Assembly (NCBI GenBank): GCA_022702125.1
Contig: JAKOND010000210.1
Location: 17,322-81,321 of the forward strand
Direction: 5' to 3'
Length of the DNA: 64,000 nucleotides
Origin: Burkholderiaceae bacterium
Lineage (GTDB): Bacteria > Pseudomonadota > Gammaproteobacteria > Burkholderiales > Burkholderiaceae_C
Shown: piece after piece, positions 1 through 64,000 of the stretch
How the letters are laid out: each line of letters opens with the position of its first letter
Position numbering within the stretch: the stretch's first letter is position 1
Program-made: the position numbers and the translations under genes
The notes under the pieces: model-generated
What the model saw: only the letters and a program-made list of their open reading frames with translations
Database searches by the model: none
What the model was told of the DNA's origin: nothing

Positions 1-2
1 CG

Positions 3-200
3 CCCATCGAAGACCGCGACCAGCCCGGCAGCGGCTTCACCCACCAGCTGGGCGACGAGGTGACCATCCGCAGCGCCCGGCTGGGCGTGCTGCGCAACCG
101 GGTGACGCACAGCGAGACCGCACCGCCCTGGCGCTTCGGCCTGCGCGCCTTCATCGCCAACCTGGCCGCGCGCGGGCTGCTGGACGGCCGCAGCCTCTGA
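3..200 (+). CDS. C-terminal fragment of a fumarylacetoacetate-hydrolase-fold (GguC-like) protein; 5' end lies outside the window
   Basis: Frame 3 is open from the window edge to TGA 198-200 (...GDEVTIRSARLGVLRNRVTHSETAPPWRFGLRAFIANLAARGLLDGRSL*). GC3 is high. The tail resembles FAH/GguC C-termini as I recall them. It lies upstream of a TRAP transporter. Confidence 0.45.
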   Translation, partial: PIEDRDQPGSGFTHQLGDEVTIRSARLGVLRNRVTHSETAPPWRFGLRAFIANLAARGLLDGRSL

Positions 201-284
201 CCCGGGAGCAAGCTGCCCGCCGCCGCTGCACGCACGCACGAAGAACGGAACGGGATCGACACCCCGTCCACAAGGAGACGAACC

Positions 285-902
285 ATGAAACGTTGGATGG
301 ATGGCTATTGCCGGATGCTGGACTTCCTCATGGCCGGCGCGCTGGCCGTGATGGTGGCGATGGTGTTCGGCAACGTCGTGCTGCGCTACGCCTTCAACAC
401 CGGCATCACCGTGTCGGAAGAGGTCTCGCGCTGGCTCTTCGTCTGGCTGACCTTCCTGGGCGCGGTGGTCGCCATGAAGGACCACGGCCACCTGGGCGTG
501 GACATGCTGGTGAGCCGCCTGCCCGACGCCGGCAAGAAGGCCTGCGTGGTCGTCGGCCAGGTGCTGATGCTCTGGGTCTGCTGGCTGGTCTTTGCGGGCA
601 GCTGGGACCAGGCCTGGCTCAACCGCGACGTGCCCGCGCCGACGACCGGCTGGTCCATGGGCGCCTTCTATTTCGTGGGCGTCGTCTTCGCCGTGTCGGC
701 CGCGGTATTTCTGCTCTACGACCTGTGGCGGGTGCTGAGCGGCCAGCTGCAGGGCGACGCGCTGGTGATGGTCAAGGATTCGGAGGAGACGGCGGAATTC
801 GACGCCCTGCAGGCACGCCTGGCCGAAGAGGACCGGCTGGCGGCGCAGGGCCGCAGCGCAGCCGGCGGGGCCGCCCCCGGCCCTGCGGCCGGAAAGCGCT
901 GA
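285..902 (+). CDS. TRAP transporter small permease (DctQ family)
   Basis: ATG 285 is preceded by AAGGAG. The 205-aa protein has about 4 TM helices and an N-terminus typical of DctQ (LDFLMAGALAVMVAMVFGNVVLRYAFNTGITVSEEVSRWLFVWLTFLGA). It sits directly upstream of DctM. Confidence 0.9.
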   Translation: MKRWMDGYCRMLDFLMAGALAVMVAMVFGNVVLRYAFNTGITVSEEVSRWLFVWLTFLGAVVAMKDHGHLGVDMLVSRLPDAGKKACVVVGQVLMLWVCWLVFAGSWDQAWLNRDVPAPTTGWSMGAFYFVGVVFAVSAAVFLLYDLWRVLSGQLQGDALVMVKDSEETAEFDALQARLAEEDRLAAQGRSAAGGAAPGPAAGKR

Positions 903-916
903 AGGAGGCCCGCAGC

Positions 917-2197
917 ATGACCATCGCCGTCTTCCTCCTCTCGCTGCTGGGCGCCATGGCGATCGGCATCCCCATCGCCTTCTCGCTGCTGCTGTGCGGC
1001 GTGGCGCTGATGTGGCATCTGGACATGTTCGACGCGCAGATCCTCGCGCAGAACCTGATCAACGGCGCCGACAGCTTCCCGCTGCTGGCCGTGCCCTTCT
1101 TCATGCTGGCCGGCGAGATCATGAACACCGGCGGCCTCTCCAAGCGCATCGTCGATCTGGCGCTGACCCTCGTCGGTCACGTGCGCGGCGGGCTGGGCTA
1201 TGTCGCCATCGTCGCGGCCTGCGTGCTCTCGGCGCTGTCGGGCTCGGCGGTGGCCGATGCGGCGGCGCTCTCGGCCCTGCTGATTCCGATGATGGTCGCG
1301 GCCGGCCACGACAAGGCCCGCTCCGGCGGCCTGATCGCTGCGGCCGGCGTGATCGGCCCGATCATCCCGCCCTCGATCGGCTTCGTGATCTTCGGCGTGG
1401 CCGCCAACCTGTCGATCAGCAAGCTCTTCCTGGCCGGCATCTTCCCCGGCATCCTGATCGCCGGCGCGCTCTGGATGACCTGGTGGTGGCTGGTGCGCAA
1501 GGAGCACATCGTGCCGCCGCCGCGCCGCTCGCGGGGCGAGGTCTGGCTCGCATTCCGCCAGGCCGGCTGGGCGCTGATGCTGCCGCTGATCATCCTCGTC
1601 GGGCTGCGCTTCGGCGTCTTCACCCCGACCGAGGCTGCCGTCGTGGCGGCGGTGTATTCGCTCTTCGTCGCGGTGGTCATCTACCGCGAGCTCAAGCCCT
1701 CCCAGATCTACGGCGTGTTCGTCACCGCCGCGCGCACCACGGGCGTGGTGATGTTCCTGGTGGCTGCGGCGCTGGTGTCGGCCTGGCTCATCACCGTGGC
1801 CGACCTGCCGGGCAAGGTGGTCACGCTGCTGGAGCCCTTCATCGGCAGCCCCATGCTGCTGATGGTGATGATCATGCTGCTGGTGATCGTCGTCGGCACC
1901 GCGATGGACATGACGCCCACCATCCTGATCCTCACGCCGGTGCTGATGCCGGTGGTCAAGGCGGCGGGCATCGATCCCATCTACTTCGGCGTGCTGTTCA
2001 TCATCAACAACTCGATCGGGCTGGTCACGCCGCCGGTGGGCACGGTGCTCAACGTGGTGGCCGGCGTCGCGCGCATCCGCATGGACGACGTGATCCGCGG
2101 CGTCTGGCCTTTCATGCTGGCCGAGTTCGCCATGATGTTCCTTATGGTCGCCTTCCCGGCGCTGGTCATCTGGCCCGCGCGCCTGCTCTACGGCTGA
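917..2197 (+). CDS. TRAP transporter large permease (DctM family)
   Basis: An internal ATG at 917 in ORF 293..2197 has GAAGGAGG upstream. The 426-aa polytopic protein (MTIAVFLLSLLGAMAIGIPIAFSLLL...FPLLAVPFFMLAGEIMN) matches DctM in size and motifs. Confidence 0.92.
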   Translation: MTIAVFLLSLLGAMAIGIPIAFSLLLCGVALMWHLDMFDAQILAQNLINGADSFPLLAVPFFMLAGEIMNTGGLSKRIVDLALTLVGHVRGGLGYVAIVAACVLSALSGSAVADAAALSALLIPMMVAAGHDKARSGGLIAAAGVIGPIIPPSIGFVIFGVAANLSISKLFLAGIFPGILIAGALWMTWWWLVRKEHIVPPPRRSRGEVWLAFRQAGWALMLPLIILVGLRFGVFTPTEAAVVAAVYSLFVAVVIYRELKPSQIYGVFVTAARTTGVVMFLVAAALVSAWLITVADLPGKVVTLLEPFIGSPMLLMVMIMLLVIVVGTAMDMTPTILILTPVLMPVVKAAGIDPIYFGVLFIINNSIGLVTPPVGTVLNVVAGVARIRMDDVIRGVWPFMLAEFAMMFLMVAFPALVIWPARLLYG

Positions 2198-2353
2198 AAG
2201 CGGCTCACGAAACCCTTCTGGCGTCGTTGCCGCATCTTGTCGTACCAGCCGTACTGCCTGCGATGCGGCCCCTCGCCGGAACCGCTTCGCCGGGCTCTGT
2301 GAACCGCTTGATGGCGCCACCTATCAAGGCGCAGCGGGAAAGGCTGCCCCCTT

Positions 2354-3076
2354 TCAGGGCATCGTCGGCAGCTCGTTCGGCCGCAGGTCGAACACCAGCA
2401 CCTCGGCACCCTCGCCCCCGGTGAGGCGCAGCGGCCCGGCATTGCGGATGCGGGCGCCGTCGCCGTCCGAGAGGCGCTCGCCGTTCACCTCCACGCTGCC
2501 GCGCGCCACATGCACATAGACGTGCCGGTCCGGGCCCACGGCCAGTTCGGCGGATTCATCGCCGTCGAACAGGCCGGCATAGACCCGCGCATCCTGGCGC
2601 ACGGCCAGGGCGCCGTCATCGCCTTCGGGCGAGATGATCTGGCGCAGGCGCCCGCGCTTGTCGGCCTCGGTGAAATGCACCTGCTGGTAGCGCGGCTGGG
2701 CGCCGCGCTGGTTGGGCACGATCCAGATCTGCAGGAAGTGCACGGGATCGGTGCCCGAGTGGTTGAACTCGCTGTGCTGCACGCCGCTGCCGGCGCTCAT
2801 CATCTGCACGTCGCCGGGGCGGATGACCGAGCCCGTGCCCATCGAGTCCTTGTGTTCCAGCGCGCCTTCGAGCACGTAGGAAAAGATCTCCATGTCGCGG
2901 TGGCCATGGGTGCCGAAGCCGTTGGACGGCGTCACGCGGTCGTCGTTGATGACCAGCAGGTCCGAAAAGCCTTGCTGGTTCGCGTCGCGGTAGTGGCCGA
3001 ACGAGAAGGTGTGGCGCGACTGCAGCCAGCCGTGGTTGGCGATGCCTCGTTGCTGGGCGCGGCGGATATCGAGCAT
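2354..3076 (-). CDS. Pirin family protein (bicupin)
   Basis: MLDIRRAQQRGIANHGWLQSRHTFSFGHYRD...HGHRDMEIFSYVLEG carries the pirin cupin His motifs. I prefer ATG 3076 over 3100 because AAGGGA lies about 9 nt upstream. The gene is divergent from a LysR gene. Confidence 0.9.
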   Translation of the reverse strand: MLDIRRAQQRGIANHGWLQSRHTFSFGHYRDANQQGFSDLLVINDDRVTPSNGFGTHGHRDMEIFSYVLEGALEHKDSMGTGSVIRPGDVQMMSAGSGVQHSEFNHSGTDPVHFLQIWIVPNQRGAQPRYQQVHFTEADKRGRLRQIISPEGDDGALAVRQDARVYAGLFDGDESAELAVGPDRHVYVHVARGSVEVNGERLSDGDGARIRNAGPLRLTGGEGAEVLVFDLRPNELPTMP

Positions 3077-3112
3077 GGTGTCTGTCCCTTCTTGCTTCAT
3101 CGATGGAATTCA

Positions 3113-3136
3113 CACTGAAAGAAAGCGCTTTCAGTG
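3113..3136. promoter_or_regulatory. Inverted repeat in the pirin/LysR divergent region; candidate LTTR binding site
   Basis: CACTGAAAG-aaagcg-CTTTCAGTG contains the perfect 12-bp palindrome GAAAGCGCTTTC. It fits the T-N11-A style of LysR-type boxes. Confidence 0.45.
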
Positions 3137-3196
3137 CTGCGATGGAAGAAGTATCGGCCGGCAACGCGCCCGTCAGGTTGAAAGGTGTGGGCCGCC

Positions 3197-3217
3197 ATCA
3201 TCGATAATTTCGATGAT
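3197..3217. promoter_or_regulatory. Second inverted repeat just upstream of the LysR start
   Basis: ATCATCGA-taatt-TCGATGAT has 8-bp perfect arms. It lies 22 nt upstream of ATG 3239. Confidence 0.4.
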
Positions 3218-3238
3218 TCACCACACCCCGGGAGCCGC

Positions 3239-4141
3239 ATGCTCAAACTCACGCTGGAAGCCATCGAACTGGTGGATGCCATCGCCCGCAGCGGCTCGTT
3301 CGCGGGCGCATCGGAACAGCTGCACAAGGTGCCCTCCACCATCTCCTACGCCGTGGGCAAGCTGGAGGAGCAACTGGGCTTCGCGCTGTTCACGCGCAAC
3401 GGCCCGCGCGTGGCGCTGACGCCCGCCGGGCAGGAACTGATCCGCGAAGGCCGGTGGCTGCTGGCCGCCGCGCACCAGCTCGAATCGCGCATGCGGCAGG
3501 TGGCGACCGGCTTCGAATCCGAAGTGCGGCTGATGCACGACTCGCTGATTCCCACCGAGGCCTTCAACCAGGACATCTGCGCCTTCGAAGACCTGCAGTG
3601 CGGCACCCGCCTGCGCATCGCCAGCGAGGCCATGACCGGCACCTGGGAAGCCCTGCGCGAAGGCCGTGCCGACCTCATCGTGGCCGCCGGCGAAGGCCCG
3701 GCCGGCGGCGGCTACAAGGCCGTGGCGGTGGGCAGCCTGGCCTTCGCCTTCTGCGTGACCGCCACCCACCCGCTGGCCCGGCTGCAGCGCCCGCTCACTC
3801 GCGCCGACCTGCTGGAGCACACGGCCGTGGTGGTGGGAGACGGCGCGCGCTCGCTCGCCGACCGCACGGTGGGCCTGCTCTCCGGCCAGCGCCGCATCAC
3901 GGTGCCGAACATGCAGGCCAAGATAGCCGCCCAGGCCGCCGGCCTGGGCCACGGCTTCGTACCCCGTGCCTGCGTGCGGGTGGAGCTGGAAACCGGCGTG
4001 CTGGTGGAACTGCCCGTGGAAGAGCCCCGCCCGGACGAAACCTTCTGGCTGGCCTGGCGGCCCGAGCACATGGGCGAGGCGCTCAAGTGGTGGAGCCAGC
4101 GGCTGAACCGGGCGCTGCTGCCGGGGATTCTTCCGTATTGA
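3239..4141 (+). CDS. LysR-family transcriptional regulator
   Basis: The N-terminal wHTH is MLKLTLEAIELVDAIARSGSFAGASEQLHKVPSTISYAVGKLEEQLGFALFTRNGPRVALTPAG. The length is 300 aa. It is divergent from the pirin gene, a classic LTTR arrangement. Confidence 0.9.
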   Translation: MLKLTLEAIELVDAIARSGSFAGASEQLHKVPSTISYAVGKLEEQLGFALFTRNGPRVALTPAGQELIREGRWLLAAAHQLESRMRQVATGFESEVRLMHDSLIPTEAFNQDICAFEDLQCGTRLRIASEAMTGTWEALREGRADLIVAAGEGPAGGGYKAVAVGSLAFAFCVTATHPLARLQRPLTRADLLEHTAVVVGDGARSLADRTVGLLSGQRRITVPNMQAKIAAQAAGLGHGFVPRACVRVELETGVLVELPVEEPRPDETFWLAWRPEHMGEALKWWSQRLNRALLPGILPY

Positions 4142-4451
4142 GGGCTCGCATCGGCGGGCTTGCATGGGAGGGCCCAGCAAGCGCCAGGCCTGCGACGCTT
4201 CGGCTTCGCTCTGCCCGCATCAGCCCCAAAGGCACTCGACGACTTCGGGTTTGAACTCTGCTGGATACTGTTCCATCAAACCCCGGGACGGAGGTCCAGT
4301 TCCTGGGGAAAAGTGAAAATCAGGGGCGGTTCAGGCACTTCAACTCCGGCCCGGCTCCCGTCGCCGCCAAGCAGCCGCCCCGTCCTCACGCATGGCTCCT
4401 GGCCGAGCGGCCTTCGCACGGAGCCCGACCCGGCCTGCCCGTGCCGATACA

Positions 4452-4494
4452 TCCATCCGTCCATCGTCCATCGTCCATCGTCCATCGTCCATGG
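4452..4494 (+). repeat. Heptanucleotide tandem repeat (TCCATCG)n
   Basis: There are four perfect TCCATCG units at 4460-4487. They are flanked by degenerate units TCCATCCG (4452-4459) and TCCATGG (4488-4494). The last unit contains ATG 4491. Confidence 0.95.
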
Positions 4495-5657
4495 TTCTCG
4501 ATCCTTTCACCCTGCTCGTCATCACCGCCGCCATGGCAGCTGCCTCTACGCTGTACCTGGCTTCGGAGTGGCGCAGCGTGCGCGAGCGTTCGCTGCTCCT
4601 TTGGAGCGCGGGGTTCGCCGTCGTCGCCGTCGGCAGCGCGCTGGCCCTGCTGCGTTCCAGCGGTTTCGTGTTCGTGGGCATCTGGTTCTCCAACGGCTTG
4701 CTGATCGTGGCCCACGCGCTGTTCCTGGCCGGCGTTGCCGCGTTCAGACGCACCCGGCTGCCGCGCGCCTGGTGGCTGTTGGCCGCCGTCTGGCTGGCGA
4801 TGCTGTGGCTGCCCGACGGGCCCTGGTGGTCCAAGGCGATGCTCGGCGTCCAGTCGATGCTCATCGCCGCCATCACCTTGCGCGCCGGCCTGCTGCTGCG
4901 CCCGCAGGACGCCGCGCTGAGCGTGGGCGCGGCACAGCTGCGCTTCGTCCTGTTGGCGCACGGCCTGTTCTACCTCGCCAAGGCCGCCTCGGTGGTTGAG
5001 CTCGACACATTCGTCAACCTGGCCAGTTTCCGTGGCGTGGTGATCCAGGTGTCGCTGGTGGAAGGCGTCATGGCGATCATGTTGCTCGCCATGTCCATGA
5101 CCGGCACCGAGCGCCATCGCCGCGAGGAACGCATGGCGCAGATAGCCGCCCTCGACCCGCTCACCGCTTTGGACAACCGTCGCGCGCTCTATCTGCGCGC
5201 CCCGGCGCTGCTGCGGCAGGCGTCACCCGCCCGCCCGGGCGCCTTGCTGCTGATGGACATCGACAACTTCAAGCAGGTCAACGACCTGCACGGCCACGAT
5301 GCAGGCGACCGCCTGTTGATCACGCTCAGCGACTTGATCCGCAGCGTGCTGCCGAGCGGCGCACTGGCCGCGCGGCTGGGCGGGGACGAATTCGTGATCC
5401 TGCTGTGCGACGCGCCGGCTTCAGCCGCGCAGGCGGTGGGCCAGGAACTGCGCGAGGCGTTCTCACGCCAGGCGCGCGCGACGTTCGCAACGCCGGACCC
5501 AGTGTCCCTCAGCATCGGGGCGAGCTTGTTCGACCGGCCCGACGCCGAGCTGTCGCATTGGCTCAAGCGGGCCGACGAAGCGCTGTATGCATCGAAGCGC
5601 AAGGGGCGGGACCGGATGGAGCTCGACCTTCCGGCTCCGCCAGGGCGGCCGTACTGA
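4491..5657 (+). CDS. Membrane-anchored diguanylate cyclase (multi-TM N-domain + GGDEF)
   Basis: The C-terminal domain has LDPLTALDNRRAL...DIDNFKQVNDLHGHDAGD...RLGGDEFVILL...ADEALYASKRKGRD. The N-terminal half is hydrophobic. The start is ambiguous: ATG 4491 or the in-frame ATG 4392 upstream of the repeat tract. Neither has a clear SD. Confidence 0.85.
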   Translation: MVLDPFTLLVITAAMAAASTLYLASEWRSVRERSLLLWSAGFAVVAVGSALALLRSSGFVFVGIWFSNGLLIVAHALFLAGVAAFRRTRLPRAWWLLAAVWLAMLWLPDGPWWSKAMLGVQSMLIAAITLRAGLLLRPQDAALSVGAAQLRFVLLAHGLFYLAKAASVVELDTFVNLASFRGVVIQVSLVEGVMAIMLLAMSMTGTERHRREERMAQIAALDPLTALDNRRALYLRAPALLRQASPARPGALLLMDIDNFKQVNDLHGHDAGDRLLITLSDLIRSVLPSGALAARLGGDEFVILLCDAPASAAQAVGQELREAFSRQARATFATPDPVSLSIGASLFDRPDAELSHWLKRADEALYASKRKGRDRMELDLPAPPGRPY

Positions 5658-5725
5658 TGTCGCCTGGCTCGGCGGACACCGCCGGGGTGGCCGACGATGG
5701 TTTCCAACGCGAACTGGCGGCCGTC

Positions 5726-6439
5726 TTACTTCAACAGCTGCAGCAGCGCCTCGGCCGCCGGCTCCGACGATGCCGGGTTCTGCCCCGTCACCAGCTTCCC
5801 ATCGGTCAGCACGAACGGCGCCCAATCGGCGCCCTTGGCGTATTCGCCGCCATTCGCCTTGAGCATGTCTTCGACCAGGAAGGGCACCACCTTCGTGAGC
5901 TGCACGCCTTCTTCCTCGCTGTTGGTGAAGCCCGTGACCTTGCGGCCCTTGACCAGTGGTTGGCCGCCGGGCGCCTTGGTGTGGCGCAGCACGCCGGGGG
6001 CGTGGCAGACCAGGGCCAGGGGCTTCTGGGCGGCGAAGGTCTTTTCGATCAGCGAGATGGAGCGGGCGTCTTCCGCCAGGTCCCACAACGGGCCGTGGCC
6101 GCCGGGGTAGAACACGGCGTCGAATTCTTCGGGATCGACGCTGGCCAGCGGCACGGTGGAAGCCAGCTGCTTCTGCGCGTCGGCATCGGCCTTGAAGCGG
6201 CGGGTGGCGTCGGTCTGCTCGCTTTCGTCGTCGCTCTTGGGGTCCAGCGGCGGCTGGCCGCCGTGGGGCGAGGCGAGGGTGATGGCGGCACCTGCGTCCT
6301 TGAAGACGTAGTACGGGGCGGCGAACTCTTCGAGCCAGAAACCGGTCTTCTTGCCCGTGTCACCCAGGCGGTCGTGCGAGGTGAGCACCATGAGGATGCG
6401 GGGGGCCGAGGAAGAAGAGGAGGTGTTGGGGTGGTTCAT
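5726..6439 (-). CDS. DJ-1/PfpI (type 1 glutamine amidotransferase-like) family protein
   Basis: ILMVLTSHDRLGDTGKKTGFWLEEFAAPYYVF...PLALVCHAPGVL carries the nucleophile-elbow Cys. The length is 237 aa. Confidence 0.85.
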   Translation of the reverse strand: MNHPNTSSSSSAPRILMVLTSHDRLGDTGKKTGFWLEEFAAPYYVFKDAGAAITLASPHGGQPPLDPKSDDESEQTDATRRFKADADAQKQLASTVPLASVDPEEFDAVFYPGGHGPLWDLAEDARSISLIEKTFAAQKPLALVCHAPGVLRHTKAPGGQPLVKGRKVTGFTNSEEEGVQLTKVVPFLVEDMLKANGGEYAKGADWAPFVLTDGKLVTGQNPASSEPAAEALLQLLK

Positions 6440-6569
6440 GCGTTGGCGCTCCAGACAAAAGCGGGGACGAAAGTCCCAAGGCCCTGCAGTCTCGCCACCT
6501 GGTGCCAGGCCCCTGGTAGGACGCAGCCGCTAACGCCTCGCCGCCCCTCGCTGGCAGCGGCGCCCCCCG

Positions 6570-7553
6570 TCAGTCGAGCTTGACCCCGGCGGCCTGGATG
6601 ATGGGGCCCCAGCGTTTCGCCTCGGCACGCGCCATGGCGCGGAACTGCTCGGGCGTGCCGGGCAGCGCCTCCATGCCGAAGCCCTGCAGGCGCTGGGCCA
6701 CGGCGGGCGTGGCCAGGGCCTTGTTGATCTCGGCATTGAGCTGGCCGACGATGGCCGGAGGCAGGCCGGCCGGGCCGAGCACGCCCTGGAAGGCGTAGAC
6801 CTCGGCGTCGGCCACGCCCAGTTCGGCCAGCGTGGGCACGTCGGGCAGGCTGGCGGCGCGGCGGCTGGAGCCGATGGCGAGCGCCCGCACCTTGCCCGAC
6901 TGGATCACCGGCAGGCCGGCCGCCAAGTCCAGGAACATGCACGGCACCTGCCCGCCCATCACATCCTGCAGCGCCGGGGCCGCGCCGCGGTAGGGGATGT
7001 GGGTGAGGAAGGTCCTGGTGCGGTTCTTGAACATCTCCATCGCCAGGTGGTGGGGCGAGCCGTTGCCGGGCGAGGCGTAGTTGAGCTTGCCGGGGTTGGC
7101 GCGGGCGTAGGCCAAAAATTGCGCGAAGTTGCGCGCCTCGAAGGCCGGATTGACCACCAAAGCAAGCGGAAAACGCGAGAGACCGCCGACGTAGCTGAAG
7201 TCTTTCTCGGGGCTGAAGGGCAGCTTGCTGAAGAGGTGTTCGTTGAAGGCCAGCAGGGCGTTGTCGGCCGACATGAGCGTGTAGCCGTCGGGTTTGGCGG
7301 TGGCGACCAGCTGCGCGCCGATGTTGGTGGAGGCGCCCGGGCGGTTGTCCACCACGATCTGCTGGCCCAGCGGCACGCGCAGCGCCTCGGCCATGGTGCG
7401 GGCCAGCACGTCGGTGCCTCCGCCGGCCGGGTACGGCACGATCCAGCGGATGGGCTGGCTGGGATAGCCGGGCGGCTGGGCGAAGGCGGCGGGCGTGGCC
7501 GCGGCGGCGCCCGCGAGGGCGATGGCGTTCTGGAGGAGCTGTCTGCGCTGCAT
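6570..7553 (-). CDS. Tripartite tricarboxylate transporter substrate-binding protein (Bug/TctC family)
   Basis: A signal peptide is followed by the hallmark YPSQPIRWIVPYPAGGGTDVLARTMAEAL. The length is 327 aa. Confidence 0.9.
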   Translation of the reverse strand: MQRRQLLQNAIALAGAAAATPAAFAQPPGYPSQPIRWIVPYPAGGGTDVLARTMAEALRVPLGQQIVVDNRPGASTNIGAQLVATAKPDGYTLMSADNALLAFNEHLFSKLPFSPEKDFSYVGGLSRFPLALVVNPAFEARNFAQFLAYARANPGKLNYASPGNGSPHHLAMEMFKNRTRTFLTHIPYRGAAPALQDVMGGQVPCMFLDLAAGLPVIQSGKVRALAIGSSRRAASLPDVPTLAELGVADAEVYAFQGVLGPAGLPPAIVGQLNAEINKALATPAVAQRLQGFGMEALPGTPEQFRAMARAEAKRWGPIIQAAGVKLD

Positions 7554-7598
7554 GGTGTTTGTCTCCTGGGTTGCAGGCGGGAGGGGAAGGCGCGCTGC

Positions 7599-7615
7599 GC
7601 TATTTCTTTGATAGC
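7599..7615. repeat. Short intergenic hairpin element GCTAT-N7-ATAGC (copy 1)
   Basis: GCTATttctttgATAGC is followed by TGCTGGCGCTG. It lies between two minus-strand genes. Confidence 0.5.
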
Positions 7616-7661
7616 TGCTGGCGCTGTTCTTTAAAGGGCTACAGGCACTTCGGGCAAGAAA

Positions 7662-8726
7662 TCAATCGGCCGGTGTGGCGGACGGGAATGGCACGCGCTC
7701 CACCTTGAAGCCCTGGGCGGCCAGCAGCGCCGGCAGCCCCTGGGGGCCGACCAGGTGCAGCGCGCCCACGGCGGCGAACACGCTGTGGCCGGCGCGGTGC
7801 TGGGCCTCGATGGCACGGGCCATGGCCGGATTGCGGCCGGCCACCACTTGGTCGAAGGCCTTGCGTTCGGCGGGCGTCTTCATGCAGCCGCACCAGTCAG
7901 GGTAGGTCTCCAGCAGGGCGGCGCGGCCGTCGGACCAGGCAGTGGCCAGGGTGGCGAGGGCATCGCCCGCTGCGTGGCTTTCCAGCTGGGCCAGCCCGGC
8001 GGCGACGTCGGCCGCCGTTTCCTGTGGATCGTCGGAGGCCAGCAGGCGCATTTGCTGCTCGGGCGACTCCAGCGACAGCACGGGCTTGCGCAGCCCGTGG
8101 GCCAGGCCGTCCAGTACCAGGTCGATGCCGTAGGCCGGGTCGAACCCCTCGCGCCGGGCCGAGAGGGCCAGCAGCGAGCTCACCTGCACTTCCGGCCTCA
8201 GCTGCGCTATCGAGGGATCGGCACAGGCGGCCTCGCGCTGCGCGGCCAGGCGCCGCGCCAGCTCGGGCGGCAGCGGCGGAGCATCGGCAGGGTTGCGCAT
8301 GGCGGCCTGCAGCGCCTGCATCACGGCCGGGTCCATCAGGTCCAACTCCAGCGCCACGCGGTCGCTGGCCTTGACGGCCGCGAGCACGGTGGGGCCGGGC
8401 AGCATCCAGTCGCGCCGGGCCGCATGCACGGTGCCGTAGAGCCAGCTGGTATGGCCGCCCTGCTCCACGCGCCAGAGCAGGCCCCGGTCGTGGGCCCGGC
8501 GCAGCGCCTGGGGCACGGTGTGCGGATCGAGCGGCCGGGGCAGCGGAGGGCAGTCCGCGCTGCGGGGCACGGGCGCCTGCGCAGTGGCAGTGGCGGCGGG
8601 CCGTTCGGCGAGGGACGAAGACGGCGACGGCGACGCCACCTGGGCCGGCACCAGCGCGGGCCATGCCAGGGCCAGCAGCCCGGCGGCGAAGGTCCGGCGC
8701 AGGGCGGCGGGCAGCGGTAATCTCAT
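7662..8726 (-). CDS. TraB/GumN family protein (secreted)
   Basis: An internal ATG at 8726 gives the signal peptide MRLPLPAALRRTFAAGLLALAWPALVPAQ. The family motif GLLWRVEQGGHTSWLYGTVHAARRDW is present. It lies 5 nt downstream of the FAH gene, so they probably form an operon. Confidence 0.8.
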   Translation of the reverse strand: MRLPLPAALRRTFAAGLLALAWPALVPAQVASPSPSSSLAERPAATATAQAPVPRSADCPPLPRPLDPHTVPQALRRAHDRGLLWRVEQGGHTSWLYGTVHAARRDWMLPGPTVLAAVKASDRVALELDLMDPAVMQALQAAMRNPADAPPLPPELARRLAAQREAACADPSIAQLRPEVQVSSLLALSARREGFDPAYGIDLVLDGLAHGLRKPVLSLESPEQQMRLLASDDPQETAADVAAGLAQLESHAAGDALATLATAWSDGRAALLETYPDWCGCMKTPAERKAFDQVVAGRNPAMARAIEAQHRAGHSVFAAVGALHLVGPQGLPALLAAQGFKVERVPFPSATPAD

Positions 8727-8731
8727 GAGGG

Positions 8732-9742
8732 TCACTCCGCCAGGCTGGCGATGGTCTGGTCGATGGCGCCGAACAGGCTCTGCCCGGCGGCGTTCTTCAT
8801 CTCGATGCGGATGGTGTCGCCGAACTTCATGAATTCGGTGGCGGGCTGGCCGTTCTGGATGGTCTCGATGCAGCGCTTTTCGGCGATGCAGCTGTAGCCC
8901 TTGGGCCATTCCATGCGGCCGTTCTTCTCCACGCCCTGGTTGCTGACGGTGCCGCTCCCCACGATGGCGCCGGCGCGCACGTTGCGCGTCTTGGCGATGT
9001 GGGCGATGAGCTGGCCGAAGTGGAAGGTCATCTCCGGCCCCGCGTCGCACATGCCGACCTTGCGGCCGTTCCAGGTGGATTCGAGCGTGAGATGCAGGCG
9101 CCCGCCCTGCCATGCCGCGCCCAGCTCGTCAGGCGTGATGGCGACCGGCGCGAAGGCCGTGGCCGGCTTGGACTGGAAGAAGCCGAAGCCCTTGGCGAGC
9201 TCGGCCGGGATCAGGTTGCGCAGGGAGACGTCGTTGGCGATGGTCACCAGGCGGATGCCGTCCAGCGCCTGCTCGGGGCTCGTGCCCATCTTCACGTCGC
9301 CGGTGATGACGGCGATCTCGGCCTCGAAGTCGATGCCCATGGCCTCGCTGGGCACGACCACGTCGTCGCAGGGGCCCAGGAAGTCGTCGCTGCCGCCCTG
9401 GTACATGAGCGGGTCGGTGTAGAAGCTCTCGGGCACCTCGGAGTTGCGCGCCTTGCGCACCAGCTCCACATGGTTGAGGTAGGCCGAGCCGTCGGCCCAC
9501 TGGTAGGCGCGCGGCAGCGGTGCCATGCACTGGGCCGGGTCGAACGGAAAGGCGTGGCGGGCGCGGCCGGCGTTGAGCTGGTCGTACAGGTCCTGCAGCT
9601 GCGGCGCGAGGAAGTTCCAGTCGTCCAGCACCTGCTGCAGGCGGCTGGCGATGCCGGTCGCATAATGGGCCGAACCCAGATCGCGAGAGACGACCACCAA
9701 CTGGCCGTCGCGGGAACCATCCTTGTAGGTGGCGAGTTTCAT
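8732..9742 (-). CDS. Fumarylacetoacetate hydrolase family protein
   Basis: MKLATYKDGSRDGQLVVVSRD...DFEAEIAVITGD...GTVSN are FAH-fold motifs. The length is 336 aa. It is divergent from an IclR regulator. Confidence 0.88.
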   Translation of the reverse strand: MKLATYKDGSRDGQLVVVSRDLGSAHYATGIASRLQQVLDDWNFLAPQLQDLYDQLNAGRARHAFPFDPAQCMAPLPRAYQWADGSAYLNHVELVRKARNSEVPESFYTDPLMYQGGSDDFLGPCDDVVVPSEAMGIDFEAEIAVITGDVKMGTSPEQALDGIRLVTIANDVSLRNLIPAELAKGFGFFQSKPATAFAPVAITPDELGAAWQGGRLHLTLESTWNGRKVGMCDAGPEMTFHFGQLIAHIAKTRNVRAGAIVGSGTVSNQGVEKNGRMEWPKGYSCIAEKRCIETIQNGQPATEFMKFGDTIRIEMKNAAGQSLFGAIDQTIASLAE

Positions 9743-9848
9743 CGCTGCGTGCTCCTTGTCTCCGGTCTTCGTTCGGGCAGCCCGCCCTACACGAATTACG
9801 AATGGGTGAATTGATTTACCTAAACAGAACTCACAAATTCTAGTGCAG

Positions 9849-10667
9849 ATGGACAAGGAACGGGCCGGCATCCAGTCGGTGGAAGTGGGGTTCGCGCTGC
9901 TGGACGGATTGACGCGTTCGCGCGGACCGCTAATGCTCAAAGACCTGGCCGCCGCCGCCGGCATGAGCGCGGCCAAGGCGCACCGCTATCTGGTGAGCTT
10001 CCAGCGCCTGGGCCTGGTGGTGCAGGACGCGCGCACCGCCCGCTACGACCTGGGCCCCGCCGCGCTCAAGCTGGGCCTGGCCTCGCTGGCGCGGCTGGAC
10101 GCCATGAAGCTGGCCCGCGAACGCATGCCCGCGCTGATGGAGGCCGTGGGCCACACCCTGGCGCTGGCCGTGTGGGGCAACCGCGGGCCGACCATCGTGC
10201 ATTGGGAGGAATCGCCCCAGGCCGTCACCGCCAACCTGCGGCTGGGCGACGTGATGCCGCTGCTGGCTTCCGCCACCGGCCGCTGTTTCGCCGCCTACCT
10301 GCCGCGCGAGATCACCGCCACGCTGGTGCAGGAAGAGCTGCAGCACGCCGCCCGCCTGCGCCGCACCGACCTGCCCGCCGACGCCGCCGGCGTGGACGCC
10401 CTGCTGCGCGAAGTGCGCGAGCGCGGCTGCGCCCGGGTGGTGGACACGCTGCTGCCCGGCATCGTCGCCTTCTGCGCGCCCGTGTTCGATGCCGACGGCC
10501 ATCTGGCGCTGGGCATCACCACGCTGGGCTCCATCGCCACCTTCGATCCCGCCTGGGGCGGCGCCGTGGAAGCGCCGCTGCGCGAGGCCGCCGAGCGCCT
10601 CTCGCGCGACCTGGGCCGGGGCGATGACCCAGCCCCCCGCGCAACCGCAGCGGCGGCGCCGCGCTGA
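9849..10667 (+). CDS. IclR-family transcriptional regulator
   Basis: MDKERAGIQSVEVGFALLDGLTRSRGPLMLKDLAAAAGMSAAKAHRYLVSFQRLGLV is an IclR wHTH, followed by an effector domain. The ORF track begins at GTG 9843; ATG 9849 is the likelier start. Confidence 0.88.
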   Translation: MDKERAGIQSVEVGFALLDGLTRSRGPLMLKDLAAAAGMSAAKAHRYLVSFQRLGLVVQDARTARYDLGPAALKLGLASLARLDAMKLARERMPALMEAVGHTLALAVWGNRGPTIVHWEESPQAVTANLRLGDVMPLLASATGRCFAAYLPREITATLVQEELQHAARLRRTDLPADAAGVDALLREVRERGCARVVDTLLPGIVAFCAPVFDADGHLALGITTLGSIATFDPAWGGAVEAPLREAAERLSRDLGRGDDPAPRATAAAAPR

Positions 10668-10692
10668 GCGGCCCGGCCAGGGACCGCCGCCG

Positions 10693-11982
10693 ATGCCGCG
10701 CCGCGTGCTGCTCGTCCTCGCCTGCGCCGTGCTGGCGCTGCACCTGCTGGTGATCAGGCACCTGCCGCTGGGCGGCGCTGCGGCGAGCGACAAGCCCCAG
10801 CAGCTGGCATTCCAGACACGCATGGTGGAGCCGCCGGCGCCTGAACCCGCCGCGGTGACCGAGCCCGCGCCAGCCCAACCACCACCGCCCTCGCCGCCCC
10901 CGAAGCCCAGGCCGCGCCACCGCTCGCCCCCCCGACCGGCACCCGCTCCCCCGCCAGCCGAAGCGCCCGCGCCGGAACCGGAGCCCACGCCGGCCGACGC
11001 TCCCACTGCCCCCGCTACGGTGCCGGCGACGGAGCCCTCTGCAACGGCCGAGGCGGCATCGCCCCCGCCCGCGCCGGACGATGCCGCCACGCCAGCGGAT
11101 CCGGCAGCAGCAGCAGCAGCAGCAGCAGCGGGCACCGCCCCGCAGCAGGACACATCCGCCGCTGCAGCGCAGGCCCCCGCCCCGGCCAGTCCCGCCAGCG
11201 CACCCGCTTCTACCCCGCTCACGGCGGCCTCCAGCGCCCCGGCTACCACGGCCCCCACCACCACCGACACCCAGGCCGGCGTCACCATCCAGTCGCCGGG
11301 CAGCGGCACGCCGCCGGTCGATGCCTCGGCAGCCCCGGTGCGGCTGCCGCCTTCGACGCGCCTTAGCTTCGACGTGACCGGCCAGGCCAAGCGCTTCCAC
11401 TACAGCGCCAGCGCCGAACTGCTCTGGCGCAACCTGGGCGCCACCTACGAGGCGCGGCAGGAGATCAAGGCCTTCCTGCTGGGCTCGCGCTCGCAGACCA
11501 GCACCGGCCGCATCACCGAACAAGGCCTGCAGCCGGTGCGCTTCGGGGACCGCGCCCGGGCCGAGCAGGCCGCGCATTTCGACTACGACCGGCATCTGGC
11601 CACCTTCAGCGCCAACACGCCCGACAGCCCCATCGGCCCCGGCGCGCAGGACCGGCTGAGCGTGTTCATCCAGCTGGGCGCGCTGCTGGCGGCCGCGCCC
11701 GAGCGCTATCCACCCGGCACCCGCATCACGCTGACCACGGTGGGCGCGCGCTCGGCCGACCGCTGGAGCTTCACCGTCGAAGGCACCGAAACGCTGAACC
11801 TGCCCGCCGGCCCCACGCCCGCGCTGAAGCTGCAGCGCCTGCCCCGCGCCGACAAGGACCGAGACCAGCAGGCCGACCTGTGGCTGGGCACCGGGCTGGG
11901 CTATCTGCCGGTGCGCATCCGCATCACCCAGGCCAACGGCGACTTCGCCGACCTGGCGCTGAGCGGGCACGAGACACCTTGA
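10693..11982 (+). CDS. DUF3108-domain protein with N-terminal TM anchor and a long Pro/Ala-rich linker
   Basis: MPRRVLLVLACAVLALHLLVI is followed by about 200 aa of P/A/T-rich low complexity. A C-terminal beta-rich domain follows (RLSFDVTGQAKRFHYSASAELLWRN...LPVRIRITQANGDFADLAL). An alternative start at ATG 10624 overlaps iclR. Confidence 0.75.
   Translation: MPRRVLLVLACAVLALHLLVIRHLPLGGAAASDKPQQLAFQTRMVEPPAPEPAAVTEPAPAQPPPPSPPPKPRPRHRSPPRPAPAPPPAEAPAPEPEPTPADAPTAPATVPATEPSATAEAASPPPAPDDAATPADPAAAAAAAAAGTAPQQDTSAAAAQAPAPASPASAPASTPLTAASSAPATTAPTTTDTQAGVTIQSPGSGTPPVDASAAPVRLPPSTRLSFDVTGQAKRFHYSASAELLWRNLGATYEARQEIKAFLLGSRSQTSTGRITEQGLQPVRFGDRARAEQAAHFDYDRHLATFSANTPDSPIGPGAQDRLSVFIQLGALLAAAPERYPPGTRITLTTVGARSADRWSFTVEGTETLNLPAGPTPALKLQRLPRADKDRDQQADLWLGTGLGYLPVRIRITQANGDFADLALSGHETP
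11104..11127 (+). repeat. (GCA)8 trinucleotide repeat inside the DUF3108 gene
   Basis: Eight consecutive GCA codons plus one GCG encode poly-Ala. Confidence 0.95.
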
Positions 11983-12250
11983 GCACCTGCTGCCGCCAGC
12001 GCCGCCAAGAGCCCCTTTGTGCGTCTGCGCTCACAAAGCCGTGGGACGCCGCGCCGATTCGTGCAAGGCCAATCCCCCGCGAGCCCGAACCCCGCGCCAA
12101 TCCGTGAAATACTGTGTTCCAGCAGCACTCCCCGTGCAGGCGTCTTGAAGTCCGCACTGGGGCTGCCATCTGAGTGGTGCGAGAGCCGCCGTCCGAAGCC
12201 TTCGGAGCGAACGGCCCTCGTGAATGCAATGCACTGACAGGGGGAACGCC

Positions 12251-12544
12251 ATGCACATGCTCTACGACTCTGAATCCTTCGTGGTGGTCCACATGCAACC
12301 GGACGCCGCCGACGCCCCGGCAGATGCCCCCGCTGCCTCTCCCCTCGTGCCCCAGCTGGCCCGCCACGGTTTCGAGATCGTGGACAAGCGCTCGGGCAAG
12401 GAGGTCTATCTGGACGGCTCCTGGGCCGAGATGTTCCAGGAGCAGATCCTCGCCTGGCAGCGCGACACGCCCACCCAGGAAGAGGTCGACGACACGCTCG
12501 ACGGCTACGTGGGCCTGGCGCAGAACCCGGTCGTCATCCACTGA
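12251..12544 (+). CDS. DUF3567-like small protein
   Basis: MHMLYDSESFVVVHM...HGFEIVDKRSGKEVYLDGSWAEMFQEQILAWQ...EEVDDTLDGY resembles the betaproteobacterial DUF3567 family, which commonly neighbours DUF3108. Confidence 0.7.
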   Translation: MHMLYDSESFVVVHMQPDAADAPADAPAASPLVPQLARHGFEIVDKRSGKEVYLDGSWAEMFQEQILAWQRDTPTQEEVDDTLDGYVGLAQNPVVIH

Positions 12545-12577
12545 ACCGCATCTGATGCGCCGGCACGCAGCGGCGCA

Positions 12578-13237
12578 TCAGGCACCCGTCTTCGCCCCCG
12601 GCACGGCCAGCGTCGAAAGATAGGCCTCGGGCCCAGGGCGCTGGCGCGCCGCCTTCGGGGCGGCTGCACTGCCCACGCTCAGGAAACACAGCGGTTGCTC
12701 GCCATCGGCGAGCGCGAACAGCCGGCGCAGCGCATCGGAATGCAATGCCTTGCCGCTGGTGAGCGCCGAACCGAAACCCAGGGCCGTCGCCATCAGCAGC
12801 ATGTTCTGCAGCGCGCAGCCGGCCGCCACAGTACGCTCGGCCGCGGGAATGGCCGCATCGCCGCGCAGCAGATCCACCACGGCCAGCAGCAGCACGGGCG
12901 AGCGGTAGGCCTTGTCGCGCGCCTGTTCGATCTGCTCGGGCAGCGCGCCGGCATCGCGCTCGATCAGCGCCTGGGCGAAGGCATCGGCCAGCGCCGGGCG
13001 GGCGGCCTCGGGCACCAGCACCAGGCGCCAGGGCTGCAGGCGGCCATGGTCGGGCGATTGCCCGGCTGCGGCGACGATGGCCGCGAGCTGCGCGGCATCG
13101 GGCCCGGGCGGGCCCAGGCGCTTGGGCAGCAAGGTCTGGCGCCGTTCCAGGAGGGCCATCAGGCCAGCGCCGTCTGCGGGCATGCCGTTCAGCGCGGCCA
13201 CCGGCGCCTCGCCCTGTTCCATCACCTTCCGATCCAT
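12578..13237 (-). CDS. Nitroreductase-fold protein, YdjA-like
   Basis: SPDHGRLQPWRLVLV...AAGCALQNMLLMATALGFGSALTSG...CFLSVG carries YdjA-type motifs. Its ATG (13237-13235) shares one base with the nrdJ stop (TGATG), indicating translational coupling. Confidence 0.85.
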   Translation of the reverse strand: MDRKVMEQGEAPVAALNGMPADGAGLMALLERRQTLLPKRLGPPGPDAAQLAAIVAAAGQSPDHGRLQPWRLVLVPEAARPALADAFAQALIERDAGALPEQIEQARDKAYRSPVLLLAVVDLLRGDAAIPAAERTVAAGCALQNMLLMATALGFGSALTSGKALHSDALRRLFALADGEQPLCFLSVGSAAAPKAARQRPGPEAYLSTLAVPGAKTGA

Positions 13238-15702
13238 CAGCCGCAGCTCCCCAGTTGGCCGCACTGCGTGCAGTAGTCGCAGCCGTCCTTGCGGATCACG
13301 GCATGGGCGCCGCATTCGCTGCATTTCTTGCCGGCCATGGCGGGCGGCATGCCGCTCGGCAAGGACGGCTCGTCCAGCGGCAGCACCTGCTGCTGCATGG
13401 GCTGCTCGGCGCGCCGCGCCAGGATGTTCTGGATGGCGTAGGCCATGGCGGCGACTTCGGATTCGTGCCAGAGCGGCACGGGCGTGCCGTCGTCCTTGCG
13501 GTGCGTGCCCAGGCGCACGGGGCCGCGGTCCCAGGCCACCTTGCGCATGTCGGACAGCGCCCGCTCCAGGAAACCGCCGCGCGCGGCCAGCGACAGGAGG
13601 CGCATGCTGGAGGTGATCCACTGCTGCGATTCGCCGCTCTGCCCCACGGGCATGAAGAACTCGATGGCGCGATCCACCGTGCCGCCGCGCCCGTCGGGCA
13701 CGGGCAGGAAGGAGACGACGAGATAGAGCGTCTTGTGGCCCTCCTGCGTCCAGTATTCGAGCTTCTCGGCCACGGCGGAAAGGCCGCCCTTGGGCCGGCT
13801 TTCGATCACGGCACGCATCGGGTCCACGGGGGCCGCCGCGGGCTCGGCCGGTGGTGGAGAGGCGGGCTCGGCAGCAGGCACAGAAGGCGCCGTGACCTCC
13901 AGCACCGACCCCAGGATGGTGTTGGGCCGGTAGGTGGCCAGCCCCTTCAGGCCCGCCTGCCAGGCCTGGCGGTAGAGGCCCTTGAAGTCTTCGTAGGGGT
14001 AGTCCGCCGCCACGTTCACCGTCTTGGAGATGGCCGTGTCCACATAGGGCTGCACGGCCTGCATCATGGCGATGTGGTCGGCCGCCGGCATCTCCAGGGC
14101 CGAGACGAAGTAATCCGGCAGCCGGTTCACGTCGCCGCCCAGCAGGCGGTAGAGCCGCCAGGCATGGTCTTCCACCGCGTATTCGCTGGTGCTGCCGTCC
14201 GCCTCGCGCTTGCGGCGGGTGTAGGTCCACGAGAACGGGGGCTCGATGCCGTTGGAGGCGTTGTCGGCGAAGGCCAGGCTCACCGTGCCGGTGGGCGCGA
14301 TGGACAGCAAATGGCTGTTGCGGATGCCGTGCCGGCGGATCAGCGCCTGGATGTCGGCCGGCAGCCGGCTGGCGAAGGTGCCTTCGGCCAGGTAGCCGTC
14401 GGCGTCGAACTTCGGGAAGGCTCCTTTTTCCTGCGCCAGCGCCACCGACGCGCGGTAGGCCGCATCGCGCAGATGGCGGGCGATGCGCACGGCCATGGCG
14501 CGGCCCTCGGGCCGGTCGTAGCGCAGGCGCAGCATGGCCAGCGTGTTGCCCATGCCGGTGAAGCCCACGCCGATGCGCCGCTTGGCGGCGGACTCCTCGC
14601 GCTGCTGCGGCAGCGGCCAGAAGGTGAGGTCGAGCACGTTGTCCAGCGCCCGTACCTGCGTAGCGACTGCGGCCTCGAATGCGGCGAAGTCGAAGGTGGG
14701 CTCGCCACCCTGCAGGCCGAAGGGCTGGCGCACGAAGCGCGTGAGGATGATGGGGCCGAGGTCGCAGCAGCCGTAGGACGGCAGGGGCTGTTCGCCACAA
14801 GGGTTGGTCGCCGCGATGTCTTCGCAATAGCGCAGGTTGTTGTCTTCGTTGATGTGGTCCAGGAACAGGATGCCCGGCTCGGCGAAGTCGTAGGCCGACT
14901 GCATGATGGTGTCCCACAGCGCGCGGGCGGGCACGGAGCGGTACACCCAGAGGCCGTCGGCGCGGCGGTGGGCGCCCTGGGCCTGCAGCGCGGCACCGGG
15001 TTCGGCGCGGTGGACGAGTTCCCAGTCGCCGCCCACCTCCACGGCGGCCATGAAGGCACCGGGCACGCCGACCGAGACGTTGAAGTTGTTCCAGCGGCCC
15101 GGCGTGCGCTTGGCGGTGATGAAGTCCAGCACGTCGGGGTGGTCGATGCGCAGCACGCCCATCTGCGCGCCGCGCCGCGCGCCCGCGCTCTCGACCGTGG
15201 AGCAGGACTGGTCGAACACGTTGATGTAGCTGCACGGACCCGAGGCCTGCGAGGCCGTGCCCTTGACGATGGCGCCGCGCGGGCGGATGCGCGAGAAGTC
15301 GTAGCCCACGCCGCCGCCGCGGCGCATGGTCTCGGCGGCCTCGCGCAGCGCCTCGTAGATGCCGGGGTAGCCGCCGTCGTCCACGCCCTGGATGCAGTCG
15401 CCCACGGGCTGTACGAAGCAGTTGATGAGCGTGGCCTGGATGTCGGTGCCCGCAGCGCTCATGATGCGCCCCGCGCCGATGGCGCCGGCACGCAGATTGG
15501 CGAGGAACAGCGCCTCGTGGCGGGCGCGCTGCTCCGCCGGCTCGACGCTGGCCAGCGCCCGCGCCACGCGGGCGAAGAGCGCTTGGACATCGGGCTCGCC
15601 GTTCTTCAGGTACTTCTCGCGCAGCACATCCAGGCTGATGGGCTGGGGCGTGTCGGTGGGCTGGGCCGGGAGGTGAAGGTCGGGGTGGAGGTCGCGTTGC
15701 AT
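13237..15702 (-). CDS. nrdJ: Class II (adenosylcobalamin-dependent) ribonucleotide reductase
   Basis: The 821-aa protein starts at the internal ATG 15702. Motifs include ISLDVLREKYLKNGE..., NCFV, TNPCGEQPLPSYGCCDLG (active-site Cys loop) and the C-terminal Cys cluster CSECGAHAVIRKDGCDYCTQCG. Confidence 0.95.
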   Translation of the reverse strand: MQRDLHPDLHLPAQPTDTPQPISLDVLREKYLKNGEPDVQALFARVARALASVEPAEQRARHEALFLANLRAGAIGAGRIMSAAGTDIQATLINCFVQPVGDCIQGVDDGGYPGIYEALREAAETMRRGGGVGYDFSRIRPRGAIVKGTASQASGPCSYINVFDQSCSTVESAGARRGAQMGVLRIDHPDVLDFITAKRTPGRWNNFNVSVGVPGAFMAAVEVGGDWELVHRAEPGAALQAQGAHRRADGLWVYRSVPARALWDTIMQSAYDFAEPGILFLDHINEDNNLRYCEDIAATNPCGEQPLPSYGCCDLGPIILTRFVRQPFGLQGGEPTFDFAAFEAAVATQVRALDNVLDLTFWPLPQQREESAAKRRIGVGFTGMGNTLAMLRLRYDRPEGRAMAVRIARHLRDAAYRASVALAQEKGAFPKFDADGYLAEGTFASRLPADIQALIRRHGIRNSHLLSIAPTGTVSLAFADNASNGIEPPFSWTYTRRKREADGSTSEYAVEDHAWRLYRLLGGDVNRLPDYFVSALEMPAADHIAMMQAVQPYVDTAISKTVNVAADYPYEDFKGLYRQAWQAGLKGLATYRPNTILGSVLEVTAPSVPAAEPASPPPAEPAAAPVDPMRAVIESRPKGGLSAVAEKLEYWTQEGHKTLYLVVSFLPVPDGRGGTVDRAIEFFMPVGQSGESQQWITSSMRLLSLAARGGFLERALSDMRKVAWDRGPVRLGTHRKDDGTPVPLWHESEVAAMAYAIQNILARRAEQPMQQQVLPLDEPSLPSGMPPAMAGKKCSECGAHAVIRKDGCDYCTQCGQLGSCG

Positions 15703-15725
15703 GTCGGGAGGCCCTCTTGCGCTAG

Positions 15726-15743
15726 GCTGCCCGGCAGGGCAGC
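15726..15743 (-). other. Perfect 7-bp stem / 4-nt loop hairpin in the nrdJ leader, 24-41 nt upstream of the start
   Basis: The plus strand reads GCTGCCC-ggca-GGGCAGC. Confidence 0.5.
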
Positions 15744-15828
15744 GGGCGCCCTTTTTACACCCGTGGCCGCGCGGCGGGTAGCCCCAAAATCCAAGTCCAT
15801 CCCTTCGGCAGGGCTGGCGCAGCAGAGT

Positions 15829-15846
15829 GCTTGCGGCAGCGCAAGC
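15829..15846 (-). other. Second perfect 7-bp stem / 4-nt loop hairpin in the nrdJ leader
   Basis: The plus strand reads GCTTGCG-gcag-CGCAAGC. Confidence 0.5.
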
Positions 15847-15955
15847 GGGGCATTGGTTTTCCCCATGCAACGCAGTGTTGTTCCAGGCGCCCCTGGCAAG
15901 ACGACGCAGAGCCCCTACATTCTCAGGCCCTTAAAAGATTCAGAAAGCTCTCTCC

Positions 15956-16615
15956 ATGTCCGATACGCAAGCCACCGATGCCTCTTCGCTGATCGAGCGC
16001 CTGAACTGGCGCTACGCCACCAAGAAGATGGACCCGGCCCGCAAGGTGCCGGCCGACAAGCTGGAGCGCATCATCGAGGCCGCCCGCCTGGCCCCGACCT
16101 CCAGCGGCCTGCAGCCGTTCGAGCTGCTGGTGGTGACCGACCCGGCCGTGCGCGCCCGCATCCAGCCCATCGCCTGGAACCAGGGCCAGATCGTGGACAG
16201 CTCGCACCTGCTGGTCTTCGCCGCCTGGGACAACTACACGGCCGAGCGCATCAACACCATGTTCGACTACACGAACGAGGTGCGCGGCTTCACGAACGAG
16301 GGCTGGGAAAACTACCGCCAGCAGCTGCTCGATGCCTATCCGCAGCGCGATCCGCAAGTGAACTTCGAGCACGCCGCACGCCAGGCCTACATCGCCCTGT
16401 CCGCCGCCCTGATGGCCTCCGCCTACGAAGGCGTGGACAGCACGCCCATGGAAGGGTTCGATCCGAACGCGCTGGACGAGATCCTGGGCCTGCGCGCACG
16501 CCACCTGCGCAGCGTGGCCGTGCTGCCGCTGGGCTATCGCCTGTCCGAGCAGGACTGGCTGGTGAACCTGCCCAAGGTGCGCCGTCCGCGCGAGCGCTTC
16601 GTCACCGAAGTCTGA
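15956..16615 (+). CDS. NAD(P)H-dependent nitroreductase (NfsB/FRase-like)
   Basis: LNWRYATKKMDP...IIEAARLAPTSSGLQPFELLVV...HLLVFAAWDN...STPMEGFD. The length is 219 aa. It is divergent from nrdJ. Confidence 0.88.
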   Translation: MSDTQATDASSLIERLNWRYATKKMDPARKVPADKLERIIEAARLAPTSSGLQPFELLVVTDPAVRARIQPIAWNQGQIVDSSHLLVFAAWDNYTAERINTMFDYTNEVRGFTNEGWENYRQQLLDAYPQRDPQVNFEHAARQAYIALSAALMASAYEGVDSTPMEGFDPNALDEILGLRARHLRSVAVLPLGYRLSEQDWLVNLPKVRRPRERFVTEV

Positions 16616-16678
16616 GCGCCGCGGAATCGGGGTGGGGAGCCGATTTCGGCCCCAGCCCTTTTCCCGCCTGCGTTATCA

Positions 16679-16695
16679 GCTATTTAATCCATAGC
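16679..16695. repeat. Short intergenic hairpin element GCTAT-N7-ATAGC (copy 2)
   Basis: GCTATttaatccATAGC lies between convergent genes. A GC hairpin AGCCCC-N9-GGGGCT follows. Confidence 0.5.
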
Positions 16696-16727
16696 AAACC
16701 ACCCTTCAGCCCCACGGGCTGCGGGGC

Positions 16728-19445
16728 TCAGCCCACCGATGCCTGCCGGCACAGCAGCTCGGTGAATTCCTCGGCCGGCAGCGGCCGGGAGCACAGATAC
16801 CCCTGGAAGCTGTCGCAGCCGCGCGCATGCAGAAAGGCGCGCTGCTCTTCCGTTTCCACGCCTTCGGCCAGCACCGACAGCCCCAGACTGTGGCCCATGG
16901 CGATGATGGCCGTGCAGATGGCCATGTCGTCGGTGTTCTGGGGCAGGTCGCGGATGAAGCTGCGGTCGATCTTGAGCACGTCGATGGGAAAGCGCTTGAG
17001 GTGGGCCAGCGACGAATAGCCGGTGCCGAAGTCGTCCACCGCCAGCCGCACGCCCAGCTCGCGCAGGCGCAGCAAGACCTGGCGCGCCTCTTCCGGACGC
17101 TCGGCCAGCGCGCCTTCGGTGATCTCCAGCTCCAGCTGGCGGGCCGGAAAGCCGCTGGCATGCAGCGCGCCGGCCAGGCCCGCGACCAGATCGCTCAGAT
17201 GGAACTGCCGGGGCGAGAGGTTGAGCGCCAGCGTGGCCGAGAGCAGGCCCGCATCGAGCCAGATCCGCCCCTGCCGGCAGACCTCGGCCGTCACCCAATC
17301 GCCCAGCGGGCCGATGAGCCCGGTGCTTTCGGCCACGGGAATGAAACGCGTCGGCGCGATGGGGCCCTCAACCGGATCGGTCCAGCGCACCAGCGCCTCG
17401 GCACCGACGATGCGGCCGCTGGCGATGTCCACCTGCGGCTGGTAGTGCATCTGCAGGTGGCCCTCGGCCATGGCCAGGCGCAGCCGGGCTTCGAGCGCCA
17501 GCCGCTCGCGCGCGGCGGCCGTCAGCCCCTCGTCGAAGAAGCACCAGGCGCCGCGGCCGTGCGCCTTGGCGCCGTGCACCGCCGCGTGCGCACCCTGCAG
17601 CAGCGCCTGCGCCGAGGTGCCGTGCGCAGGAAAGAGGGCAATGCCCACGCTCGCGCCGGCCACCACCTCGAAGCCCTCGGGCGAGCGCCAGGGGTCGGCG
17701 GCGGCGGCGATCATGGTCTGGGCGATGGTGCCGGCGTCCTCGGGCTGGCCCAGGCGGCGCGCCAGCACGCCGAGCTCGTCGCCGCCCAGCCGGCCCACCA
17801 GCACGTCGGCCCCCATGGCGGACTGGACCTGCCGGGCGATGTGCTGCAGCACCTGGTCGCCCACCCCGTGGCCGTAGCTGTCGTTCACGTCCTTGAAGCG
17901 GTCGAGGTTGAGCAGCAGCACGGCCATCTGCTCGCCGCCGGGCCGCGCGGCCTTCACGGCTTCGTCCAGGCACTCGGCGAAGCGGCTGCGGTTGACCAGG
18001 GTGGTGAGCGGGTCGTTGTGCGCGAGGAACTCCAGCCGCTGGTACTGGGCCTTTTCCTCGGTGATGTCGGTGAACACGCAGACGTAGTGCGTGGTCTCGC
18101 CCGCGGCATTGCGCACGGCCGAGAGCGACATGTGCTCGGGGAACACCTCGCCGTTCTTGCGCCGGTTCCAGATCTCGCCCTGCCAGTGGCCCGAGCGGCC
18201 CAGGCGCTCCCACATCGCGGCGTAGAAGGCGCTGTCGTGCCGGCCGGACTTGAAGATGCGCGGCGTCTGGCCCAGCAGCTCGTCCTCGGTGTAGCCCAGC
18301 AGCCGGGTGAAGGCGGAATTGACCCAGAGGATGCGGCTCTGCGCATCGGTCACGACCACGCCCTCGACGGTGTTGTCCACCACGGCGATGGCCAGGCGAT
18401 GGCGCTCCTCGTCGCGGCGCTGCTCGTCCTCGTCGGCCAGGGTGCCCAGCAGGCGGCCGGGCCGGCCCTGGGCGTCGAGCTGGCGCCGGCCATGGGCGCG
18501 GAACCAGCGGTATTCACCGTCGAAGCAGAGCAGCCGGATGCTTTCGGCGAACGGCTCGTCCGATGCCAGCGCATGGCGGGCCGCAGCCAGCAGGCGCCGG
18601 CGATCGGCCCGCAGCACCCGGGGCAGCAGGCGGAAGTCGTGCGCGAAGTCTGCGCCCTGGTAGCGCAGCAGCCGCTCCACGCCCCCGGCGAAATCGAGCC
18701 GGTGCCGGCGCAGGTCCCAGTCCCACACGCCGATGCCGCCGCCGTCGAGCGCCTGCTGCAGCCGCGCCTCGCTGCGCTCCAGGGCGCGGCGGGTGGTGCG
18801 GGCATCGGTCAGATCCTGCAGCACGCACAGCAGGTGCTCGGGCGTGTCGCCGGAGGCGGGGATCAGGCAGGTGGTGCCCAGCAGGGGCATGCCTGCGGCG
18901 TCGTCTTCGTCGTCATCGCAGCCCTCGTCGCCCGCTCCTTCGGAGCCCGGCACACGCCGCAGGCGGTACTGGGCCACCTCGTTCTCGGCCCCGGCCTCGC
19001 GCAGGCGTTCGGCCAGCCCCGCCTCGGCCTGCGGATCGACCGGCTGCACCAGCGCCTGGAAATCGAAGCCCTCCGGCACGGCGCCATCGCGGGGCAGGCC
19101 CAGCCACTGGCGCAGGCAGGCGTTCATCCACAGCAGGCGCCCGTCGAGCGCGATGCGCGCCATGCCGGCAGGCAGCTGCCGTGCCAGCTGGTCGCGCTCG
19201 CGCAGGGCGGCCTCGCGGCGGGCCTCGGCGCGCTGCAGCCGCAGCAGCAGCCAGCCCGCCAGCGCGGCGCCCAGGGCCACGCACACCAAGCCGCCGGTCC
19301 GGTGCAGGAACGCGAGCTGCTCCGCATCGGCCGTCCAGGCACGAAGCGCGGCATCGCCTGCCAGCACGATCACCGTGCCGGCAGCCAGATATAGGAAGAC
19401 TCCCTGCCATAGGGAGCCCTTCGGGCCAGGGCCCTTGCTGTCCAT
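16728..19445 (-). CDS. Membrane PAS/PAC sensor with GGDEF and EAL domains (c-di-GMP turnover)
   Basis: The internal ATG at 19445 gives MDSKGPGPKGSLWQGVFLYLAAG (TM). PAS repeats follow, then a GGDEF domain with RLGGDELGVL, then an EAL domain (GAEALVRW...DDFGTGYSSL...LKIDRSF). Confidence 0.9.
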   Translation of the reverse strand: MDSKGPGPKGSLWQGVFLYLAAGTVIVLAGDAALRAWTADAEQLAFLHRTGGLVCVALGAALAGWLLLRLQRAEARREAALRERDQLARQLPAGMARIALDGRLLWMNACLRQWLGLPRDGAVPEGFDFQALVQPVDPQAEAGLAERLREAGAENEVAQYRLRRVPGSEGAGDEGCDDDEDDAAGMPLLGTTCLIPASGDTPEHLLCVLQDLTDARTTRRALERSEARLQQALDGGGIGVWDWDLRRHRLDFAGGVERLLRYQGADFAHDFRLLPRVLRADRRRLLAAARHALASDEPFAESIRLLCFDGEYRWFRAHGRRQLDAQGRPGRLLGTLADEDEQRRDEERHRLAIAVVDNTVEGVVVTDAQSRILWVNSAFTRLLGYTEDELLGQTPRIFKSGRHDSAFYAAMWERLGRSGHWQGEIWNRRKNGEVFPEHMSLSAVRNAAGETTHYVCVFTDITEEKAQYQRLEFLAHNDPLTTLVNRSRFAECLDEAVKAARPGGEQMAVLLLNLDRFKDVNDSYGHGVGDQVLQHIARQVQSAMGADVLVGRLGGDELGVLARRLGQPEDAGTIAQTMIAAAADPWRSPEGFEVVAGASVGIALFPAHGTSAQALLQGAHAAVHGAKAHGRGAWCFFDEGLTAAARERLALEARLRLAMAEGHLQMHYQPQVDIASGRIVGAEALVRWTDPVEGPIAPTRFIPVAESTGLIGPLGDWVTAEVCRQGRIWLDAGLLSATLALNLSPRQFHLSDLVAGLAGALHASGFPARQLELEITEGALAERPEEARQVLLRLRELGVRLAVDDFGTGYSSLAHLKRFPIDVLKIDRSFIRDLPQNTDDMAICTAIIAMGHSLGLSVLAEGVETEEQRAFLHARGCDSFQGYLCSRPLPAEEFTELLCRQASVG

Positions 19446-19514
19446 CGGTTTCCTCGCTGCGTGGACCAGGCTGCGCGGCACACCGCTCTGCGGTGCTGCG
19501 ACAATCGCCCGGCT

Positions 19515-20363
19515 ATGACCCAAGCCTACATTCTCACCCTGTCCTGCCCCGATCGACTGGGGCTGGTGCATGCCGTGTCCGGTTTTTTGCTGGAACAGGA
19601 CGGCAACATCGAAGAGGCCGCGCAATACAACGACCACGACACCGGCCTGTTCTTCATGCGTCTGCAGTTCGCCTGCGCCACGCATGACCAGGCCACGCTG
19701 CGTGAACGCCTGGCAGCCTTCGCCGCGCCGCACCAGATGCGCTGGCACCTGCACGCGGCCAGCGAGCCGGTGCGCACCGTCATCATGGTCAGCCGCGAAG
19801 GCCACTGCCTGAACGACCTGCTGTTCCGCTGGAAGTCGGGCCTGCTGCCGGTCCACATCGCGGCCATCATCAGCAACCACCGCGACTTCTACCAGCTGGC
19901 GGCCAGCTACAACGTGCCCTTCCACCACATCCCGGTCACCAGGGACAACAAGGCCCAGGCCGAGGCGCGGCAGTTCGAGATCATCGAGCAGGAAGGCGCC
20001 GAGCTGGTGGTGCTGGCGCGCTACATGCAGGTGCTGTCGGACGACATGTGCCGCAAGCTCGAAGGCCGTGCCATCAACATCCACCACAGCTTCCTGCCCA
20101 GCTTCAAGGGCGCCAAGCCCTACTACCAGGCCCACGACCGCGGTGTGAAGCTGATCGGCGCCACGGCCCACTACGTGACGGCCGACCTCGACGAAGGCCC
20201 GATCATCGAGCAGGACGTGGCCCGCGCCGACCACACCGACACGGTGGAAGACCTCACGGCCCGCGGCCGCGACACCGAGAGCCAGGTGCTGGCCCGCGCC
20301 GTCAAGTGGCACACCGAGCGCCGCGTGCTGCTCAACGGCCACAAGACCGTCGTCTTCCGCTGA
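19515..20363 (+). CDS. purU: Formyltetrahydrofolate deformylase
   Basis: MTQAYILTLSCPDRLGLVHAVSGFLLE is the ACT domain. INIHHSFLPSFKGAKPYYQAHDRGVKLIGATAHYVT..LDEGPIIEQDV is the formyltransferase core. Confidence 0.95.
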   Translation: MTQAYILTLSCPDRLGLVHAVSGFLLEQDGNIEEAAQYNDHDTGLFFMRLQFACATHDQATLRERLAAFAAPHQMRWHLHAASEPVRTVIMVSREGHCLNDLLFRWKSGLLPVHIAAIISNHRDFYQLAASYNVPFHHIPVTRDNKAQAEARQFEIIEQEGAELVVLARYMQVLSDDMCRKLEGRAINIHHSFLPSFKGAKPYYQAHDRGVKLIGATAHYVTADLDEGPIIEQDVARADHTDTVEDLTARGRDTESQVLARAVKWHTERRVLLNGHKTVVFR

Positions 20364-20373
20364 AGCCCCCGCC

Positions 20374-21321
20374 ATGGCCACCGGCAGCGGCACCCCGAAG
20401 GACGCCTTTTCCACACGCGGCCAGGACGGCGCCGCCGCCAACTGGGCCAGCGGGGCGCGGCGCATCCCGCCCATCCAGTGCCTGGTCACCTTCGAAGCAC
20501 TGGCCCGGCTGCGCAGCGTGACGCAGTCGGCCGAGGAGCTGTGCGTGACGCCCAGCGCGGTGAGCCATCGCGTCAAGCAGCTCGAACAGATCCTGGGCAC
20601 GCGGCTCTTCGGGCGGGCGGATTTCTCCCTCACCACCGAAGGCAGCGCCTACCTGGCCCAGGTGCGCGAAGGCCTGAGCGCGCTGCAGCGCTTTCCGGGC
20701 AGCGACGCCACGCCGGGCAAGCGCCGGCTGAAATTGGCCGTCACGCCCACGTTCGCGCGGGCCATCCTGATCCCGCGGCTGCGGCAGTTCACCGAGGTCT
20801 ATCCCGAGATCGACCTGGCGATGCAGGTGTCCATCCCGCTGCTGGACGTGGTGGCCGAGGACGCCGACCTGGTCGTGCGCTTCGGCCCCGGCCACTACGC
20901 CGACATGGAGCATGTGGAGATCGCGCGCGACATGGTGACGCCGCTGGCCTCGCCCGCCTTCCTGCGCGAGCACGGCCCCTTCGATCGGCCAGAGGACCTG
21001 GAAGGCATCCCGCTGCTGCGCAGCCCGCTGGAGCCCTGGCGCACCTGGTTCGCCGCCTGCGGCCTGGACTGGCCTGCGCCCAGCGAGGGCTCGCAGTTCA
21101 ACGACATCGGCCTGATGTGCGATGCCGCCGCCGCCGGCATGGGCGTGGCGCTGGTGCGCCTGAAGCTGGGCGCGCCCTGGCTGGACCAGGGCACGCTGGT
21201 GCGCCTCTTCGACATCCAGGCGCCCAGCCCGCATGCGCACTACCTGTGCTGGCGCACCGGCACCATGGACCGCTGGGAATGCGCGGCCTTCGCCGAATGG
21301 CTGCAGCGGGCGATGAACTGA
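20374..21321 (+). CDS. LysR-family transcriptional regulator (GcvA-like)
   Basis: The HTH is LVTFEALARLRSVTQSAEELCVTPSAVSHRVKQLEQILGTRLFGR. It follows an N-terminal extension of about 30 aa. Confidence 0.85.
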   Translation: MATGSGTPKDAFSTRGQDGAAANWASGARRIPPIQCLVTFEALARLRSVTQSAEELCVTPSAVSHRVKQLEQILGTRLFGRADFSLTTEGSAYLAQVREGLSALQRFPGSDATPGKRRLKLAVTPTFARAILIPRLRQFTEVYPEIDLAMQVSIPLLDVVAEDADLVVRFGPGHYADMEHVEIARDMVTPLASPAFLREHGPFDRPEDLEGIPLLRSPLEPWRTWFAACGLDWPAPSEGSQFNDIGLMCDAAAAGMGVALVRLKLGAPWLDQGTLVRLFDIQAPSPHAHYLCWRTGTMDRWECAAFAEWLQRAMN

Positions 21322-21416
21322 CCGCGCCACGGCCTCGCTCCCCGCAGGCCGCTGCCGCCACCGGCAGCCCCTGCAGCCATTTCCGCCGTCAGCGCTGACC
21401 CCGCCTGCGCCAGCCT

Positions 21417-21431
21417 CTATTGAATCAATAG
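21417..21431. promoter_or_regulatory. Perfect 15-bp palindrome 28 nt upstream of the helicase start; candidate operator
   Basis: CTATTGA-A-TCAATAG is an AT-rich island in GC-rich DNA. Confidence 0.4.
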
Positions 21432-21458
21432 CGGCGCACCTCCAACCCTCACCACACC

Positions 21459-23462
21459 ATGGCCCAGCCCCCCCACGACGCCCCTACCGCAGCCGCCGCC
21501 TTCAAGAAGCGCTACCCCACGCTGGAGCAGAACGCCGTGCTCAACGCCACGGCGCGCACGGTGCTCATCAGCGCCCTGGCGGGCACGGGCAAGACCACCA
21601 CGCTGGCGATCAAGGCCGCCGATCTGGTGCAGACCCGGGGCGCGCGCCGCGTGCTGATGCTGGCCTATTCCGACGCGGGCCTCGCCGCCATCCACGACCG
21701 GCTGGCGCGCTTCATGCCCTCCGACGCGCGCGAAGTGCAGATCATGACGGTGGACCAGCTCTGCGCCGGCCTGCTGGAAGCGCAGGGCCTGCCCGTGCAG
21801 CGCCTGACCGAGCCCCTGGAGCGCAATCTGTTGATCCGCCAGGCCCATGCCGCGCTGCAGCAGCAGGGCGACGCGCCGCCCGAGGCGGCGGACTTCCTGG
21901 CGCGCGAACTCGACGTGCAGGCCTTCACCGACTTCGAGGCCCTGGCCAAGCAGCGCCTGCTGCAGCGCGACATCGCCCGCGAGGGCCTCAGCGCCGCCGC
22001 CTACTGCCGCGAGCAGGCGCTGGACTACGGCCTCTACCTGCTGCTGCGCCAGTACGAGCGCCTGCGCCGGGGCCCCGACGACGAGCCGCTCTTCTACGCC
22101 CCGGGCGACTGCACCTACGAGATCGCCCGGCAGCTCTGGGAGCTGGACTTCGGCGACGCCTACGCCCCGCTGCAGGGCCGCTACGACGCGGTGCTGTTCG
22201 ACGAGCTGCAGGATCTGGACGAGGCCGCCATGCTGGTGCTGCGCCACCTGGTGGCCGGCGGCAACGGCGTGTTCGTGGGCGCGGGCGACTTCAACCAGCA
22301 CATCCTGCCCGGCGCCTTCTCCGTCTTCGGCGACGGGCTGGAGCGCATCCGCCAGCAGCTGCCCGAGCCGCCCGAGGTGCTGACGCTCAACACCACCTAC
22401 CGCTTCGGCCCGGCCATCTGCGACGGGCTGAACCCGCTCTTCGGCGTGGACTTCGCCGCGCACTACGCCACCAAGCCGGCGCGCTTCGAGCGGCTTGCGT
22501 ACGAAAGCGACGAAGACTGCGCCCGGCAGCTGCTGGCCATCCACCAGGCCGTGCGGCGCGAGCCGCCCGCCGCGAACGGTGCCGCGCCCTGCCTGAACGT
22601 GGTGCTGCGCTCGCCCGAGGATTCGGTGCTGCTGGAATGGCGCTTCGCCCACGAAGGCGTGCACTACGCCTGCAAGGGCCTCAAGCGCTTCTACCAGCGC
22701 CGCGAGATCGCGCTGGTGCTGGCCCTCTTCTGGGCCCTGCCGGGCTGCGGCAGCCAGGTGCGGCTCACCCAGGGCATTCTCAGCAGCGCCATCGAAGGCC
22801 TGCTGCGCTACGTGCGCCGCGCCAGCCGGCCCGATGCCGACCGGCTGGCCAACGGCCTCTTCGACCTGCAGGCGCTGGCGCAGACCTCCGCCGCCGAGGT
22901 GGACACCCGCGCCGTGGCCGCCGAGCTGCTGGCCCAGCAGGAACGCATGCGCGGCTTCCTGCTGCGCGCCAGCTTCGACCCGAACGCGCCCGTGGCTTCG
23001 GCCGCCTGCGAGGCCTGGCTGGCCCTGCCGCCCGAGGCCTGCGCCGACGCCGGCCGGCTCTGCCGCCACCCGCTGCTGCACCGCTTCTTCGCGGAGGCGC
23101 CCATCAGCCCCGAAGAACTGCGCCAGTGCCTGGACAGCCTGCAGGCGCTCTCGCGCATCTGCGCGGGCCTGAGCGTGGATGAATTCCTCGGCCAGCTCGC
23201 GCTCATGGTGCAGTCCAGCATCCGCCAGCACCGCCAGAACGAAGCGCCCAGCCTGCAGCTGCTGACCGTGGAGCGCTGCAAGGGCCACGAATACGAGCAC
23301 GTCGCCGTGCCCCTGGTCGAGTGCGGGCGCTTTCCACGCGCCGCCGCCCCGCAGGAGGCCTACCGCGAACGCAACATGCTCTACGTGGCCCTCACCCGCT
23401 CCACCCGCCGCCTGTGGCTGCTGGAAGGCCGCGAGCGGCCGGTGAGCCCGGGGCCGGTGTGA
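21459..23462 (+). CDS. Divergent superfamily-1 (UvrD-like) DNA helicase
   Basis: Walker A is LAGTGKTT and motif II is FDELQD. TYRFG, C-terminal ERCKGHEYEHVAVPL and MLYVALTRSTRRLWL (motif VI) are also present. It lacks the canonical UvrD/Rep signatures (GSGKT, TFTNKAA). The length is 667 aa. Confidence 0.85.
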   Translation: MAQPPHDAPTAAAAFKKRYPTLEQNAVLNATARTVLISALAGTGKTTTLAIKAADLVQTRGARRVLMLAYSDAGLAAIHDRLARFMPSDAREVQIMTVDQLCAGLLEAQGLPVQRLTEPLERNLLIRQAHAALQQQGDAPPEAADFLARELDVQAFTDFEALAKQRLLQRDIAREGLSAAAYCREQALDYGLYLLLRQYERLRRGPDDEPLFYAPGDCTYEIARQLWELDFGDAYAPLQGRYDAVLFDELQDLDEAAMLVLRHLVAGGNGVFVGAGDFNQHILPGAFSVFGDGLERIRQQLPEPPEVLTLNTTYRFGPAICDGLNPLFGVDFAAHYATKPARFERLAYESDEDCARQLLAIHQAVRREPPAANGAAPCLNVVLRSPEDSVLLEWRFAHEGVHYACKGLKRFYQRREIALVLALFWALPGCGSQVRLTQGILSSAIEGLLRYVRRASRPDADRLANGLFDLQALAQTSAAEVDTRAVAAELLAQQERMRGFLLRASFDPNAPVASAACEAWLALPPEACADAGRLCRHPLLHRFFAEAPISPEELRQCLDSLQALSRICAGLSVDEFLGQLALMVQSSIRQHRQNEAPSLQLLTVERCKGHEYEHVAVPLVECGRFPRAAAPQEAYRERNMLYVALTRSTRRLWLLEGRERPVSPGPV

Positions 23463-23519
23463 GCGCCCGACGCACTCACGAAAAAACAGGCTGCAGCCCG
23501 CCATCCGCCTGGGCATATC

Positions 23520-23536
23520 GCTCCTTTATCCATAGC
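23520..23536. repeat. Short intergenic element related to GCTAT-N7-ATAGC (copy 3, degenerate left arm)
   Basis: GCTCCtttatccATAGC shares 13/17 positions with copy 2. Confidence 0.4.
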
Positions 23537-23661
23537 AAATACGAGCCGCAACCCTGATGCGGACCTGATGCCGCCGGGCTGCGCGCACGATGCCGCCCCT
23601 TCACGCGGCGCTGAAAGAAAACTCACGCACCGGCGCGCGCCCATCCTCTACAGTGGCGGGC

Positions 23662-25185
23662 ATGAGCGCTGCCGTATCCCTTCCCCCCGCTTCCGCCCCT
23701 GAATCCGCGCCCAGCGCCGCCGAACGCGCCGCCCGGCAGGCCCAGGTGGTGCAGGCCCTCGCGGCCCACCTACCCGCGCACATGCTGCTCTGGCACGCGG
23801 AAGACACCACGCCCTACGAATGCGACGGCCTCACCGCCTACCGCCAGCGCCCGCTGGTGGTCTGCCTGCCCGAGACCGAGGCGCAAGTGCAGGCCGTGCT
23901 GCGCACCTGCCATGCGCTGCAGGTGCCGGTGGTGGCGCGCGGCGCGGGCACGGGCCTCTCGGGCGGTGCCATGCCGCATGCGCTGGGCGTCACGCTGTCG
24001 CTGGCGCGCTTCAACCGCATCCTCTCCGTCGATCCGGTGAGCCGCACGGCCCGCGTGCAGTGCGGCGTGCGCAACCTCGCCATCAGCGAGGCCGCCGCGC
24101 CCTGGCAGCTCTACTACGCGCCCGATCCGTCCAGCCAGATCGCCTGCACCATCGGCGGCAACATCGCCGAGAACTCGGGCGGCGTGCACTGCCTGAAGTA
24201 CGGCCTGACCGTGCACAACGTGCTGCGCGTGCGCGGCTTCACCGTGGAAGGCGAGCCGGTGGAATTCGGCAGCGAGGCGCTCGATGCCCCCGGCTACGAC
24301 CTGCTGGCCGCCGTGATCGGCAGCGAAGGCATGCTGGCCGTGACCACCGAGGCCACGGTGCGCCTCATCCCCAAGCCCCAGCTGGCGCGCTGCATCATGG
24401 CCAGCTTCGACGACGTGCGCAAAGCCGGCGATGCGGTGGCCGCCGTCATCGCGGCCGGCATTATCCCGGCCGGGCTGGAGATGATGGACAAGCCCATGAC
24501 CGCCGCCGTGGAAGACTTCGTCAAGGCCGGCTACGACCTCACGGCCGAAGCCATCCTGCTGTGCGAGAGCGACGGCACGCCCGAAGAGGTGGAGGAAGAG
24601 ATCGGCCGCATGAGCGAGGTGCTGCGCGCGGCCGGCGCCACCGCCATCACCGTGAGCGAGAACGAGGCCGAGCGCCTGCGCTTCTGGAGCGGCCGCAAGA
24701 ACGCCTTCCCGGCAAGCGGCCGCATCAGCCCCGACTACATGTGCCTGGATTCCACCATCCCGCGCAAGCGCCTGGCCGACATCCTCCTGGCCATCGCCGA
24801 GATGGAGAAGAAATACCGCCTGCGCTGCTGCAACGTCTTCCACGCCGGCGACGGCAACCTGCACCCGCTGGTGCTGTTCGACGCCAACGACCCCGAGGAG
24901 CTGCACCGCTGCGAGCTCTTCGGCGCCGACATCCTGGAAACCAGCGTGGCCATGGGCGGCACCGTCTCGGGCGAGCATGGCGTCGGCGTGGAGAAGCTCA
25001 ACAGCATGTGCACCCAGTTCACCACCGAGGAGAACGCGCAGATGTTCGCCCTCAAGGCCGCGTTCGACCCGGCCGGCCTGCTCAACCCGGGCAAGGTCAT
25101 CCCGACGCTGAACCGCTGCGCGGAGTACGGAAAGATGCTGGTGCGCGGCGGGCAGATCGCGCATCCGGATCTGCCGCGGTTCTGA
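23662..25185 (+). CDS. glcD: Glycolate oxidase FAD-linked subunit GlcD-like
   Basis: Similarity to E. coli GlcD, as I recall it, is strong end to end: PYECDGLTAYRQRPL, ARGAGTGLSGGA, YYAPDPSSQIACTIGGNIAENSGGVHCLKYGLTVHN, FHAGDGNLHPLVLFD, LNPGKVIPTLNRCAEYG. Confidence 0.9.
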   Translation: MSAAVSLPPASAPESAPSAAERAARQAQVVQALAAHLPAHMLLWHAEDTTPYECDGLTAYRQRPLVVCLPETEAQVQAVLRTCHALQVPVVARGAGTGLSGGAMPHALGVTLSLARFNRILSVDPVSRTARVQCGVRNLAISEAAAPWQLYYAPDPSSQIACTIGGNIAENSGGVHCLKYGLTVHNVLRVRGFTVEGEPVEFGSEALDAPGYDLLAAVIGSEGMLAVTTEATVRLIPKPQLARCIMASFDDVRKAGDAVAAVIAAGIIPAGLEMMDKPMTAAVEDFVKAGYDLTAEAILLCESDGTPEEVEEEIGRMSEVLRAAGATAITVSENEAERLRFWSGRKNAFPASGRISPDYMCLDSTIPRKRLADILLAIAEMEKKYRLRCCNVFHAGDGNLHPLVLFDANDPEELHRCELFGADILETSVAMGGTVSGEHGVGVEKLNSMCTQFTTEENAQMFALKAAFDPAGLLNPGKVIPTLNRCAEYGKMLVRGGQIAHPDLPRF

Positions 25186-25235
25186 CCCGTGCCTGCGGGG
25201 ACGAGCGCGGCGGCCATCCTTGTGCGCCCTGGCAG

Positions 25236-25442
25236 CTACAGGTAGCGCTGCAGCCGGGTGTCCGCCAGCCGCACCCAGTCGGGCAGCTCATGGGTCCAGA
25301 CCGAAGTGCTGTAGCTCAGGCGAAGGGCCTGGATCAGCCGAACCATCTGCTGCTCGCTGACCGGGCCGTGGCGCGTGCCATGCTCTTCGTAGAACCAGCC
25401 GACGGACGGCTGCGGGACCGGCCCGCCCGGAGCGCTGTTCAT
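25236..25442 (-). CDS. 68-aa GYF_2 (DUF4339)-like mini-protein
   Basis: GWFYEEHGTRHGPVSEQQMVRLIQALRLSYSTSVWTHELPDWVRLADT fits the W-Y-x-GP...vW...W pattern. Its ATG overlaps the upstream stop (ATGA). Confidence 0.65.
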   Translation of the reverse strand: MNSAPGGPVPQPSVGWFYEEHGTRHGPVSEQQMVRLIQALRLSYSTSVWTHELPDWVRLADTRLQRYL

Positions 25443-26074
25443 GCGTGCTCCTGCGCAAAGGCGGACTGTCCCGCGGAAGCCGCTACGCCCGGCACGCCCG
25501 GCTCCCCCCACAGGCGGTCGAGCGTCAGCCCCACGAGCGCAGAGACGTCGTCCGCGTTGAGATGCGCCTCCAGCACGACGTTCAGCTCGCTGAAAGGCAG
25601 CCTGCGCCTCTGGCTTGCGAATTCGATCTCGATGAACGAATCGACATGGACGGCGGCTCCATCCAGGATGCGCCACCGGGAATGCTCCGTCGCTTTCCTG
25701 AAATCCTCCAGACGGGCCAGCGCCCGGCCGCGCAGCCCCGCCAGCTCCGACCGCATCCCGTCCGTCACCGGCGGCTGCCGGACCTCCAGGGCCCGCAGCC
25801 GCGACAGCTGCATGCGCGTCTGCTTCTCGAAATAGGCCCGGGCATATCGATACTCGCACCGATACTCCACGACGGTCTGGCCTTGAGGGTCCGTGAAGGA
25901 GCGCCACCGCGTCGCCGAACAGGCCTGGCGTGCATCCAGGGCAACGCCAATGGTCGAGTAGGGCATGGCCGGCCAGACGGACTCTCTCACCAGCCGGACG
26001 TCGCCGTTGGCGCCTCCCGCCGCCCAGAACGCGATACCCAGCGCTACGGGCCAGCACAAGACACGCTTCTTCAT
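25439..26074 (-). CDS. Secreted hypothetical protein (211 aa)
   Basis: ATG 26074 has AAGGGGG upstream. The signal peptide is MKKRVLCWPVALGIAFWAAGGANG, and the mature part has two Cys. I recognise no family. Rare-codon use is atypical for this window. Confidence 0.7.
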   Translation of the reverse strand: MKKRVLCWPVALGIAFWAAGGANGDVRLVRESVWPAMPYSTIGVALDARQACSATRWRSFTDPQGQTVVEYRCEYRYARAYFEKQTRMQLSRLRALEVRQPPVTDGMRSELAGLRGRALARLEDFRKATEHSRWRILDGAAVHVDSFIEIEFASQRRRLPFSELNVVLEAHLNADDVSALVGLTLDRLWGEPGVPGVAASAGQSAFAQEHA

Positions 26075-26116
26075 CGGGACCCCCTTACTGTTGTGGTGCT
26101 TGCCCTACCCCGGAGC

Positions 26117-26134
26117 AACGCAGCATGCAGCGTT
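26117..26134. promoter_or_regulatory. Near-perfect 18-bp palindrome in the AT-rich divergent region; candidate XRE operator
   Basis: AACGCAGCATGCAGCGTT is 16/18 self-complementary. A tandem CAAAAAT x2 (26137-26150) and a TATATA -10-like element follow. Confidence 0.35.
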
Positions 26135-26207
26135 ACCAAAAATCAAAAATCAACTTAACTATATACAAAGTTACGCCACCCCAGCGACCTCTCCATAGCG
26201 TAATGGT

Positions 26208-26642
26208 ATGGAAGTCAAGCATCTTTTTGCGGAGAGGTTACGCAGGGCCATGGAGGCGGCAGGCTACGACCCCAAGCCAGCCGTGCTGGAACGCGAGTTC
26301 AACACCCGCTACTGGGGCAAGCCGATGACGCTGCATGGCGTGCGCCGTTGGTTGCTGGGCGAGACCATGCCCACACACCGCAAGCTGGTGACGCTGGCCG
26401 AATGGCTGAAAGTGCCGGCCGAAGAACTGGCCTGGGGCGACACGGCCCACGCCGCCCCGCTGAGGGTGGCCGAGCGCCCGGCCGCCTGGGATACCGGCGC
26501 GCCCTACCAGGACCGCGAGCTGTTCGACATCTATCAGCGCCTGCCAGTGGCGCAGCGCCGCCTGGCGCGCGACGTCATCCTGGCCATCGCCCGCGCCCAC
26601 GAGGCCGACGAGGCGGACCGCGCCGGCCTGCCCCGCCGCTGA
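26208..26642 (+). CDS. XRE-family helix-turn-helix regulator
   Basis: FAERLRRAMEAAGYDPKPAVLEREFN...TLHGVRRWLLGETMPTHRKLVTLAEWLKVPAEELAWG is an HTH_XRE layout. A C-terminal domain of about 60 aa follows. It is divergent from the secreted-protein operon. Confidence 0.8.
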   Translation: MEVKHLFAERLRRAMEAAGYDPKPAVLEREFNTRYWGKPMTLHGVRRWLLGETMPTHRKLVTLAEWLKVPAEELAWGDTAHAAPLRVAERPAAWDTGAPYQDRELFDIYQRLPVAQRRLARDVILAIARAHEADEADRAGLPRR

Positions 26643-26682
26643 ACGGAAGCCCCCCCGGCGGAGCCGGCGCAGCCCAGCGGGG

Positions 26683-27996
26683 TCAACCGCCCAGCACCGC
26701 GCCCACCGCGTCCATCAGCTCCCGGCCGTGCGACAGCGCGAAGAGCACCAGCCCCACCAGCCCGCCCACCACCGTGCCGTTGATGCGGATGTACTGCAGG
26801 TCGCGGCCGATGTGCAGTTCGGCCAGGCGCGCCATCTCGCGTGCGTCCCAGCGCTCGACGGTGGCGCGGATGTGGTCGGCCACCGAACGCGACACGTCGG
26901 GTGCCCACTGGGCGGCCCAGAGTTCGAGCCGCACGTTCAGGCGCACGCGCAGCGCGGCATCGCCGGCCAGCGACATGCCCAGCCACTGGCCCATGGCGGC
27001 CACCTGGCGCGAGACCTCGGAATGCTCGTCGTTCAGGTCGCGGCGCAGCGCCTCGCGCACCCGGCCCCAGAGTTCCGCCACATAGGCGCCGAGCTTGGGG
27101 TCGTCCTGCAGATAGGCGCAGACCTCCTCGCCGCGCCGCGCCCAGTCGGGGTCGGTCTGCAGCCGGTCCACCAGGCGCTGCATGGCGGTGTCCAGCGTGT
27201 CGCGCAGCTGGTGGTGCGGGTCCTTGGCGACCTCTTCGAGCAGGCTCTCGATGGCGTGGGCGATGGCGCCCGCGCCCTTGGCGCCCAGCCAGTCGGTGGG
27301 CAGCACCTTTTCCTTCAGCGGATGCTCGCGCCGGATCCACTGCACCAGCGTGTCGGCGATGAAGGCGCGCGTCTCGGCCGACTGCAGCATGCCGCCCAGG
27401 CGCAGCAGCAGGTCGTCGAGCAGCGCCTGATGCCGCCCGCCCTGGGTGAGCGCGCCGAGGGCCGCGCCCATCGAGCGGCTGAGGTCGATGCGCCCGAGGA
27501 GCGCGCGCGCCGCCTGGCCCAGCAGTTCCTGGATCTTGGTGTCTTCCACCGTGTCGAGCGCCGCGGCAGCCAGGCGCGCCACCTGCCGGCCCAGCAGGCC
27601 GGCGTTGGCCGGCGCGGTGAGCCACTGCGCCAGCATGTCGGCCGGGTCGTGCCGGCGGATCATGCTGACCAGCGAGGGCGCGTCGAGGAATTCTCCGCGC
27701 ACGAACTCGGCCAGGTTGCCGCCGATGCGGTCCTTGTTGCGGGCGATGATGTCGGTGTGCCCGCCGACCCAGGGCAGCGGGATGCGGCGGAACAGCGCGG
27801 AGACGGCGAACCAGTCGGCCAGCGCGCCGACCAGGGCGGCCTCGGCCACGGCGCGAACGCAGTCCACGGCCAGGCCGCGCGGGAAGAGATAGGTGGCGGC
27901 GAACACCACCACCACCATCAGCAGCAGGCCGGTGGCCTGGCGCTTGGCGCGCTGCAGCAGCGCTTCTTGGTCCTGTCGGGGGGCTTGCAACGGCAT
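26683..27996 (-). CDS. DUF445 (YjiN-like) membrane protein
   Basis: ALVGALADWFAVSALFRRIPLPWVGGHTDIIARNKDRIGGNLAEFV is the DUF445 signature. N- and C-terminal TM helices are present. Confidence 0.85.
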   Translation of the reverse strand: MPLQAPRQDQEALLQRAKRQATGLLLMVVVVFAATYLFPRGLAVDCVRAVAEAALVGALADWFAVSALFRRIPLPWVGGHTDIIARNKDRIGGNLAEFVRGEFLDAPSLVSMIRRHDPADMLAQWLTAPANAGLLGRQVARLAAAALDTVEDTKIQELLGQAARALLGRIDLSRSMGAALGALTQGGRHQALLDDLLLRLGGMLQSAETRAFIADTLVQWIRREHPLKEKVLPTDWLGAKGAGAIAHAIESLLEEVAKDPHHQLRDTLDTAMQRLVDRLQTDPDWARRGEEVCAYLQDDPKLGAYVAELWGRVREALRRDLNDEHSEVSRQVAAMGQWLGMSLAGDAALRVRLNVRLELWAAQWAPDVSRSVADHIRATVERWDAREMARLAELHIGRDLQYIRINGTVVGGLVGLVLFALSHGRELMDAVGAVLGG

Positions 27997-28057
27997 GGCC
28001 CAAAGAATAGCCGCCGGGGCGGCGCCGCGCCAAGGCGCGGCCTCTTTCCCCGAAGGG

Positions 28058-29191
28058 TCAGCGGGGAAGGACCTGATCGAGCGCGGTGCGCAGGTGGCCC
28101 ACGGTGCGCTCTACGTTGTGCCACTTCTCCAGCCCGAAGAGGCCGATGCGGAAGGTGCGGAAATCCGCGCCCTCGCCGCACTGCAGCGGCACGCCGGCAG
28201 CGGTCTGCAGGCCCGCGGCGGCGAACTTGGAACCGTTCTGGATGCCCAGGTCGGTGGTGTAGCTCACCACCACGCCGGGCGCCTTGAAGCCTTCGGCCGC
28301 CACGCTGGGCAGGCCGCGCGATTCGAGCAGCTCGCGCACCTGGGCGCCCAGGGCGATCTGCTCGGCGCGCACCTTCTCGAAGCCGTAGTCGCGCGTCTCC
28401 AGCATCACGCCCTGCAGCTGCACAAGCGCATCGGTCGGCATGGTGGTGTGGTAGGCGTGCTGGCCCTTTTCGTAGCCTTCGGCGATCTGCATCCACTTCT
28501 TCAGGTCGCACGAGAAGCTGGAGCTTTGCGTGCCTTCGATGGCCTCGCGGGCGCGCTCGCTCAGCATCACCATGGCGCAGCAGGGCGAACCGCTCCAGCC
28601 CTTCTGCGGCGCGCTGATGAGCACGTCCACGCCGGTGGTGCGCATGTCCACCCACATGGCGCCAGAGGCCACGCAGTCCAGCACGAACAGCGCGCCCACC
28701 TCGTGCGCGGCGTCGGCCACGGTACGCAGGTAGTCGTCCGGCAGGATGATGCCGCTGGCGGTCTCCACGTGCGGCGCGAACACCACCTTGGGCCGCTCCG
28801 CGCGGATGGCGGCCGCCACCTCGTCGGCGGGGCACGGCGCCCACGGCGCCTGGGCGCCCTCGCCCTGCTGGCGGGCCTTGCACACCACCGCGCCGCCCCC
28901 CAGGCCGCCAGCGTCGAAGATCTGGCTCCAGCGGTAGCTGAACCAGCCGTTGCGCACGATCAGCACCTTCTCGCGGTTGGCGAACTGGCGCGCCACCGCT
29001 TCCATGCCGAAGGTGCCGCTGCCCGGCACCAGCACGGCCGTGTGGGCGCCGTACACCTGCTTGAGCGTGGCGAGGATGTCCTGCATCACGCCGGTGAAGC
29101 GGCGCGACATGTGGTTCAGGGCACGGTCGGTGTAGACCACCGAGAATTCGAGCAGACCGTCGGGGTCGATGTGGGACAGCAGTCCGGGCAT
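28058..29191 (-). CDS. Class V PLP-dependent aminotransferase (alanine-glyoxylate / serine-pyruvate type)
   Basis: VPGSGTFGMEAV...FVLDCVASGA...ISAPQKGWSG carries the PLP Lys. The length is 377 aa. Confidence 0.88.
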   Translation of the reverse strand: MPGLLSHIDPDGLLEFSVVYTDRALNHMSRRFTGVMQDILATLKQVYGAHTAVLVPGSGTFGMEAVARQFANREKVLIVRNGWFSYRWSQIFDAGGLGGGAVVCKARQQGEGAQAPWAPCPADEVAAAIRAERPKVVFAPHVETASGIILPDDYLRTVADAAHEVGALFVLDCVASGAMWVDMRTTGVDVLISAPQKGWSGSPCCAMVMLSERAREAIEGTQSSSFSCDLKKWMQIAEGYEKGQHAYHTTMPTDALVQLQGVMLETRDYGFEKVRAEQIALGAQVRELLESRGLPSVAAEGFKAPGVVVSYTTDLGIQNGSKFAAAGLQTAAGVPLQCGEGADFRTFRIGLFGLEKWHNVERTVGHLRTALDQVLPR

Positions 29192-29430
29192 GGGTTCTCT
29201 CCGAGACGTAGGGTTTCACGGCCCGGCGGCCGGCCGGGCATCGGGCCAGCTTAGCATGCAGGCCCCAGCCGCGCCCGGGCACCGAGCGCCGCAGCAGCGG
29301 CCCGCCAGCCCTGTGACGCCCCTGGCCGTTTACCCGATCTTTACCCCCGCGCAAAGGTTGGACTGCACCGCCTTGGCACACTCGTCCTGCCTTCCTTGCT
29401 TCGGCCACTCCCGGCCCTCCACTGACCGTC

Positions 29431-30642
29431 ATGTCCCTGCTCCGCCGCACACCGCCCCTCCTGCGCATCGTTCTCGCTCTCGCCGCCGTGACCGCCCTCG
29501 TTGTCGGGGCCAAGCTGCTGTTCTTCCCGGCCAAGGAGGCGCCCCGCTTCGCGACCGCCGCCGCCGTGCGCGGCGACATCGAGGATGCGGTGCTCGCCAC
29601 GGGCACGGTTCAGGCCTTCAAGCAGGTGAGCGTGGGCGCGCAGGTGTCGGGCCAAGTGAAATCGCTCAAGGTGCAGTTGGGCCAGCGCGTGAAGAAGGGC
29701 GAGCTCATCGCCGAGATCGACTCCACCACCCAGCAGAACACGGTGCGCAACGCCGAGGCCGCCCTGGAGAACGTGCGCGCCCAGCAGGCCTCGCAGCAGG
29801 CCTCGCTGATCGAGGCCGAACTCGCCTACAAGCGCCAGAAGCAGCTACTGGACGCCGACGCCGGCGCACGCGCCGACTTCGAGGCGGCCGAGGCCAAGCG
29901 CAACACCACGCGCGCCAGCATCGCGGCGCTGCAGGCGCAGATCAAGCAGGCCGAGATCACCGCCGACACCGCCAAGGTCAACCTGGGCTACACCAGGATC
30001 GTCTCGCCCATCGACGGCATCGTCGTGGCGCTGGTGGCGCAGGAAGGCCAGACGGTGAACTCCAACCAGACCACGCCGACCATCATCAAGGTCGCGCAGC
30101 TCGACACCGTGACGGTGAAGACGCAGATCTCCGAGGCCGACGTGATCAAGGTGCGGGCCGGCCTGCCCGTGTACTTCACCATCCTGGGCGACCCGGACAC
30201 GCGCTACACCGCCCAGCTGCGCACCATCGAGCCGGCGACCGATGCCATCCTGACGGAGAGCACCGCCTCGTCCTCCAACAACGCCACGTCCAGCTCCTCG
30301 ACCACGGCCATCTACTACAACGGCCTGTTCGACGTGCCCAACCCGGACAACCGGCTGCGCATCTCGATGACGGCACAGGTCTCCATCGTGCGGGCACAGG
30401 CCCGGGGCGCGGTGATCATTCCCGCATCGGCGCTGGGCCAGCGCTCGCGCGACGGCTACACCGTGCGCGTGCTGGACGCCCAGGGCCAGCCCCAGCCGCG
30501 CAAGATCCGCGTGGGCATCAACAACAACGTGAACGCCGAGGTCACCGAAGGCCTGGCCGAGGGCGAGCAGGTGGTGGTGGCCGAGTCCGCGGCCCCGGGC
30601 GGCGCGTCCGGCATGCGCCGCGGCCCGCCCATGCGCCTGTGA
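29431..30642 (+). CDS. macA: MacA-type periplasmic adaptor (HlyD/MFP family)
   Basis: An N-terminal anchor, a coiled-coil hairpin and barrel domains are present ([24 protein letters not shown]). It sits directly upstream of macB. Confidence 0.9.
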
Positions 30643-30652
30643 GGGGCGAGCG

Positions 30653-32653
<2,001 letters not shown>

Positions 32654-32729
32654 CGCCGACCCCGCCCCTCGCCCCCCTCGCACCGTCCCTCGCATCCCTC
32701 ACCGCACGCCCCTCCCGCAGCAGGCTCCC

Positions 32730-34355
32730 ATGACGACCCTTCCGACGCCCTCCTTCCCGCGACGCATCCGTTCGGCCACGGCCCTGGCGGCCGCCTGCGC
32801 GGCGCTGCTGGCCGGCTGCGCCGCGCCCGGCGCCGGCGACCTGTCCGCGCCCGGGGTGCGGGTGGCCTCCGCCTGGCGCGACGCCGGCGCGGGCGTGCGC
32901 CGCACCGCCGGCACCGGCCCCGCGCCGCTGACCACGCCCGCCGACCGGGCGCCCGACGTGCGCGCCCTGCCCGCCGCGGCGGTGGCGACGGACTGGTGGC
33001 GCGCCTTCGGCGACCCGGCGCTCGATACGCTGGTCGCCCGCGCCCAGCAGTACGACAACAACCTCGCGGCCACCGCCATCCGGGTGCGGCGCGCCCAGCT
33101 CAACGCCGGGCTGGCCGCGGTGCCGCTGACGCCGCAGTTCAGCGGCAGCGTGGGCGCCAGCGCCTCGCGGCGGCTCGACGGCGGCCCCAGCAGCCGCGCC
33201 AGCACCGCCAGCCTGGGCGCGAGCTACGAGGTGGACCTGTGGAACCGCCTGGGCAGCGCCCGCGACGCCGCGCGCTGGGAGGCGCTGGCCACCGTGCAGG
33301 ACCGCGAGGCCGCCGCCCAGGCCCTCGCCGGCACCACCGCCACGCTCTACTGGCAGGTCGGCTACTTCAACCAGCGCCTGGCGCTATCGGCGCAGAGCAT
33401 CGCCTACGCCGAGCGCACCCTGGCGCTGATCCAGACCCAGTACGACGCCGGCGCCGTCTCGGGCCTGGAGCTGGCCGAGTCGCGCCAGACGCTCGCCGCC
33501 CAGCGCGCCGCCCGCACCACGCTGGAGCAGCAGCGGGTGCAGGCGCTCAATGCGCTGGCGCTGCTGTTCGACGGCCGGCTCAGCGTCGGCGGCCAGCCGG
33601 TGGGCAGCATGGCGATGGAAGGCGCGGCCGTCGCCCCGGTCGCGGCCGACGTGTTCGGCGGCCCGGGCACGGGCGCCGCTTCGACGACCGCCGCCTCCCC
33701 TGCCATCCCCTCTGCCACGGCCGACAACCCGTTCCTCGACTGGCGCGAGCCGACGGTGCTGCCCGCCGGCGCGCTGCCCCCGGTCGAGGCCGGCCTGCCC
33801 GCCGACCTGATCGCCCGCCGTCCCGACGTGCGCGCCGCCGAGCTGCGGCTGCGCGAATACCTGCGCAACGTGGACTCCACCCGCGCCGCCTTCTACCCCG
33901 CGCTGGTGCTGACCGGCACGCTCGGCAACTCCAGCGCCGCGCTCGCCAACCTGCTGCAGAACCCGATCGGCACGCTGGGCGCGAGCCTGAGCCTGCCCTT
34001 CCTGCAGGCCGGGCAGCGCACGCTGCAGCTGCGGGTGTCCGAATCGGTCTACCAGGAGGCGGTGGTCGCCTTCCGCCAGACGGTCTACCAGGCCTTCTCC
34101 GACGTGGACAACGCGCTCTCGGCCCGCCAGCAGTACGAGGCCCAGGCCGCGCTGCTCGACGCCTCGCTGGCGGAGGCCCGCCGCGCCGAGCGGCTCTACG
34201 AGACGCGCTACCGCGCCGGGTCGGTGCCGCTCAAGTCCTGGCTCGACGCGCAGGAGAAGCGCCGCAGCGCCGAGATCGCGGTGGCGGACAACCGCTACAA
34301 CCGGCTGGTCAACCACGCCACGCTGTTCCAGTCGCTGGGCGGGGCGACCTCCTGA
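32730..34355 (+). CDS. Efflux outer-membrane factor lipoprotein (NodT family)
   Basis: The lipobox is LLAGC. WWRAFGDPALDTLV, YEVDLWNRL and the C-terminal LFQSLGGA are typical OMF motifs. Confidence 0.9.
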   Translation: MTTLPTPSFPRRIRSATALAAACAALLAGCAAPGAGDLSAPGVRVASAWRDAGAGVRRTAGTGPAPLTTPADRAPDVRALPAAAVATDWWRAFGDPALDTLVARAQQYDNNLAATAIRVRRAQLNAGLAAVPLTPQFSGSVGASASRRLDGGPSSRASTASLGASYEVDLWNRLGSARDAARWEALATVQDREAAAQALAGTTATLYWQVGYFNQRLALSAQSIAYAERTLALIQTQYDAGAVSGLELAESRQTLAAQRAARTTLEQQRVQALNALALLFDGRLSVGGQPVGSMAMEGAAVAPVAADVFGGPGTGAASTTAASPAIPSATADNPFLDWREPTVLPAGALPPVEAGLPADLIARRPDVRAAELRLREYLRNVDSTRAAFYPALVLTGTLGNSSAALANLLQNPIGTLGASLSLPFLQAGQRTLQLRVSESVYQEAVVAFRQTVYQAFSDVDNALSARQQYEAQAALLDASLAEARRAERLYETRYRAGSVPLKSWLDAQEKRRSAEIAVADNRYNRLVNHATLFQSLGGATS

Positions 34356-34380
34356 GCCGCCGGCCCCGCCTGCGCCCGCT

Positions 34381-34397
34381 GCTATTCTTTCGGTAGC
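34381..34397. repeat. Short intergenic element GCTAT-N7-(G)TAGC (copy 4)
   Basis: GCTATtctttcgGTAGC is followed by another CCATAGC at 34403-34409. Confidence 0.4.
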
Positions 34398-34520
34398 ACC
34401 GACCATAGCAGGGACGCCGGCCCGCACGGTGCGGGAGCATGCAGGGCGCATAATCGCCGGTTTGCGCGCCCGCCCGCGCCCGCCGGTGCGGGGCGGCGCC
34501 GGGCCGCAGGCAAGGACCCC

Positions 34521-34925
34521 ATGCGCAAGACATTCCCGCTCGACATCGAAGGCCGCCACCGCGACCGCGTGGTCGAAGCCGCCAAGCACGACATCCGCAA
34601 GTACATCCAGCGCGAGCGCCGCAAGCCGCTGCCCGACGGCGCCGATTTCTGGGACTTCGACTGCCGCTTCGGCCCCGACCGCGACACGGCCCAGCCGATC
34701 CATTTCGCGGCCATCACGCCGAGCATCGACGAGGCCGTGCGCTCCGGCGCCGCCGCCTTTCACATCGAGATCCTGGCCCGCGCCGCCCAGCGCAGCGCGC
34801 GGCCCGAAGGCGCGGGCCGCCCGCAGGACGGCGATGCCGGCACCGGCGACGACGCCACCGTCGGCGAAGGCACCGACAACGACAGCGACAACGGCGGCCC
34901 CGGCGGCCCGGCCCGGCATGGCTGA
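34521..34925 (+). CDS. Small basic protein of unknown function (DUF6172-like) with an acidic Asp/Gly tail
   Basis: MRKTFPLDIEGRHRDRVVEAAKHDIRKYIQRERRKPLPDGADFWDFDCRFG matches my recollection of the proteobacterial DUF6172 family. GC3 is high. Confidence 0.65.
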   Translation: MRKTFPLDIEGRHRDRVVEAAKHDIRKYIQRERRKPLPDGADFWDFDCRFGPDRDTAQPIHFAAITPSIDEAVRSGAAAFHIEILARAAQRSARPEGAGRPQDGDAGTGDDATVGEGTDNDSDNGGPGGPARHG

Positions 34926-35358
34926 TTCCGACACCCCCTCCCTGCTGGCCGACATCGCCGTCGTCCACGAGTACAAGGGCCGCAAGACGCCGGCGCCGCA
35001 ATCCTTCGTGCTGCACCCGTTCTGCATCCGCCAGGGCGAGCACGAGGGCACCTTCGAGATCCTGCACAGCCGCCGCGGCGTCGAGGACCCGAAGCACGCG
35101 GGCCACGTCACGCGGGCGCAGCTGGCCGAGCTGTACGCGCGCGGCCTGATGGAACGACTCGGCATCCGCCTGCGCCTGCGGCCAGCCGAAGACCTCTACC
35201 CCGACACCCTGCCGGCCAAGAAGGTGCCGCGCAGCTGCATCGCGGCGGATTCGGACTTCGCCCGCGAAGTCGCCGCCGTGGACACCGCGGCGCCCCTGCC
35301 CGCGCCGCTGCGGGCGGTGCTCGAAGGCATGGGGCTGGAGCCGGCCCCGCCGCGCTGA
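34918..35358 (+). CDS. Hypothetical protein (146 aa), His/Cys-rich N-half
   Basis: ATG 34918 overlaps the upstream stop (ATGGCTGA). GC3 is high and the amino-acid composition is ordinary (VVHEYKG...HPFCIRQGEHEGTFEILHSRRGVEDPKHAGH). I recognise no family. Confidence 0.55.
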   Translation: MADSDTPSLLADIAVVHEYKGRKTPAPQSFVLHPFCIRQGEHEGTFEILHSRRGVEDPKHAGHVTRAQLAELYARGLMERLGIRLRLRPAEDLYPDTLPAKKVPRSCIAADSDFAREVAAVDTAAPLPAPLRAVLEGMGLEPAPPR

Positions 35359-35450
35359 GACGGTTCCCGGGGCATCCGCCCGGCCGGCCGGATGGCCCGC
35401 GCTGGCGGCTGGAGGATTCCGGGCCGTCCCGGGGAGCGGCGCCGGAATGC

Positions 35451-35471
35451 GCGCGCCGGACATCGGCGCGC
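35451..35471 (+). terminator. GC hairpin after the 34521-35358 pair
   Basis: GCGCGCCG-gacat-CGGCGCGC is an 8-bp stem. There is no clear T-run. Confidence 0.4.
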
Positions 35472-35479
35472 GGCATTGA

Positions 35480-35499
35480 TACTGTATAAATACACAGTC
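35480..35499 (+). promoter_or_regulatory. LexA SOS box (CTGT-N8-ACAG type)
   Basis: TACTGTATAAATACACAGTC matches 17/20 positions of TACTGTATATATATACAGTA. It sits 20 nt upstream of ATG 35520, with TTGATA immediately 5'. Confidence 0.8.
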
Positions 35500-35519
35500 A
35501 TCAACCCCGGGAGCCCGCC

Positions 35520-35813
35520 ATGGCCTACGCCGTCACCCTGTACGACTTTCCCCATCTCGAGAACGCCGACCGCGAGAAGGCGCAGAAGCGCTACCGCGAC
35601 GCCTTGGAGCGCCACTACGGCGACCCGGAGCGGGTGGCCGAGGCCTACCGCACCTGGAACACCGTCGCCGAGAACGACGGCGGCGAGACCTCCGGGGCGG
35701 ACCTCCTCGAAGCGACCAAATTCCAGAAGGCGCTGGAGCGCGCGCGCGAGGCCGGCTTCCGGGGCCTGGGCGAACCGCAGGAGGCCTACTTCGAGATCCG
35801 GCTGGCGCGCTGA
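35520..35813 (+). CDS. Orphan 97-aa acidic protein, predicted SOS-regulated
   Basis: GGGAG lies 6 nt upstream of the ATG. GC3 is high. The sequence is MAYAVTLYDFPHLENADREKAQKRYRDALERHYGDPERVAEAYRTW.... I recognise no family. Confidence 0.65.
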   Translation: MAYAVTLYDFPHLENADREKAQKRYRDALERHYGDPERVAEAYRTWNTVAENDGGETSGADLLEATKFQKALERAREAGFRGLGEPQEAYFEIRLAR

Positions 35814-35846
35814 CCGCGCCCGGGCCGCCACCCCGGCCGCGCCCGG

Positions 35847-35866
35847 CCGGACGGGCGCCCGTCCGG
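35847..35866. terminator. Bidirectional GC hairpin between the SOS ORF and phoX
   Basis: CCGGACGGG-cg-CCCGTCCGG has 9-nt perfect arms. Confidence 0.45.
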
Positions 35867-35885
35867 ACCGGGGGCGTCGCCCGTC

Positions 35886-38117
35886 TCAGACGCCGATCTT
35901 GCCGCCGTCGTCCTTGGTGATGACGATGGTCGCCGAGCGCGGCCGGGCGCTGCCGCCGTCGGGCCAGTGGCTGCCGAAGGACGCCGGGTTGGCGAAGTCG
36001 GGCGCGGTGTCCTCGCCGGGATGCTGGATGTTGACGAACAGCGCGCGGCCGTCGCCCGACTCGGCGATGCCGGTGATCTCGCACTCCCTCGGCCCGACCA
36101 GGAAGCGGCGCAGGCTGGTGCCCGGCGCGGCGCCGACCACCGTGGACTGGGTGCGGGTGGTGCCGCCCGAGACGTTGGTGACGGTGCGCGCGCCGCCATC
36201 GCCCACCTGGCCCGGCAACGCGGCCAGCATCATGCAGTTGGTCACGTCGGTGTAGGCGCCGTCGTCGGTCTGCAGCCACAGCAGGCCGGGCGTGGCCTGG
36301 CTGAACCACATGCCGTCGGGGCTGGAGAAGTCGTTGTCGGCGGTGAGGTTCGAGAGGTTGACGTCGGCGCTCGCCGTGGCGCGGGCGCCGAACAGGTAGA
36401 TGTCCCAGCGGAAGGTGGTGGCGGCCGGGTCGCGGCCGGTGTCGGCCAGGCGCACCACGTGGCCGTTGGGGTTGCCCAGCTGCGCCGTCTGCGACGTGCC
36501 CTTCGGGTCGTTGTAGAAGCGCGGGTTGGCGGCGTCGGTCCGGTCGATCGGGCGCGAAGCGGCGTTGGTGTTGGTCAGCGTCAGGTACATGTCGCCGTTC
36601 TTCGGGTTCACGGCGGTCCACTCGGGGCGGTCCATCTTGGTCGCGTCGGCGGCGTCGGCGGCCAGGCGGGCGTGGATCAGCACGTCGGCCGCGTCGGCGA
36701 ACGGGTAGACGCCGCTGGACGAGGTGATGCCGTTGACGCCGAGCCGGAGCTCCAGCCAGGCGCCGGTGCCGTCGGCGTTGAACTTCGCGACGTAGAGCCG
36801 GCCGCTGTCCAGGTACTTGTCGCCCGCGGCCAGGCCGCCGGCGGCGTCGGCCGGGTTCCAGGGCTGGGTCGAGACGAACTTGTAGGCGTACTCGTTGCGC
36901 GAGTCGTCGCCCATGTACCAGACCAGCGGCTGGCCGGCGACCACCGGGCCCAGGCAGGCGCCCTCGTGGCCCATGCGGCCCAGGGCGGTGCGCTTGCGCG
37001 GGGTGGAATCGGGGTTGAAGGGATCGATCTCGACCACCCAGCCGTAGGTGTTGGGGCCGTTGCGGTAGTCGGCGGCGGCGCTGGCGCCGGTGGCTTCGGC
37101 GTTCCAGCGGCCGTAGAGGCCGTCGGACGTGTCGGGCGAGACCGTGGCCCACAGCTCGCGGCCGGTGCCGGCGACGCCGTAGCGGGCGAAGGCGGTCAGT
37201 TCCTTGGCGCTGCGGCGCGGGTTGTCGGTGGCGGCGATGCGGCGGAAGTAGCCGGCCCAGTTCTCCTCGCAGGTCAGGTAGGTGCCCCAGGGCGTGGTGC
37301 CGTTGGCGCAGTTGTTGACGGTGCCGCGGGTGCGGCGGCCGTCGGTCGCGTACTTGGTGACCAGCGCCGCCGAGCCGGCGGCCGGGCCGGACAGCAGCAT
37401 CGGCGTGAGGGTGTGGACGCGGCGGTTGAAGCGCGAGTCGCGGGCGTAGCTCCAGCGGCCGTTGCCGCTGCCGGTGCGCGCCACTTCCAGCACGCTGACG
37501 CCGTGCAGGTAGAACTCGCGCAGCACCTCGTCGGCCACGGTGCGGCGCGCGGCGTTGCCGCTGCCGGAGACGGTCTGGCCGGCGGGGTGCAGGAAGGCCG
37601 GGGTGATCGCCTCGTGGTTCATGGCCAGCAGGCCGCGCGCGGTGGCGGCGGCGTTCCAGGCGCCGCTGTCGGACAGGCCGAAGAAGCTCATGCCGTCGTG
37701 GTGGTCGCCGGCGCGGCGGTCGTAGGTGGCGGCGGCGTCGGTGCCGTCGTTGCGGTAGTCGGGCACGCCGGCGGCGATCGGGTCGCCCAGGCGGTAGAGC
37801 ACGCTGGCGGTGTAGCCGGCGGGCAGCACCAGCGCATCGGCGCGGCTCTTGGCGACGGCGTTGAAGCCGAGCTGCGCCGGCGCGACGGGCGCCGCGGGAT
37901 CGCCGTCGCCGCCGCCGCCGCAGGCCGACAGGCCCACGCTGCCCAGCAGCGCGGCGCCGGCGGTGCCGAGGCCGCCGCGCAGCCAGCTGCGGCGGCTCAG
38001 GCGCGCGGCGACCAGGGTTTCGAGGGACGGGTTGTCGGTGGTGTTGTAGCCGATGTCGTCGGGATCGATGGCGTGGGACGGCGCGGCGCCGACGAGGGCG
38101 GAGGAACGGGAATGCAT
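35886..38117 (-). CDS. phoX: PhoX-family (DUF839) alkaline phosphatase, Tat-exported lipoprotein
   Basis: SRRSWLRGGLG is a twin-Arg motif, followed by the LSAC lipobox. NHEAITP, NCANGTTPWGTYLTCEEN, GWVVEIDP, MDRPEWTAV and FVNIQHPGE are PhoX beta-propeller motifs. Confidence 0.9.
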   Translation of the reverse strand: MHSRSSALVGAAPSHAIDPDDIGYNTTDNPSLETLVAARLSRRSWLRGGLGTAGAALLGSVGLSACGGGGDGDPAAPVAPAQLGFNAVAKSRADALVLPAGYTASVLYRLGDPIAAGVPDYRNDGTDAAATYDRRAGDHHDGMSFFGLSDSGAWNAAATARGLLAMNHEAITPAFLHPAGQTVSGSGNAARRTVADEVLREFYLHGVSVLEVARTGSGNGRWSYARDSRFNRRVHTLTPMLLSGPAAGSAALVTKYATDGRRTRGTVNNCANGTTPWGTYLTCEENWAGYFRRIAATDNPRRSAKELTAFARYGVAGTGRELWATVSPDTSDGLYGRWNAEATGASAAADYRNGPNTYGWVVEIDPFNPDSTPRKRTALGRMGHEGACLGPVVAGQPLVWYMGDDSRNEYAYKFVSTQPWNPADAAGGLAAGDKYLDSGRLYVAKFNADGTGAWLELRLGVNGITSSSGVYPFADAADVLIHARLAADAADATKMDRPEWTAVNPKNGDMYLTLTNTNAASRPIDRTDAANPRFYNDPKGTSQTAQLGNPNGHVVRLADTGRDPAATTFRWDIYLFGARATASADVNLSNLTADNDFSSPDGMWFSQATPGLLWLQTDDGAYTDVTNCMMLAALPGQVGDGGARTVTNVSGGTTRTQSTVVGAAPGTSLRRFLVGPRECEITGIAESGDGRALFVNIQHPGEDTAPDFANPASFGSHWPDGGSARPRSATIVITKDDGGKIGV

Positions 38118-38357
38118 GACGGGACGGTTTCCGTGGGTGGGGTGGGAAGGTGCCCGTTTTCTTGCATCGCTTGTTATGGTTCGGGGACGGGCCCGACCTT
38201 ATCCAGGCCGTGTGACATTCATATTTCATTCACGCGTTAGAGCCTCGGCAGCCCACGGCGAAAGGGCCGCGCGGAAACCGGAGTTCCGTGCGGCCCCGCG
38301 GGCCGGGCCGGCGGCGGGTCGCGCGACCCGCCGCCGGCACCGCGATCCGATTTGCGA

Positions 38358-40289
38358 TCAGGCCGTCAGGCGGGGCTGCACCGGGCTGGCGGTGACGTAG
38401 CCCACGGCCGCGCCGAAGCGGTCCTTGAAGTTGGCGCGCACCAGCGGGTCGAGCGTGGCCTTGACCTTGTCGTGCAGCGGGGTCTCCCAGTCGCCGGGAT
38501 GCTGGAAGTTGCTCATCAGGTAGGTCCAGCCGTTGACCTCGTCCACCGCCTGCAGGCCGGTGGATTCGGCGCCCGACGGGGTGGACAGGATGCGGGTCAG
38601 CGCCTTGGTGTCGACGTTGTACGCCCACAGGAAGTTGTTGACGTGCATGCCGCTGTCCTCGCCGATGAAGAGCGTGCGCATCTTCTCGGAGAACTTGATG
38701 TTGTCCGGGTTGCCGATCTTGTCGGGGTTGGCCAGGTTGCCCAGCGCGTCGGCGGCGGCCAGGTCTTCGCCGATCAGCGCGGCGGGCGGCTCCATGTGGA
38801 CCGACACCCAGTCGCTGTTGATGGCGTTGCCCGCGCTGTCCTTCTGGCCGCCGGTCAGGGTGTGGGCGTAGACGGCGCCGGCCTTCGGGCCCTGCACCTT
38901 GATGCCGCCCGAGCCGTCGAGCATCGAGGTCTGCACATAGGACATGGCCGAGTAGGCGATCTTGTCCTTGGCGTTGACGGTGGTGCCTTCCATCTTGGTG
39001 AAGCCCATGCTGCCGCCGACGTAGGCGGCGTAGCGGTGGGTTTCCAGGAAGGCGGCGGCCTTCTCCATGCCCGGCTTGATCCGGATCCAGTTGAACTTGC
39101 CCGAGAACGGGATCCTGGTGTAGCTGGCGTCGCCCGGGTCGGAGGTCTTGACGTCCATGATGTCGGCGGCGGTCAGGGTGTTGGCCAGCGCCTCGATCTC
39201 GGCGCTGGTGGCGCTGCCGAGCTTGATCCAGGAGATGTCGCCCGCGCCCGGGCCGGTGCCGGAGGTCTGCTTCCACTTGCCCACGTAGAGCGAGCCGGAG
39301 GACAGGTCCGCCTCGCGATCGGCCACGAACATGAACAGGCCGCCGTTGGTCGCGTCGTCGCCCATCAGCGCGGTGCGCCGGTCGGGCATGACCTGCACCA
39401 GCTCGTGCGAGATGCGGCCCATGCAGTAGTGCTTCTTGATCGAGCCGGTGCCGTCGGGGTTGACGGTGATCTCGGGCAGGTGGCCGTAGTGGTAGGGGTT
39501 GGCCTTGGCCGCGTCGCCGAACAGGTTCTTGCTGTAGGCCTTGAACTGGCTGTTGGTGGCGATGGCGGCGGCGTCGGGCTCGTATTCCTCGCTCGACAGG
39601 TGGGTGTTCCAGGGCGACAGGCTGGCGCCGCAGGTGATCCACAGGCCGTGCACGCCCGAGGTGTCGACGTTGTGGTACTTGACCAGGCTGAGCTTGCCGG
39701 TGTCCTGGTCCTGGTCGAGCGTGAGCACCGCGATCGGCGAGGGCAGCAGGCCGTAGGCGGACGCGCCCGCCTGGTCGCGGGTGGTGTATTCGAACTGCAC
39801 CACCGCGAACACCGCCTTGCCCTTGATGCCGGGCACCGAGGCGTTGGACAGCGTCAGCAGCGAGGTGCCGTCCGGGCTGTCGGAGAAGAACTGGCGCTCC
39901 TTGCCCGCGACCGAGCGGTCGAGGATCGGCTTGTTGTTGATGTCCACGTAGCCGCCCGCGAGGATGGTGCCGCCCTTGCCGTCGGCGACCATGTCGCCGG
40001 TCACGAAGAACGGCTGGTAGGCCAGCGCGTAGGTCTGGCTGCTGCCGTCGGCGAAGGCGACCTTCATGCTCGACCCGACGGTGGTGGTCGCCATCGCGGC
40101 CGGGTTGGCCAGCGTGGGCGCGGCCATGCCGGAGAAGGCGGTGGAGACGTAGGCCGCGGTGCTGTCGCTGCCGCCGCCGCAGGCGGGCAGCAGGCTGCAG
40201 GAAGCCAGGCCGCCGAGCGGCAGCATCGGAATGCCGGCCAGGAATTTGAGCGCGCCGCGGCGCGACGTCGTGGAGACGGGAGCAGACAT
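38358..40289 (-). CDS. Second, divergent PhoX/DUF839-like phosphatase, Tat signal + lipobox
   Basis: TSRRGALKFLAG and LASC are present. Further motifs are LWITCGASLSPWNTHLSSEEYEPD, GRISHE, NPDNIKFSEKMRTLFIGEDSG and LMSNFQHPGD. Confidence 0.85.
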   Translation of the reverse strand: MSAPVSTTSRRGALKFLAGIPMLPLGGLASCSLLPACGGGSDSTAAYVSTAFSGMAAPTLANPAAMATTTVGSSMKVAFADGSSQTYALAYQPFFVTGDMVADGKGGTILAGGYVDINNKPILDRSVAGKERQFFSDSPDGTSLLTLSNASVPGIKGKAVFAVVQFEYTTRDQAGASAYGLLPSPIAVLTLDQDQDTGKLSLVKYHNVDTSGVHGLWITCGASLSPWNTHLSSEEYEPDAAAIATNSQFKAYSKNLFGDAAKANPYHYGHLPEITVNPDGTGSIKKHYCMGRISHELVQVMPDRRTALMGDDATNGGLFMFVADREADLSSGSLYVGKWKQTSGTGPGAGDISWIKLGSATSAEIEALANTLTAADIMDVKTSDPGDASYTRIPFSGKFNWIRIKPGMEKAAAFLETHRYAAYVGGSMGFTKMEGTTVNAKDKIAYSAMSYVQTSMLDGSGGIKVQGPKAGAVYAHTLTGGQKDSAGNAINSDWVSVHMEPPAALIGEDLAAADALGNLANPDKIGNPDNIKFSEKMRTLFIGEDSGMHVNNFLWAYNVDTKALTRILSTPSGAESTGLQAVDEVNGWTYLMSNFQHPGDWETPLHDKVKATLDPLVRANFKDRFGAAVGYVTASPVQPRLTA

Positions 40290-40392
40290 CGTGAGATTTC
40301 CAGAAGTGGTTTTGAACCCTCGCCGGCGCCGCGGGACGCGGTCCGGCCACAGGAGCGGAGTTCTTTGTTGTGCGGCGGATGCTAGGCAGCGG

Positions 40393-40412
40393 ATATGTCA
40401 ATTTCTTGACAC
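40393..40412 (-). promoter_or_regulatory. Candidate Pho box upstream of the second phoX-like gene
   Basis: The minus strand reads GTGTCAAGAAATTGACAT, about 12-13/18 matches to CTGTCATAWAWCTGTMAY. It lies about 105 nt upstream of the ATG in an AT-rich patch. Confidence 0.3.
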
Positions 40413-40709
40413 CGAGCCGCGGTCCGGCGATGCCGCCGAATTCCCGCATGCGTCAATGCGTTCGTCCGTCCTTTCGCGCGGGGGCCCTGGTGGAATCTCG
40501 GCTCGAAGCTACCGAAACGATAGCGAACCGGACCGGGCACGCGGCGTCTCCGGTCCCCGGCCGCGCGGGCCTGTCACGAACCGACACAGGGCGCCGCGCC
40601 CGCCGTGGAATGGTGCGGAGGCATCCGCGTCGGAACGCTCTTTGCCGGAGCCGGCCGAAGCGGACGCTCCCTCGCTTCCCTCCACCCATCCGTTTGCAAG
40701 GAGTTCACC

Positions 40710-41240
40710 ATGTCCAACACCAAGCCCCTGGTCACCGGCCTCTTCCGCGACCGCGAAAGCGCCGAGCAGGCCTACAACTCGGTCGCCGAGCGCGGCTACG
40801 GCCGCGACGACGTCAACCTGGTGATGTCCGACGAAGGGCGCAAGCGCCATTTCGCCGACACGCCCGACGGCACGGTCGAAACCGAGCTCGGCACCAAGGC
40901 GGCCGAAGGCGCGGGCATCGGCGGCGCCATCGGCGGCGGCGTGGGCGCGGTGGTGGCGGCGATCGCCGCGGCCGGCACCAGCCTGGTCCTGCCGGGCCTG
41001 GGGCTGGTGGTCGCCGGCCCGCTGGCGGCCGCGATCGCCGGGGCCGGCGCGGGCGCGGCCGGCGGCGGCCTGATCGGCGCGCTGATCGGCTGGAACATGC
41101 CCGAGGAGCGGGTCAAGCACTACGAGCAGGGCCTGAAGGAAGGCGGCATCCTGCTGGGCGTGCACCCGAAGAACGACGAGGACGCGGCCTTCGTCGAGGA
41201 CCGCTGGAAGCAGAGCCGCGGCGAGCACGTCTACCGCTGA
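40710..41240 (+). CDS. Glycine-zipper membrane protein with YflT/GSP17M-like stress-protein ends
   Basis: AAGGAG lies 7 nt upstream. The N-terminus is VTGLFRDRESAEQAYNSVAERGYGRDDVNLV. The central segment is Gly/Ala-rich and hydrophobic. The C-terminus is EERVKHYEQGLKEGGILLGVH. Confidence 0.75.
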   Translation: MSNTKPLVTGLFRDRESAEQAYNSVAERGYGRDDVNLVMSDEGRKRHFADTPDGTVETELGTKAAEGAGIGGAIGGGVGAVVAAIAAAGTSLVLPGLGLVVAGPLAAAIAGAGAGAAGGGLIGALIGWNMPEERVKHYEQGLKEGGILLGVHPKNDEDAAFVEDRWKQSRGEHVYR

Positions 41241-41316
41241 GGCCCCCGGGGGAGCGGCGCGCCCGTCCGGCGCCGCCGCCCCTGCGCCCGGAACGGCGCG
41301 CCGCGGTCCCGGGAGG

Positions 41317-42498
41317 CTAGCTCTTGGGCCACAGCACCCACAGCCGCAGGCCCTGCTTGAGCCGGCCGGCCACCTCGCCCGCGTCGGCGCCCCAGCCGGT
41401 GAAATAGTCGGCCCGCACCGCGCCGACGATGGCGCTGCCGGTGTCCTGCGCCATCACCAGCTTCTGCAGGTTGGCCGAAGGCCCGGCGGAGTACAGCCAC
41501 ACCGGCGTGCCGTACGGAATGCTCTGCCGGTCCACCGCGATGGAGCGGCCCGGGGTCAGCTCCACGCCCTGGGCGCCACGCGGGCCGAACCCGGCCTCCA
41601 GCCCGTCGAGCGCCTCCTCGCGGAAGAAGACGTAGCGCGGGTTGTTCCACATCAGCTCGTTGACGCGGGTCGGGTTCTGCGCGATCCAGGCGCGGATGCC
41701 CGGCCAGGTGGCGTCGCGGGTCTGGCCGGTCGCGAGCAGCCAGGTGCCGATGCTCTTGTACGGCTGCTCGTTGGTGCCGGCGAAGGCCAGGCGCACCGTG
41801 CGCTGCGAGCCGTCGGGCTCGACGACGCGCAGCCGGCCCGAGCCCTGGATGTGCAGCACCATCGCCTCCACCGGGTCGGCGATCCAGGCCAGCGGCCGGC
41901 CGAGCTGGGCCTGGATCTCGGGCACCGTCTCGATCTGCTGGCGGGTGTACCAGGGCTTGCGCAGGGTGGGCGGCACGCCGTAGAGCGGCACGGTGAAGCC
42001 GTTGCCCGGCAGGCGCGCGGCGGGGATGACCGGCTCGTAGTAGGCGGTGAGCAGGCCGTCGGCCGCGCCGGTGTCCGCCGCCTCGACGCGGTAGGGCTGC
42101 AGCCGCGCCACCATCCAGGCGCGCTGCTCGGCGGGCGAGGCGATGCTCAGCTGGCGCACCTCGGCGCACAGGCGGGCGAAGGTCGGGCCGGGGCGCTGGC
42201 AGCTCTTGAGCCAGGCGTTCCAGGCTTCGAAGAGCGCATCCTCGCGGAAGCCCGGCAGCTCGGCCCAGCGCACCGGCACCCAGCGGCTCTTGCCCTGGAC
42301 CACCGGCGCCGGCAGCGCGCCGTCGTCGCCGGGGATCGGCTGGCCGGGCACGATCGGCGGGAGCGACAGGCCGGGGAAGGGGCTGCCCGTGCCGGGCGCC
42401 GGGGGCGGGGTCGTCGGGCGCGGCGGGGCGCTGGTGCAGGCGGCGAGCGTTCCTACAATGAGCGCCATCGCCGCGTGCCACAGGAGTCGTTGTTTCAT
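41317..42498 (-). CDS. mltA: Membrane-bound lytic murein transglycosylase A
   Basis: The lipoprotein signal is MKQRLLWHAAMALIVGTLAAC. LLTAYYEPV, HIQGSGRL, YKSIGTWL, RYVFFRE, GRSIAVD and AQDTGSAI are MltA/3D-domain motifs. Confidence 0.92.
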   Translation of the reverse strand: MKQRLLWHAAMALIVGTLAACTSAPPRPTTPPPAPGTGSPFPGLSLPPIVPGQPIPGDDGALPAPVVQGKSRWVPVRWAELPGFREDALFEAWNAWLKSCQRPGPTFARLCAEVRQLSIASPAEQRAWMVARLQPYRVEAADTGAADGLLTAYYEPVIPAARLPGNGFTVPLYGVPPTLRKPWYTRQQIETVPEIQAQLGRPLAWIADPVEAMVLHIQGSGRLRVVEPDGSQRTVRLAFAGTNEQPYKSIGTWLLATGQTRDATWPGIRAWIAQNPTRVNELMWNNPRYVFFREEALDGLEAGFGPRGAQGVELTPGRSIAVDRQSIPYGTPVWLYSAGPSANLQKLVMAQDTGSAIVGAVRADYFTGWGADAGEVAGRLKQGLRLWVLWPKS

Positions 42499-42700
42499 GG
42501 GTCTGATTTTGCTCGAAGCCCTGCTGGCGCTGGCGCTGCTGGCGGGCATCGTCTGGTGGACGATGTTCTCCGGCCGCGCCCGGGGCGAGCGGCCCGGGGC
42601 GCATCCGCCCGCGCCGCCGGCGCAGGACCCCGCCGCGCCGCCCCCGACCGCGCCGTCTCCGGCGCCCCCCGCCTCCCCGCCGCCTCCGGCGGCTTCCTGA
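42497..42700 (+). CDS. Possible 67-aa membrane mini-protein (one TM helix + Pro-rich tail)
   Basis: MGLILLEALLALALLAGIVWWTMFSGRARGE is followed by a P/A tail. GC3 is high. Its ATG overlaps the mltA ATG on the opposite strand (CATG), so this call is speculative. Confidence 0.3.
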   Translation: MGLILLEALLALALLAGIVWWTMFSGRARGERPGAHPPAPPAQDPAAPPPTAPSPAPPASPPPPAAS

Positions 42701-42858
42701 TCGCGGCCCGGGCGGCTCCGGCTGCTGGACGATACAACCCGAAACGGACGGGTCGTCCGCGAGGGAATAATCGTTTCCCCGAGCAGCACCGCACGGCGGA
42801 CGACCCGGCACCGGCCGGCGCCGCAGCGCCACTTCCGCATCACCGAAGGGAAAACGAC

Positions 42859-43521
42859 ATGAAAAAACTCATCCTGGGCACCGCCGCGGCGGCCCTCTTC
42901 ATCACCGGTTGCGCCGACATGAACGGCGGCATGGCGGGCATGAGCCCCACCACCCGCAACACCGCCATCGGCGCGGGCGCGGGCGCGCTGGGCGGCGCGG
43001 CCATCGGCGCGGTGGCGGGCGGCCATGCGGGACGTGGCGCGATCATCGGTGCCGGCGTGGGCGCGATCGGCAGCTACATCTGGTCCCAGAACATGGAGCG
43101 CCAGCGCCAGCAGATGGTGCAGGCCACCCAGGGCACCGGCATCGCGGTGAGCCAGACGGCCGACAACCAGCTCAAGCTCGACATCCCGAGCGACGTGTCC
43201 TTCGACACCGGCCGCTCCAACATCAAATCCAACTTCGCGCCGGTGCTCGACCAGTTCGCGGGCGGCCTGCGCAACAACCCGAACTCGACGGTCCGCATCA
43301 TCGGCCACACCGACAGCACCGGCAGCGACGCGGTCAACAACCCGCTGTCGGTCGAGCGCGCCAACAGCACTCGCGACTACCTGGTCTCGCGCGGCGTCGC
43401 GCCCCAGCGCATCGGCACCGAAGGCATGGGCTCGCGCATGCCGATCGCCTCGAACGACACCAACGACGGCCGCGCGCGCAACCGCCGGGTCGAGATCTAC
43501 GTGGGCGAGCGCGGCGGCTGA
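42859..43521 (+). CDS. OmpA-family lipoprotein with glycine-zipper N-region
   Basis: The lipobox is FITGC. The OmpA_C motif is FDTGRSNIKSNFAPVLDQFA...IIGHTDSTGSDAVNNPLSVERANSTRDYL...NRRVEIYV. Confidence 0.9.
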   Translation: MKKLILGTAAAALFITGCADMNGGMAGMSPTTRNTAIGAGAGALGGAAIGAVAGGHAGRGAIIGAGVGAIGSYIWSQNMERQRQQMVQATQGTGIAVSQTADNQLKLDIPSDVSFDTGRSNIKSNFAPVLDQFAGGLRNNPNSTVRIIGHTDSTGSDAVNNPLSVERANSTRDYLVSRGVAPQRIGTEGMGSRMPIASNDTNDGRARNRRVEIYVGERGG

Positions 43522-43583
43522 TCGCCGCCTCCCCGCCGGGGCCGCGGAGCGCAGGCGCTCCCGGAGGCCCCGCTCTTCCTTCC

Positions 43584-43608
43584 AACGCCGCGCCCGTCGC
43601 GGCGTTTT
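43584..43608 (+). terminator. Rho-independent terminator after the ompA-family gene
   Basis: AACGCCGCG-cccgt-CGCGGCGTT is a 9-bp stem, followed by TT. Confidence 0.6.
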
Positions 43609-43674
43609 CCATGGCGCGGCCCGCGGCGGGCCCACGACGGCATCGCCCGCCGCCGCGAGGCCCCGTCCTGCTGC

Positions 43675-44742
43675 CTACCGTCGCCGGTCGTCCGCCGCCA
43701 TCCGCGCGGCCCAGTCGGCGAGCGGCAGCGGCGCGCCGGTGCCGGGCATGCGCCGCAGCAGCAGCCGCAGTTCGGGCATGCCGCCGCGCTCCGATGGCCA
43801 GCGCGTCGGCGGCACCGGCTGCCAGCGCCCGGCGGCGTCGCGCTCGGCCATGCGGAAGCGGAAGGTGTAGTGGTTCGCGCCCAGTCCCATGCGCAGGTCG
43901 GTCGCCACCAGCCGGCCGCCCGCGTCGTCGTAACGCAGCCATCCGCCGGAGAACCAGCGCAACCGCGCATGCTCGGGCGACGCCGACAGCCCCGCGTCGG
44001 CCAGCGCGCTGCCCAGCGGCTGGACGATCCGCTCGGGCGCGCCGCGGTCGAACACGCCGGCGACCGCCTCGACGTACCGGTCGCCGTCGATCTTCGCCAC
44101 CACCCGCCAGAGCAGGATGTTGAGCGGCATCGGCGACGAGAACACCGCCCCGGGCCGCAGCCCGTCGGCCTCCAGCGCGGCCCGCACCCGGTGCTCGGCC
44201 ACCGACTTCGCGCCCAGCGACAGGCCCAGGTAGAGCGCGCACCAGCCCAACGCCCCGCCGCAGGCCCGCCAGGATCGACCCGGGCGGCGCCGGCCCCGCA
44301 GCGCGGCCCCCAGCACCGCCAGCAGCAGCGGCACGGTGAAGAACGGATCGACGATGAAGATGCTGGACCAGGCGGCGGGCACCGGCTGCCACGGCCACCA
44401 GAGCTGGGTGCCGTAGCTGGTGAAGGCATCGAGCAGCGGATGGGTGATCAGCACCAGCCACAGCGCGAGGAAGAGCCGTCCCGCGCCGTAGTCCGGCGAC
44501 GGCCGCCAGCGGCGCACCGCCGCGGTCAGCAGCCCGGCCACGGCGGTCAGCACCGGCAGCGAATGCGAGAAGCCCCGGTGGTGCGTCATCGCCGACACCG
44601 GGTCGGCGTAGCGGATCGCCACGTCCAGGTCCGGCAGCGTGGCCAGCACCGCGCCGTAGAGCAGCGCCCTGCGGCCCTGCGCACGGCCCAGCAGCGCGGC
44701 CTGGATGCCGGCGCCGAGCACGGCCTGGGTCAACGAATCCAT
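43675..44742 (-). CDS. Membrane-bound metal-dependent hydrolase (YdjM/YbcI, DUF457 family) with C-terminal extension
   Basis: MDSLTQAVLGAGIQAALLG...LPDLDV...HRGFSHSL is the family signature. Confidence 0.8.
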   Translation of the reverse strand: MDSLTQAVLGAGIQAALLGRAQGRRALLYGAVLATLPDLDVAIRYADPVSAMTHHRGFSHSLPVLTAVAGLLTAAVRRWRPSPDYGAGRLFLALWLVLITHPLLDAFTSYGTQLWWPWQPVPAAWSSIFIVDPFFTVPLLLAVLGAALRGRRRPGRSWRACGGALGWCALYLGLSLGAKSVAEHRVRAALEADGLRPGAVFSSPMPLNILLWRVVAKIDGDRYVEAVAGVFDRGAPERIVQPLGSALADAGLSASPEHARLRWFSGGWLRYDDAGGRLVATDLRMGLGANHYTFRFRMAERDAAGRWQPVPPTRWPSERGGMPELRLLLRRMPGTGAPLPLADWAARMAADDRRR

Positions 44743-44826
44743 GGCGGGGAATCCTCCGGGGAACGGCTTCGCAGGCGGGCGGAACGGGCGGCGGCAGCGC
44801 AGGCGCGCATGCCGTCTTCCGCGCCC

Positions 44827-45540
44827 TCAGGTGCGCACATGCAGCAGGTTGGCGAGTTCGACGGCCGAGCGCACGTCCATCTTCTCGAAGACGCGCGAGC
44901 GGTGGACCTCCACCGTGCGCACGCTGATGCCCAGCTGGTCGGCGATGAGCTTGTTGGGCAGGCCCTCGACCACCAGGCGCATCACGTCGCGCTCGCGGTC
45001 GGTCAGCTCGGCGATGCGGGTCTGCAGGCCGACGCTGCGCGAGCGCACGGCCAGCTCCTCGGCCGACTGGCCCAGCGCGCGCTCGACGCGGTCGACCAGC
45101 GCGTTGTCGGAGAAGGGTTTCTCGAAGAAATCGAAGGCGCCGCGCTTGACCGTGTCCACCGCGGTCGCCACGTCGGCATGGCCGGTCAGGAAGATGACCG
45201 GCATGGTGCGGTGCAGGCCGCGCGCGGCCAGCAGGTCGAACAGTTCGAGCCCGCTCATGCCGGGCATGCGCATGTCCAGCAGCAGGCAGCAGGGCTGGGC
45301 GAAGGCGCGCGCCGGCAGCACCGGCGCCAGGGCGGCGGCATCCCCCGCGGACGGCGGCGCTTCGGGCGCGCCGTCCTCGCGCCGGTTCAGGCCGCGCTGG
45401 CGCAGCATGGCCTCGAAGGCGTCGGCGCTGTCGTAGGTCTCGGAGAGCAGCCGGCGCGAGCGCAGCAGCCAGGCCAGGGCGTCGCGCACGTCGCGGTCGT
45501 CGTCCACGATGAAGACGGTGGCGTCAAGCAGGGGTTCCAT
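44827..45540 (-). CDS. FixJ/NarL-type response regulator (REC + LuxR HTH)
   Basis: VFIVDDDRDVRDAL...LLLDMRMPGMSG...FLTGHADV...FFEKPF is the receiver domain. LTDRERDVMRLVVEGLPNKLIADQLGISVRTVEVHR is the HTH. The REC domain carries a P/A-rich insertion of about 30 aa. Confidence 0.9.
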   Translation of the reverse strand: MEPLLDATVFIVDDDRDVRDALAWLLRSRRLLSETYDSADAFEAMLRQRGLNRREDGAPEAPPSAGDAAALAPVLPARAFAQPCCLLLDMRMPGMSGLELFDLLAARGLHRTMPVIFLTGHADVATAVDTVKRGAFDFFEKPFSDNALVDRVERALGQSAEELAVRSRSVGLQTRIAELTDRERDVMRLVVEGLPNKLIADQLGISVRTVEVHRSRVFEKMDVRSAVELANLLHVRT

Positions 45541-47755
45541 GGGCGTTCGGTGAGGTGTGCGGTGTGCCGCGCGGAGGGCGCGCGGTTTTCTCGACGGGGA
45601 TGGTGAAGACGAAGAGCGTGCCGCCCCGCGGGCGCGGCAGGTGCTGCAGCCGTCCGCCGTGCTGCTCGATGACGCTGCGGCACAGCGACAGGCCCAGGCC
45701 CATGCCTTCGGGCTTGGTGGTGAAGAAGGGGGTGAAGAGCTTCTGCGCCACGTCCTCGGGGATGCCGGGGCCGGTGTCGGCCACGGAGAACTCCAGCCAT
45801 TGTCCGCGGTCGTCCGGCGGCGCCTCGCGCACCGCCAGGGTCAGGATGCGCCCGGCCGGCCCCGCGGCGGCGTCCGGCCGGTCCATGGCCTGCATCCCGT
45901 TGCGCGCCAGGTTGAGGAGCACCTGCTCGACCATGGTGCGGTCGCACCAGGCGGGCGGCAGTCCGGCGGGCAGGTCGATCAGCACCTGCACCTGCAGCTT
46001 GCGCGCCTGCAGGCCGACCAGCGGCATGACCGCGTCGAGCAGCTCGCGCGCCGGCACCGCCTCGCGGGTGGAGTCGCGCCGGCGGACGAAGTCGCGCACG
46101 CTGCGGATGACCTTGCCGGCGCGCTCGGCCTGCTCGGCGATGCGGCGCATGGCCAGCGCGATGTCGCCGTCCCGCTGCGCGCGCGCTTTCGCGGCGCGGT
46201 CCTCCGCATCGCCGGGGGCGGGGCCCGGCGCGTGGCCTGCCGCCCCGCCCGGCGCGCCGGGGGCCAGCAGGTTGAGCGAGCCGTTGGCGTAGCTGGAGAT
46301 GGCCGCCAGCGGCTGGGTCAGCTCGTGGCTCAGCAGCGAGGCCATCTCGCCCACGGTGGCCAGGCGCGCGGTGGCCTGCAGCCGCTCCTGCGTGGCGCGG
46401 GAGAGTTCCTCGATGCGGCGCTGCTCGCCGATGTCGATGAAGGCGCCCATCCAGCCGCTGTGGCGCCCGGTGGCGTTGATCAGGGGCGCCTCGATCACCA
46501 GCACCGGGAAGCGCCGGCCGTCCTTGTGCATGAAGATCGACTCGTGGCCGTTGCGCGGCGGCAGGCCGCCGCCGCTGAACCGGATGGCCTGGCGCTCCAG
46601 GTACTGCGGCGCCAGGTCGGGCGGCCAGTAGGGCGGTTGCGACCGGCCCATCAGCTCCTCGGCGGTGAAGCCCACCATCTGGCAGAAGGCCGGGTTGACG
46701 TAGGTGATGCGGCCCTGCAGGTCGCGCGCGCGCAGGCCGGTGACCAGCGAGTCCTCCATCGCCTTGCGGAAGGCCAGCGCGTCGCCCAGGTCGCGCTCGG
46801 CGCGCAGCCGCAGCCGGCTGTCCTTGACCAGCATCGCCAGCACCACCACCAGCGCGATCGACATCGCGGTGACCAGCGCGGTCAGCACGTTGGGGAAGAT
46901 GCTCGGCGCGCGGTGCCAGCTGTTGAGGCGCAGCACCATGGTGTTGCCGGTCAGGTCGATCAGGTACTGGGTGCTGAAGCTGCGCAGGCCGCGCTGGTTG
47001 TCGTTCTTGAGCGCGGCCAGGCGGGTGCCGTCCACCTCGGTCAGCGCGACCTCCTGGTGGCGCGCGAGCTGACGGCCGGCGTAGACCGACAGGATCTCGT
47101 GCAGCCCGTAGGTGGCGACCAGGTAGCTCGCGATGCGGCCGGCCACGAGGTAGGGCACGCACAGGTCGATCACCTCGTTGCCCAGGCCGCCGGGCTGCGG
47201 CACGAAGTAGCTCGCGGAGTAGGCGGGCAGGCCCTGGCGGCGCGCCACCGCGCAGGCCAGGCCCAGGTTGGGATGGGTGTCCTGCCCCGGCGGGGCGGCT
47301 TCGAAGAGCGGCCGGCGGAACGGGCTGTCGATGGCGCGCTGCAGGCCCATCTCGGCGTCCCGCTGCTCGATGCGCAGCAGTTCGCGCCGCTCGTCGAGCA
47401 GCTGCAGGGCCGATTCCTGCCAGCGCTCGGGCGGCGCGTGGCGCGCCTGGAGCGACTGCAGGATCTGCAGCGCCTGCAGGTTGCGCCCCAGGCCGGCCCG
47501 CAGGTCCGCCACCGTGTCGGCCGCGTCGCGCTCCAGCTTCGACTGCACCTCGCTCGCCTCGTAGCGGCCGGCCAGCCAGACCAGCGTGCCCAGCATCACC
47601 ACCACCAGCACCAGCAGCGCCAGCCACAGCACCCAGCGCCGCCAGGCCAGCGGCAGCCAGGCGAAACCGGCGGAGGGCGCGTCGGCGGGCGCCGGGCCGG
47701 CCGATGCGGAGCCCGGCGCCTGCGGGACCGAGGCGGCAGGCACGGCGTCGGTCAT
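45524..47755 (-). CDS. PAS-domain sensor histidine kinase
   Basis: A TM helix, a periplasmic-like domain and a second TM helix are followed by a PAS domain. The H-box is MASLLSHELTQPLAA and the HATPase region is DTGPGIP...FFTTKPEGMGLGLSLC. It overlaps the regulator gene by 17 nt. Confidence 0.9.
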   Translation of the reverse strand: MTDAVPAASVPQAPGSASAGPAPADAPSAGFAWLPLAWRRWVLWLALLVLVVVMLGTLVWLAGRYEASEVQSKLERDAADTVADLRAGLGRNLQALQILQSLQARHAPPERWQESALQLLDERRELLRIEQRDAEMGLQRAIDSPFRRPLFEAAPPGQDTHPNLGLACAVARRQGLPAYSASYFVPQPGGLGNEVIDLCVPYLVAGRIASYLVATYGLHEILSVYAGRQLARHQEVALTEVDGTRLAALKNDNQRGLRSFSTQYLIDLTGNTMVLRLNSWHRAPSIFPNVLTALVTAMSIALVVVLAMLVKDSRLRLRAERDLGDALAFRKAMEDSLVTGLRARDLQGRITYVNPAFCQMVGFTAEELMGRSQPPYWPPDLAPQYLERQAIRFSGGGLPPRNGHESIFMHKDGRRFPVLVIEAPLINATGRHSGWMGAFIDIGEQRRIEELSRATQERLQATARLATVGEMASLLSHELTQPLAAISSYANGSLNLLAPGAPGGAAGHAPGPAPGDAEDRAAKARAQRDGDIALAMRRIAEQAERAGKVIRSVRDFVRRRDSTREAVPARELLDAVMPLVGLQARKLQVQVLIDLPAGLPPAWCDRTMVEQVLLNLARNGMQAMDRPDAAAGPAGRILTLAVREAPPDDRGQWLEFSVADTGPGIPEDVAQKLFTPFFTTKPEGMGLGLSLCRSVIEQHGGRLQHLPRPRGGTLFVFTIPVEKTARPPRGTPHTSPNAHGTPA

Positions 47756-47786
47756 CGGCGCTCCCGCGGCGTCCGGCGCCGGGCCG

Positions 47787-48608
47787 TCATAGCACCCGGT
47801 GCTGCAGGGCGGGCAACTGTCCGCGCAGCAGCGGCAGCCGGGCGGCGTCGAGGTCGGCCAGCACCACGCCCGGGCCGTCTTCGTCGCGGCAGCCCAGCAG
47901 GGCGCCCCAGGCGTCGGCGACCAGGCTGTGGCCCCAGGTGCGCCGGCCGTTGGGATGCGTCCCGCCCTGCGCGGCGGCGGCGACGTAGGCCAGGTTCTCG
48001 ACCGCGCGGGCGCGCAGCAGCAGCTCCCAGTGCGCCTCGCCGGTGCTGTGGGTGAAGGCGCTGGGCACCAGCAGCAGGTCAGCCCCTTCGGCCGCGTAGT
48101 GGCGGTACAGCTCGGGGAAGCGCAGGTCGTAGCAGACCGACAGGCCGATGCGCCAGGCGTGCCCGTCGCGCGAGGGCAGCACGAAGGACGCGGGCGCGCT
48201 GCCGGCGGCGATGGTGCGCGCCTCGTCGAAGCGCTGGCGGCCGTCGTCGATGCGGAACAGGTGGATCTTGTCGTAGCGCGCGGCCTGCGTGCCGTCGGGG
48301 CCGAACACCAGCAGCGCGTTGCGCACGTGGGCCGGGTCGCCCGGCACCGCCAGCGGCAGCGTGCCGCCGGCGATCCACAGGCCGAGCTCGCGCGCGGCCC
48401 GCGCCAGGAAGCGCTGCACCGGCCCGTCGCCCGCCGGCTCGGCCGCGGCCAGCTTGTCGGTGTCGGCCTGGCCGAGCAGGCAGAAGTATTCGGGCAGCAC
48501 GGCCAGCTCGGCGCCGGCCTCGGCGGCCCGGTCGAGCAGCGCGCGGGCCTGGGCGAGGTTGTCCTGCACCGCAGGACCCGAGACCATCTGGAGAACGGCG
48601 ATTTTCAT
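47787..48608 (-). CDS. Carbon-nitrogen hydrolase (Nit/nitrilase superfamily)
   Basis: MKIAVLQM...LPEYF...YDKIHLF...GLSVCYDLRFPELY carries the Glu-Lys-Cys triad context. Its ATG overlaps the yhdP stop (ATGA). Confidence 0.9.
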   Translation of the reverse strand: MKIAVLQMVSGPAVQDNLAQARALLDRAAEAGAELAVLPEYFCLLGQADTDKLAAAEPAGDGPVQRFLARAARELGLWIAGGTLPLAVPGDPAHVRNALLVFGPDGTQAARYDKIHLFRIDDGRQRFDEARTIAAGSAPASFVLPSRDGHAWRIGLSVCYDLRFPELYRHYAAEGADLLLVPSAFTHSTGEAHWELLLRARAVENLAYVAAAAQGGTHPNGRRTWGHSLVADAWGALLGCRDEDGPGVVLADLDAARLPLLRGQLPALQHRVL

Positions 48609-51600
48609 GGGAGGGCTCCGGAGGCCGATGGTAGCGGGGCGGCGCCGGCCGGGGCCGCCTCGGCGACGTCGACCGCAGGGGCATCCGGGCCCCGGGCCGG
48701 GCCGCCCGCGACGGCGGCGGTCAGCGGCGCTCCGTCGTCCTCCTTGCGGCGCGCCAGCGTCTCGACCTTCGGCGCGGACCAGGTGCCGGTGATGTGCATG
48801 CGCCGGCCCAGCATGCGCGACAGCGGCTCGCGCAGCACCAGCTGGGCCGCCAGCGTGCCCAGGCCCCAGGCCGGATCGACGGCGGCGGCCAGGATCGATA
48901 CCAGTCCGGCGTCCGCCTCGGGCCGGATCCGCACCTCCACGTCCTGGGTGGCACGGGCCAGGTCGGTGCTGCCGACGGCTTCCACCCGGGCGATCACGCC
49001 CCGCATCAGCAGGTTGTCGGTGCGGGCGATGCCCCGGTCCACCGCGACGTCGCCGTGCAGCGTGTCGAAGAAGAAGCCCTGGCTGGTCAGGTCGCGGAAA
49101 TCGCCGCGCAGCCGGCGCGGCAGCGAGCGCAGGTTGACCAGCCCGATCCACTTGGCGGCGCCCACCGGCACGGTCTTGAGGTCGCCCTCGCGGGCATCGA
49201 CCCGCAGCCGGCCGCGCAGCGAGGCCCGGTCCGGCGACAGCAGGCCGTCGTCCCAGGCCATCCGGCCCTGGAGCCGGCCGGTGCCGCCGCCCAGCAGCCG
49301 GTCGCCCAGCCCCAGGCGCTGCAGGGTGCGGCCGCCGTCCTGCAGGTCGAGCCGGACCTGGACGCTGGCCTGCTGGCGGCGCGGGCCGTCGGCGTCGCCG
49401 CCCGCTTGGTGCCAGTCGCCCGCGGCCAGCAGCAGGGCCTCGGGCATGCGCACCCGCAGCTGCTTGAGCCGCCACGCCACGTCGCCCGGGGCGGGCGGCG
49501 GCAGCACGGTGTTGTCGGCGGCGCCGGCCTCGGCCATCTGGGGGAAGTTCTCCTCGTCCAGCAGGCGGTCGTCCGGGCCGGTGTCCCACAGGGAGGCCAC
49601 GTCGGTGCCCGAGGCATTGGCGGCGTTGGCGGCGGTGGCGGTGCCGGAGGCCTGCGTCCCGGGCGGCCCGCCGGCCAGCGCCACCTGGCCGACGGGCATG
49701 CCGTTGAAGGCGAAATCGTCGATCGCGATGTCGAGCGCCGGCATGGAGCGCGCGGCCATCGGCTGCTTCTCCAGCAGGCTGCCGACTTCGCGCGCGGTGG
49801 CCTGCGGCAGGTCGAGCCGCGCCAGGCGGGCGAAGACCCGTCCGGCATCGCCCGCGCCGGCCGGCTGGCGGTATTCCAGGTAGCCGTTGAGTTCGCGCGC
49901 CAGCAGGTTGGCGCGCCAGGTGGCGCCGTCGCGCGTGCCGCCCACCACCACGTCGTGCACCGTGCGGCCGTAGAGCGTGAGCGAGTCGGCCTGCACCGCG
50001 ACCGTGTCGGGCAGGTAGGTCTGGCTGGCGCTCAGGCCCGGCGCGCTGCCGCCGGCCTGCCCGGACGGGGCCGGCGGCGCGTGGCGCGGCGCGGTCACCC
50101 CGCGCACCGGGCTGGCGGTGGCCTCGGCGATGACCCGCTCCCAGGCGTCGAGGTCCACGTCGGCGAAGTGGACCTGGGCCATCACCCCGTCGTCGGGCAG
50201 CGGCAGCACCTCGCCCCTGTCCAGGCCGACGCCGATGGTGCCGCGCAGCACCGTGGCCTGGGGTCCGGAGAGGTCGCGCTCGTAGTCGATGGCGGCGATG
50301 TCGCCGAGCTGCACCTGCAGCCGGTCGCGCAGGCCGGGGTACCGGGTGCCGCCGCCGGCGCCGGCGCTCGGCCGGCGCGACCGCGCGGCGTGGGCCGCCA
50401 CCGCGGCGGCCGACGGCAGCGAGGCATCGACCAGCGCGCTGCGGTAATAGAGCGGCAGCTTGTCGCCGGCCGCCTTGCGCATCGGCGCCGGCAGATCGAG
50501 CGCGAGGCCGCGCAGGCTGCTGGCGATGCGCAGTTCCGGCTGGCCGTAGCGCACCGCCAGTCCGGCCTCGTAGTCGGTGCCGCCGGCGGCCTTGGCGGCC
50601 AGGCGCGACACGAAGCCGAGTTCGCGTTCGGCCTGCAGTCCCTCGGCGGTGATGCGTCCGCGCGCGGCGAACTCGACCACCGGCATCGGGGTGCCGCCGC
50701 CGGTCATGCGTCCGTCCACCTGCGATTCGCCGCCCAGCATGCGGGTGCGGATGCCGTTGGCGCTGAAGCCGGTGGCGGTGAAATCGATCGCGCCGCGGGT
50801 GTCGGCCAGCAGCGGGGTGTCGGGCGTGATGCGCAGGTCGGCCCGGTCGAGCGCGACGCGGCCCTGCACCTCCGTCTCGTGCAGGCGGCCGATCGGCAGG
50901 CCCAGCGCGAGGTCGAGGGTCGCCGGTCCCCGGGCGGCGGCCCGGTCGAGGGAGCCGCCGACCATCGTCCCCAGCGGCGACATGCGCACGATGGCCAGCA
51001 TGCGGCTCGCATCGCCGTGCGCCGCCGCCCGCACCTGCACCACCGGGTGCTGCAGGTCGGGAATGCGGGCGCTGGCGCGATCGACCGGCAGCGGCTCGGC
51101 GTCGCCCTCGTCGTCGGTGGCCTCGTCCGCGCCCAGGCGCCGGGCGGCGAGCGCGCCCCGGGCGTCGCGCACCTCCATCGCGCCGCCGTCGAAGGCCAGC
51201 GTGCCCGACAGCCCGACCAGCACCGGCCAGGGATGCGCGCTTGCGTCCCCGGCCGCGCCGGCCGGGTCGCGGGTGCCGTCGCGGCGCCGGCCCTGGCGCT
51301 CGGGGTGCTCGGCCGCCGCGCGCCGGAGCACCGCCTGCGGCGCGAAATCGAAGGTCACGTCCCGCAGCTGCGCGGCGATGTGGAACTCGCCCTCCCCCGG
51401 ATGCGCGAAGGGCATGTGGTGCAGGTCGCCCTTGACCCGGAATTCGACGCCGGTGGCGCGCCCGGCCAGCACCGCGTCGCGCACGTAGTGGCGGGCGCTG
51501 TCGGGGATGGCGGTGGGCAGGTAGCGCCAGACGCGGTCGCCGGCGGTCTCGCCCAGGCTGCCGCGCAGGTCCAGCACGCCGGGGAAACGGCCGGGGTGCG

Positions 51601-53341
51601 CCTCGCCCTCGACGTCGGGCCGGCCCTCCTGGGCGTCGGCGGTCTGCCAGCGCAGGCTGGCGCGGCCCTGGGTGTCGGCGTTGGCGAAACGCAGCTCGGG
51701 CACGTCGACCTCGATGTGCCGGCCCGCCACCCGCCAGCGGGCCTCGGCCGAGAGCCGGTGCATCGGCAGGCGCGGCTCCTCGAACACGCCGGGGAATTCG
51801 AGCGCGCCCTGTTCGATCTCCAGCCGCGCGGTGCCCTGCGACTGGTCGAAGTCGAAGGCGAGGCTCGCGCCCTCGATGCCCGGCGTGCCGGGGCGGGGGC
51901 GCTTGCGGCCGGTGGAGGTGACGATGAAGGCATCGGGTCCGGTCACCGGCACCGCCGCCGCCGCCAGCCCGGCGGCGCGGCCGGCGACCTGGTAGGTGGT
52001 CGGCGCCGCCACCGGACCGCGCCAGTGCGCCGCCAGGGTCTCGACCAGGCCGCGCGGCGCATGCGCCTGCAGCTGGCGCCGGACCGCCGGATCGAGCGGC
52101 AGGCTGCGGCCCAGGCTGGCGAGCATGCCCAGGTCGATCCGGTCGGCGCGCAGGCGTCCGCCCTCGGTCGCGCCCGGCGCGGCGGCGGTCTGGTGCAGGT
52201 CGATGTTGCCGCCCGGCCAGGGGCGCGGCATGCGGCTGCCGCCCAGCGCGAAGTCCAGCCCCTGGGTGGTGAGCGAGAAGCTGCCGTCGTCGGCGTGCGA
52301 GCCCGTCAGGCGCGCGCGCAGCCGGGGCAGCGCCAGCCGCTCCAGGCCGTCGGCCAGGCGGGCGTCGAGGTCGTCCACCGCGATGTCGGCGGTGCCGCTG
52401 GCGAGCGCGCCGTGGCGCAGGTCGGCCTGCAGCTGCAGCGCGCCCCGGCCGCGGGCCACGTCCAGCCCGCCGACCGCCGAGGGCGCCAGGTGCCGGCGCA
52501 GCGGCGCCAGGTCGATGCGCGGCGCGGCCAGTTGCGCCCGGCCGTCCCAGGCGCGCCAGTCGCCGGCGCCCTGCGCGTCGGCGCCGGCGACGAAGCGGCC
52601 CGAGGCGCGCAGCCGGTCGCCCCAGTCGGCGGGCGGGGTGGCGGCCAGGTCGATGTCGTGGTGGCGGCCCCGGTTGCGCAGCTGCAGCTCCAGCGCGGAC
52701 AGGGTGAGCGGCGCGCCGGTCTCGTCGGCCGACGGGCGCAGCGCGTCGATCCAGTGCAGCGTGCCGTTGCGCAGCGCTATCTCGGGTTGCGCGAAGAGCC
52801 AGTCGCGCCCGGCGGTGTCCCGGGTGTCGCGCGGCTGCCGCAGGTCGTGGCCGAGCAGCAGGATGCGGCCGTCGGCGGTGCGGCGCACGGTGAGTTCGGG
52901 CGCATCGACCACCAGTCGCTCGATGCCGCGGTGCAGCAGCAGCCGGCGCAGCGACAGGGTCAGGTCCGCGTGCGCGATGCGCAGCGCCTCGCCCGGCGCG
53001 GGCGCGATGCCGGGCAGGCCGGCGTCCTGGCGCAGGCCGGGCTGGCGCGCGGCGCCGGCCTCGTGCACCACCACGTCGCGCAGCACGATGGCGGGCAGCA
53101 GGCCGCCGTGGCGCCGCGCCTCCAGCGCGCCGATGGAAACGGGCAGCCCCAATGCCGCGGTGGCCTTGTCCTCCAGCCAGGGACGCCACTGGTCGATACG
53201 CGGCACAATCCAGCCGTTCAGCGCTCCCCAGCCCGCTCCCAGGAGCAGGGCTGCGGCCAATAGCGACCCGAGGATCCATCGTGCGCATGTCGCCGCGGCG
53301 GTCGACAGGCGCGACGGGAGCTTCTGGGTCGGTTCTTTCAT
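48605..53341 (-). CDS. yhdP: YhdP-family (AsmA-like, DUF3971) giant envelope protein
   Basis: The 1578-aa protein has an N-terminal TM anchor (ARWILGSLLAAALLLGAGWGAL). The body is repetitive and beta-rich. The conserved C-terminal block is FDTLHGDVAVDRGIARTDNLLMRGVIARVEAVGSTDL...ITGTWSAPKV. The position between glnE and nit is conserved synteny. Confidence 0.88.
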   Translation of the reverse strand: MKEPTQKLPSRLSTAAATCARWILGSLLAAALLLGAGWGALNGWIVPRIDQWRPWLEDKATAALGLPVSIGALEARRHGGLLPAIVLRDVVVHEAGAARQPGLRQDAGLPGIAPAPGEALRIAHADLTLSLRRLLLHRGIERLVVDAPELTVRRTADGRILLLGHDLRQPRDTRDTAGRDWLFAQPEIALRNGTLHWIDALRPSADETGAPLTLSALELQLRNRGRHHDIDLAATPPADWGDRLRASGRFVAGADAQGAGDWRAWDGRAQLAAPRIDLAPLRRHLAPSAVGGLDVARGRGALQLQADLRHGALASGTADIAVDDLDARLADGLERLALPRLRARLTGSHADDGSFSLTTQGLDFALGGSRMPRPWPGGNIDLHQTAAAPGATEGGRLRADRIDLGMLASLGRSLPLDPAVRRQLQAHAPRGLVETLAAHWRGPVAAPTTYQVAGRAAGLAAAAVPVTGPDAFIVTSTGRKRPRPGTPGIEGASLAFDFDQSQGTARLEIEQGALEFPGVFEEPRLPMHRLSAEARWRVAGRHIEVDVPELRFANADTQGRASLRWQTADAQEGRPDVEGEAHPGRFPGVLDLRGSLGETAGDRVWRYLPTAIPDSARHYVRDAVLAGRATGVEFRVKGDLHHMPFAHPGEGEFHIAAQLRDVTFDFAPQAVLRRAAAEHPERQGRRRDGTRDPAGAAGDASAHPWPVLVGLSGTLAFDGGAMEVRDARGALAARRLGADEATDDEGDAEPLPVDRASARIPDLQHPVVQVRAAAHGDASRMLAIVRMSPLGTMVGGSLDRAAARGPATLDLALGLPIGRLHETEVQGRVALDRADLRITPDTPLLADTRGAIDFTATGFSANGIRTRMLGGESQVDGRMTGGGTPMPVVEFAARGRITAEGLQAERELGFVSRLAAKAAGGTDYEAGLAVRYGQPELRIASSLRGLALDLPAPMRKAAGDKLPLYYRSALVDASLPSAAAVAAHAARSRRPSAGAGGGTRYPGLRDRLQVQLGDIAAIDYERDLSGPQATVLRGTIGVGLDRGEVLPLPDDGVMAQVHFADVDLDAWERVIAEATASPVRGVTAPRHAPPAPSGQAGGSAPGLSASQTYLPDTVAVQADSLTLYGRTVHDVVVGGTRDGATWRANLLARELNGYLEYRQPAGAGDAGRVFARLARLDLPQATAREVGSLLEKQPMAARSMPALDIAIDDFAFNGMPVGQVALAGGPPGTQASGTATAANAANASGTDVASLWDTGPDDRLLDEENFPQMAEAGAADNTVLPPPAPGDVAWRLKQLRVRMPEALLLAAGDWHQAGGDADGPRRQQASVQVRLDLQDGGRTLQRLGLGDRLLGGGTGRLQGRMAWDDGLLSPDRASLRGRLRVDAREGDLKTVPVGAAKWIGLVNLRSLPRRLRGDFRDLTSQGFFFDTLHGDVAVDRGIARTDNLLMRGVIARVEAVGSTDLARATQDVEVRIRPEADAGLVSILAAAVDPAWGLGTLAAQLVLREPLSRMLGRRMHITGTWSAPKVETLARRKEDDGAPLTAAVAGGPARGPDAPAVDVAEAAPAGAAPLPSASGALP

Positions 53342-53436
53342 TGGTGAGGCAAGACGTGGCAGGAATTATCACCCGCGACAACACGCCCGGCGGTAGCGCC
53401 GCGGCGGCCCCGGCGGTCGGAGAAGACGCTGTCCCG

Positions 53437-56199
53437 GTGTCGGAGGCGCGGGGACGCTGCCCGACGGAAACCATCGCTTTCGACCCCCAGGACCTGGCCT
53501 CCCACTCGCGGTTCGTGCAGCGCCTGCGCCGGCGCTACGCGGACGAGCTGCACCACCTGCCGCCCGGCCCGCCGGTGCGCGCCACGATGGAGGCGGCGCT
53601 GGAATCCCTGGCCGCCGGCCATCCCGAGACCGGCGCGCGGCTGCGGGTGCTGCGCCAGCTGGTGATGGAGCGCCTGGCCACGCTCGACTGCGACCGGCAG
53701 GCGCCGCTCGGCGCGGTCACCCGGGCCTGCACCGAACTCGCCGAACTCGCGCTCGACGCGGCCTGCCGCGCCGCGTGGGACGAACTCGACGCCCGCCACG
53801 GCGCCCCGCTCGGCCCCGAGGGCCAGCGCGCGCAGCTGTGGGTGGTCGGCATGGGCAAGCTCGGCGCGCGCGAACTCAACGTGTCGAGCGACATCGACCT
53901 GATCTACCTCTACGACCACGACGGCGAGACGTCGGGCGACGCCGCCGGCCGGGGACGCACCTCCAACCACGAGTACTTCGCCCGCGCGGTGCGCACCGTG
54001 CAGGCGCTGGTGGGCGACACCACCGAGCACGGCTTCGTCTTCCGCATGGACCTGGCGCTGCGGCCCAACGGCAAGTCCGGCCCGCCGGTGTGCTCGGTGG
54101 CGGCGCTGGAGGAGTATTTCCAGGTCCAGGGCCGCGAATGGGAGCGTTTCGCCTGGCTCAAGAGCCGGGTGGTCGCGCCGCGGGCGGTGGTGGACGGCGC
54201 CGAGGTGCAGGCGCTGCGCGGCGTGGTGCTGCCCTTCGTCTTCCGGCGCTACCTGGACTACAACGTGTTCGACGCGCTGCGCGGCCTGCACCGCCAGATC
54301 CGCGAGCAGGCCGCGCGCCGCAGCGCCGGCCACCCCGGCCGCGCCAACGACGTGAAGCTCTCGCGCGGCGGCATCCGCGAGATCGAGTTCACCGTGCAGC
54401 TGCTGCAGGTGGTGCGCGGCGGCCAGTTCCCGGAACTGCGCCGGCGCGCCACGCTGGAATCGCTGGTGCGCATCGCCGACGCCGGCCTGATGCCGCGCGA
54501 CACCGCCGAGGCGCTGGCCCGCGCCTACGTCTTCCTGCGCCGGGTGGAGCACCGCATCCAGTACCTGGACGACCAGCAGACCCACGTGCTGCCCACGCGC
54601 GACGACGACCTGGCCTGGATCGCCCGCAGCATGGGCTACCCGGCCTGCTGCCCCTTCCTGCACGACCTGGACGCGCACCGCGAGCTGGTGGCGCAGGAGT
54701 TCGACATCCTGCTCGGCGGCGACCAGCCGCCGCGCTGCAACGGCAAGGGCTGCGGCGGCGCCGCCCCGGTGCCGCCCGACCTGGACGCGCTGCTGGGCGC
54801 CCTGCCGGCGCGGCTGCGCGGCCGGGTGGAGCAGTGGCGCGAGCATCCGCGCATCCAGGGCCTGCGCGACGACGACCGGACCCGGCTGGTGCGGCTGGTG
54901 CAGCGCACCGGCGAATGGCTGGCCGACGGCAGCGTCTCGGAGGACGGCGCGGTGCGCATGGCCGAATGGATCGAGCCGCTGCTGCGGCGCCAGAGCTACC
55001 TGGCGCTGCTGCTGGAGCGCCCGGCGGTGCACAAGCGCCTGCTGCACCTGCTGGGCGCGGCCAAGTGGCCCGCGCGCTACCTGCTGCAGCACCCCGGGGT
55101 GATCGACGAGCTGGCGAGCGACGCGCTCTTCTTCGAGCGCTTCAACGCCGACGACTACGAGCGCGAGCTGGAGCAGCGCCTGGCCTCGGTCCAGAAAACC
55201 GGCGAAGACGACGACGAGACCCTGCTCAACCTGCTGCGCCGCGCCTGCCACGCCGAGACCTTCCGCACCCTGGCGCGCGACGTCGAGGGCCGGCTCACCG
55301 TCGAGCAGGTGGCCGACGACCTGAGCGCGCTGGCCGACGCCACCCTGCGGGTGACGGTGCGCTGGTGCTGGCAGCGCCTGAAGACGCGCCATCGCGACAT
55401 CCCCGACCCGTCGGAGCATTTCGCGGTCATCGGCTACGGCAAGCTCGGCGGCAAGGAACTGGGCTACGGCAGCGACCTGGACATCGTCTTCGTCTTCGAC
55501 GACGAGGACGAGCGCGCCCCCGAGGCCTACACCGCGCTGGTGCGCAAGCTCATCAACTGGCTGATGGTCAAGACCCGCGAGGGCGACCTCTACGAGATCG
55601 ACACCGCGCTGCGGCCCAACGGCAATTCGGGCCTGCTGGTGTCGAGCCTGGAGTCCTATGCCCGCTACCAGCAGCGCCGCGGCAGCAACACCGCCTGGAC
55701 CTGGGAGCACCAGGCCATGACCCGCGCCCGCTGCGTGCTGGGCAGCCCGCGGCTGCGGGCGCATTTCGACCAGGTGCGCGAGGCGGTCATCGCCGCGCCG
55801 CGCGACGCCCAGGCGCTGCGCCAGGAGATCGTCGCGATGCGCACCCGGGTGCGCGCGGCGCATCCGGTCAAGGCCGGCCGCTTCGACGTCAAGCACAGCG
55901 CCGGCGGCATGGTGGACGCCGAGTTCGCGGTGCAGTGCCTGGTGCTGACCCATTCGGCCAGCCACGCGGGCCTGTGCGAGAACGTCGGCAACATCGCGCT
56001 GATGGTCCGGGCCGAGATGGCCGGCCTGCTCGCCCCCGGCATCGGCCAGCGCGCCGCCACCGCCTACCGCACCCTGCGCCGCATCCAGCACCAGGCGCGG
56101 CTCGACGAGGCGCCGACGCAGGTCCTGCCCGAGACGCTGGCCGCCGAGCGCGAGGCGGTGCTCGACCTCTGGCACGCGGTGTTCCTGCCGGAGCGCTGA
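53437..56199 (+). CDS. glnE: Bifunctional glutamine synthetase adenylyltransferase/adenylyl-removing enzyme
   Basis: There are two nucleotidyltransferase domains (GMGKLGARELNVSSDIDLIYLYD and GYGKLGGKELGYGSDLDIVFVFD). SHSRFVQRLRRRY lies near the N-terminus. The start is uncertain: I chose GTG 53437, with in-frame GTG 53344 and 53356 as alternatives. The first ATG, 53587, lies downstream of the N-terminal block SHSRFVQRLRRRY. Confidence 0.9.
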   Translation: MSEARGRCPTETIAFDPQDLASHSRFVQRLRRRYADELHHLPPGPPVRATMEAALESLAAGHPETGARLRVLRQLVMERLATLDCDRQAPLGAVTRACTELAELALDAACRAAWDELDARHGAPLGPEGQRAQLWVVGMGKLGARELNVSSDIDLIYLYDHDGETSGDAAGRGRTSNHEYFARAVRTVQALVGDTTEHGFVFRMDLALRPNGKSGPPVCSVAALEEYFQVQGREWERFAWLKSRVVAPRAVVDGAEVQALRGVVLPFVFRRYLDYNVFDALRGLHRQIREQAARRSAGHPGRANDVKLSRGGIREIEFTVQLLQVVRGGQFPELRRRATLESLVRIADAGLMPRDTAEALARAYVFLRRVEHRIQYLDDQQTHVLPTRDDDLAWIARSMGYPACCPFLHDLDAHRELVAQEFDILLGGDQPPRCNGKGCGGAAPVPPDLDALLGALPARLRGRVEQWREHPRIQGLRDDDRTRLVRLVQRTGEWLADGSVSEDGAVRMAEWIEPLLRRQSYLALLLERPAVHKRLLHLLGAAKWPARYLLQHPGVIDELASDALFFERFNADDYERELEQRLASVQKTGEDDDETLLNLLRRACHAETFRTLARDVEGRLTVEQVADDLSALADATLRVTVRWCWQRLKTRHRDIPDPSEHFAVIGYGKLGGKELGYGSDLDIVFVFDDEDERAPEAYTALVRKLINWLMVKTREGDLYEIDTALRPNGNSGLLVSSLESYARYQQRRGSNTAWTWEHQAMTRARCVLGSPRLRAHFDQVREAVIAAPRDAQALRQEIVAMRTRVRAAHPVKAGRFDVKHSAGGMVDAEFAVQCLVLTHSASHAGLCENVGNIALMVRAEMAGLLAPGIGQRAATAYRTLRRIQHQARLDEAPTQVLPETLAAEREAVLDLWHAVFLPER

Positions 56200-56283
56200 C
56201 GCGGCCGGGCGGCGGCGGGCCGGCGTTCCCGTTGTAACCGCTGGATTCAGGAACGCCGGCGGCCCTGCTTACAGTGCACCGCC

Positions 56284-58074
56284 ATGCCCGATGCTTCCGC
56301 ACCGCGCCGGCGGCTCTGGCGGACCGGAGCGCCGGTGCCCGACACCTACCAGTTCCCGCCGCACGAACGGGCCACCATGCCCGGCTCGCCGGCCACGCCC
56401 GAGCATCCGACGGCGCGCCGGGTGGCGTACTTCCTCACCGGCATCCTGCTGGGGCTGACCGGGGGCTTCGGCAACGCGCTGATCGCGGCCAACCTGCCCA
56501 ACATCCAGGGCACGCTCGGCCTCTACAGCAACGAGGCGGCCTGGCTGAGCACCGCCTACCTGATGACCAACGTGTGCATGAACCTGCTGCTGATCAAGTT
56601 CCGGCAGCAGTTCGGCCTGAACGTCTTCATCCGCATCTTCCTCGGCGCCTACGTGGCGCTGACGCTGGCGCACCTGTTCGTCCACGGCTTCGGCACGGCG
56701 GTGGCGGTGCGCGCGGCCAGCGGCATCGCGGCCGGCGCGCTCAGCACGCTGTCGCTGTTCTATTTCATCCAGTCGATGCCCGCGCGCTGGCGCCTGAAGG
56801 GCATCGTGCTGGGCGTGGGCGTGCCGCAGCTGGCGACGCCGCTGGCGCGGCTGTTCTCGTCGGACCTGCTGGAATTCGGCGGCTGGCGCACGCTCTACCT
56901 GTTCGAGCTGGGCCTGGCGCTGCTGTCGCTGGCGGCGGTGGCGCTGCTGCGGCTGCCGCCGAGCGAGCGCATCAAGGTCTTCGAGAAGCTCGACCTGCTG
57001 ACCTTCGCGCTGTTCGCGCCGGGCATCGCGCTGCTGTGCGCGGTGCTGGGCCAGGGCCGCATCGTCTGGTGGACCGACACGGCCTGGCTCGGCTGGGCGC
57101 TGTGCGGCGCCATCGCGCTGCTGGCCGCGGCGCTGCTGGTCGAGCACAACCGGGCCAACCCGCTGCTCAACACCCGCTGGCTCAGCAGCGGCGACATCGC
57201 GCGCTTCGCGGTGGTGGCCACGCTGGTGCGGCTGCTGCTGTCGGAGCAGAGCTTCGGCTCGGTCGGGCTGCTGGCCGCGCTGGGCGTGGGCAACGACCAG
57301 CTGATCGGCCTGTTCGCGGTGGTGTCGGCGGCCACGGTCGCGGGCCTCGTCGTCAGCGTGCTGACCGTCTCGCCGCAGAACCTGGGCCTGCCCATCGTGG
57401 CGGCGCTGGCGCTGATCGCGGCCGGCAGCTTCCTCGATGCGCGCGCGACCAACCTGGTGCGGCCGCGGGACTTCTACCTCAGCCAGGCGCTGCTGGGCTT
57501 CGCGGCGGCGATCTTCATGGGGCCGGCGCTGCTGTTCGGCATGATCCGGGCGCTGCGCAAGGGGCCGTCGCACATCGTGAGCTTCACCGCCCTGTTCGGC
57601 ATCACCCAGAGCCTGGGCGGCCTGGCCGGCAGCGCGCTGCTGGGCACCTTCCAGGTGGCGCGCGAGAAGTTCCACTCGAACATGCTGGTCCAGTCGGTGC
57701 GCCTGACCGATCCGCTGGACGCGGCGCGCCTGCAGGCCGGCGCCGGCGCCTACGCCCGGGTGCTGGGCGATCCGGCGCTGCGCCAGGCCGAGGGCGGCGC
57801 GCTGCTGTCGCAGCAGTTCACCCGCGAGGCCAACGTGCTGGCCTTCAACGACGTCTTCCTGGCGATCGGCATCCTGTCCTGCGCGGCGGTACTGTGGGTG
57901 GGATGGCTGGTGGTGCGCGCCCGGCGCCTCGCCGCCGCGTCCGCCGCGCCGGCCGCTCCCGCCGCGCCTGCCGCCTCCCCCGCGACGCCCCGGACGCCGG
58001 CGCCCGCGACCGTTCCCGCCGCCAACGTCGCCCCGGCCGCGCCCCCGGCGGGCGGCTCCCAGGATTCCCGATGA
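56284..58074 (+). CDS. MFS efflux transporter (EmrB/DHA2-like) with Pro/Ala-rich C-tail
   Basis: It is polytopic (about 14 predicted hydrophobic helices). The operon also encodes a HlyD adaptor and an OMF. Confidence 0.85.
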   Translation: MPDASAPRRRLWRTGAPVPDTYQFPPHERATMPGSPATPEHPTARRVAYFLTGILLGLTGGFGNALIAANLPNIQGTLGLYSNEAAWLSTAYLMTNVCMNLLLIKFRQQFGLNVFIRIFLGAYVALTLAHLFVHGFGTAVAVRAASGIAAGALSTLSLFYFIQSMPARWRLKGIVLGVGVPQLATPLARLFSSDLLEFGGWRTLYLFELGLALLSLAAVALLRLPPSERIKVFEKLDLLTFALFAPGIALLCAVLGQGRIVWWTDTAWLGWALCGAIALLAAALLVEHNRANPLLNTRWLSSGDIARFAVVATLVRLLLSEQSFGSVGLLAALGVGNDQLIGLFAVVSAATVAGLVVSVLTVSPQNLGLPIVAALALIAAGSFLDARATNLVRPRDFYLSQALLGFAAAIFMGPALLFGMIRALRKGPSHIVSFTALFGITQSLGGLAGSALLGTFQVAREKFHSNMLVQSVRLTDPLDAARLQAGAGAYARVLGDPALRQAEGGALLSQQFTREANVLAFNDVFLAIGILSCAAVLWVGWLVVRARRLAAASAAPAAPAAPAASPATPRTPAPATVPAANVAPAAPPAGGSQDSR

Positions 58075-59549
58075 ACGCCCTGCCCCCTTCCCCGCCCGCC
58101 CCGTCGCCTGTTCCGGCGCCGCCGCCGCAACGCCTCGAAGACCCCGTCGAGACGCTGGCCGACCAGGACGAGGCCGCGCGCCAGGCGCGCGACGACCCGG
58201 ACCCCGACGCGCCGGCCGCGCCGCTGACGCCGGCCGCCGCCGCGGCGGTGCCGGCACCGCCGGCGCGACCGGCCTCCGCGGCCCCGCCCCCGGCCGGCGC
58301 GCCCGCCGCCGCCCCGGCGCCCGCGCCCGCCGCCAGCCCGGCCGCGCCGACCGGCTGGGCGCCGCCGCGCAGCGGCCTGCGGGGCACCGTCGCCCTGCTG
58401 GTGCTGGCGCTCGCGGGCATCCTGGTCGTGCTCTACGCCTGGCGGCTGCCGCCCTTCACCAGCGCCGTCGAGAGCACCGACAACGCCTACGTGCGCGGCC
58501 AGACCACCGTCGTCAGCCCGCAGGCCAGCGGCTACGTCGCCGAGGTGCCGGTGCAGGACTTCCAGCCGGTGCGCGCCGGGCAGGTGCTGGTGCGCATCGA
58601 CGACCGCATCTACCGCCAGCGGGTGGACCAGGCGCGCGCCTCGCTCGCCAGCCAGGTGGCGGGCCTGCGGAACTCGGCGCAGACCCTGCGCTCGCGCGAG
58701 GCCGCCGTCGGCTCCCAGGCGGCGGCGGTGGCCAGCGCGCGGGCCCAGCTCGACCGGGCGCGGGCCGACATGCGCCGCGTCGACGCGCTGGTGGCCGACG
58801 GCTCGGTCTCGCTGCGCGAGCGCGACCAGACCCTGGCCGCGCTGCGCCAGGCCGAGACCGCCGTCGCCCAGGCGCAGGCCGCGGGCGAGATCGCGCGCCA
58901 GGACGTGCGCTCGGTCACCGTCGGCCGCGCGGGGCTCGAAGCCGGCGTGGCCGGCGCGCAGGCGGCGCTGCGGCTGGCCGAGATCGACCTCGAGAACACC
59001 GCCGTGCGCGCGCCGCGCGACGGCCGGCTCAGCGAGGTGGGCGTGCGCGTCGGCCAGTACGTCACCGCCGGCACGCAGCTGATGTTCCTGGTGCCCGACC
59101 GGCTGTGGATCGTCGCCAACTACAAGGAGGCGCAGACGGCGCGCATGGCGCCTGGCCAGCCGGTCAGCTTCCGGGTGGACGCGCTGGGCGATGCGCGCCT
59201 GACCGGCCGCGTCGAGCGGCTCGCGCCCGCCGCCGGGTCGGAATTCGCGGTGCTGCGGCCGGACAACGCCACCGGCAACTTCGTGAAGGTGGCCCAGCGC
59301 ATCGCGGTGCGCATCGCCATCGACCCCGGCCAGCCGCTGGCGGCGCGGCTGCGCCCGGGCCTGTCGGTGGAGACGCGGGTCGACACCGCCGCGCGGCCGG
59401 ACGGCGCCCGGACGGGATCGGCCCCGGGCGCGCCCGGCGCGCCGCCGTCGCGGGACCCGCCCGCCGTCCCGGGCGCGGCGACGGGCGCGGCCGACGCGGC
59501 GGCTCCGCCGCCGATGCCGTCCCCCGCCGGCGCGGAAACCCGGCGATGA
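58071..59549 (+). CDS. HlyD/EmrA-family membrane fusion protein
   Basis: ATGA overlaps the MFS stop. A P/A-rich N-region of about 110 aa precedes a TM helix. TDNAYVRGQTTVVSPQASGYVAEVPVQDFQPVRAGQVLVRID is the biotinyl-lipoyl-like domain. A coiled coil and NFVKVAQRIAVRI follow. Confidence 0.88.
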   Translation: MNALPPSPPAPSPVPAPPPQRLEDPVETLADQDEAARQARDDPDPDAPAAPLTPAAAAAVPAPPARPASAAPPPAGAPAAAPAPAPAASPAAPTGWAPPRSGLRGTVALLVLALAGILVVLYAWRLPPFTSAVESTDNAYVRGQTTVVSPQASGYVAEVPVQDFQPVRAGQVLVRIDDRIYRQRVDQARASLASQVAGLRNSAQTLRSREAAVGSQAAAVASARAQLDRARADMRRVDALVADGSVSLRERDQTLAALRQAETAVAQAQAAGEIARQDVRSVTVGRAGLEAGVAGAQAALRLAEIDLENTAVRAPRDGRLSEVGVRVGQYVTAGTQLMFLVPDRLWIVANYKEAQTARMAPGQPVSFRVDALGDARLTGRVERLAPAAGSEFAVLRPDNATGNFVKVAQRIAVRIAIDPGQPLAARLRPGLSVETRVDTAARPDGARTGSAPGAPGAPPSRDPPAVPGAATGAADAAAPPPMPSPAGAETRR

Positions 59550-61000
59550 GGACCGTGCCCCGCCTGGCCCTGGCGGCCGCCGCGCTGGCGCTGTCCGCCG
59601 GCTGCGCCGGCCCGGCGCCGACCGCGCCGGCGGATGCGGGCGTCGCGCCGCCCGTGGCCTGGCGCGGCCTGCCGGACGGCCGCGGCGCGTCCGCCGGCGC
59701 GGCGCCGGAGTCGGCCGGCGCGCGGGAGCCGGCCGCGCCCGTCGATGCCCGCTGGTGGGAACGGTTCGGCGACGCCGCGCTGTCGGGCCTGGTGGAGCAG
59801 GCGCTGGCGCGCAACACCGACATCGCCGCCGCCGCCGCCCGCATCGCCGAGGCCCGGGCGCAGGCCGCCCTGGCGCAGGCCCAGCGCACGCCGCAGCTCG
59901 ACCTGGGCGCGACGGCGGCCCGGGCGCGCAGCCGCAGCGCCCTGACCGGCCGGCCGGTGGAGGCCACCAGCGCGCAGCCGCAATTCCAGGCGGCCTACGA
60001 GGTGGACCTGTTCGGCCGGCTCGACGACCTGTCGGACGCGGCGCGCGCAGCCTTCCTCGCGAGCGCCACCGCGCGCGACACCGTGGCGCTCGGCGTGGCG
60101 GCGGCGACCGCCAGCGGGTATTTCTCGCTGCGCGGCCTGGACGCCCGGCTCGACGTCGCCCGGCAGACCGTGCAGGCGCGCGCCGAGGCCCTGCGCCTGG
60201 CCCGGTCGCGGGCCGAGGCCGGCTACACCTCGCAACTGGAGCTGCGCCAGGCCCAGTCCGAGTACGAGGCCGCCGCGCAGATCGTGCCGCAGCTGCGGCT
60301 GGGCGTGGCGCGCCAGGAGAACGCCCTGCGCCGGCTGCTGGGCGAGGCGCCCGGCGACATCGCGCGCGGCCGGGCGCTGGAGGCGCTGCGCCCCCCGGCG
60401 GTGCCGGCCGGACTGCCGGCGGAACTGCTGCGGCGCCGGCCCGATGTGGCGCAGGCCGAATACGCGCTCGCCGCGGCCGACGCCAGCCTGTCGGCCACCC
60501 GCAAGCTCTACCTGCCGCAGGTGCGGCTGACCGGCACCGCCGGCCTCGTGCTGATCAACTCCCTGCGCGACCCGACCACCCTCTGGACCCTGGGCGGCAG
60601 CGTGCTGGCGCCGCTCTTCAGCGGCGGGCGGCTGCGCGCCCAGGTGGATGCCGCCGCCGCGCGGCGCGACCAGGCGGCCCATGCCTATCGCGGCACCGCG
60701 CTCACCGCGTTCCGCGAAGTCGAGGACGCGCTGGCCGGCGTGGCGCGGCTGGGCGAGCAGGCCGACAGCCTGCAGCGCCAGCGCGACCTGCTGGCCGAGA
60801 CGCTGCGGCTGGCGACCAACCGCTACCGCGCGGGCTATGCCGGCTACCTGGAGCAGCTCGATGCCCAGCGCGGCCTGCTGGGCGCCGAGCTGTCGCTGCT
60901 GCAGACCCGCGCCGACCAGCTGTCGGCGTCGGTGTCGCTCTTCCAGGCGCTGGGCGGCGGCTGGACCGGTCCGTCCGCCGGCGCCGACGGCCCGTCCTGA
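59546..61000 (+). CDS. Efflux outer-membrane factor lipoprotein (NodT family)
   Basis: ATGA overlaps the upstream stop. The lipobox is LSAGC. WWERFGDAALSGLV, YEVDLFGRL and LFQALGGGW are OMF motifs. Confidence 0.9.
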   Translation: MRTVPRLALAAAALALSAGCAGPAPTAPADAGVAPPVAWRGLPDGRGASAGAAPESAGAREPAAPVDARWWERFGDAALSGLVEQALARNTDIAAAAARIAEARAQAALAQAQRTPQLDLGATAARARSRSALTGRPVEATSAQPQFQAAYEVDLFGRLDDLSDAARAAFLASATARDTVALGVAAATASGYFSLRGLDARLDVARQTVQARAEALRLARSRAEAGYTSQLELRQAQSEYEAAAQIVPQLRLGVARQENALRRLLGEAPGDIARGRALEALRPPAVPAGLPAELLRRRPDVAQAEYALAAADASLSATRKLYLPQVRLTGTAGLVLINSLRDPTTLWTLGGSVLAPLFSGGRLRAQVDAAAARRDQAAHAYRGTALTAFREVEDALAGVARLGEQADSLQRQRDLLAETLRLATNRYRAGYAGYLEQLDAQRGLLGAELSLLQTRADQLSASVSLFQALGGGWTGPSAGADGPS

Positions 61001-61026
61001 GCCAGCGCCGCAGCGCCCGCGCCCGG

Positions 61027-62148
61027 TCAGAAGATGTGGCGCATCCCCAGCGCCAGGCCCGACGGGCGGCTGCCCGGGCGGGACGCCAGGTCGTTGGCGG
61101 AATCCGCGCCCGACGGCGCGAAGGCCGACGCGCCGCGGTTGCGCACCTTGCTGCCGATGGCGTAGAGCTGGGTGCGCGCCGACAGCGAATGCACGTAGCC
61201 GAGGCTGAAGACCTGCGCCTTGTCGTCGGCGTCCGTGGTCTTGCCCTGGCCGTACGCGACCTCGACCAGGCCGGCGGGCAGCACGTCGATCATCGAGCCG
61301 ACGTAGAACTCGTTGCGCTTGCGCTCGGCCGCGGCCACCGGCTCGATCTTCAGGTGGCTGTAGCCGCCCATCAGCTTGAAGGCGCCGACCTTGTAGGTGC
61401 CGGCGACCAGCGCGTCCTCCAGGTCGGTGCGGGCGGTGGTGCGGGTCTTGTCGCGCAGGTAGACGCCGCCCAGGTAGAGCGGGCCCTGGGCGTAGGTCAG
61501 GCCGGCGCTGGCGACGCCGCGCGCGCTGCCCTGCTGCTCGGCGAAGCCGTAGAGCAGCGAGCCCTGCAGGCCGCTCCAGATCGGGGTGTAGTAGCTGACG
61601 GCGTTGTCGATGCGCACGCCGCTGCCGCCCTGGCCCAGGCTGAGCACGCCGGAGGTGAAGCTGCTGCCGTAGGCGGTGTCCATCGGGTCGGTGTTGGCCG
61701 CCAGCAGGAAGAGCTGCGAATACTGCCGGCCGACGACGACCTCGCCGAAATTGCCCGCCAGGCCCACCCACGACTGCCGGCCGAACAGCCGGCCGCCCTG
61801 GGACGAGGCGCCGGAGTCGAGCTGGATGCCGCTTTCGAGCTGGAATTTGGCCTTGAGCCCGCCGCCCAGGTCCTCGGCGCCCTTGAGGCCCCAGCGGCTT
61901 CCCGACAGGCCGCCCGACTGCACCGTGACCCGGTGCCCGGTACCGCCCGCGCCGGGGCCGCCGCCGTCGCGGGCGTATTCGAGGTAGGAATCGACCACGC
62001 CGTAGAGGCTGACCGCGCCCTGCGCCAGCGCGCCGCCCGCCACGCCCGACAGGCCGCAGAAGGCCCCGGCCATCGCCGCCGCCCGCGCCGCGCGGCGCGC
62101 CGTTCCAGGGGCTTGGAGTTGTGATTTTTTGGTTGCCCGCACTTGCAT
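61027..62148 (-). CDS. Gram-negative general porin (Burkholderia/Bordetella OmpC-like)
   Basis: VSLYGVVDSYLEY...SRWGLKGAEDLGGGLKAKFQLE...SWVGLAG.FG is present, with the C-terminal GMRHIF ending in Phe. The start may instead be the internal Met at 62073. Confidence 0.88.
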   Translation of the reverse strand: MQVRATKKSQLQAPGTARRAARAAAMAGAFCGLSGVAGGALAQGAVSLYGVVDSYLEYARDGGGPGAGGTGHRVTVQSGGLSGSRWGLKGAEDLGGGLKAKFQLESGIQLDSGASSQGGRLFGRQSWVGLAGNFGEVVVGRQYSQLFLLAANTDPMDTAYGSSFTSGVLSLGQGGSGVRIDNAVSYYTPIWSGLQGSLLYGFAEQQGSARGVASAGLTYAQGPLYLGGVYLRDKTRTTARTDLEDALVAGTYKVGAFKLMGGYSHLKIEPVAAAERKRNEFYVGSMIDVLPAGLVEVAYGQGKTTDADDKAQVFSLGYVHSLSARTQLYAIGSKVRNRGASAFAPSGADSANDLASRPGSRPSGLALGMRHIF

Positions 62149-62291
62149 TCCCTCTTTCCTTCGATGGTTGAAAAATTAATCCTCCCACAGTCCCAGGGGT
62201 TATTGCCGGCATGTTGCGAAGATGTAACAGAACGCTTTCGTATGAACAAACTCCTGTGGATCAGTAACGGCCATCCGGGGATGCGCAATTC

Positions 62292-62307
62292 AAACAATCG
62301 TTTGTTT
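62292..62307. promoter_or_regulatory. Inverted repeat AAACAA-tcgt-TTGTTT; candidate TetR operator
   Basis: Six-bp perfect arms lie 30 nt upstream of the tetR ATG. They are within the AT-rich porin/tetR divergent region. Confidence 0.4.
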
Positions 62308-62336
62308 CACAGGGTGTCTATGCTCTAATCCTTTCC

Positions 62337-63119
62337 ATGTCCACCGCCCTCGCTTCCGTCTCCCGCACGCCCCGCAGCGATGGCACCGAGGCCCGCGAGC
62401 GGCTGCTGCTGGCGGCGCTGCGGCTGTTCGCCGGCAAGGGCTTCGCCAAGACCTCGGTGCGCGAGATCGCCCAGGCCGCCGGCGCTAACGTGGCCTCCAT
62501 CGGCTACTACTTCGGCGACAAGGCCGGCATCTACCGCGCCGCCTTCACCGAGCCGCTGGGACACCTGGGCGACGACATCGCCGTCTGGAGCGACCCGGCG
62601 CTGCCGCTGCCCGAGGCGCTGGCCGCCTTCTTCCGGCTCTACATGCATTCGATGAAGCAGGGCGACATCGCCCGGCAGTGCGTGCGGCTGCACGTGCGCG
62701 AGGTGCTGGAGCCCACCGGCTACTGGCAGCAGGAGCTGGAGCGCGACGTGCTGCGCCCCCAGGCCGCGCTGGAGACCCTGCTCTGCCGGGGCCTGGGCCT
62801 GGCGGCGCCCGACGACGACATCCGCCGGCTCGCCTTCTCGATCGCCGGGCTGTCGATGCACCTGCACATCGCCCACGACCTGGTCGACGCGGTGCACGCG
62901 CCGCTGCTCGCCACTCCGGAAGCGATCGACACCTGGACCGCCCGGCTGCTGGACTACGCGCTGGCGATGGTCGGCGCCGAGCGCGCGCGCCGCGCCGCCG
63001 CCGATACCGCCGCGGGCACCGCCACGGATGCCGACCGTCCGGCCCGGGGCACCGCCGCCGCCGCACCGCCGTCCGCCCCCGCGCCCTCGCCGCGCAACCG
63101 CAGAAAAGCCTCCGTATGA
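62337..63119 (+). CDS. TetR-family transcriptional regulator
   Basis: ARERLLLAALRLFAGKGFAKTSVREIAQAAGANVASIGYYFGDKAGIY is the TetR_N HTH. The gene is coupled to a downstream efflux gene. Confidence 0.88.
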   Translation: MSTALASVSRTPRSDGTEARERLLLAALRLFAGKGFAKTSVREIAQAAGANVASIGYYFGDKAGIYRAAFTEPLGHLGDDIAVWSDPALPLPEALAAFFRLYMHSMKQGDIARQCVRLHVREVLEPTGYWQQELERDVLRPQAALETLLCRGLGLAAPDDDIRRLAFSIAGLSMHLHIAHDLVDAVHAPLLATPEAIDTWTARLLDYALAMVGAERARRAAADTAAGTATDADRPARGTAAAAPPSAPAPSPRNRRKASV

Positions 63120-64000
63120 ACGTGCCGACCCTTCCCCTGTCCGCCCCGCGCCTGCCGCAGGCCCTGCTGTGCGCCGCGGCCGCGCTGGCGCTGGCCGGCT
63201 GCGCGCTGCAGCGCCCGCCGGCCGCCGTCGCCGATGCGCCGGTGCCCGCCGGCTGGCAGGCGCCGCTGCCGCCCGCCGAGGGCGCTGCCCCGGCGGCGCC
63301 CTCCGCCATGGCGCCGGCCGGCGCGCCGCCCGTGGCCGGCCTGCCCCACGGCGGCACCGGCCTCGGCCTGGCCCGCTGGTGGGAGCGGCTCGACGACCCG
63401 CTGCTGCTGGAGCTGATCGCCGCAGCCCAGGACGTGAGCCCGAACGTCGCGCAGGCCGCCTCGCGCATCGGCCAGGCGCGCGCCTCGCGGGTGGCCGCCG
63501 GCGCCGCGCTGGGGCCGACGCTGGACGCGGCCGGCAACGCCAGCCGGGGCTTCCAGCCGCAGTTCCTGCAGGTGGCGACCATCGGGCAGGCGACGCTGCA
63601 GGCCTCGTGGGAGCCGGACGTGTTCGGCGGCAACCGCGCCGCGCGCGACGCCGCCCAGGCGCGGCTGGCGGGCGCGCAGGCCGGCTGGCACGACGCCCGG
63701 GTGTCGGTGGCGGCCGAGACGGCGCGCCAGCTCGCCCTGCTGCGCGCCTGCCGGGCCCAGCAGGAGGTGGCGCGACAGGACGCCGCCTCGCGCGCCGAGA
63801 CCGCCCGCCTGTCGGACCTCAGCACCCGCGCCGGCTTCCAGGCGCCGGCCGACGACGCCCTGGCCCGCGCCAGCGCGGCCGACGCCTCCAACCGGCTGAC
63901 GCAGCAGCGCGCCCAGTGCGACATCGCGGTCAAGGGCCTGGTGGCACTGACCGGCCTGGACGAGGGCAACCTCCGGTCGAGACTGGACGCCGCCCGCGTC
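63116..64000 (+). CDS. Efflux outer-membrane factor lipoprotein (NodT family), 3' end outside the window
   Basis: ATG 63116 overlaps the tetR stop (ATGA). The lipobox is LALAGC. WWERLDDPLLLELI and SWEPDVFGG are present. The frame stays open to the window end. Confidence 0.85.
   Translation, partial: MNVPTLPLSAPRLPQALLCAAAALALAGCALQRPPAAVADAPVPAGWQAPLPPAEGAAPAAPSAMAPAGAPPVAGLPHGGTGLGLARWWERLDDPLLLELIAAAQDVSPNVAQAASRIGQARASRVAAGAALGPTLDAAGNASRGFQPQFLQVATIGQATLQASWEPDVFGGNRAARDAAQARLAGAQAGWHDARVSVAAETARQLALLRACRAQQEVARQDAASRAETARLSDLSTRAGFQAPADDALARASAADASNRLTQQRAQCDIAVKGLVALTGLDEGNLRSRLDAARV

Follow-up and report, generated by a model that had tools for sequence, protein, structure and literature searches.

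The GGDEF diguanylate cyclase gene in the stretch of Burkholderiaceae DNA analysed here (64,000 nt, hereafter the window) is preceded by a heptanucleotide array that closes with its start codon. The array belongs to a known class, the polymorphic intergenic simple sequence repeats (SSR/VNTR), and it is probably a microsatellite that slippage produced within the untranslated leader preceding a conserved membrane GGDEF gene. The features of the locus are the following, all on the forward strand of the window:

4452 to 4494 (+): heptanucleotide array, TCCA TCCG (TCCATCG)x4 TCCATGG; non-coding leader DNA closing with the start codon
4460 to 4487 (+): four perfect TCCATCG units; lineages B, C and D lack 7, 14 and 21 nt of this segment, respectively
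4491 to 5657 (+): gene of the GGDEF diguanylate cyclase, 388 aa; N-terminal half hydrophobic; start ATG 4491
4392 to 4394 (+): upstream in-frame ATG, proposed as an alternative start and rejected here
4142 to 4490 (+): LysR-GGDEF intergenic region with promoter and leader; weak -10-like GAAAAT at 4315-4320, its placement inferred from alignment
4449 to 4454 (+): conserved leader motif ACATCC, which is AYATYC in all Comamonadaceae orthologues and lies 36 nt from the ATG here

The units of the array start with TCCA at 4452 and TCCG at 4456, continue with TCCATCG at 4460, 4467, 4474 and 4481, and end with TCCATGG at 4488-4494, which gives the ATG at 4491-4493. Four identical short units are thus arranged head to tail, accompanied by degenerate ones. 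Tandem Repeats Finder (TRF), run on the window, reported 4452-4492 with a period of 7, 5.7 copies, 97% matches and a score of 73, and the heptanucleotide tandem repeat that the original prediction had placed at the GGDEF start codon is, on the sequence and this score, a genuine SSR. Within the 64-kb window it was the sole near-perfect array of a short period not divisible by 3. The 14-mer TCCATCGTCCATCG, searched with up to one mismatch, had no site in the window besides this tract; in shuffled sequence a mean of 0.03 matches was obtained and none of 100 shuffles got to 4. Among 102 fetched loci the 14-mer was found at the orthologous position of the closest relatives only. A dispersed heptamer family, like the TAACTGA repeats of Beggiatoaceae (PMC4679880), was rejected, TCCATCGTCCATCG being confined to a single locus in both the window and the fetched set. 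Further tandem arrays of the window are a perfect (GCA)8.7 at 11104-11129 and long degenerate GC-rich arrays, with periods from 9 to 36, at 42605-42691 and 57925-58353.

The product of the downstream gene matched the Pfam GGDEF domain (PF00990, E = 2.5e-39, residues 252-408 of the 421-aa open reading frame that begins at ATG 4392). The motif RLGGDEFVILL is intact and invariant across the alignment, as expected for a putative diguanylate cyclase with a complete GG(D/E)EF signature, and the N-terminal half contains 5-6 hydrophobic segments. The designation of the protein as a membrane diguanylate cyclase therefore holds at the sequence level.

The surroundings of the gene were found to be variable. 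Its 3' flank (window approximately 5658-5725) differs among close relatives, with a DJ-1/PfpI gene directly downstream in the window. In L084 (4233-5733) about 2.7 kb of extra DNA with three small ORFs is found 3' of the GGDEF gene, and in L086 (2453-3594) this flank has a DUF6602 gene. The flank of L088 (2888-4173) encodes a protein of 2541 aa whose matches are to the DnaG zinc-ribbon, to Toprim and, faintly, to RVT, and a gene pair of 71 and 1410 aa lies 3' of the GGDEF gene in L089-L094 (2700-4173 in L089). As judged from these genes, the 3' flank appears to be a preferred insertion site of defence-like cargo. In Comamonas thiooxydans, C. terrigena and Xylophilus (L100, L101 and L102) the GGDEF gene and about 250 nt upstream of it are found in other neighbourhoods than that of window 2354-7553, and the protein is 79-83% identical to that of the window despite this. 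GGDEF copies of 60-66% identity occur in Pseudomonas and Herbaspirillum.

In order to examine the copy number of the repeat across strains, as the original prediction had proposed, the window was compared with nine related Paracidovorax wautersii-like contigs, which are 97.9-99.9% identical. The 90%-identity protein cluster comprised five sequence variants, and the upstream DNA was read for all of them. Four lineages, diverged by 1-3% and each with an allele of its own, were obtained:

Lineage A (window, L081, L082, L083): 4 perfect TCCATCG units; 99.8-99.9% nucleotide identity to the window
Lineage B (L095, L096): 3 perfect TCCATCG units; 98.4% nucleotide identity to the window
Lineage C (L084, P. 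wautersii GCA_039596175.1): 2 perfect TCCATCG units; 98.2% identity to the window
Lineage D (L097, L098, L099): 1 perfect TCCATCG unit; 97.9-98.4% nucleotide identity to the window

Copy number is thus not invariant, the outcome that would have spoken against the prediction, since alleles of 1, 2, 3 and 4 units exist at 97.9-99.9% identity. The alleles differ by exact multiples of 7 between identical flanks, as is characteristic of an SSR/VNTR. In blastn alignments of approximately 2.8-4.2 kb each, the tract was the single gap opening for every relative except L084, which showed 3. When L084 was aligned to the window with mafft, 2.68 kb contained a single internal gap, the 14 nt of the tract, which maps to 4458-4471; the remaining two lay at the ends of the compared segment, where the sequences diverge downstream of the gene. 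TRF counted 3.7 copies in the L084 tract. Across lineages A, B and D, zero gap columns were present in the 2660 nt downstream of the ATG, and two minor tandem repeats close by, of periods 14 and 9, do not differ between the window and L084. Locally, the tract is a hot spot for indels.

The possibility that the array is an artefact of assembly or sequencing, or arose by chance, can be given practically no weight. Repeats are in principle open to mis-assembly and nothing specific points to it here, whereas the tract is at most 43 bp long, well within read length, and every allele bar the 2-unit one is backed by two or more assemblies. Separate sources (JGI and ENA contigs in addition to the window) yielded the 4-unit and 1-unit alleles. 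The differences in whole units between identical flanks, together with the chance expectation of 0.03 matches, speak against both versions. When metagenomes were scanned with a DNA pattern for tracts of other lengths, only a contig already in the set was returned. In the protein scan of genome contigs, the matches listed were mostly distant GGDEF proteins, the useful ones being L001, L020 and a few from Pseudomonas and Herbaspirillum.

The consequence of such length changes depends on where translation starts. Two reading frames are open, 4392-5657 (421 aa) and 4491-5657 (388 aa). It had been claimed that ATG 4392 is in frame with 4491 and that the tract would then translate as ...IRPSSIVHRPSSM; this was confirmed for the 4-unit allele. 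The best 120 homologues listed, from Paracidovorax, Comamonas, Acidovorax, Variovorax, Xylophilus and Roseateles, are 382-398 aa long, and all 120 span 90-92% of the 421-aa ORF. In an alignment of 15 homologues, 14 start at the Met of ATG 4491 (MVLDPFTLL); the exception (P0002) has its annotated start one codon earlier (MALLDPF). Gene callers gave 388 aa in every related assembly. The in-frame GC3 value was 0.61 for 4392-4490 (0.60 without the repeat) versus 0.89 for the gene, and no Shine-Dalgarno (SD) sequence was found before ATG 4392. This codon is missing from L001, L086, L089 and L100-L102, and in-frame stops precede the ATG of the gene by 18 nt in L089 and by 30 nt in L100. With 2 or 3 units, ATG 4392 is no longer in frame and the gene is still intact. 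In view of the low GC3, the missing ATGs and the in-frame stops, ATG 4392 was likewise rejected as the start of a conserved ORF upstream or of an extended N-terminus.

As judged from the homologous starts and the lack of a coding signal upstream, translation is shown to begin at ATG 4491, with the tract as non-coding DNA, so the frameshift ON/OFF mechanism of the original prediction is rejected. That mechanism, in which translation starts at ATG 4392 and one unit more or less switches the cyclase off, appears highly improbable: ATG 4392 is in frame without an intervening stop in both the 4-unit and 1-unit alleles, and against this stand the shared homologue start, the uniform 388-aa calls, the drop in GC3, the missing SD and the unconserved ATG 4392. 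As for membership among frameshift-type contingency loci, the unit is of 7 nt but the tract precedes the conserved ATG 4491.

The prediction that the tract occupies the usual SD position of the gene, with no SD visible, was borne out. None of GGAG, GAGG, AGGA, GGGA or AAGG occurs within 25 nt upstream of ATG 4491, and no SD was detected in any Comamonadaceae orthologue leader, while the neighbouring LysR, DJ-1/PfpI, TctC and pirin genes have GGAG, AGGAG or GGGA 5-10 nt before their starts. Orthologues more distant than the P. wautersii-like contigs have no array. The leaders of the Comamonadaceae orthologues share a common layout, namely a block ending in AYATYC, a short G-poor spacer and then YCCATGG. 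The distances from the motif to the ATG are:

7 nt: Acidovorax sp., Variovorax sp., Comamonas thiooxydans, Xylophilus sp.
9 nt: C. terrigena
11 nt: L088, L089
15 nt: L086 and the 1-unit allele
22, 29 and 36 nt: the 2-unit, 3-unit and 4-unit alleles, respectively

Read in the register ATCGTCC, one 8-nt imperfect unit and 4 perfect ones follow ACATCC and the array ends flush with the ATG, which identifies it as a multiplied motif-to-ATG spacer. The leader comparison shows the array to be a lineage-specific tandem multiplication of an ancestral 7-nt ACATCC-to-ATG spacer; the ancestral state is one spacer unit. The array was seeded by the similarity between CATCC and TCCATGG. The presence of AYATYC exactly 7 nt from the ATG in four genera suggests that it may be a non-SD initiation determinant. 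The gene start itself reads ATGGCTCTCCTCGATCC in L086 and L087 versus ATGGTTCTCGATCC (L086 919-935, orthologous to window 4491-4504). The 3-nt CTC duplication in these two adds one Leu and represents a second small slippage event at the start region.

A scan for promoters and terminators revealed neither a sigma-70 consensus or hexamer pair nor a terminator in 4100-4560, and no Rfam match at E ≤ 1 was obtained in 3900-4800, so a known structured RNA leader, c-di-GMP riboswitches included, was not recognized. A promoter-spacer contingency locus has -35 and -10 elements flanking the tract, and no sigma-70-like pair was detected in 4100-4560; moreover, since the tract closes with the start codon, there is no room downstream for a -10 element and a transcription start site. 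An extended -10-like element, TCCTGCGAYAAT (TGCGAYAAT), is conserved in other genera and aligns with GTGAAAAT at approximately 4313-4320 of the window. If this is the promoter, the tract would be transcribed within a leader of about 160 nt.

Leader variants of 0-12 units were folded in silico, with the 5' end assumed at four positions. Every unit added approximately 0.5 kcal/mol, and the tract was predicted to be the least paired part of the leader (probability of being unpaired 0.45-0.68 vs 0.35-0.38). Predicted accessibility around the AUG was 0.54-0.60 over 0-8 units, and no copy-number-dependent structure appeared in any of these foldings (0-12 units, four 5' ends). The best predicted duplex partner of the tract reached -33.2 kcal/mol, weaker than the mean for shuffled tracts (-35.5 kcal/mol). 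The AUG was predicted to be mostly paired in all alleles (probability of being unpaired 0.06-0.15), and a self-complementary CCATGG is located at the start codon (4489-4494) and again at the Met15 codon (4531-4536). Further upstream, TTTGAACTCTGCTGGATACTGTTCCATCAA at 4250-4279 is conserved in the clade of 87-88% identity and includes an imperfect palindrome, TGGA-N6-TCCA, at 4262-4275; this block could be a putative regulator site, for instance for the adjacent LysR-type protein. The minus-strand (CGATGGA)n was considered as an array of putative CsrA-type ANGGA sites and set aside.

A different view of the leader takes the conserved GCCGATACAT block just upstream of the tract as a -10 element, either sigma-70-like or of the sigma-28 type GCCGATAA, which makes the tract a promoter-proximal spacer. 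The ancestral mRNA would then have been leaderless or very short-leadered, and each unit would lengthen an SD-less leader. The block GCCGATAC (4443-4450) agrees at 7 of 8 positions with the sigma-28 -10 consensus GCCGATAA; it lies 9-13 nt from the ATG in several genera, and a short leader would explain the universal absence of an SD. Despite this, the promoter scan was empty and no -35 partner (TAAA or TTGACA-like) stands at the right distance. Its counterparts, GCTGACACAT in the two Comamonas species and GCCAGTACAT in Xylophilus, make poor -10 elements, and Comamonas and Xylophilus have the better conserved TGCGAYAAT further upstream. The sigma-28 -10 candidate was rejected on the missing partner and this weak conservation, and both the promoter-proximal position of the tract and the short-leader history of the mRNA are considered improbable.

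The pace at which the tract changes was estimated from the same relatives. SNP distances define the four lineages, with 10-34 nt between them in the 1167-nt gene and 33-48 nt in 2660 nt, and with 0-10 nt of difference within a lineage. Copy number, read as the consensus allele of each assembly, which may hide minority alleles, matches the SNP lineage exactly and never varies inside one. Parsimony requires at least 3 length changes on a tree of about 3% total length. Combined with assumed usual bacterial mutation rates, this would place the rate of change of the tract at roughly 30-100 times the per-site substitution rate, or approximately 1e-8 to 1e-6 per generation. Such a rate would be well above that of background indels and orders of magnitude under that of classical contingency loci. 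Since copy number is constant within lineages, the tract looks like a heritable, fairly slow slippage hot spot. The classic rapid phase variation of the original prediction is unsupported, as fast switching would not be expected to leave a lineage-specific consensus. The metagenome contig L083 (k141) has its position 1 at window position ~4435, 16 nt upstream of the tract, and this contig break beside an SSR could reflect tract-length alleles coexisting in the sample.

Several known systems resemble the locus to different degrees. The original prediction had drawn an analogy with the (ATCTTTC)n repeats of Haemophilus influenzae hmw1A/hmw2A, which comprise 13-38 units about 70-105 bp upstream (PMC2651432). 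The hmw repeats are now reported to be transcribed and to pair with a G-rich arm in a long 5'-UTR hairpin that is cut by RNase III, with a natural minimum of eleven repeats (PMC12721329), and their effect is graded, not on/off (PMC2651432, PMC12721329). The two systems share a 7-nt unit, a non-coding position upstream of a gene and a copy number that differs between strains. The analogy is nevertheless weak, as the cyclase tract has 1-4 units abutting the ATG and no pairing partner, in contrast to 13-38 units around 100 bp upstream. With at most 4 units, it does not belong with the hmw-type 5'-UTR heptamer switch, a hairpin of at least 11 units (PMC12721329). The closest match in form is (AACAACC)1-7 of H. 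influenzae, located 13 bp upstream of a TonB-dependent receptor gene (PMC2651432). It is likewise a low-copy heptanucleotide SSR near a start codon, polymorphic among strains and a candidate regulator only. Its host is an AT-rich, host-adapted pathogen with many proven contingency loci, whereas the cyclase tract is flush with the ATG, in a Comamonadaceae genome of 72.5% G+C and next to a gene for a c-di-GMP enzyme.

In taxonomic terms, the SSRs/VNTRs of Burkholderia mallei and B. pseudomallei are similar, being intergenic repeats of high-G+C Burkholderiales (PMC1574311, PMC1853098). B. mallei has more than 12,000 SSRs, and its intergenic units of 7-14 nt, in 3-111 copies, were altered on passage (PMC1574311). 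Slipped-strand mispairing changes such repeats by whole units in both species, even where they have only 3 copies (PMC1574311, PMC1853098). The B. mallei changes were seen directly after passage, whereas the cyclase tract is known from between-lineage differences alone. Given these SSR numbers and passage changes, the original prediction went too far in calling such loci unusual for high-GC Burkholderiales (PMC1574311). With respect to the gene concerned, pdcB and pdcC of Clostridioides difficile are phase-variable c-di-GMP enzymes under the control of invertible switches (PMC9286219), and there too the DNA change is located upstream of a c-di-GMP-metabolising enzyme gene. The C. difficile change involves a recombinase that inverts DNA site-specifically rather than an SSR, and the enzymes concerned are phosphodiesterases; heritable stochastic control, with its switching and phenotypes, has been demonstrated there, whereas the cyclase tract is known from sequence alone. 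A search of full-text literature for diguanylate cyclases in connection with phase-variable and slipped-strand turned up only laboratory evolution of Pseudomonas aeruginosa, and a study of phenotypic variation in Acidovorax citrulli describes no SSR mechanism (PMC3759439).

A true contingency locus or rheostat would require that tract length switches frequently within populations, giving rise to differing cyclase levels and c-di-GMP behaviour, and that it is maintained by selection. We regard this as unlikely. On its side, whole-unit polymorphism covers all states from 1 to 4 in close relatives with no other indels nearby, and the tract lies at the initiation region of an SD-less gene, where it has moved the conserved motif from 7-15 to 36 nt. 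With 4 perfect units it is above the threshold of 3 applied to the heptanucleotide SSRs of H. influenzae, among which the (AACAACC)1-7 repeat is a listed candidate (PMC2651432), and the passage-altered B. mallei SSRs, even those of 3 copies, offer a precedent (PMC1574311). The four lineages with their four copy numbers could mean selection for different expression levels, that is, a functional rheostat. On the other hand, no SNP lineage contains more than one copy number (4 units in 4 assemblies, 3 units in 2 and 1 unit in 3), the tract is very short, and predicted leader structure and AUG accessibility are unresponsive to copy number.

The preferred reading is thus that of a slippage-made microsatellite in an untranslated leader. 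Replication slippage would add or remove whole 7-nt units in the SD-less leader, and with each unit the AUG would stand another 7 nt of G-poor RNA, itself weakly structured, away from the structured GC-rich leader and its ACATCC motif. The most likely consequence would be a graded heritable shift in the efficiency of translation initiation of the cyclase, or near neutrality, and we infer that the tract does not turn the cyclase ON or OFF. A translational rheostat of a new type, in which slippage multiplies the spacer between the non-SD motif ACATCC and the AUG of an SD-less mRNA and thereby steps the cyclase level and the c-di-GMP set point, is a speculative extension that we consider quite unlikely.

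Whatever the tract does, the start of the GGDEF gene can now be annotated confidently at ATG 4491. If copy number has no effect on cyclase output, the array would be a clean short VNTR marker separating P. wautersii-like lineages, as well as a textbook case of the birth of a microsatellite from a proto-repeat in a high-GC genome. If copy number does alter output, c-di-GMP signalling in a non-model betaproteobacterium would be adjustable by simple mutation, as if by a dial. The locus would then also help to learn how mRNAs lacking a Shine-Dalgarno sequence are recognized, since ACATCC is conserved at a fixed 7 nt in four genera. Should the rheostat prove true, strains or subpopulations of a Comamonadaceae species would inherit stepwise c-di-GMP set points, and with them different balances between biofilm and motility.

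Follow-up and report, generated by a model that had tools for sequence, protein, structure and literature searches.

A probable reduced allele of a variable accessory cassette between glcD and an XRE-like gene in Paracidovorax wautersii-like bacteria

Chromosomal hotspots for variable and defence cassettes combine fixed core flanks with many alternative contents, which are exchanged by homologous recombination in the flanks without an integrase. The slot between glcD and an XRE-like regulator gene described here, located in a 64,000-nucleotide stretch of Burkholderiaceae DNA (the window), resembles such hotspots in all of these respects, and its contents in relatives include candidate defence genes (WYL with PDC-M09). 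It differs from them in that the slot is small (0-5 genes), in that one crossover falls inside the flanking regulator, and in that most alleles hold uncharacterised envelope proteins and no recognised defence system. The proteins encoded here also have described or recognisable counterparts, i.e. the XRE/Cro-cI-type repressors (DicA, and lambda cI expressed from PRM), the DUF4339/GYF_2 membrane proteins of beta- and gamma-proteobacteria, and an unnamed lipoprotein family (P0003-P0094) that includes a 344-aa protein of P. wautersii DSM 27981. Taken together, the comparisons below suggest that a hypervariable accessory cassette occupies a fixed slot between glcD and the conserved XRE-like gene in Paracidovorax wautersii-like bacteria, and that the region is probably its most reduced known allele.

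The locus had previously been read from its sequence alone as a self-contained, horizontally acquired three-gene cassette, in which an XRE repressor acting on an 18-mer controls a coupled secreted protein and GYF adaptor. The three open reading frames are present as proposed: a gene for a 68-aa GYF_2-only protein (25236-25442, minus strand), a gene for a 211-aa exported protein (25439-26074, minus strand) and a gene for a 144-aa XRE-like regulator (26208-26642, plus strand). The 211-aa and 68-aa genes share the ATGA overlap of 4 bp described earlier (25439-25442), and 50 bp separate the stop codon of the 68-aa gene from that of glcD. The claim of atypical codon usage was correct in part. The 211-aa gene is rich in the codons that had been listed as rare, standing at the 95th percentile of the genome for their fraction (the other two genes are at the 67th and 83rd percentiles), but GC3 is unremarkable and the bias is mild. 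GC3 was 0.83, 0.90 and 0.87 for the three genes, compared to 0.92-0.95 for five neighbouring genes, which corresponds to the 21st, 46th and 34th percentiles genome-wide. The TTA codon of the XRE gene is kept in all eight of the aligned orthologous loci and is therefore not a sign of foreign origin. The hallmarks of a mobile element were also absent: there was no integrase in the list of open reading frames, no tRNA gene within positions 18000-34000 of the window, and only short, chance-level direct repeats at the borders. The locus has neither the integrase, tRNA gene or att repeats at its borders nor the strong compositional shift by which an integrated mobile element or genomic island is recognised.

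Comparison with P. wautersii DSM 27981 (locus L015) revealed a sharply bounded diverged segment from 25190 to ∼26495, whose flanks are 96-99% identical in the two sequences. It coincides very nearly with the bounds drawn for the islet by the sequence-only reading, and it constitutes the window's slot allele, which reaches from glcD into the XRE gene as far as its 3' third. Sliding identity was 96-100% over 26500-29099 and 96% over glcD, falling to 42-88% inside the segment, where dS was 0.5-1.2 (compared to 0.06-0.15 in the flanks). The breakpoint lies inside the XRE gene at 26495-26507, and the gene is a mosaic relative to DSM 27981, with codons 1 to ∼96 diverged and codons ∼100-144 98.5% identical at the nucleotide level. 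The near-identical flanks, the diverged segment and the breakpoint within the XRE gene together argue for allelic replacement by recombination, with no integrated element. Five independent metagenome assemblies carry this same allele: L047-L049 and L051 differ at 2 of 1457 nt, and the fifth (L050) has an identical XRE gene. It is therefore a real, circulating allele.

By synteny, the XRE-like gene is a backbone gene and no part of the accessory insert, which is two of the three genes (those for the 211-aa and 68-aa proteins). The order glcD-(slot)-XRE-(DUF445)-aminotransferase is found across genera; XRE orthologues with 66-76% identity adjoin glcD and the aminotransferase gene in other genera, and the synteny of glcD, XRE and the class-V aminotransferase extends over at least six genera whether the cassette is present or absent. 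The comparison with relatives suggested earlier gave a divided answer: the lipoprotein gene (that of the 211-aa protein, see below) is sporadic and the slot is sometimes empty, but the XRE gene belongs to the backbone and only its 5' two-thirds lie within the diverged segment. The sharp bounds of that segment, the rare codons of the 211-aa gene, the sporadic lipoprotein and the recurrence of the ATGA overlap in allele L025 are what a self-contained three-gene cassette would lead one to expect. However, the coupling is missing in DSM 27981 and L033, and the syntenic XRE gene, the absence of integrase, tRNA and repeats, the unremarkable GC3, an unconserved palindrome and a truncated GYF protein (both described below) all count against it. 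We consider this model very unlikely, and on the sequence comparisons it is largely refuted by synteny.

The designation of the 144-aa protein as an XRE HTH regulator agrees with the NCBI name of its orthologues (XRE family transcriptional regulator; 884 homologues), but the domain-model matches of the window protein itself are all sub-threshold: HTH_31 (E=0.021, 15.6 bits, cutoff 27), NCBIfam DicA (E=0.0097, 15.7 bits, cutoff 101) and PHROG regulator/repressor families (2.4e-4 and 3.4e-4). A profile search of the PDB returned only 3op9 (E=0.04). Like the XRE/Cro-cI-type repressors, to which it is weakly similar (DicA, HTH_31, PHROG repressors), it is a small HTH-like protein encoded divergently across an AT-rich spacer, and its start may be leaderless, as is that of cI from PRM. 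Unlike them, it carries an additional, conserved domain at its C-terminus (residues ∼100-135), it is encoded by a chromosomal backbone gene rather than a prophage gene, its operator is putative, and its matches all lie under curated thresholds. The N-terminal part has a dN/dS of 0.29. We also considered whether the DNA-binding domain co-varies with a cassette operator, but residues ∼26-55 hardly differ between orthologues, and the idea was rejected on that ground.

The divergent control region (26075-26207) was rightly described as AT-rich. This 133-bp spacer has a GC content of 0.50 in a window of 72.5% GC, and the lowest-GC 133-bp stretch of the window, 26113-26245 (0.451), ties with 62118-62250. 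The 16/18 self-complementary 18-mer AACGCAGCATGCAGCGTT (26117-26134), the two copies of CAAAAAT (26137 and 26144) and the TATATA element (26160; the sole copy in the window) are likewise all present. The role proposed for the 18-mer as an operator found no support in the comparison, however, because the palindrome is allele-specific: its left half is kept neither in DSM 27981, the nearest allele, nor in the other six loci. The spacer blocks that are common to other loci are ACGT[T/A/G]AC, (C/G)T(T/G)A(C/T)T and TAGCGT just 5' of the ATG. The last of these is a -10-like hexamer (26196-26201, plus strand) located 6 nt 5' of the XRE ATG, and each of the eight aligned loci has TA(G/C)(C/T/G)GT at this spacing. 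A Shine-Dalgarno sequence is not apparent, which suggests that the XRE mRNA may be leaderless; a consensus scan found neither a sigma-70 promoter nor a terminator. The sole two copies of GTTACGC in the window lie at 26170-26176 and 26237-26243 (plus strand), the second in XRE codons 10-12 where it includes the rare TTA, and the motif TTTGC-N8-TTACG, which covers XRE codons 7-12, is invariant in the eight orthologous loci despite their GC content of ∼70%. The conserved upstream blocks persist whichever neighbour is divergent (a WYL cassette, DUF445 or a sigma-54 activator) and may therefore serve the XRE gene's own promoter only. Judging from these alignments, the XRE gene may be just a core gene that flanks the hotspot.

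The 211-aa protein had been called unassignable, and this was accurate for the curated libraries, since it matched nothing in Pfam, NCBIfam, PADLOC or PHROGs. An exhaustive phmmer search (1.8 billion representatives), however, returned 93 relatives with E-values down to 2e-42 and placed it in the unnamed lipoprotein family; a word-indexed homologue search returned only the self-match, so phmmer was needed. Its members share a conserved disulfide pair, and their coiled-coil hairpin varies in length. The window copy has the same N- and C-terminal half-domains around an inserted helical hairpin, and it keeps every invariant residue of our alignment (A1), i.e. R49, C52, W57, D62, V69, C73 and W134, including the Cys pair and the Trp residues of the family. 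It departs from the other members in two ways: only a short hairpin is left of the long coiled-coil insert, and Gly stands where the lipobox Cys would be. G20-C21 is nearly invariant in A1, but the window copy has Gly21 (codon GGC) and reads AAGG(21)ANGD where homologues have L-x-G-C, so that the lipobox of an Lgt/LspA substrate is absent. Gly21 was found likewise in four independent assemblies. The protein is among the shortest of the family, and short members elsewhere have an intact lipobox (P0006, 258 aa; P0032, 202 aa).

An AF2 model of the 211-aa protein built from the single sequence was poor (pLDDT 43), so we used a model built on A1, which reached a pLDDT of 87.5 and placed the hairpin helices at residues 78-99 and 105-124. 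Foldseek comparison of this model with the PDB gave nothing below E=0.02 (TM<0.3), and the family profile found only generic coiled coils among PDB sequences; the one match in BFVD, to a protein of Aeromonas phage D6, was weak (E=4.8e-4, with a TM of just 0.29). A tblastn search with homologue P0008 found no homologue in 50,697 phage records, and one with P0011 gave a single weak Shewanella match in a plasmid collection. The lipoprotein is present in 5 of 401 genomes of the bacterial family and in none of the 40 nearest relatives. Its distant homologues repeatedly adjoin a divergent XRE-type gene, and relatives of both the lipoprotein and the GYF protein occupy genomic-island-like contexts. 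No other gene of the locus evolves as fast, amino acid identity being 36-46% where the neighbours have 61-93%, and its dN/dS of 0.35-0.42 indicates purifying selection over most of its divergence.

The assignment of the 68-aa protein to GYF_2/DUF4339 was borne out by a Pfam match (PF14237, E=1.1e-10, 41.5 bits, gathering cutoff 25.8, residues 16-61); it matched nothing in PADLOC, PHROGs or NCBIfam. Its positional homologues have 188 aa (L015, L033) or 206 aa (L025) and C-terminal hydrophobic segments, and DUF4339/GYF_2 membrane proteins typically have 184-190 aa (∼187). The window domain is homologous to the N-terminus of these proteins, with 43-49% identity to the positional orthologues by BLASTP and 59.6% over a 47-aa segment by tblastn. 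Unlike them, however, the window protein stops right after the domain, at residue 68, about 120 residues short of its positional homologues and without the C-terminal membrane part. As judged from sequence, it is a truncated form of the widespread ∼187-aa membrane protein, and not the dedicated mini-protein or cytoplasmic adaptor that had been proposed. Two neighbours of the membrane protein elsewhere were considered as members of the same lipoprotein family and rejected: the Variovorax upstream protein resembles it in the signal peptide only (hhalign probability 58%), and YfjT has no similarity. In the literature on GYF_2/DUF4339 and PDC-M09, no title or abstract concerned bacterial function.

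Decay of the allele could explain why the lipidated Cys and the membrane part of the GYF protein have been lost. In this explanation a larger cassette has mostly been deleted, and the Cys-less lipoprotein and the GYF stub are non-functional and drifting to loss. The Gly in place of the lipobox Cys, the missing ∼120 residues of the GYF protein and the dN/dS of 0.70 of its domain (relative to L015) would all be accounted for, as would the absence from the window allele of the DUF445', DUF697-like and PDC-M09A-like genes of sister alleles. Decay does happen in this slot, as the DUF445' gene of L041 is split. However, both open reading frames are intact, all invariant family residues are kept in a confidently modelled protein whose gene has evolved under purifying selection, lipobox-bearing short forms exist elsewhere, and the allele is nearly unchanged across the five assemblies (with only 2 SNPs, too few for a test of selection within the allele). 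We therefore regard a decaying remnant as an unlikely explanation, although one that deserves some weight.

The preferred reading, a reduced allele of a variable cassette, is consistent with what the slot holds in relatives. It may be empty, or contain DUF445 alone, the lipoprotein alone, or the lipoprotein with a GYF_2 membrane protein, and in bigger versions DUF445' is present as well, together with a DUF697-like or a PDC-M09A-like gene. In L038 it is occupied by a candidate defence cassette (WYL with PDC-M09A/B), and a PDC-M09A-like gene lies behind the cassette of L033. These observations raise the question of whether the lipoprotein, the GYF_2 membrane protein and their DUF445/DUF697 partners form an envelope-level anti-phage or exclusion module, with the slot as a defence hotspot. 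Such a module would fit the rapid evolution of the lipoprotein, the weak match of the DUF697-like gene to PDC-S30 (E=6e-5), the phage D6 fold match, and the neighbours of homologues elsewhere, which are integrase and R-M genes (read from ORF translations) and a NACHT gene for the lipoprotein, and WYL, a GTPase-DUF697 gene and YfjT for the GYF membrane protein. All of its support is nevertheless by association with neighbours. PADLOC matches (PDC-M09A/B and WYL) occur only in other slot alleles, with none for the three window proteins or two long lipoprotein homologues, PHROGs did not match the lipoprotein or the GYF protein, the phage records contain no homologue, the PDC systems are themselves only candidates, and the window allele is without most of the partners. 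A defence module here is accordingly improbable. It is more doubtful still that the disulfide lipoprotein with its variable coiled-coil stalk, the DUF4339 GYF_2 protein and the DUF445/DUF697 partners constitute a new envelope-level phage-defence/exclusion system, whose ancient recombining hotspot alleles share an XRE-like switch and of which the version in the window would be minimal and non-lipidated.

The history and functions that we read from the reduced allele are as follows. Its haplotype diverged anciently and was exchanged through homologous recombination, with crossovers just after glcD and inside the XRE gene. It encodes a short member of the lipoprotein family that kept the invariant core and lost the lipidated Cys, together with a GYF_2 protein that lost its membrane part. 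As to function, the XRE protein, perhaps translated from an mRNA with no leader or a poor one, may bind the AT-rich spacer, regulate its own expression and repress the divergent lipoprotein operon. We expect the 211-aa protein to be exported via its signal peptide, cleaved by signal peptidase I and folded in the periplasm, where C52 and C73 would form a disulfide, giving a soluble version of the envelope protein that is not lipid-anchored. Constraint on the 68-aa GYF remnant is probably relaxed. The lipoprotein and its neighbours are highly diverse, as might be expected if they interact with phages or competitors.

What appeared to be an orphan secreted protein and a mini-adaptor are thus linked to two recognisable, little-studied families, one of which, the unnamed lipoprotein family, has a confident predicted fold with no significant Foldseek match in the PDB (E <= 0.001). 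The interval between glcD and the XRE-like gene is a small recombination hotspot, and candidate defence genes are among its alternative contents. The window has a reduced variant of the cassette, but the full version is carried by a strain in a culture collection, P. wautersii DSM 27981, and is open to bench testing there.

The three ORFs proposed by the sequence-only reading were all present, namely those for a 68-aa GYF_2 protein (25236-25442, minus strand), a 211-aa protein (25439-26074, minus strand) and a 144-aa XRE-like regulator (26208-26642, plus strand), with an ATGA overlap joining the two minus-strand genes. The GYF_2 domain expected in the 68-aa protein was significant (E=1.1e-10). 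The 144-aa protein resembled XRE/Cro-type regulators only below curated thresholds (HTH_31, E=0.021; DicA, 0.0097; PHROG repressor families, ~3e-4; PDB entry 3op9, E=0.04 with a family profile), although its orthologues bear the NCBI label 'XRE family transcriptional regulator'. The 211-aa protein had no match in Pfam, NCBIfam, PADLOC or PHROGs, and a word-based homologue search with it returned nothing.

The 211-aa protein had been described as unassignable to a family, and it does lack a match in the curated libraries; however, phmmer, run exhaustively against 1.8 billion cluster representatives, revealed 93 relatives, 15 of them at <1e-10. These are mostly 240-370 aa long and begin with a lipoprotein signal peptide with a nearly invariant L-x-G-C lipobox, followed by conserved N-terminal and C-terminal blocks separated by a coiled-coil of very variable length. 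R49, C52, W57, D62, V69, C73 and W134 (window numbering) are invariant. An AlphaFold model built with the family alignment was confident (pLDDT 87.5) and placed both blocks in one alpha/beta domain, with helices 78-99 and 105-124 as an inserted hairpin. Foldseek found nothing below E=0.02 among solved structures (all TM<0.3), and among predicted viral structures its one match, a weak one, was a protein from Aeromonas phage D6 that is itself uncharacterised. Few members of the family are as short as the window protein, which is the only one of 32 aligned sequences in which Gly (GGC) replaces the lipidated Cys; we infer that it would be exported and then cleaved by signal peptidase I after AAGGA, giving a soluble periplasmic form. 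The lipoprotein was found in 5 of 401 genomes of the taxonomic family and in none of the 40 nearest relatives.

The 68-aa protein had been described as a GYF-like mini-protein. Its positional counterparts are longer, at 188 aa in Paracidovorax wautersii DSM 27981, 188 aa in the metagenomic relative L033 and 206 aa in a second one, L025; all three share the N-terminal GYF_2 domain and continue into C-terminal hydrophobic stretches, which we read as membrane segments. Proteins of ~187 aa labelled 'DUF4339 domain-containing protein' occur widely among beta- and gamma-proteobacteria, with 50-57% identity. The window gene stops directly after the domain, leaving 50 bp to the glcD stop, and its product is a truncation of this ~187-aa GYF_2/DUF4339 membrane protein (GYF-TM).

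We compared the window with DSM 27981, the nearest public locus. Amino-acid identity was 98.3% for glcD, 98.2% for DUF445 and 97.9% for the aminotransferase, and fell to 82.9% for XRE, 59% and 37% for the N-terminal and C-terminal blocks of the lipoprotein and about 50-60% for the GYF domain. In other genera, XRE orthologues (66-76% identity) accompany glcD and the class-V aminotransferase. The order is glcD-DUF445-XRE-aminotransferase in genomes G007 and G195, where DUF445 occupies the glcD|XRE slot, glcD-XRE-aminotransferase in G193, where the slot is empty and only ~400 bp long, and glcD-lipoprotein-XRE in G339, with the lipoprotein alone; G023 and G054 carry variants of these arrangements. 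This synteny across genera reduces the accessory part from the three genes first proposed to two, with XRE belonging to the backbone and the lipoprotein and GYF genes forming the insert. A second XRE-like paralogue, 47% identical, lies on contig C12 of the genome that contains the window (8.5 kb; 1648-2031).

Nucleotide identity to DSM 27981 was 96% across glcD and 96-100% over 26500-29099, and collapsed from 25190 to about 26495. The right breakpoint falls within XRE at 26495-26507, such that codons ~100-144 are 98.5% identical and codons 1-96 retain 77% amino-acid identity. Because dS is 0.5-1.2 within the segment and 0.06-0.15 in the flanks, the segment is an old imported allele rather than a product of locally accelerated protein evolution. 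The first observation was largely correct and its coordinates were good, but the sharply bounded diverged segment is a recombined allele that takes in part of the backbone XRE, and mobile-element hallmarks are missing: neither an integrase, a tRNA nor meaningful flanking repeats were found around the slot. Exchange most likely proceeded by homologous recombination in the flanks.

Codon usage, ranked among ~2,600 gene-like ORFs of this 70.6% GC genome, was moderately unusual in the 211-aa gene only (GC3 0.83, 21st percentile; rare-codon fraction, 95th), and not, as had been supposed, in the GYF gene (0.90; 46th and 67th) or XRE (0.87; 34th and 83rd); five neighbouring genes have GC3 of 0.92-0.95. 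The TTA codon of XRE is no foreign signature, as it is kept in all eight aligned orthologous loci.

Five independent metagenome assemblies also contain the window allele, a recurrence that rules out an assembly artefact and shows the allele to be real and circulating. In four of them (L047-L049 and L051) the 1,457-bp segment is present with both Gly21 and the truncated GYF gene, and departs from the window at only 2 positions in each case; the fifth, L050, is a contig of 870 bp with an identical XRE. Against DSM 27981, dN/dS was 0.35-0.42 in the lipoprotein blocks and 0.29 in the N-terminal part of XRE, which indicates purifying selection; the GYF value of 0.70, from only 50 codons, suggests relaxed constraint.

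Other loci carry further sets of genes in the slot: a 258-aa lipoprotein and GYF-TM with an ATGA overlap (L025); a 344-aa lipoprotein, GYF-TM, a DUF445 paralogue and a DUF697-like gene (DSM 27981); a 347-aa lipoprotein, a DUF445 remnant and a DUF697-like gene (L024); a 339-aa lipoprotein, GYF-TM, DUF445, a PDC-M09A-like gene and a 148-aa gene (L033); or a WYL regulator, a 98-aa gene, PDC-M09B and PDC-M09A, a candidate defence system in PADLOC (L038 and L039). The slot is a small recombination hotspot. In the window it contains an accessory allele of two genes, for the 211-aa lipoprotein and the 68-aa GYF stub, next to a backbone regulator that is mosaic; this allele derives by reduction from larger cassettes.

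In L038 (ENA ERZ27247383, contig k141_219773, 3088-7588) the cassette replacing the lipoprotein and GYF genes comprises a WYL/WCX regulator, the 98-aa gene, PDC-M09B (519 aa) and PDC-M09A (331 aa), and the flanks are those of the window (helicase, glcD, XRE, DUF445, aminotransferase, MFP-MacB-OEP). The DUF445 paralogue of the DSM 27981 cassette (L015, 6790-8058) shares 49-50% identity with the backbone copy; MAG L041 (GCA_913774135.1, 4794-6091) has it split into ORFs of 166 aa and 274 aa, so that it is probably a pseudogene there. A UvrD-like SF1 helicase lies between LysR and glcD in the window (21459-23462), and also occurs in L041 and, again upstream of glcD, in L038; since L033 (5174-7737) lacks it, with LysR and glcD adjacent, it is another accessory insertion beside glcD. 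Upstream of the aminotransferase gene, at 29192-29430, identity to DSM 27981 again falls sharply. The next gene is Beta_elim_lyase in L041, which is of the DSM 27981 type, whereas an MFP-MacB-OEP efflux operon follows in the window (MFP from 29431) and L038, which makes this region and its downstream part a second structural polymorphism.

The divergent spacer is, as first noted, one of the two most AT-rich 133-bp stretches in the window (GC 0.451), and contains the 16/18 palindrome, two CAAAAAT copies and TATATA. The palindrome is conserved neither in the nearest allele nor in six other loci, which argues against its role as the operator. Four features in and upstream of XRE are kept whatever the divergent neighbour: an ACGT[T/A/G]AC block, a (C/G)T(T/G)A(C/T)T block, a -10-like TA(G/C)(C/T/G)GT hexamer placed 6 nt ahead of the ATG, and TTTGC-N8-TTACG in XRE codons 7-12. 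The hexamer spacing, with no Shine-Dalgarno sequence, suggests a leaderless XRE mRNA. The codon 7-12 motif, with rare TTT and TTA, is invariant in eight loci of several genera, and the pattern points to nucleotide-level constraint on the first 12 codons (26208-26245), from a leaderless mRNA or from an operator within the gene. GTTACGC has only two copies in the 64-kb window, both at the XRE locus and 67 bp apart. All these elements fit XRE's own promoter and autoregulation. Neither a sigma-70 promoter nor a terminator emerged from a simple consensus scan. From adjacency alone, we infer that XRE may control the lipoprotein operon; a divergent canonical HTH_3 gene recurs beside distant lipoprotein homologues, at loci of the P0011 type and several Paraburkholderia loci.

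In ORF translations read by eye, the surroundings of lipoprotein homologues include an integrase, an R-M system and an excisionase-like gene; Pfam tables of called genes add H-NS and NACHT genes. GYF-TM homologues lie near WYL, GTPase-DUF697 and YfjT genes in Pseudomonas aeruginosa and near RadC, HTH_3 and DUF2628 genes in Variovorax. Both families seem to behave like genomic-island cargo. In distant genomes (L052, P. aeruginosa GCA_033871675.1, 1686-5555; L018, 6177-7289), GYF-TM or lipoprotein homologues are repeatedly accompanied by WYL regulators, MMR_HSR1 GTPase + DUF697 proteins and YfjT, a hint that islands may share an 'accessory module'. Literature searches at title and abstract level found nothing on PDC-M09 or on what GYF_2 does in bacteria. 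The island contexts and the candidate defence genes of the slot would allow an envelope-level defence or exclusion role. The feature is a variable cassette that encodes hypothetical envelope proteins, and the useful leads that it provides are the two families, both uncharacterised, and a strain that can be cultured and carries the full cassette.

Follow-up and report, generated by a model that had tools for sequence, protein, structure and literature searches.

A LexA-type SOS box and its spacing recur upstream of an unnamed family of small acidic proteins found mainly in Comamonadaceae

Outside the enteric bacteria, SOS regulons are known mostly by their core genes, and lineage-specific small effectors, among them checkpoint proteins and modulators of RecA or of polymerases, are largely undiscovered. 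DinI and its mobile relatives, namely ImpC, which is encoded in plasmid operons (impCAB), and the DinI-like proteins of prophages of the Gifsy type, are small (81-100 aa), acidic and soluble proteins whose genes carry a single LexA box. Genes of this DinI/ImpC type occupy chromosomal, prophage and plasmid niches. Temperate phages also possess LexA-controlled antirepressors, such as Tum of coliphage 186 and Ant of the Gifsy and Fels prophages. SOS division inhibitors are non-homologous across lineages (SulA, YneA, SidA, ChiZ, DivS, SosA), those other than SulA being small membrane proteins. The role of SosA as an SOS division inhibitor has been described (bioRxiv 10.1101/364299). Small SOS effectors bear on mutagenesis, on the induction of prophages and on how antibiotic resistance evolves. 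For the Betaproteobacteria, tables of LexA sites are available (PMC3323433) and the LexA motif of most of them is given as CTGT-N8-ACAG in PMC6595937, which cites Sanchez-Alberola 2015; motif data for Variovorax and Acidovorax appear in the same two papers (PMC3323433, PMC6595937). Sanchez-Alberola et al. (2012, PMC3323433) also predicted two hypothetical LexA-regulated genes of Betaproteobacteria, hypA and hypB.

The window analysed here is a 64-kb stretch of DNA, in which an earlier note had pointed to a near-consensus LexA box ahead of an open reading frame (ORF) of 97 codons. The features of this unit are as follows.

35450..35472, strand not assigned: upstream GC hairpin with 9-nt arms (CGCGCGCCG / CGGCGCGCG) and a 5-nt loop, from a fold scan
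35476..35481, + strand: TTGATA, a -35-like hexamer overlapping the first 2 nt of the operator, recognised by its sequence; role doubtful
35480..35499, strand not assigned: predicted LexA (SOS) operator TACTGTATAAATACACAGTC, of CTGT-N8-ACAG type, from PWM scores and the boxes upstream of homologues
35485..35490, + strand: TATAAA, a -10-like hexamer inside the operator, putative core-promoter element
35509..35513, + strand: Shine-Dalgarno GGGAG, 6 nt from the ATG, with AGGAG at the same place in relatives
35520..35813, + strand: CDS of a 97-aa acidic protein of an unnamed conserved family, from GC3, homologues, dN/dS and the structural model
35847..35866, strand not assigned: downstream GC hairpin CCGGACGGGCGCCCGTCCGG, located where the 97-aa gene and phoX converge, from a fold scan

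The operator TACTGTATAAATACACAGTC shares 17 of its 20 bases with TACTGTATATATATACAGTA, the E. coli consensus. CTGT-N8-ACAG occurs once in the 64-kb window, at 35480-35499. Taken loosely, this pattern is not rare, at least one copy being found in 43 of 100 shuffled sequences. A PWM of E. coli type, however, gives the full 20-mer 21-23 bits and the second-best site of the window 8 bits, and such full sites are expected by chance 1.2e-5 times per 64 kb at 72.5% GC. With a second PWM, derived from 48 LexA sites published for Betaproteobacteria, the operator reaches 25.2 bits (reference median 26.2; next site in the window -1.3), the specificity of the host's own LexA being taken from Comamonadaceae relatives and from published motifs; no lexA gene is present within the 64-kb window. 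A single base out of 22 distinguishes the operator from the published imuA site of Burkholderia glumae. Its GC content is 30%, whereas that of the rest of the surrounding intergenic region is 82%, and its 3' end lies 20 nt from the ATG at 35520 and about 9-10 nt from the Shine-Dalgarno sequence. The consensus-like box, the AT-rich patch and the spacing described in the earlier note (20 nt from box to ATG, GGGAG 6 nt upstream of it) are all borne out. These data support the view that 35480-35499 is a bona fide LexA-type SOS box, positioned to control the 97-aa ORF.

The start of transcription can be proposed from the same region. TATAAA is the sole -10-like hexamer there, and relatives have TATATT or TATTTA at the equivalent positions of their boxes. 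Because such -10-like hexamers lie in the box and AGGAG follows 5-12 nt past it, transcription would start within the box or at its 3' end. The TTGATA hexamer said to abut the box is indeed present and overlaps it by 2 nt, but its role as a -35 element is doubtful: a spacer of 16-18 nt would lead to a CATCAA-like -10 and to a start at or after the Shine-Dalgarno sequence. Moreover, the TTG is not conserved, relatives showing GAAA, GAAGAA or GGCAAA at this position. Neither TTGATA with a downstream -10 nor TATAAA with an upstream -35 makes a good pair, and a scan for sigma-70-like promoters returned no site and no canonical -35/-10 pair.

The unit had also been described as bounded and insulated by hairpins. 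The hairpins exist, the arms of the upstream one being perfect (35450-35458 and 35464-35472), but the data do not demonstrate insulation. The upstream hairpin has a stability of z = -1.9 relative to shuffled sequences, 12 of 200 shuffles folding equally well, and the downstream one has z = -0.6 on one strand and -0.9 on the other. Neither is significantly more stable than shuffled GC-rich sequence, neither is followed by a T-run, and a terminator scan gave zero terminator-like sites, so that both fall short of Rho-independent terminators. The upstream hairpin may mark where the preceding transcription unit (DUF6172/146-aa) ends, and a bidirectional terminator is possible for the downstream one. 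Rfam and tRNA scans of the window gave no matches.

The ORF itself is supported as a real monocistronic gene, as had been claimed: GC3 in its frame is about 0.94 (range 0.9-1.0), and the downstream gene, PhoX, is convergent to it. The encoded protein has a pI of 5.2 and a net charge of -4. AlphaFold2 predicts, with high confidence values (pLDDT 93.7, pTM 0.84), the fold beta1(3-8)-alpha1(15-33)-alpha2(36-51)-alpha3(59-79)-beta2(90-95), in agreement with the acidic and mostly helical protein anticipated earlier. The GRAVY index is -0.95, a hydrophobic segment is absent, the helices of the model are amphipathic and the last one is rich in Ala and Trp. The product would thus be a soluble three-helix bundle clasped by a two-stranded beta ribbon formed by the N- and C-termini. 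It contains neither a catalytic-looking motif nor a known domain. Foldseek comparison of the model with the PDB gave no match better than E 0.8, with MazG-like and Aqs1 matches reaching only TM values of about 0.4, and the family profile matched no PDB sequence. Two Caudovirales proteins, both uncharacterised, are the sole structural neighbours (TM 0.72/0.80, E 5e-3).

Several candidate identities were considered and set aside. Identical or near-identical copies are named 'general stress protein YciG' or 'DsbA family isomerase' at JGI; these names were rejected since they contradict each other and are backed by no model. Weak matches to HEPN/Csm6 (Pfam, E 0.025), CARF_HEPN/ZorC (PADLOC, E about 0.01) and ParB (PHROG, E 0.08) were treated as noise because they are confined to the window protein and absent in its relatives.

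The ORF had been called an orphan. A word-indexed search with the single protein, which matched only itself, would have backed this description, but an exhaustive HMMER search overturned it: relatives of about 97-105 aa form at least 86 clusters at 50% identity. They are found mainly in Comamonadaceae, and several genomes hold multiple copies of the gene. Their N-termini coincide in the alignment and they are acidic (median pI 4.55, net charge -7). The median dN/dS of 993 pairs is 0.13, which indicates strong purifying selection. No family in Pfam, NCBIfam, PHROG, PADLOC or the PDB matches them, and literature searches gave no account of this family. Taken together with the upstream boxes described below, the sequences argue strongly for an unnamed family, new to the SOS regulon and very probably repressed by LexA.

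The pairing of box and gene was studied at 80 genome loci, located with a curated sub-alignment of the family. A box of at least 14 bits lies within 200 nt upstream of the gene at 44 of them, where about 0.01 would be expected, and 15 of the 21 protein clades defined at 70% identity are boxed. The box usually stands 17-25 nt from the ATG and is followed by AGGAG, in a layout common to relatives (box, 5-12 nt, AGGAG, ATG). The same spacing recurs in unrelated contexts, among homologues that share 28-47% identity. In five metagenomic homologues (28-34% identity), the box is found 2-21 nt before the ATG in each case and is the sole strong site of its locus. A Comamonas homologue has two boxes, and among viral contigs 12 of 19 carry a box within about 80 nt upstream, double in 10 of those 12. 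The closest relative retains LexA control through a two-gene operon. The box is kept in distant relatives and in most clades, which, like the strong purifying selection, favours the earlier note by its own refuting conditions. No box of their own is present, however, in a 27-member chromosomal clade and one further copy of Variovorax, in one copy from Xylophilus, in a fragment from Polaromonas and in a plasmid copy coupled to trfA. Since the pairing is not universal, the protein can be useful without direct LexA control.

The genomic contexts of the family are diverse. At most of the 80 loci, as in the window, the neighbours are ordinary chromosomal genes and no element lies nearby. In prophage contigs of Comamonas type, the gene is the first after an S24 CI-like repressor, behind two LexA boxes, and is followed by RdgC/RecT, the immunity region comprising S24 repressor, Cro, ANT, RdgC and RecT. 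Aval, a cultured temperate phage of Acidovorax (PMC11619371), encodes a family member preceded by a box, gp48c. A further copy resides on an integrase-bearing element. On a Polaromonas plasmid, the trfA-coupled gene without its own box lies just upstream of umuD-umuC, and the neighbouring umuD and Y-family polymerase have a LexA box of their own. Genes for SRAP/YedK, with the same LexA motif upstream, and for a protein with an ATP-dependent ligase domain are also found among the neighbours.

On these grounds, we consider it probable (roughly 0.85) that the unit is a LexA-repressed, DNA-damage-inducible monocistron belonging to a mobile box-plus-gene family. The single operator, of the high-affinity type, would cover both the sole -10-like hexamer and the probable transcription start. 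Bound LexA would block RNA polymerase until its RecA-stimulated self-cleavage after DNA damage. As judged from operator and homologues, LexA binding and damage induction at the 97-aa gene are very likely. Box and gene would move together horizontally among Comamonadaceae. The module is found as a stand-alone gene in unrelated chromosomal neighbourhoods, directly behind the CI-like repressor of lambdoid-type prophages, in phage Aval and on integrase-bearing elements.

The function of the protein can be approached by comparison with known small SOS proteins. The family resembles DinI, ImpC and the Gifsy DinI-like proteins in being small, acidic, soluble and encoded downstream of a LexA box, and it shares their niches: stand-alone on the chromosome, in prophages, and on plasmids just upstream of umuD/umuC-type genes. 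A weak resemblance to DinI is also seen in the N-terminal beta-strand plus 'LP...helix' unit. However, the predicted topology is beta-alpha-alpha-alpha-beta, whereas that of DinI (PDB 1GHH) is beta-alpha-beta-beta-alpha, and the last helix is Ala/Trp-rich instead of acidic. The DinI Pfam model PF06183 matched none of 59 members, even at E <= 10, alignment of the family with a DinI alignment by hhalign was non-significant (probability 3%, P = 0.015), and DinI is absent from the best 50 Foldseek PDB matches. Homology to DinI was thus rejected. YebG, SulA, PsiB, SbmC and UmuD are likewise small and LexA-regulated, but no model or PDB sequence match links them to the family; the YebG, SulA, PsiB and UmuD (S24) models of Pfam and NCBIfam gave only singleton noise with the window protein and 59 relatives. 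The earlier statement that the protein is unlike known SOS small proteins agrees with these searches of Pfam, NCBIfam and the PDB (SulA, DinI, YebG, UmuD, PsiB).

Like the family, hypA and hypB are short hypothetical ORFs of Burkholderiales, known solely from conserved LexA boxes, and two boxes near the start codon are found for hypA as well as for the Comamonas and prophage members of the family. The hypA gene of Paraburkholderia phymatum, Bphy_6740 (about 95 aa; 1073-1358 of our locus L105), was located on pBPHY01 from the two boxes published for it. Its product scored -1.2 bits with the family HMM, so the family is unrelated to hypA (Bphy_6740, H16_B0943 and related genes). The distributions differ too: hypA was reported in Burkholderiaceae and is unlisted for Variovorax (PMC3323433), whereas the family is mainly found in Comamonadaceae.

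A plausible mode of action is binding to a partner in the SOS pathway, as opposed to catalysis. The roles suggested earlier (RecA/LexA modulator, division inhibitor, replication-fork factor) are guesses. Our own guess, a tentative one with the odds against it, would be a DinI/ImpC-like tuner of RecA filaments, of LexA/UmuD cleavage or of translesion synthesis. Carried further, and about as doubtfully, the family may represent a Comamonadaceae counterpart of DinI/ImpC with a fold absent from the PDB, whose binding to RecA filaments, to LexA/UmuD or to the translesion machinery would set how strong the SOS response is or when it occurs. With its own LexA operator it would form a portable SOS cassette of chromosomes, plasmids and temperate phages, with which phages would tune their own induction. 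If the protein does modulate RecA or LexA, the niche of DinI would have been filled independently in Betaproteobacteria.

Other explanations must be weighed against the proposed LexA-repressed unit. The palindrome might be the site of another regulator (a phage-type repressor or a LexA paralogue), or a fortuitous AT-rich promoter element, the gene not being damage-inducible. This is very improbable. The loose motif does arise in 43% of shuffles and the organism's lexA gene lies outside the 64-kb window, but the full 20-22-mer has a chance of about 1e-5 per window and scores close to the median of published LexA sites; the same motif stands upstream of umuD and SRAP in related loci and, in Burkholderiales including Variovorax, upstream of lexA, recA and imuA, and the spacing is retained in homologues of 28-47% identity. 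Greater weight, although still on the unlikely side, can be given to the idea that the protein is primarily an accessory of prophages, plasmids or ICEs that acts on its own element or on a competing one, chromosomal copies being domesticated or stranded cassettes. Under LexA control, such a protein could modulate induction or serve as an antirepressor, as Tum and Gifsy Ant do, or it could be an anti-defence, superinfection or establishment factor. The place of the gene right after the S24 CI-like repressor, with two boxes and RdgC/RecT next to it, the boxed copy in Aval, the copies on the integrase-bearing element and beside trfA on Polaromonas plasmids, the several copies per genome, the two Caudovirales proteins as sole structural neighbours and the unrelated neighbourhoods, as for a moron-like cassette, all speak in its favour. 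A self-contained LexA box plus small ORF near a temperate-phage immunity region is also reminiscent of antirepressors. Unlike the situation of Tum and Ant, however, the carrier prophages already possess an S24 repressor that cleaves itself and, separately, an antirepressor of the ANT/KilAC type, so that an additional antirepressor is not needed, and no antirepressor domain (ANT/KilAC, Tum-like) was matched in the family with Pfam or PHROG. Again unlike Tum and Ant, most copies, including that of the window, are chromosomal and unlinked to any prophage or other element; in the 27-member Variovorax clade the unboxed gene stays at one fixed place on the chromosome and is strongly constrained; and neither PADLOC nor PHROG gave a match.

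A cytoplasmic, SulA-like SOS checkpoint protein inhibiting FtsZ or the divisome, in a lineage without an evident canonical SulA, appears considerably less likely than an accessory role. LexA control and small size would suit it, as would the diversity of SOS division inhibitors between lineages, and both the Pfam scans and the AlphaFold2 model leave room for a protein-binding role. Nevertheless, the family has no Pfam SulA match, its amphipathic helices and lack of a hydrophobic segment (GRAVY -0.95) set it apart from the membrane-type inhibitors, and its multicopy, phage and plasmid occurrence would be unusual for such a protein.

With the LexA-repressed unit as the preferred reading, the family offers a concrete candidate for a small SOS effector: it is strongly constrained, it has no name, no Pfam model and no PDB structural neighbour, and its operator persists despite deep divergence and on different types of replicon. 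Its cultured carriers include Acidovorax, Comamonas and Variovorax as well as the temperate phage Aval. The boxed clades (Acidovorax, Comamonas) and the unboxed Variovorax clade provide a natural experiment on regulon turnover. Concerning the flanking genes, clustering of the neighbours of 90 loci revealed no conserved partner gene. The ORFs downstream vary by clade (73 aa, a membrane protein of about 95 aa, about 125 aa, 162 aa), and the upstream operon partners, of 157-161 aa, also differ between clades.

The 161-nt intergenic region extending from the stop codon of a 146-aa ORF (35358) to ATG 35520 has a GC content of 82%, apart from a single patch at 35476-35505, in a window of 72.5% GC. 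The features of this region and of its flanks are as follows.

34521-34925, + strand: DUF6172 gene, overlapping the next ORF by 8 nt
34918-35358, + strand: 146-aa ORF, with a strong GC3 signal
35450-35458 and 35464-35472: arms of the upstream hairpin (perfect, 9 nt)
35476-35481: TTGATA
35480-35499: LexA-type box TACTGTATAAATACACAGTC, within the patch
35509-35513: GGGAG Shine-Dalgarno motif, 6 nt upstream of the ATG
35520-35813, + strand: ORF of the 97-aa protein
35847-35866: downstream hairpin CCGGACGGGCGCCCGTCCGG
35886-38117, - strand: first PhoX-family alkaline phosphatase gene (strong match, E 1e-130)

CTGT-N8-ACAG occurs only once across the 64 kb; the loose pattern alone is common, at least one copy being found in 43 of 100 shuffles. 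With a position-weight matrix (PWM) of E. coli SOS boxes, the window site scores 21-23 bits and the runner-up in the window 8 bits. From the exact score distribution at the base composition of the window, 1.2e-5 such sites are expected by chance per 64 kb, or ~1e-3 per 5-Mb genome. A second PWM was built from 48 LexA sites tabulated by Sanchez-Alberola et al. (2012; PMC3323433, Additional file 4) for Burkholderia, Ralstonia, Cupriavidus and Variovorax. On this matrix the box scores 25.2 bits, against a median of 26.2 for the reference sites and -1.3 for the second-best site in the window; the lexA and recA sites of Variovorax reach 11.7-17.6 bits. The window 22-mer differs by one base from the published B. 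glumae imuA site. In the passage of PMC6595937 that cites Sanchez-Alberola 2015, CTGT-N8-ACAG is given as the motif bound by LexA in most Betaproteobacteria (site tables in PMC3323433). The near-median score and the small chance expectation bear out the LexA box proposed in the earlier note, which had also correctly placed TTGATA, GGGAG, the hairpins and the 20-nt gap between box and ATG.

The sole -10-like hexamer sits inside the box (TATAAA in the window, TATATT or TATTTA in relatives) and a conserved Shine-Dalgarno motif lies 5-12 nt 3' of it. Transcription should therefore start within the box or at its 3' end. LexA bound to the box would occlude this putative start. The gene is very likely LexA-repressed and damage-inducible (probability about 0.85). 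The regulatory logic of the unit is wholly standard. The reading of TTGATA as a -35 element is doubtful, since its -10 partner would have to be CATCAA-like, transcription would then begin no earlier than the Shine-Dalgarno motif, and TTG is not kept in relatives. As for the proposal of a hairpin-bounded unit, both hairpins exist, but insulation is unproven: neither is followed by a T-run, and stability does not exceed that of shuffles of equal dinucleotide content (z = -1.9, -0.6 and -0.9). A consensus scan yielded no site resembling a terminator or a sigma-70 promoter. Since the downstream PhoX gene is convergent with it, the 97-aa ORF is the only gene served by its promoter.

The frame of this ORF shows a GC3 of 0.9-1.0 and a second-position GC of ~0.4, a genuine coding signature in this genome, and it is thus a real gene. 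Its start at ATG 35520 is confirmed by the alignment, in which the protein and its relatives begin at the same position. A word-indexed search with the protein returned only itself. Exhaustive HMMER against 1.84 billion cluster representatives retrieved 86 proteins at E <= 1e-3 (11 at E <= 1e-10), nearly all of 94-110 aa and aligned end to end, so that the term orphan used earlier is wrong; a profile search added 45 members. The dissimilarity to known small SOS proteins holds, no significant match being found in Pfam, NCBIfam, PHROGs, PADLOC or PDB sequences; likewise, no Pfam match recurs among 59 family members. The JGI names carried by identical or near-identical copies, "general stress protein YciG" and "predicted DsbA family dithiol-disulfide isomerase" (P0001/P0127), are mutually contradictory and backed by no model; they are probably annotation artefacts. 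The alignment yields the signature Y-T-V-x-L-x-D-x-P...LP...R-x-x-A-E-x-R-F...L-E-R-x-L-G-G...A-W...E-S...W-x-x-A-x-x-x-A-x-x-A-G-F-x-x-L-G-E...A-[YH]-F-E-V-R-L. Purifying selection, a check suggested in the earlier note, is evident over 993 homologous CDS pairs (median dN/dS 0.13; below 0.5 in 96%). No description of the family was found in Pfam (2025), NCBIfam (2026), PHROGs, PADLOC, PDB or the searchable literature. This is very probably a new SOS-regulon gene family, with a predicted fold lacking a solved relative and an unusually portable distribution.

Most lineages retain the box together with the gene, and do so in genomic contexts unrelated to one another, which answers a further check, that of box-ORF conservation. 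A Comamonas homologue, 31% identical to the window protein, is preceded by a pair of boxes that lie 44 and 9 nt before its ATG. Five metagenomic homologues (28-34% identity) each carry a single strong box, 2-21 nt upstream of the ATG; nothing else in these loci of 2-8 kb reaches 12 bits. Scanning one genome per species gave 80 loci, nearly all from Comamonadaceae (Acidovorax, Paracidovorax, Variovorax, Comamonas, Alicycliphilus, Ramlibacter and Polaromonas) plus Verticiella, with two gene copies in several genomes. A box of at least 14 bits lies within 200 nt upstream in 44 of the 80 (~1.5e-4 expected by chance per locus, ~0.01 in total), and 15 of 21 protein clusters (70% identity) contain boxed members. 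After reassignment of start codons, most loci have 17-25 nt between box and ATG, compared with 20 nt in the window, and box-anchored alignment shows a constant layout: box, 5-12 nt, AGGAG, 6-8 nt, ATG. In the closest relative (52% identity, a Xylophilus ampelinus MAG), the box precedes a 161-aa ORF and the family gene follows 10 nt later; a Variovorax chromid copy is similarly arranged.

The main unboxed group, a Variovorax clade of 27 members, occupies a constant chromosomal position behind a mannose-1-phosphate guanylyltransferase gene; the box is also missing from one further Variovorax copy and from one copy in Xylophilus. Among the other exceptions, one Polaromonas copy is truncated, that of Polaromonas plasmid pH6NP1 overlaps the trfA stop codon, and three Acidovorax "negatives" either sit at the end of a contig or retain a box that is half degraded. 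In a Variovorax paradoxus locus (L065), where the unboxed family gene is at 3001-3285, a LexA-like site occurs ~650 nt downstream (3938-3957). About ten other Variovorax loci have a similar downstream site, which precedes an ORF for a putative 2H phosphoesterase with HxTxH motifs.

The family gene is clearly linked to mobile elements and SOS-type genes. On pH6NP1 the order is trfA, family gene, LexA box, umuD and Y-family polymerase. In otherwise unrelated loci, SRAP/YedK genes adjoin the family gene in four independent contexts (L015 86-574, L023 2310-3077, L093 and L097) and genes for short (~210-aa) ATP-dependent DNA-ligase-domain proteins in two (L016 2369-3016, L020 1921-2544), with an integrase in another. 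Such recurrence agrees with the account that Aravind et al. 2013 (PMC3765255) gave of SOS neighbourhoods with SRAP and ligase genes. In IMG/VR, 19 viral contigs carry the gene. In ten of them, of Comamonas type, it directly follows the gene of a 240-aa S24-peptidase CI-like repressor, and two LexA boxes 34-35 nt apart separate the two genes (L110 4905-4958; L111-L118, L123). Cro-like, ANT/KilAC, DnaC-like, RdgC and RecT genes are also present, and the gene content is that of a lambdoid prophage's immunity and early region. The double box heads an early operon in which the family gene is followed by RdgC/RecT; the early-left operon of these phages may thus be gated directly by the LexA of the host. 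A family member, gp48c, is also encoded by Aval (OP131589.1), a cultured temperate phage of Acidovorax (lifestyle described in PMC11619371); it lies at the genome end (L128 110-442), with the box GACTGTATATTCATACAGCA 16 nt upstream of the ATG. Annotated only as "hypothetical protein", gp48c makes this phage a ready experimental system.

Clustering of neighbours in 90 loci revealed no conserved partner gene and many unrelated neighbourhoods, including GGDEF, PP2C, AraC, DUF72 plus endonuclease, MetQ, TctC and GST. The surroundings of the gene in the window are of ordinary chromosomal type (MacAB-OMP efflux, DUF6172, two PhoX, RNR, GGDEF/EAL, YhdP and porin). The 146-aa ORF has no match in Pfam, PHROGs or PADLOC; together with the DUF6172 gene, it is also found upstream of the 97-aa gene in metagenomic copies of the same species. 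The two PhoX genes are in tandem, convergent with the 97-aa gene. Further genes of the window are listed here.

21459-23462, + strand: UvrD/REP-type helicase gene
38358-40289, - strand: second PhoX-family alkaline phosphatase gene (divergent, E 9e-17)
43678-44742, - strand: YdjM-family inner-membrane protein gene (Pfam E 1.7e-34)

E. coli ydjM is LexA-regulated. PWM scans found no LexA-like site near the start of the window YdjM-family gene, which may be another case of regulon turnover, nor upstream of the helicase gene.

AlphaFold2, run with a 41-sequence alignment, confidently predicts (pLDDT 93.7, pTM 0.84) a three-helix bundle with paired N- and C-terminal strands (beta1 3-8, alpha1 15-33, alpha2 36-51, alpha3 59-79, beta2 90-95). 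Foldseek found no neighbour in the PDB (best E 0.8, TM ~0.4) and, in BFVD, only two uncharacterised Caudovirales proteins (E 5e-3, TM 0.72/0.80; E 2e-2, TM 0.56/0.62). The family is acidic (median pI 4.55, net charge -7; pI 5.2 and -4 for the window protein). No catalytic motif is evident and the conserved residues are mainly those of the core (Leu, Ala, Trp, Phe, Gly) with a few charged ones (R18, E22, R24, E92, R94), which suggests a binding or adaptor protein.

Three niches are occupied by the family: stand-alone chromosomal SOS gene, prophage gene, and plasmid gene just upstream of umuDC-type genes. In enterics, DinI, prophage DinI-like genes and ImpC of impCAB fill these niches. By analogy with DinI and ImpC, with which it shares the niches and a small acidic character, the family protein might modulate RecA, LexA or translesion synthesis in the manner of DinI. 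This leading guess is a tentative one and not a family assignment, because homology is undetectable (hmmsearch 2.9 bits; hhalign probability 3%, P = 0.015, confined to the N-terminal strand-helix unit) and the predicted topology is not that of DinI; membership of the DinI family was rejected on these grounds. A mobile-element function, such as antirepressor or induction modulator, would concern a family found in prophages and plasmids as well as at ordinary chromosomal sites, and appears rather unlikely. The window protein has no hydrophobic segment; that it is a cytoplasmic division inhibitor seems quite improbable. Some other function is the remaining alternative to a DinI-type role. For SOS specialists, the window gene is a solid and experimentally tractable lead, not surprising in kind.

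The nearest published analogues are hypA/hypB, hypothetical LexA-regulated betaproteobacterial genes (PMC3323433). Located through its published boxes, hypA (Bphy_6740) lies on Paraburkholderia phymatum pBPHY01 (L105 1021-1358), where two LexA boxes back to back (GATACTGTATATATTCACAGTACTGTGTTTAAATACAGTATC) stand just ahead of a ~95-aa ORF. The product of this ORF is, however, unrelated to the window-protein family, which rules out identity of the two; hypA is a second uncharacterised small SOS protein in Burkholderiales.
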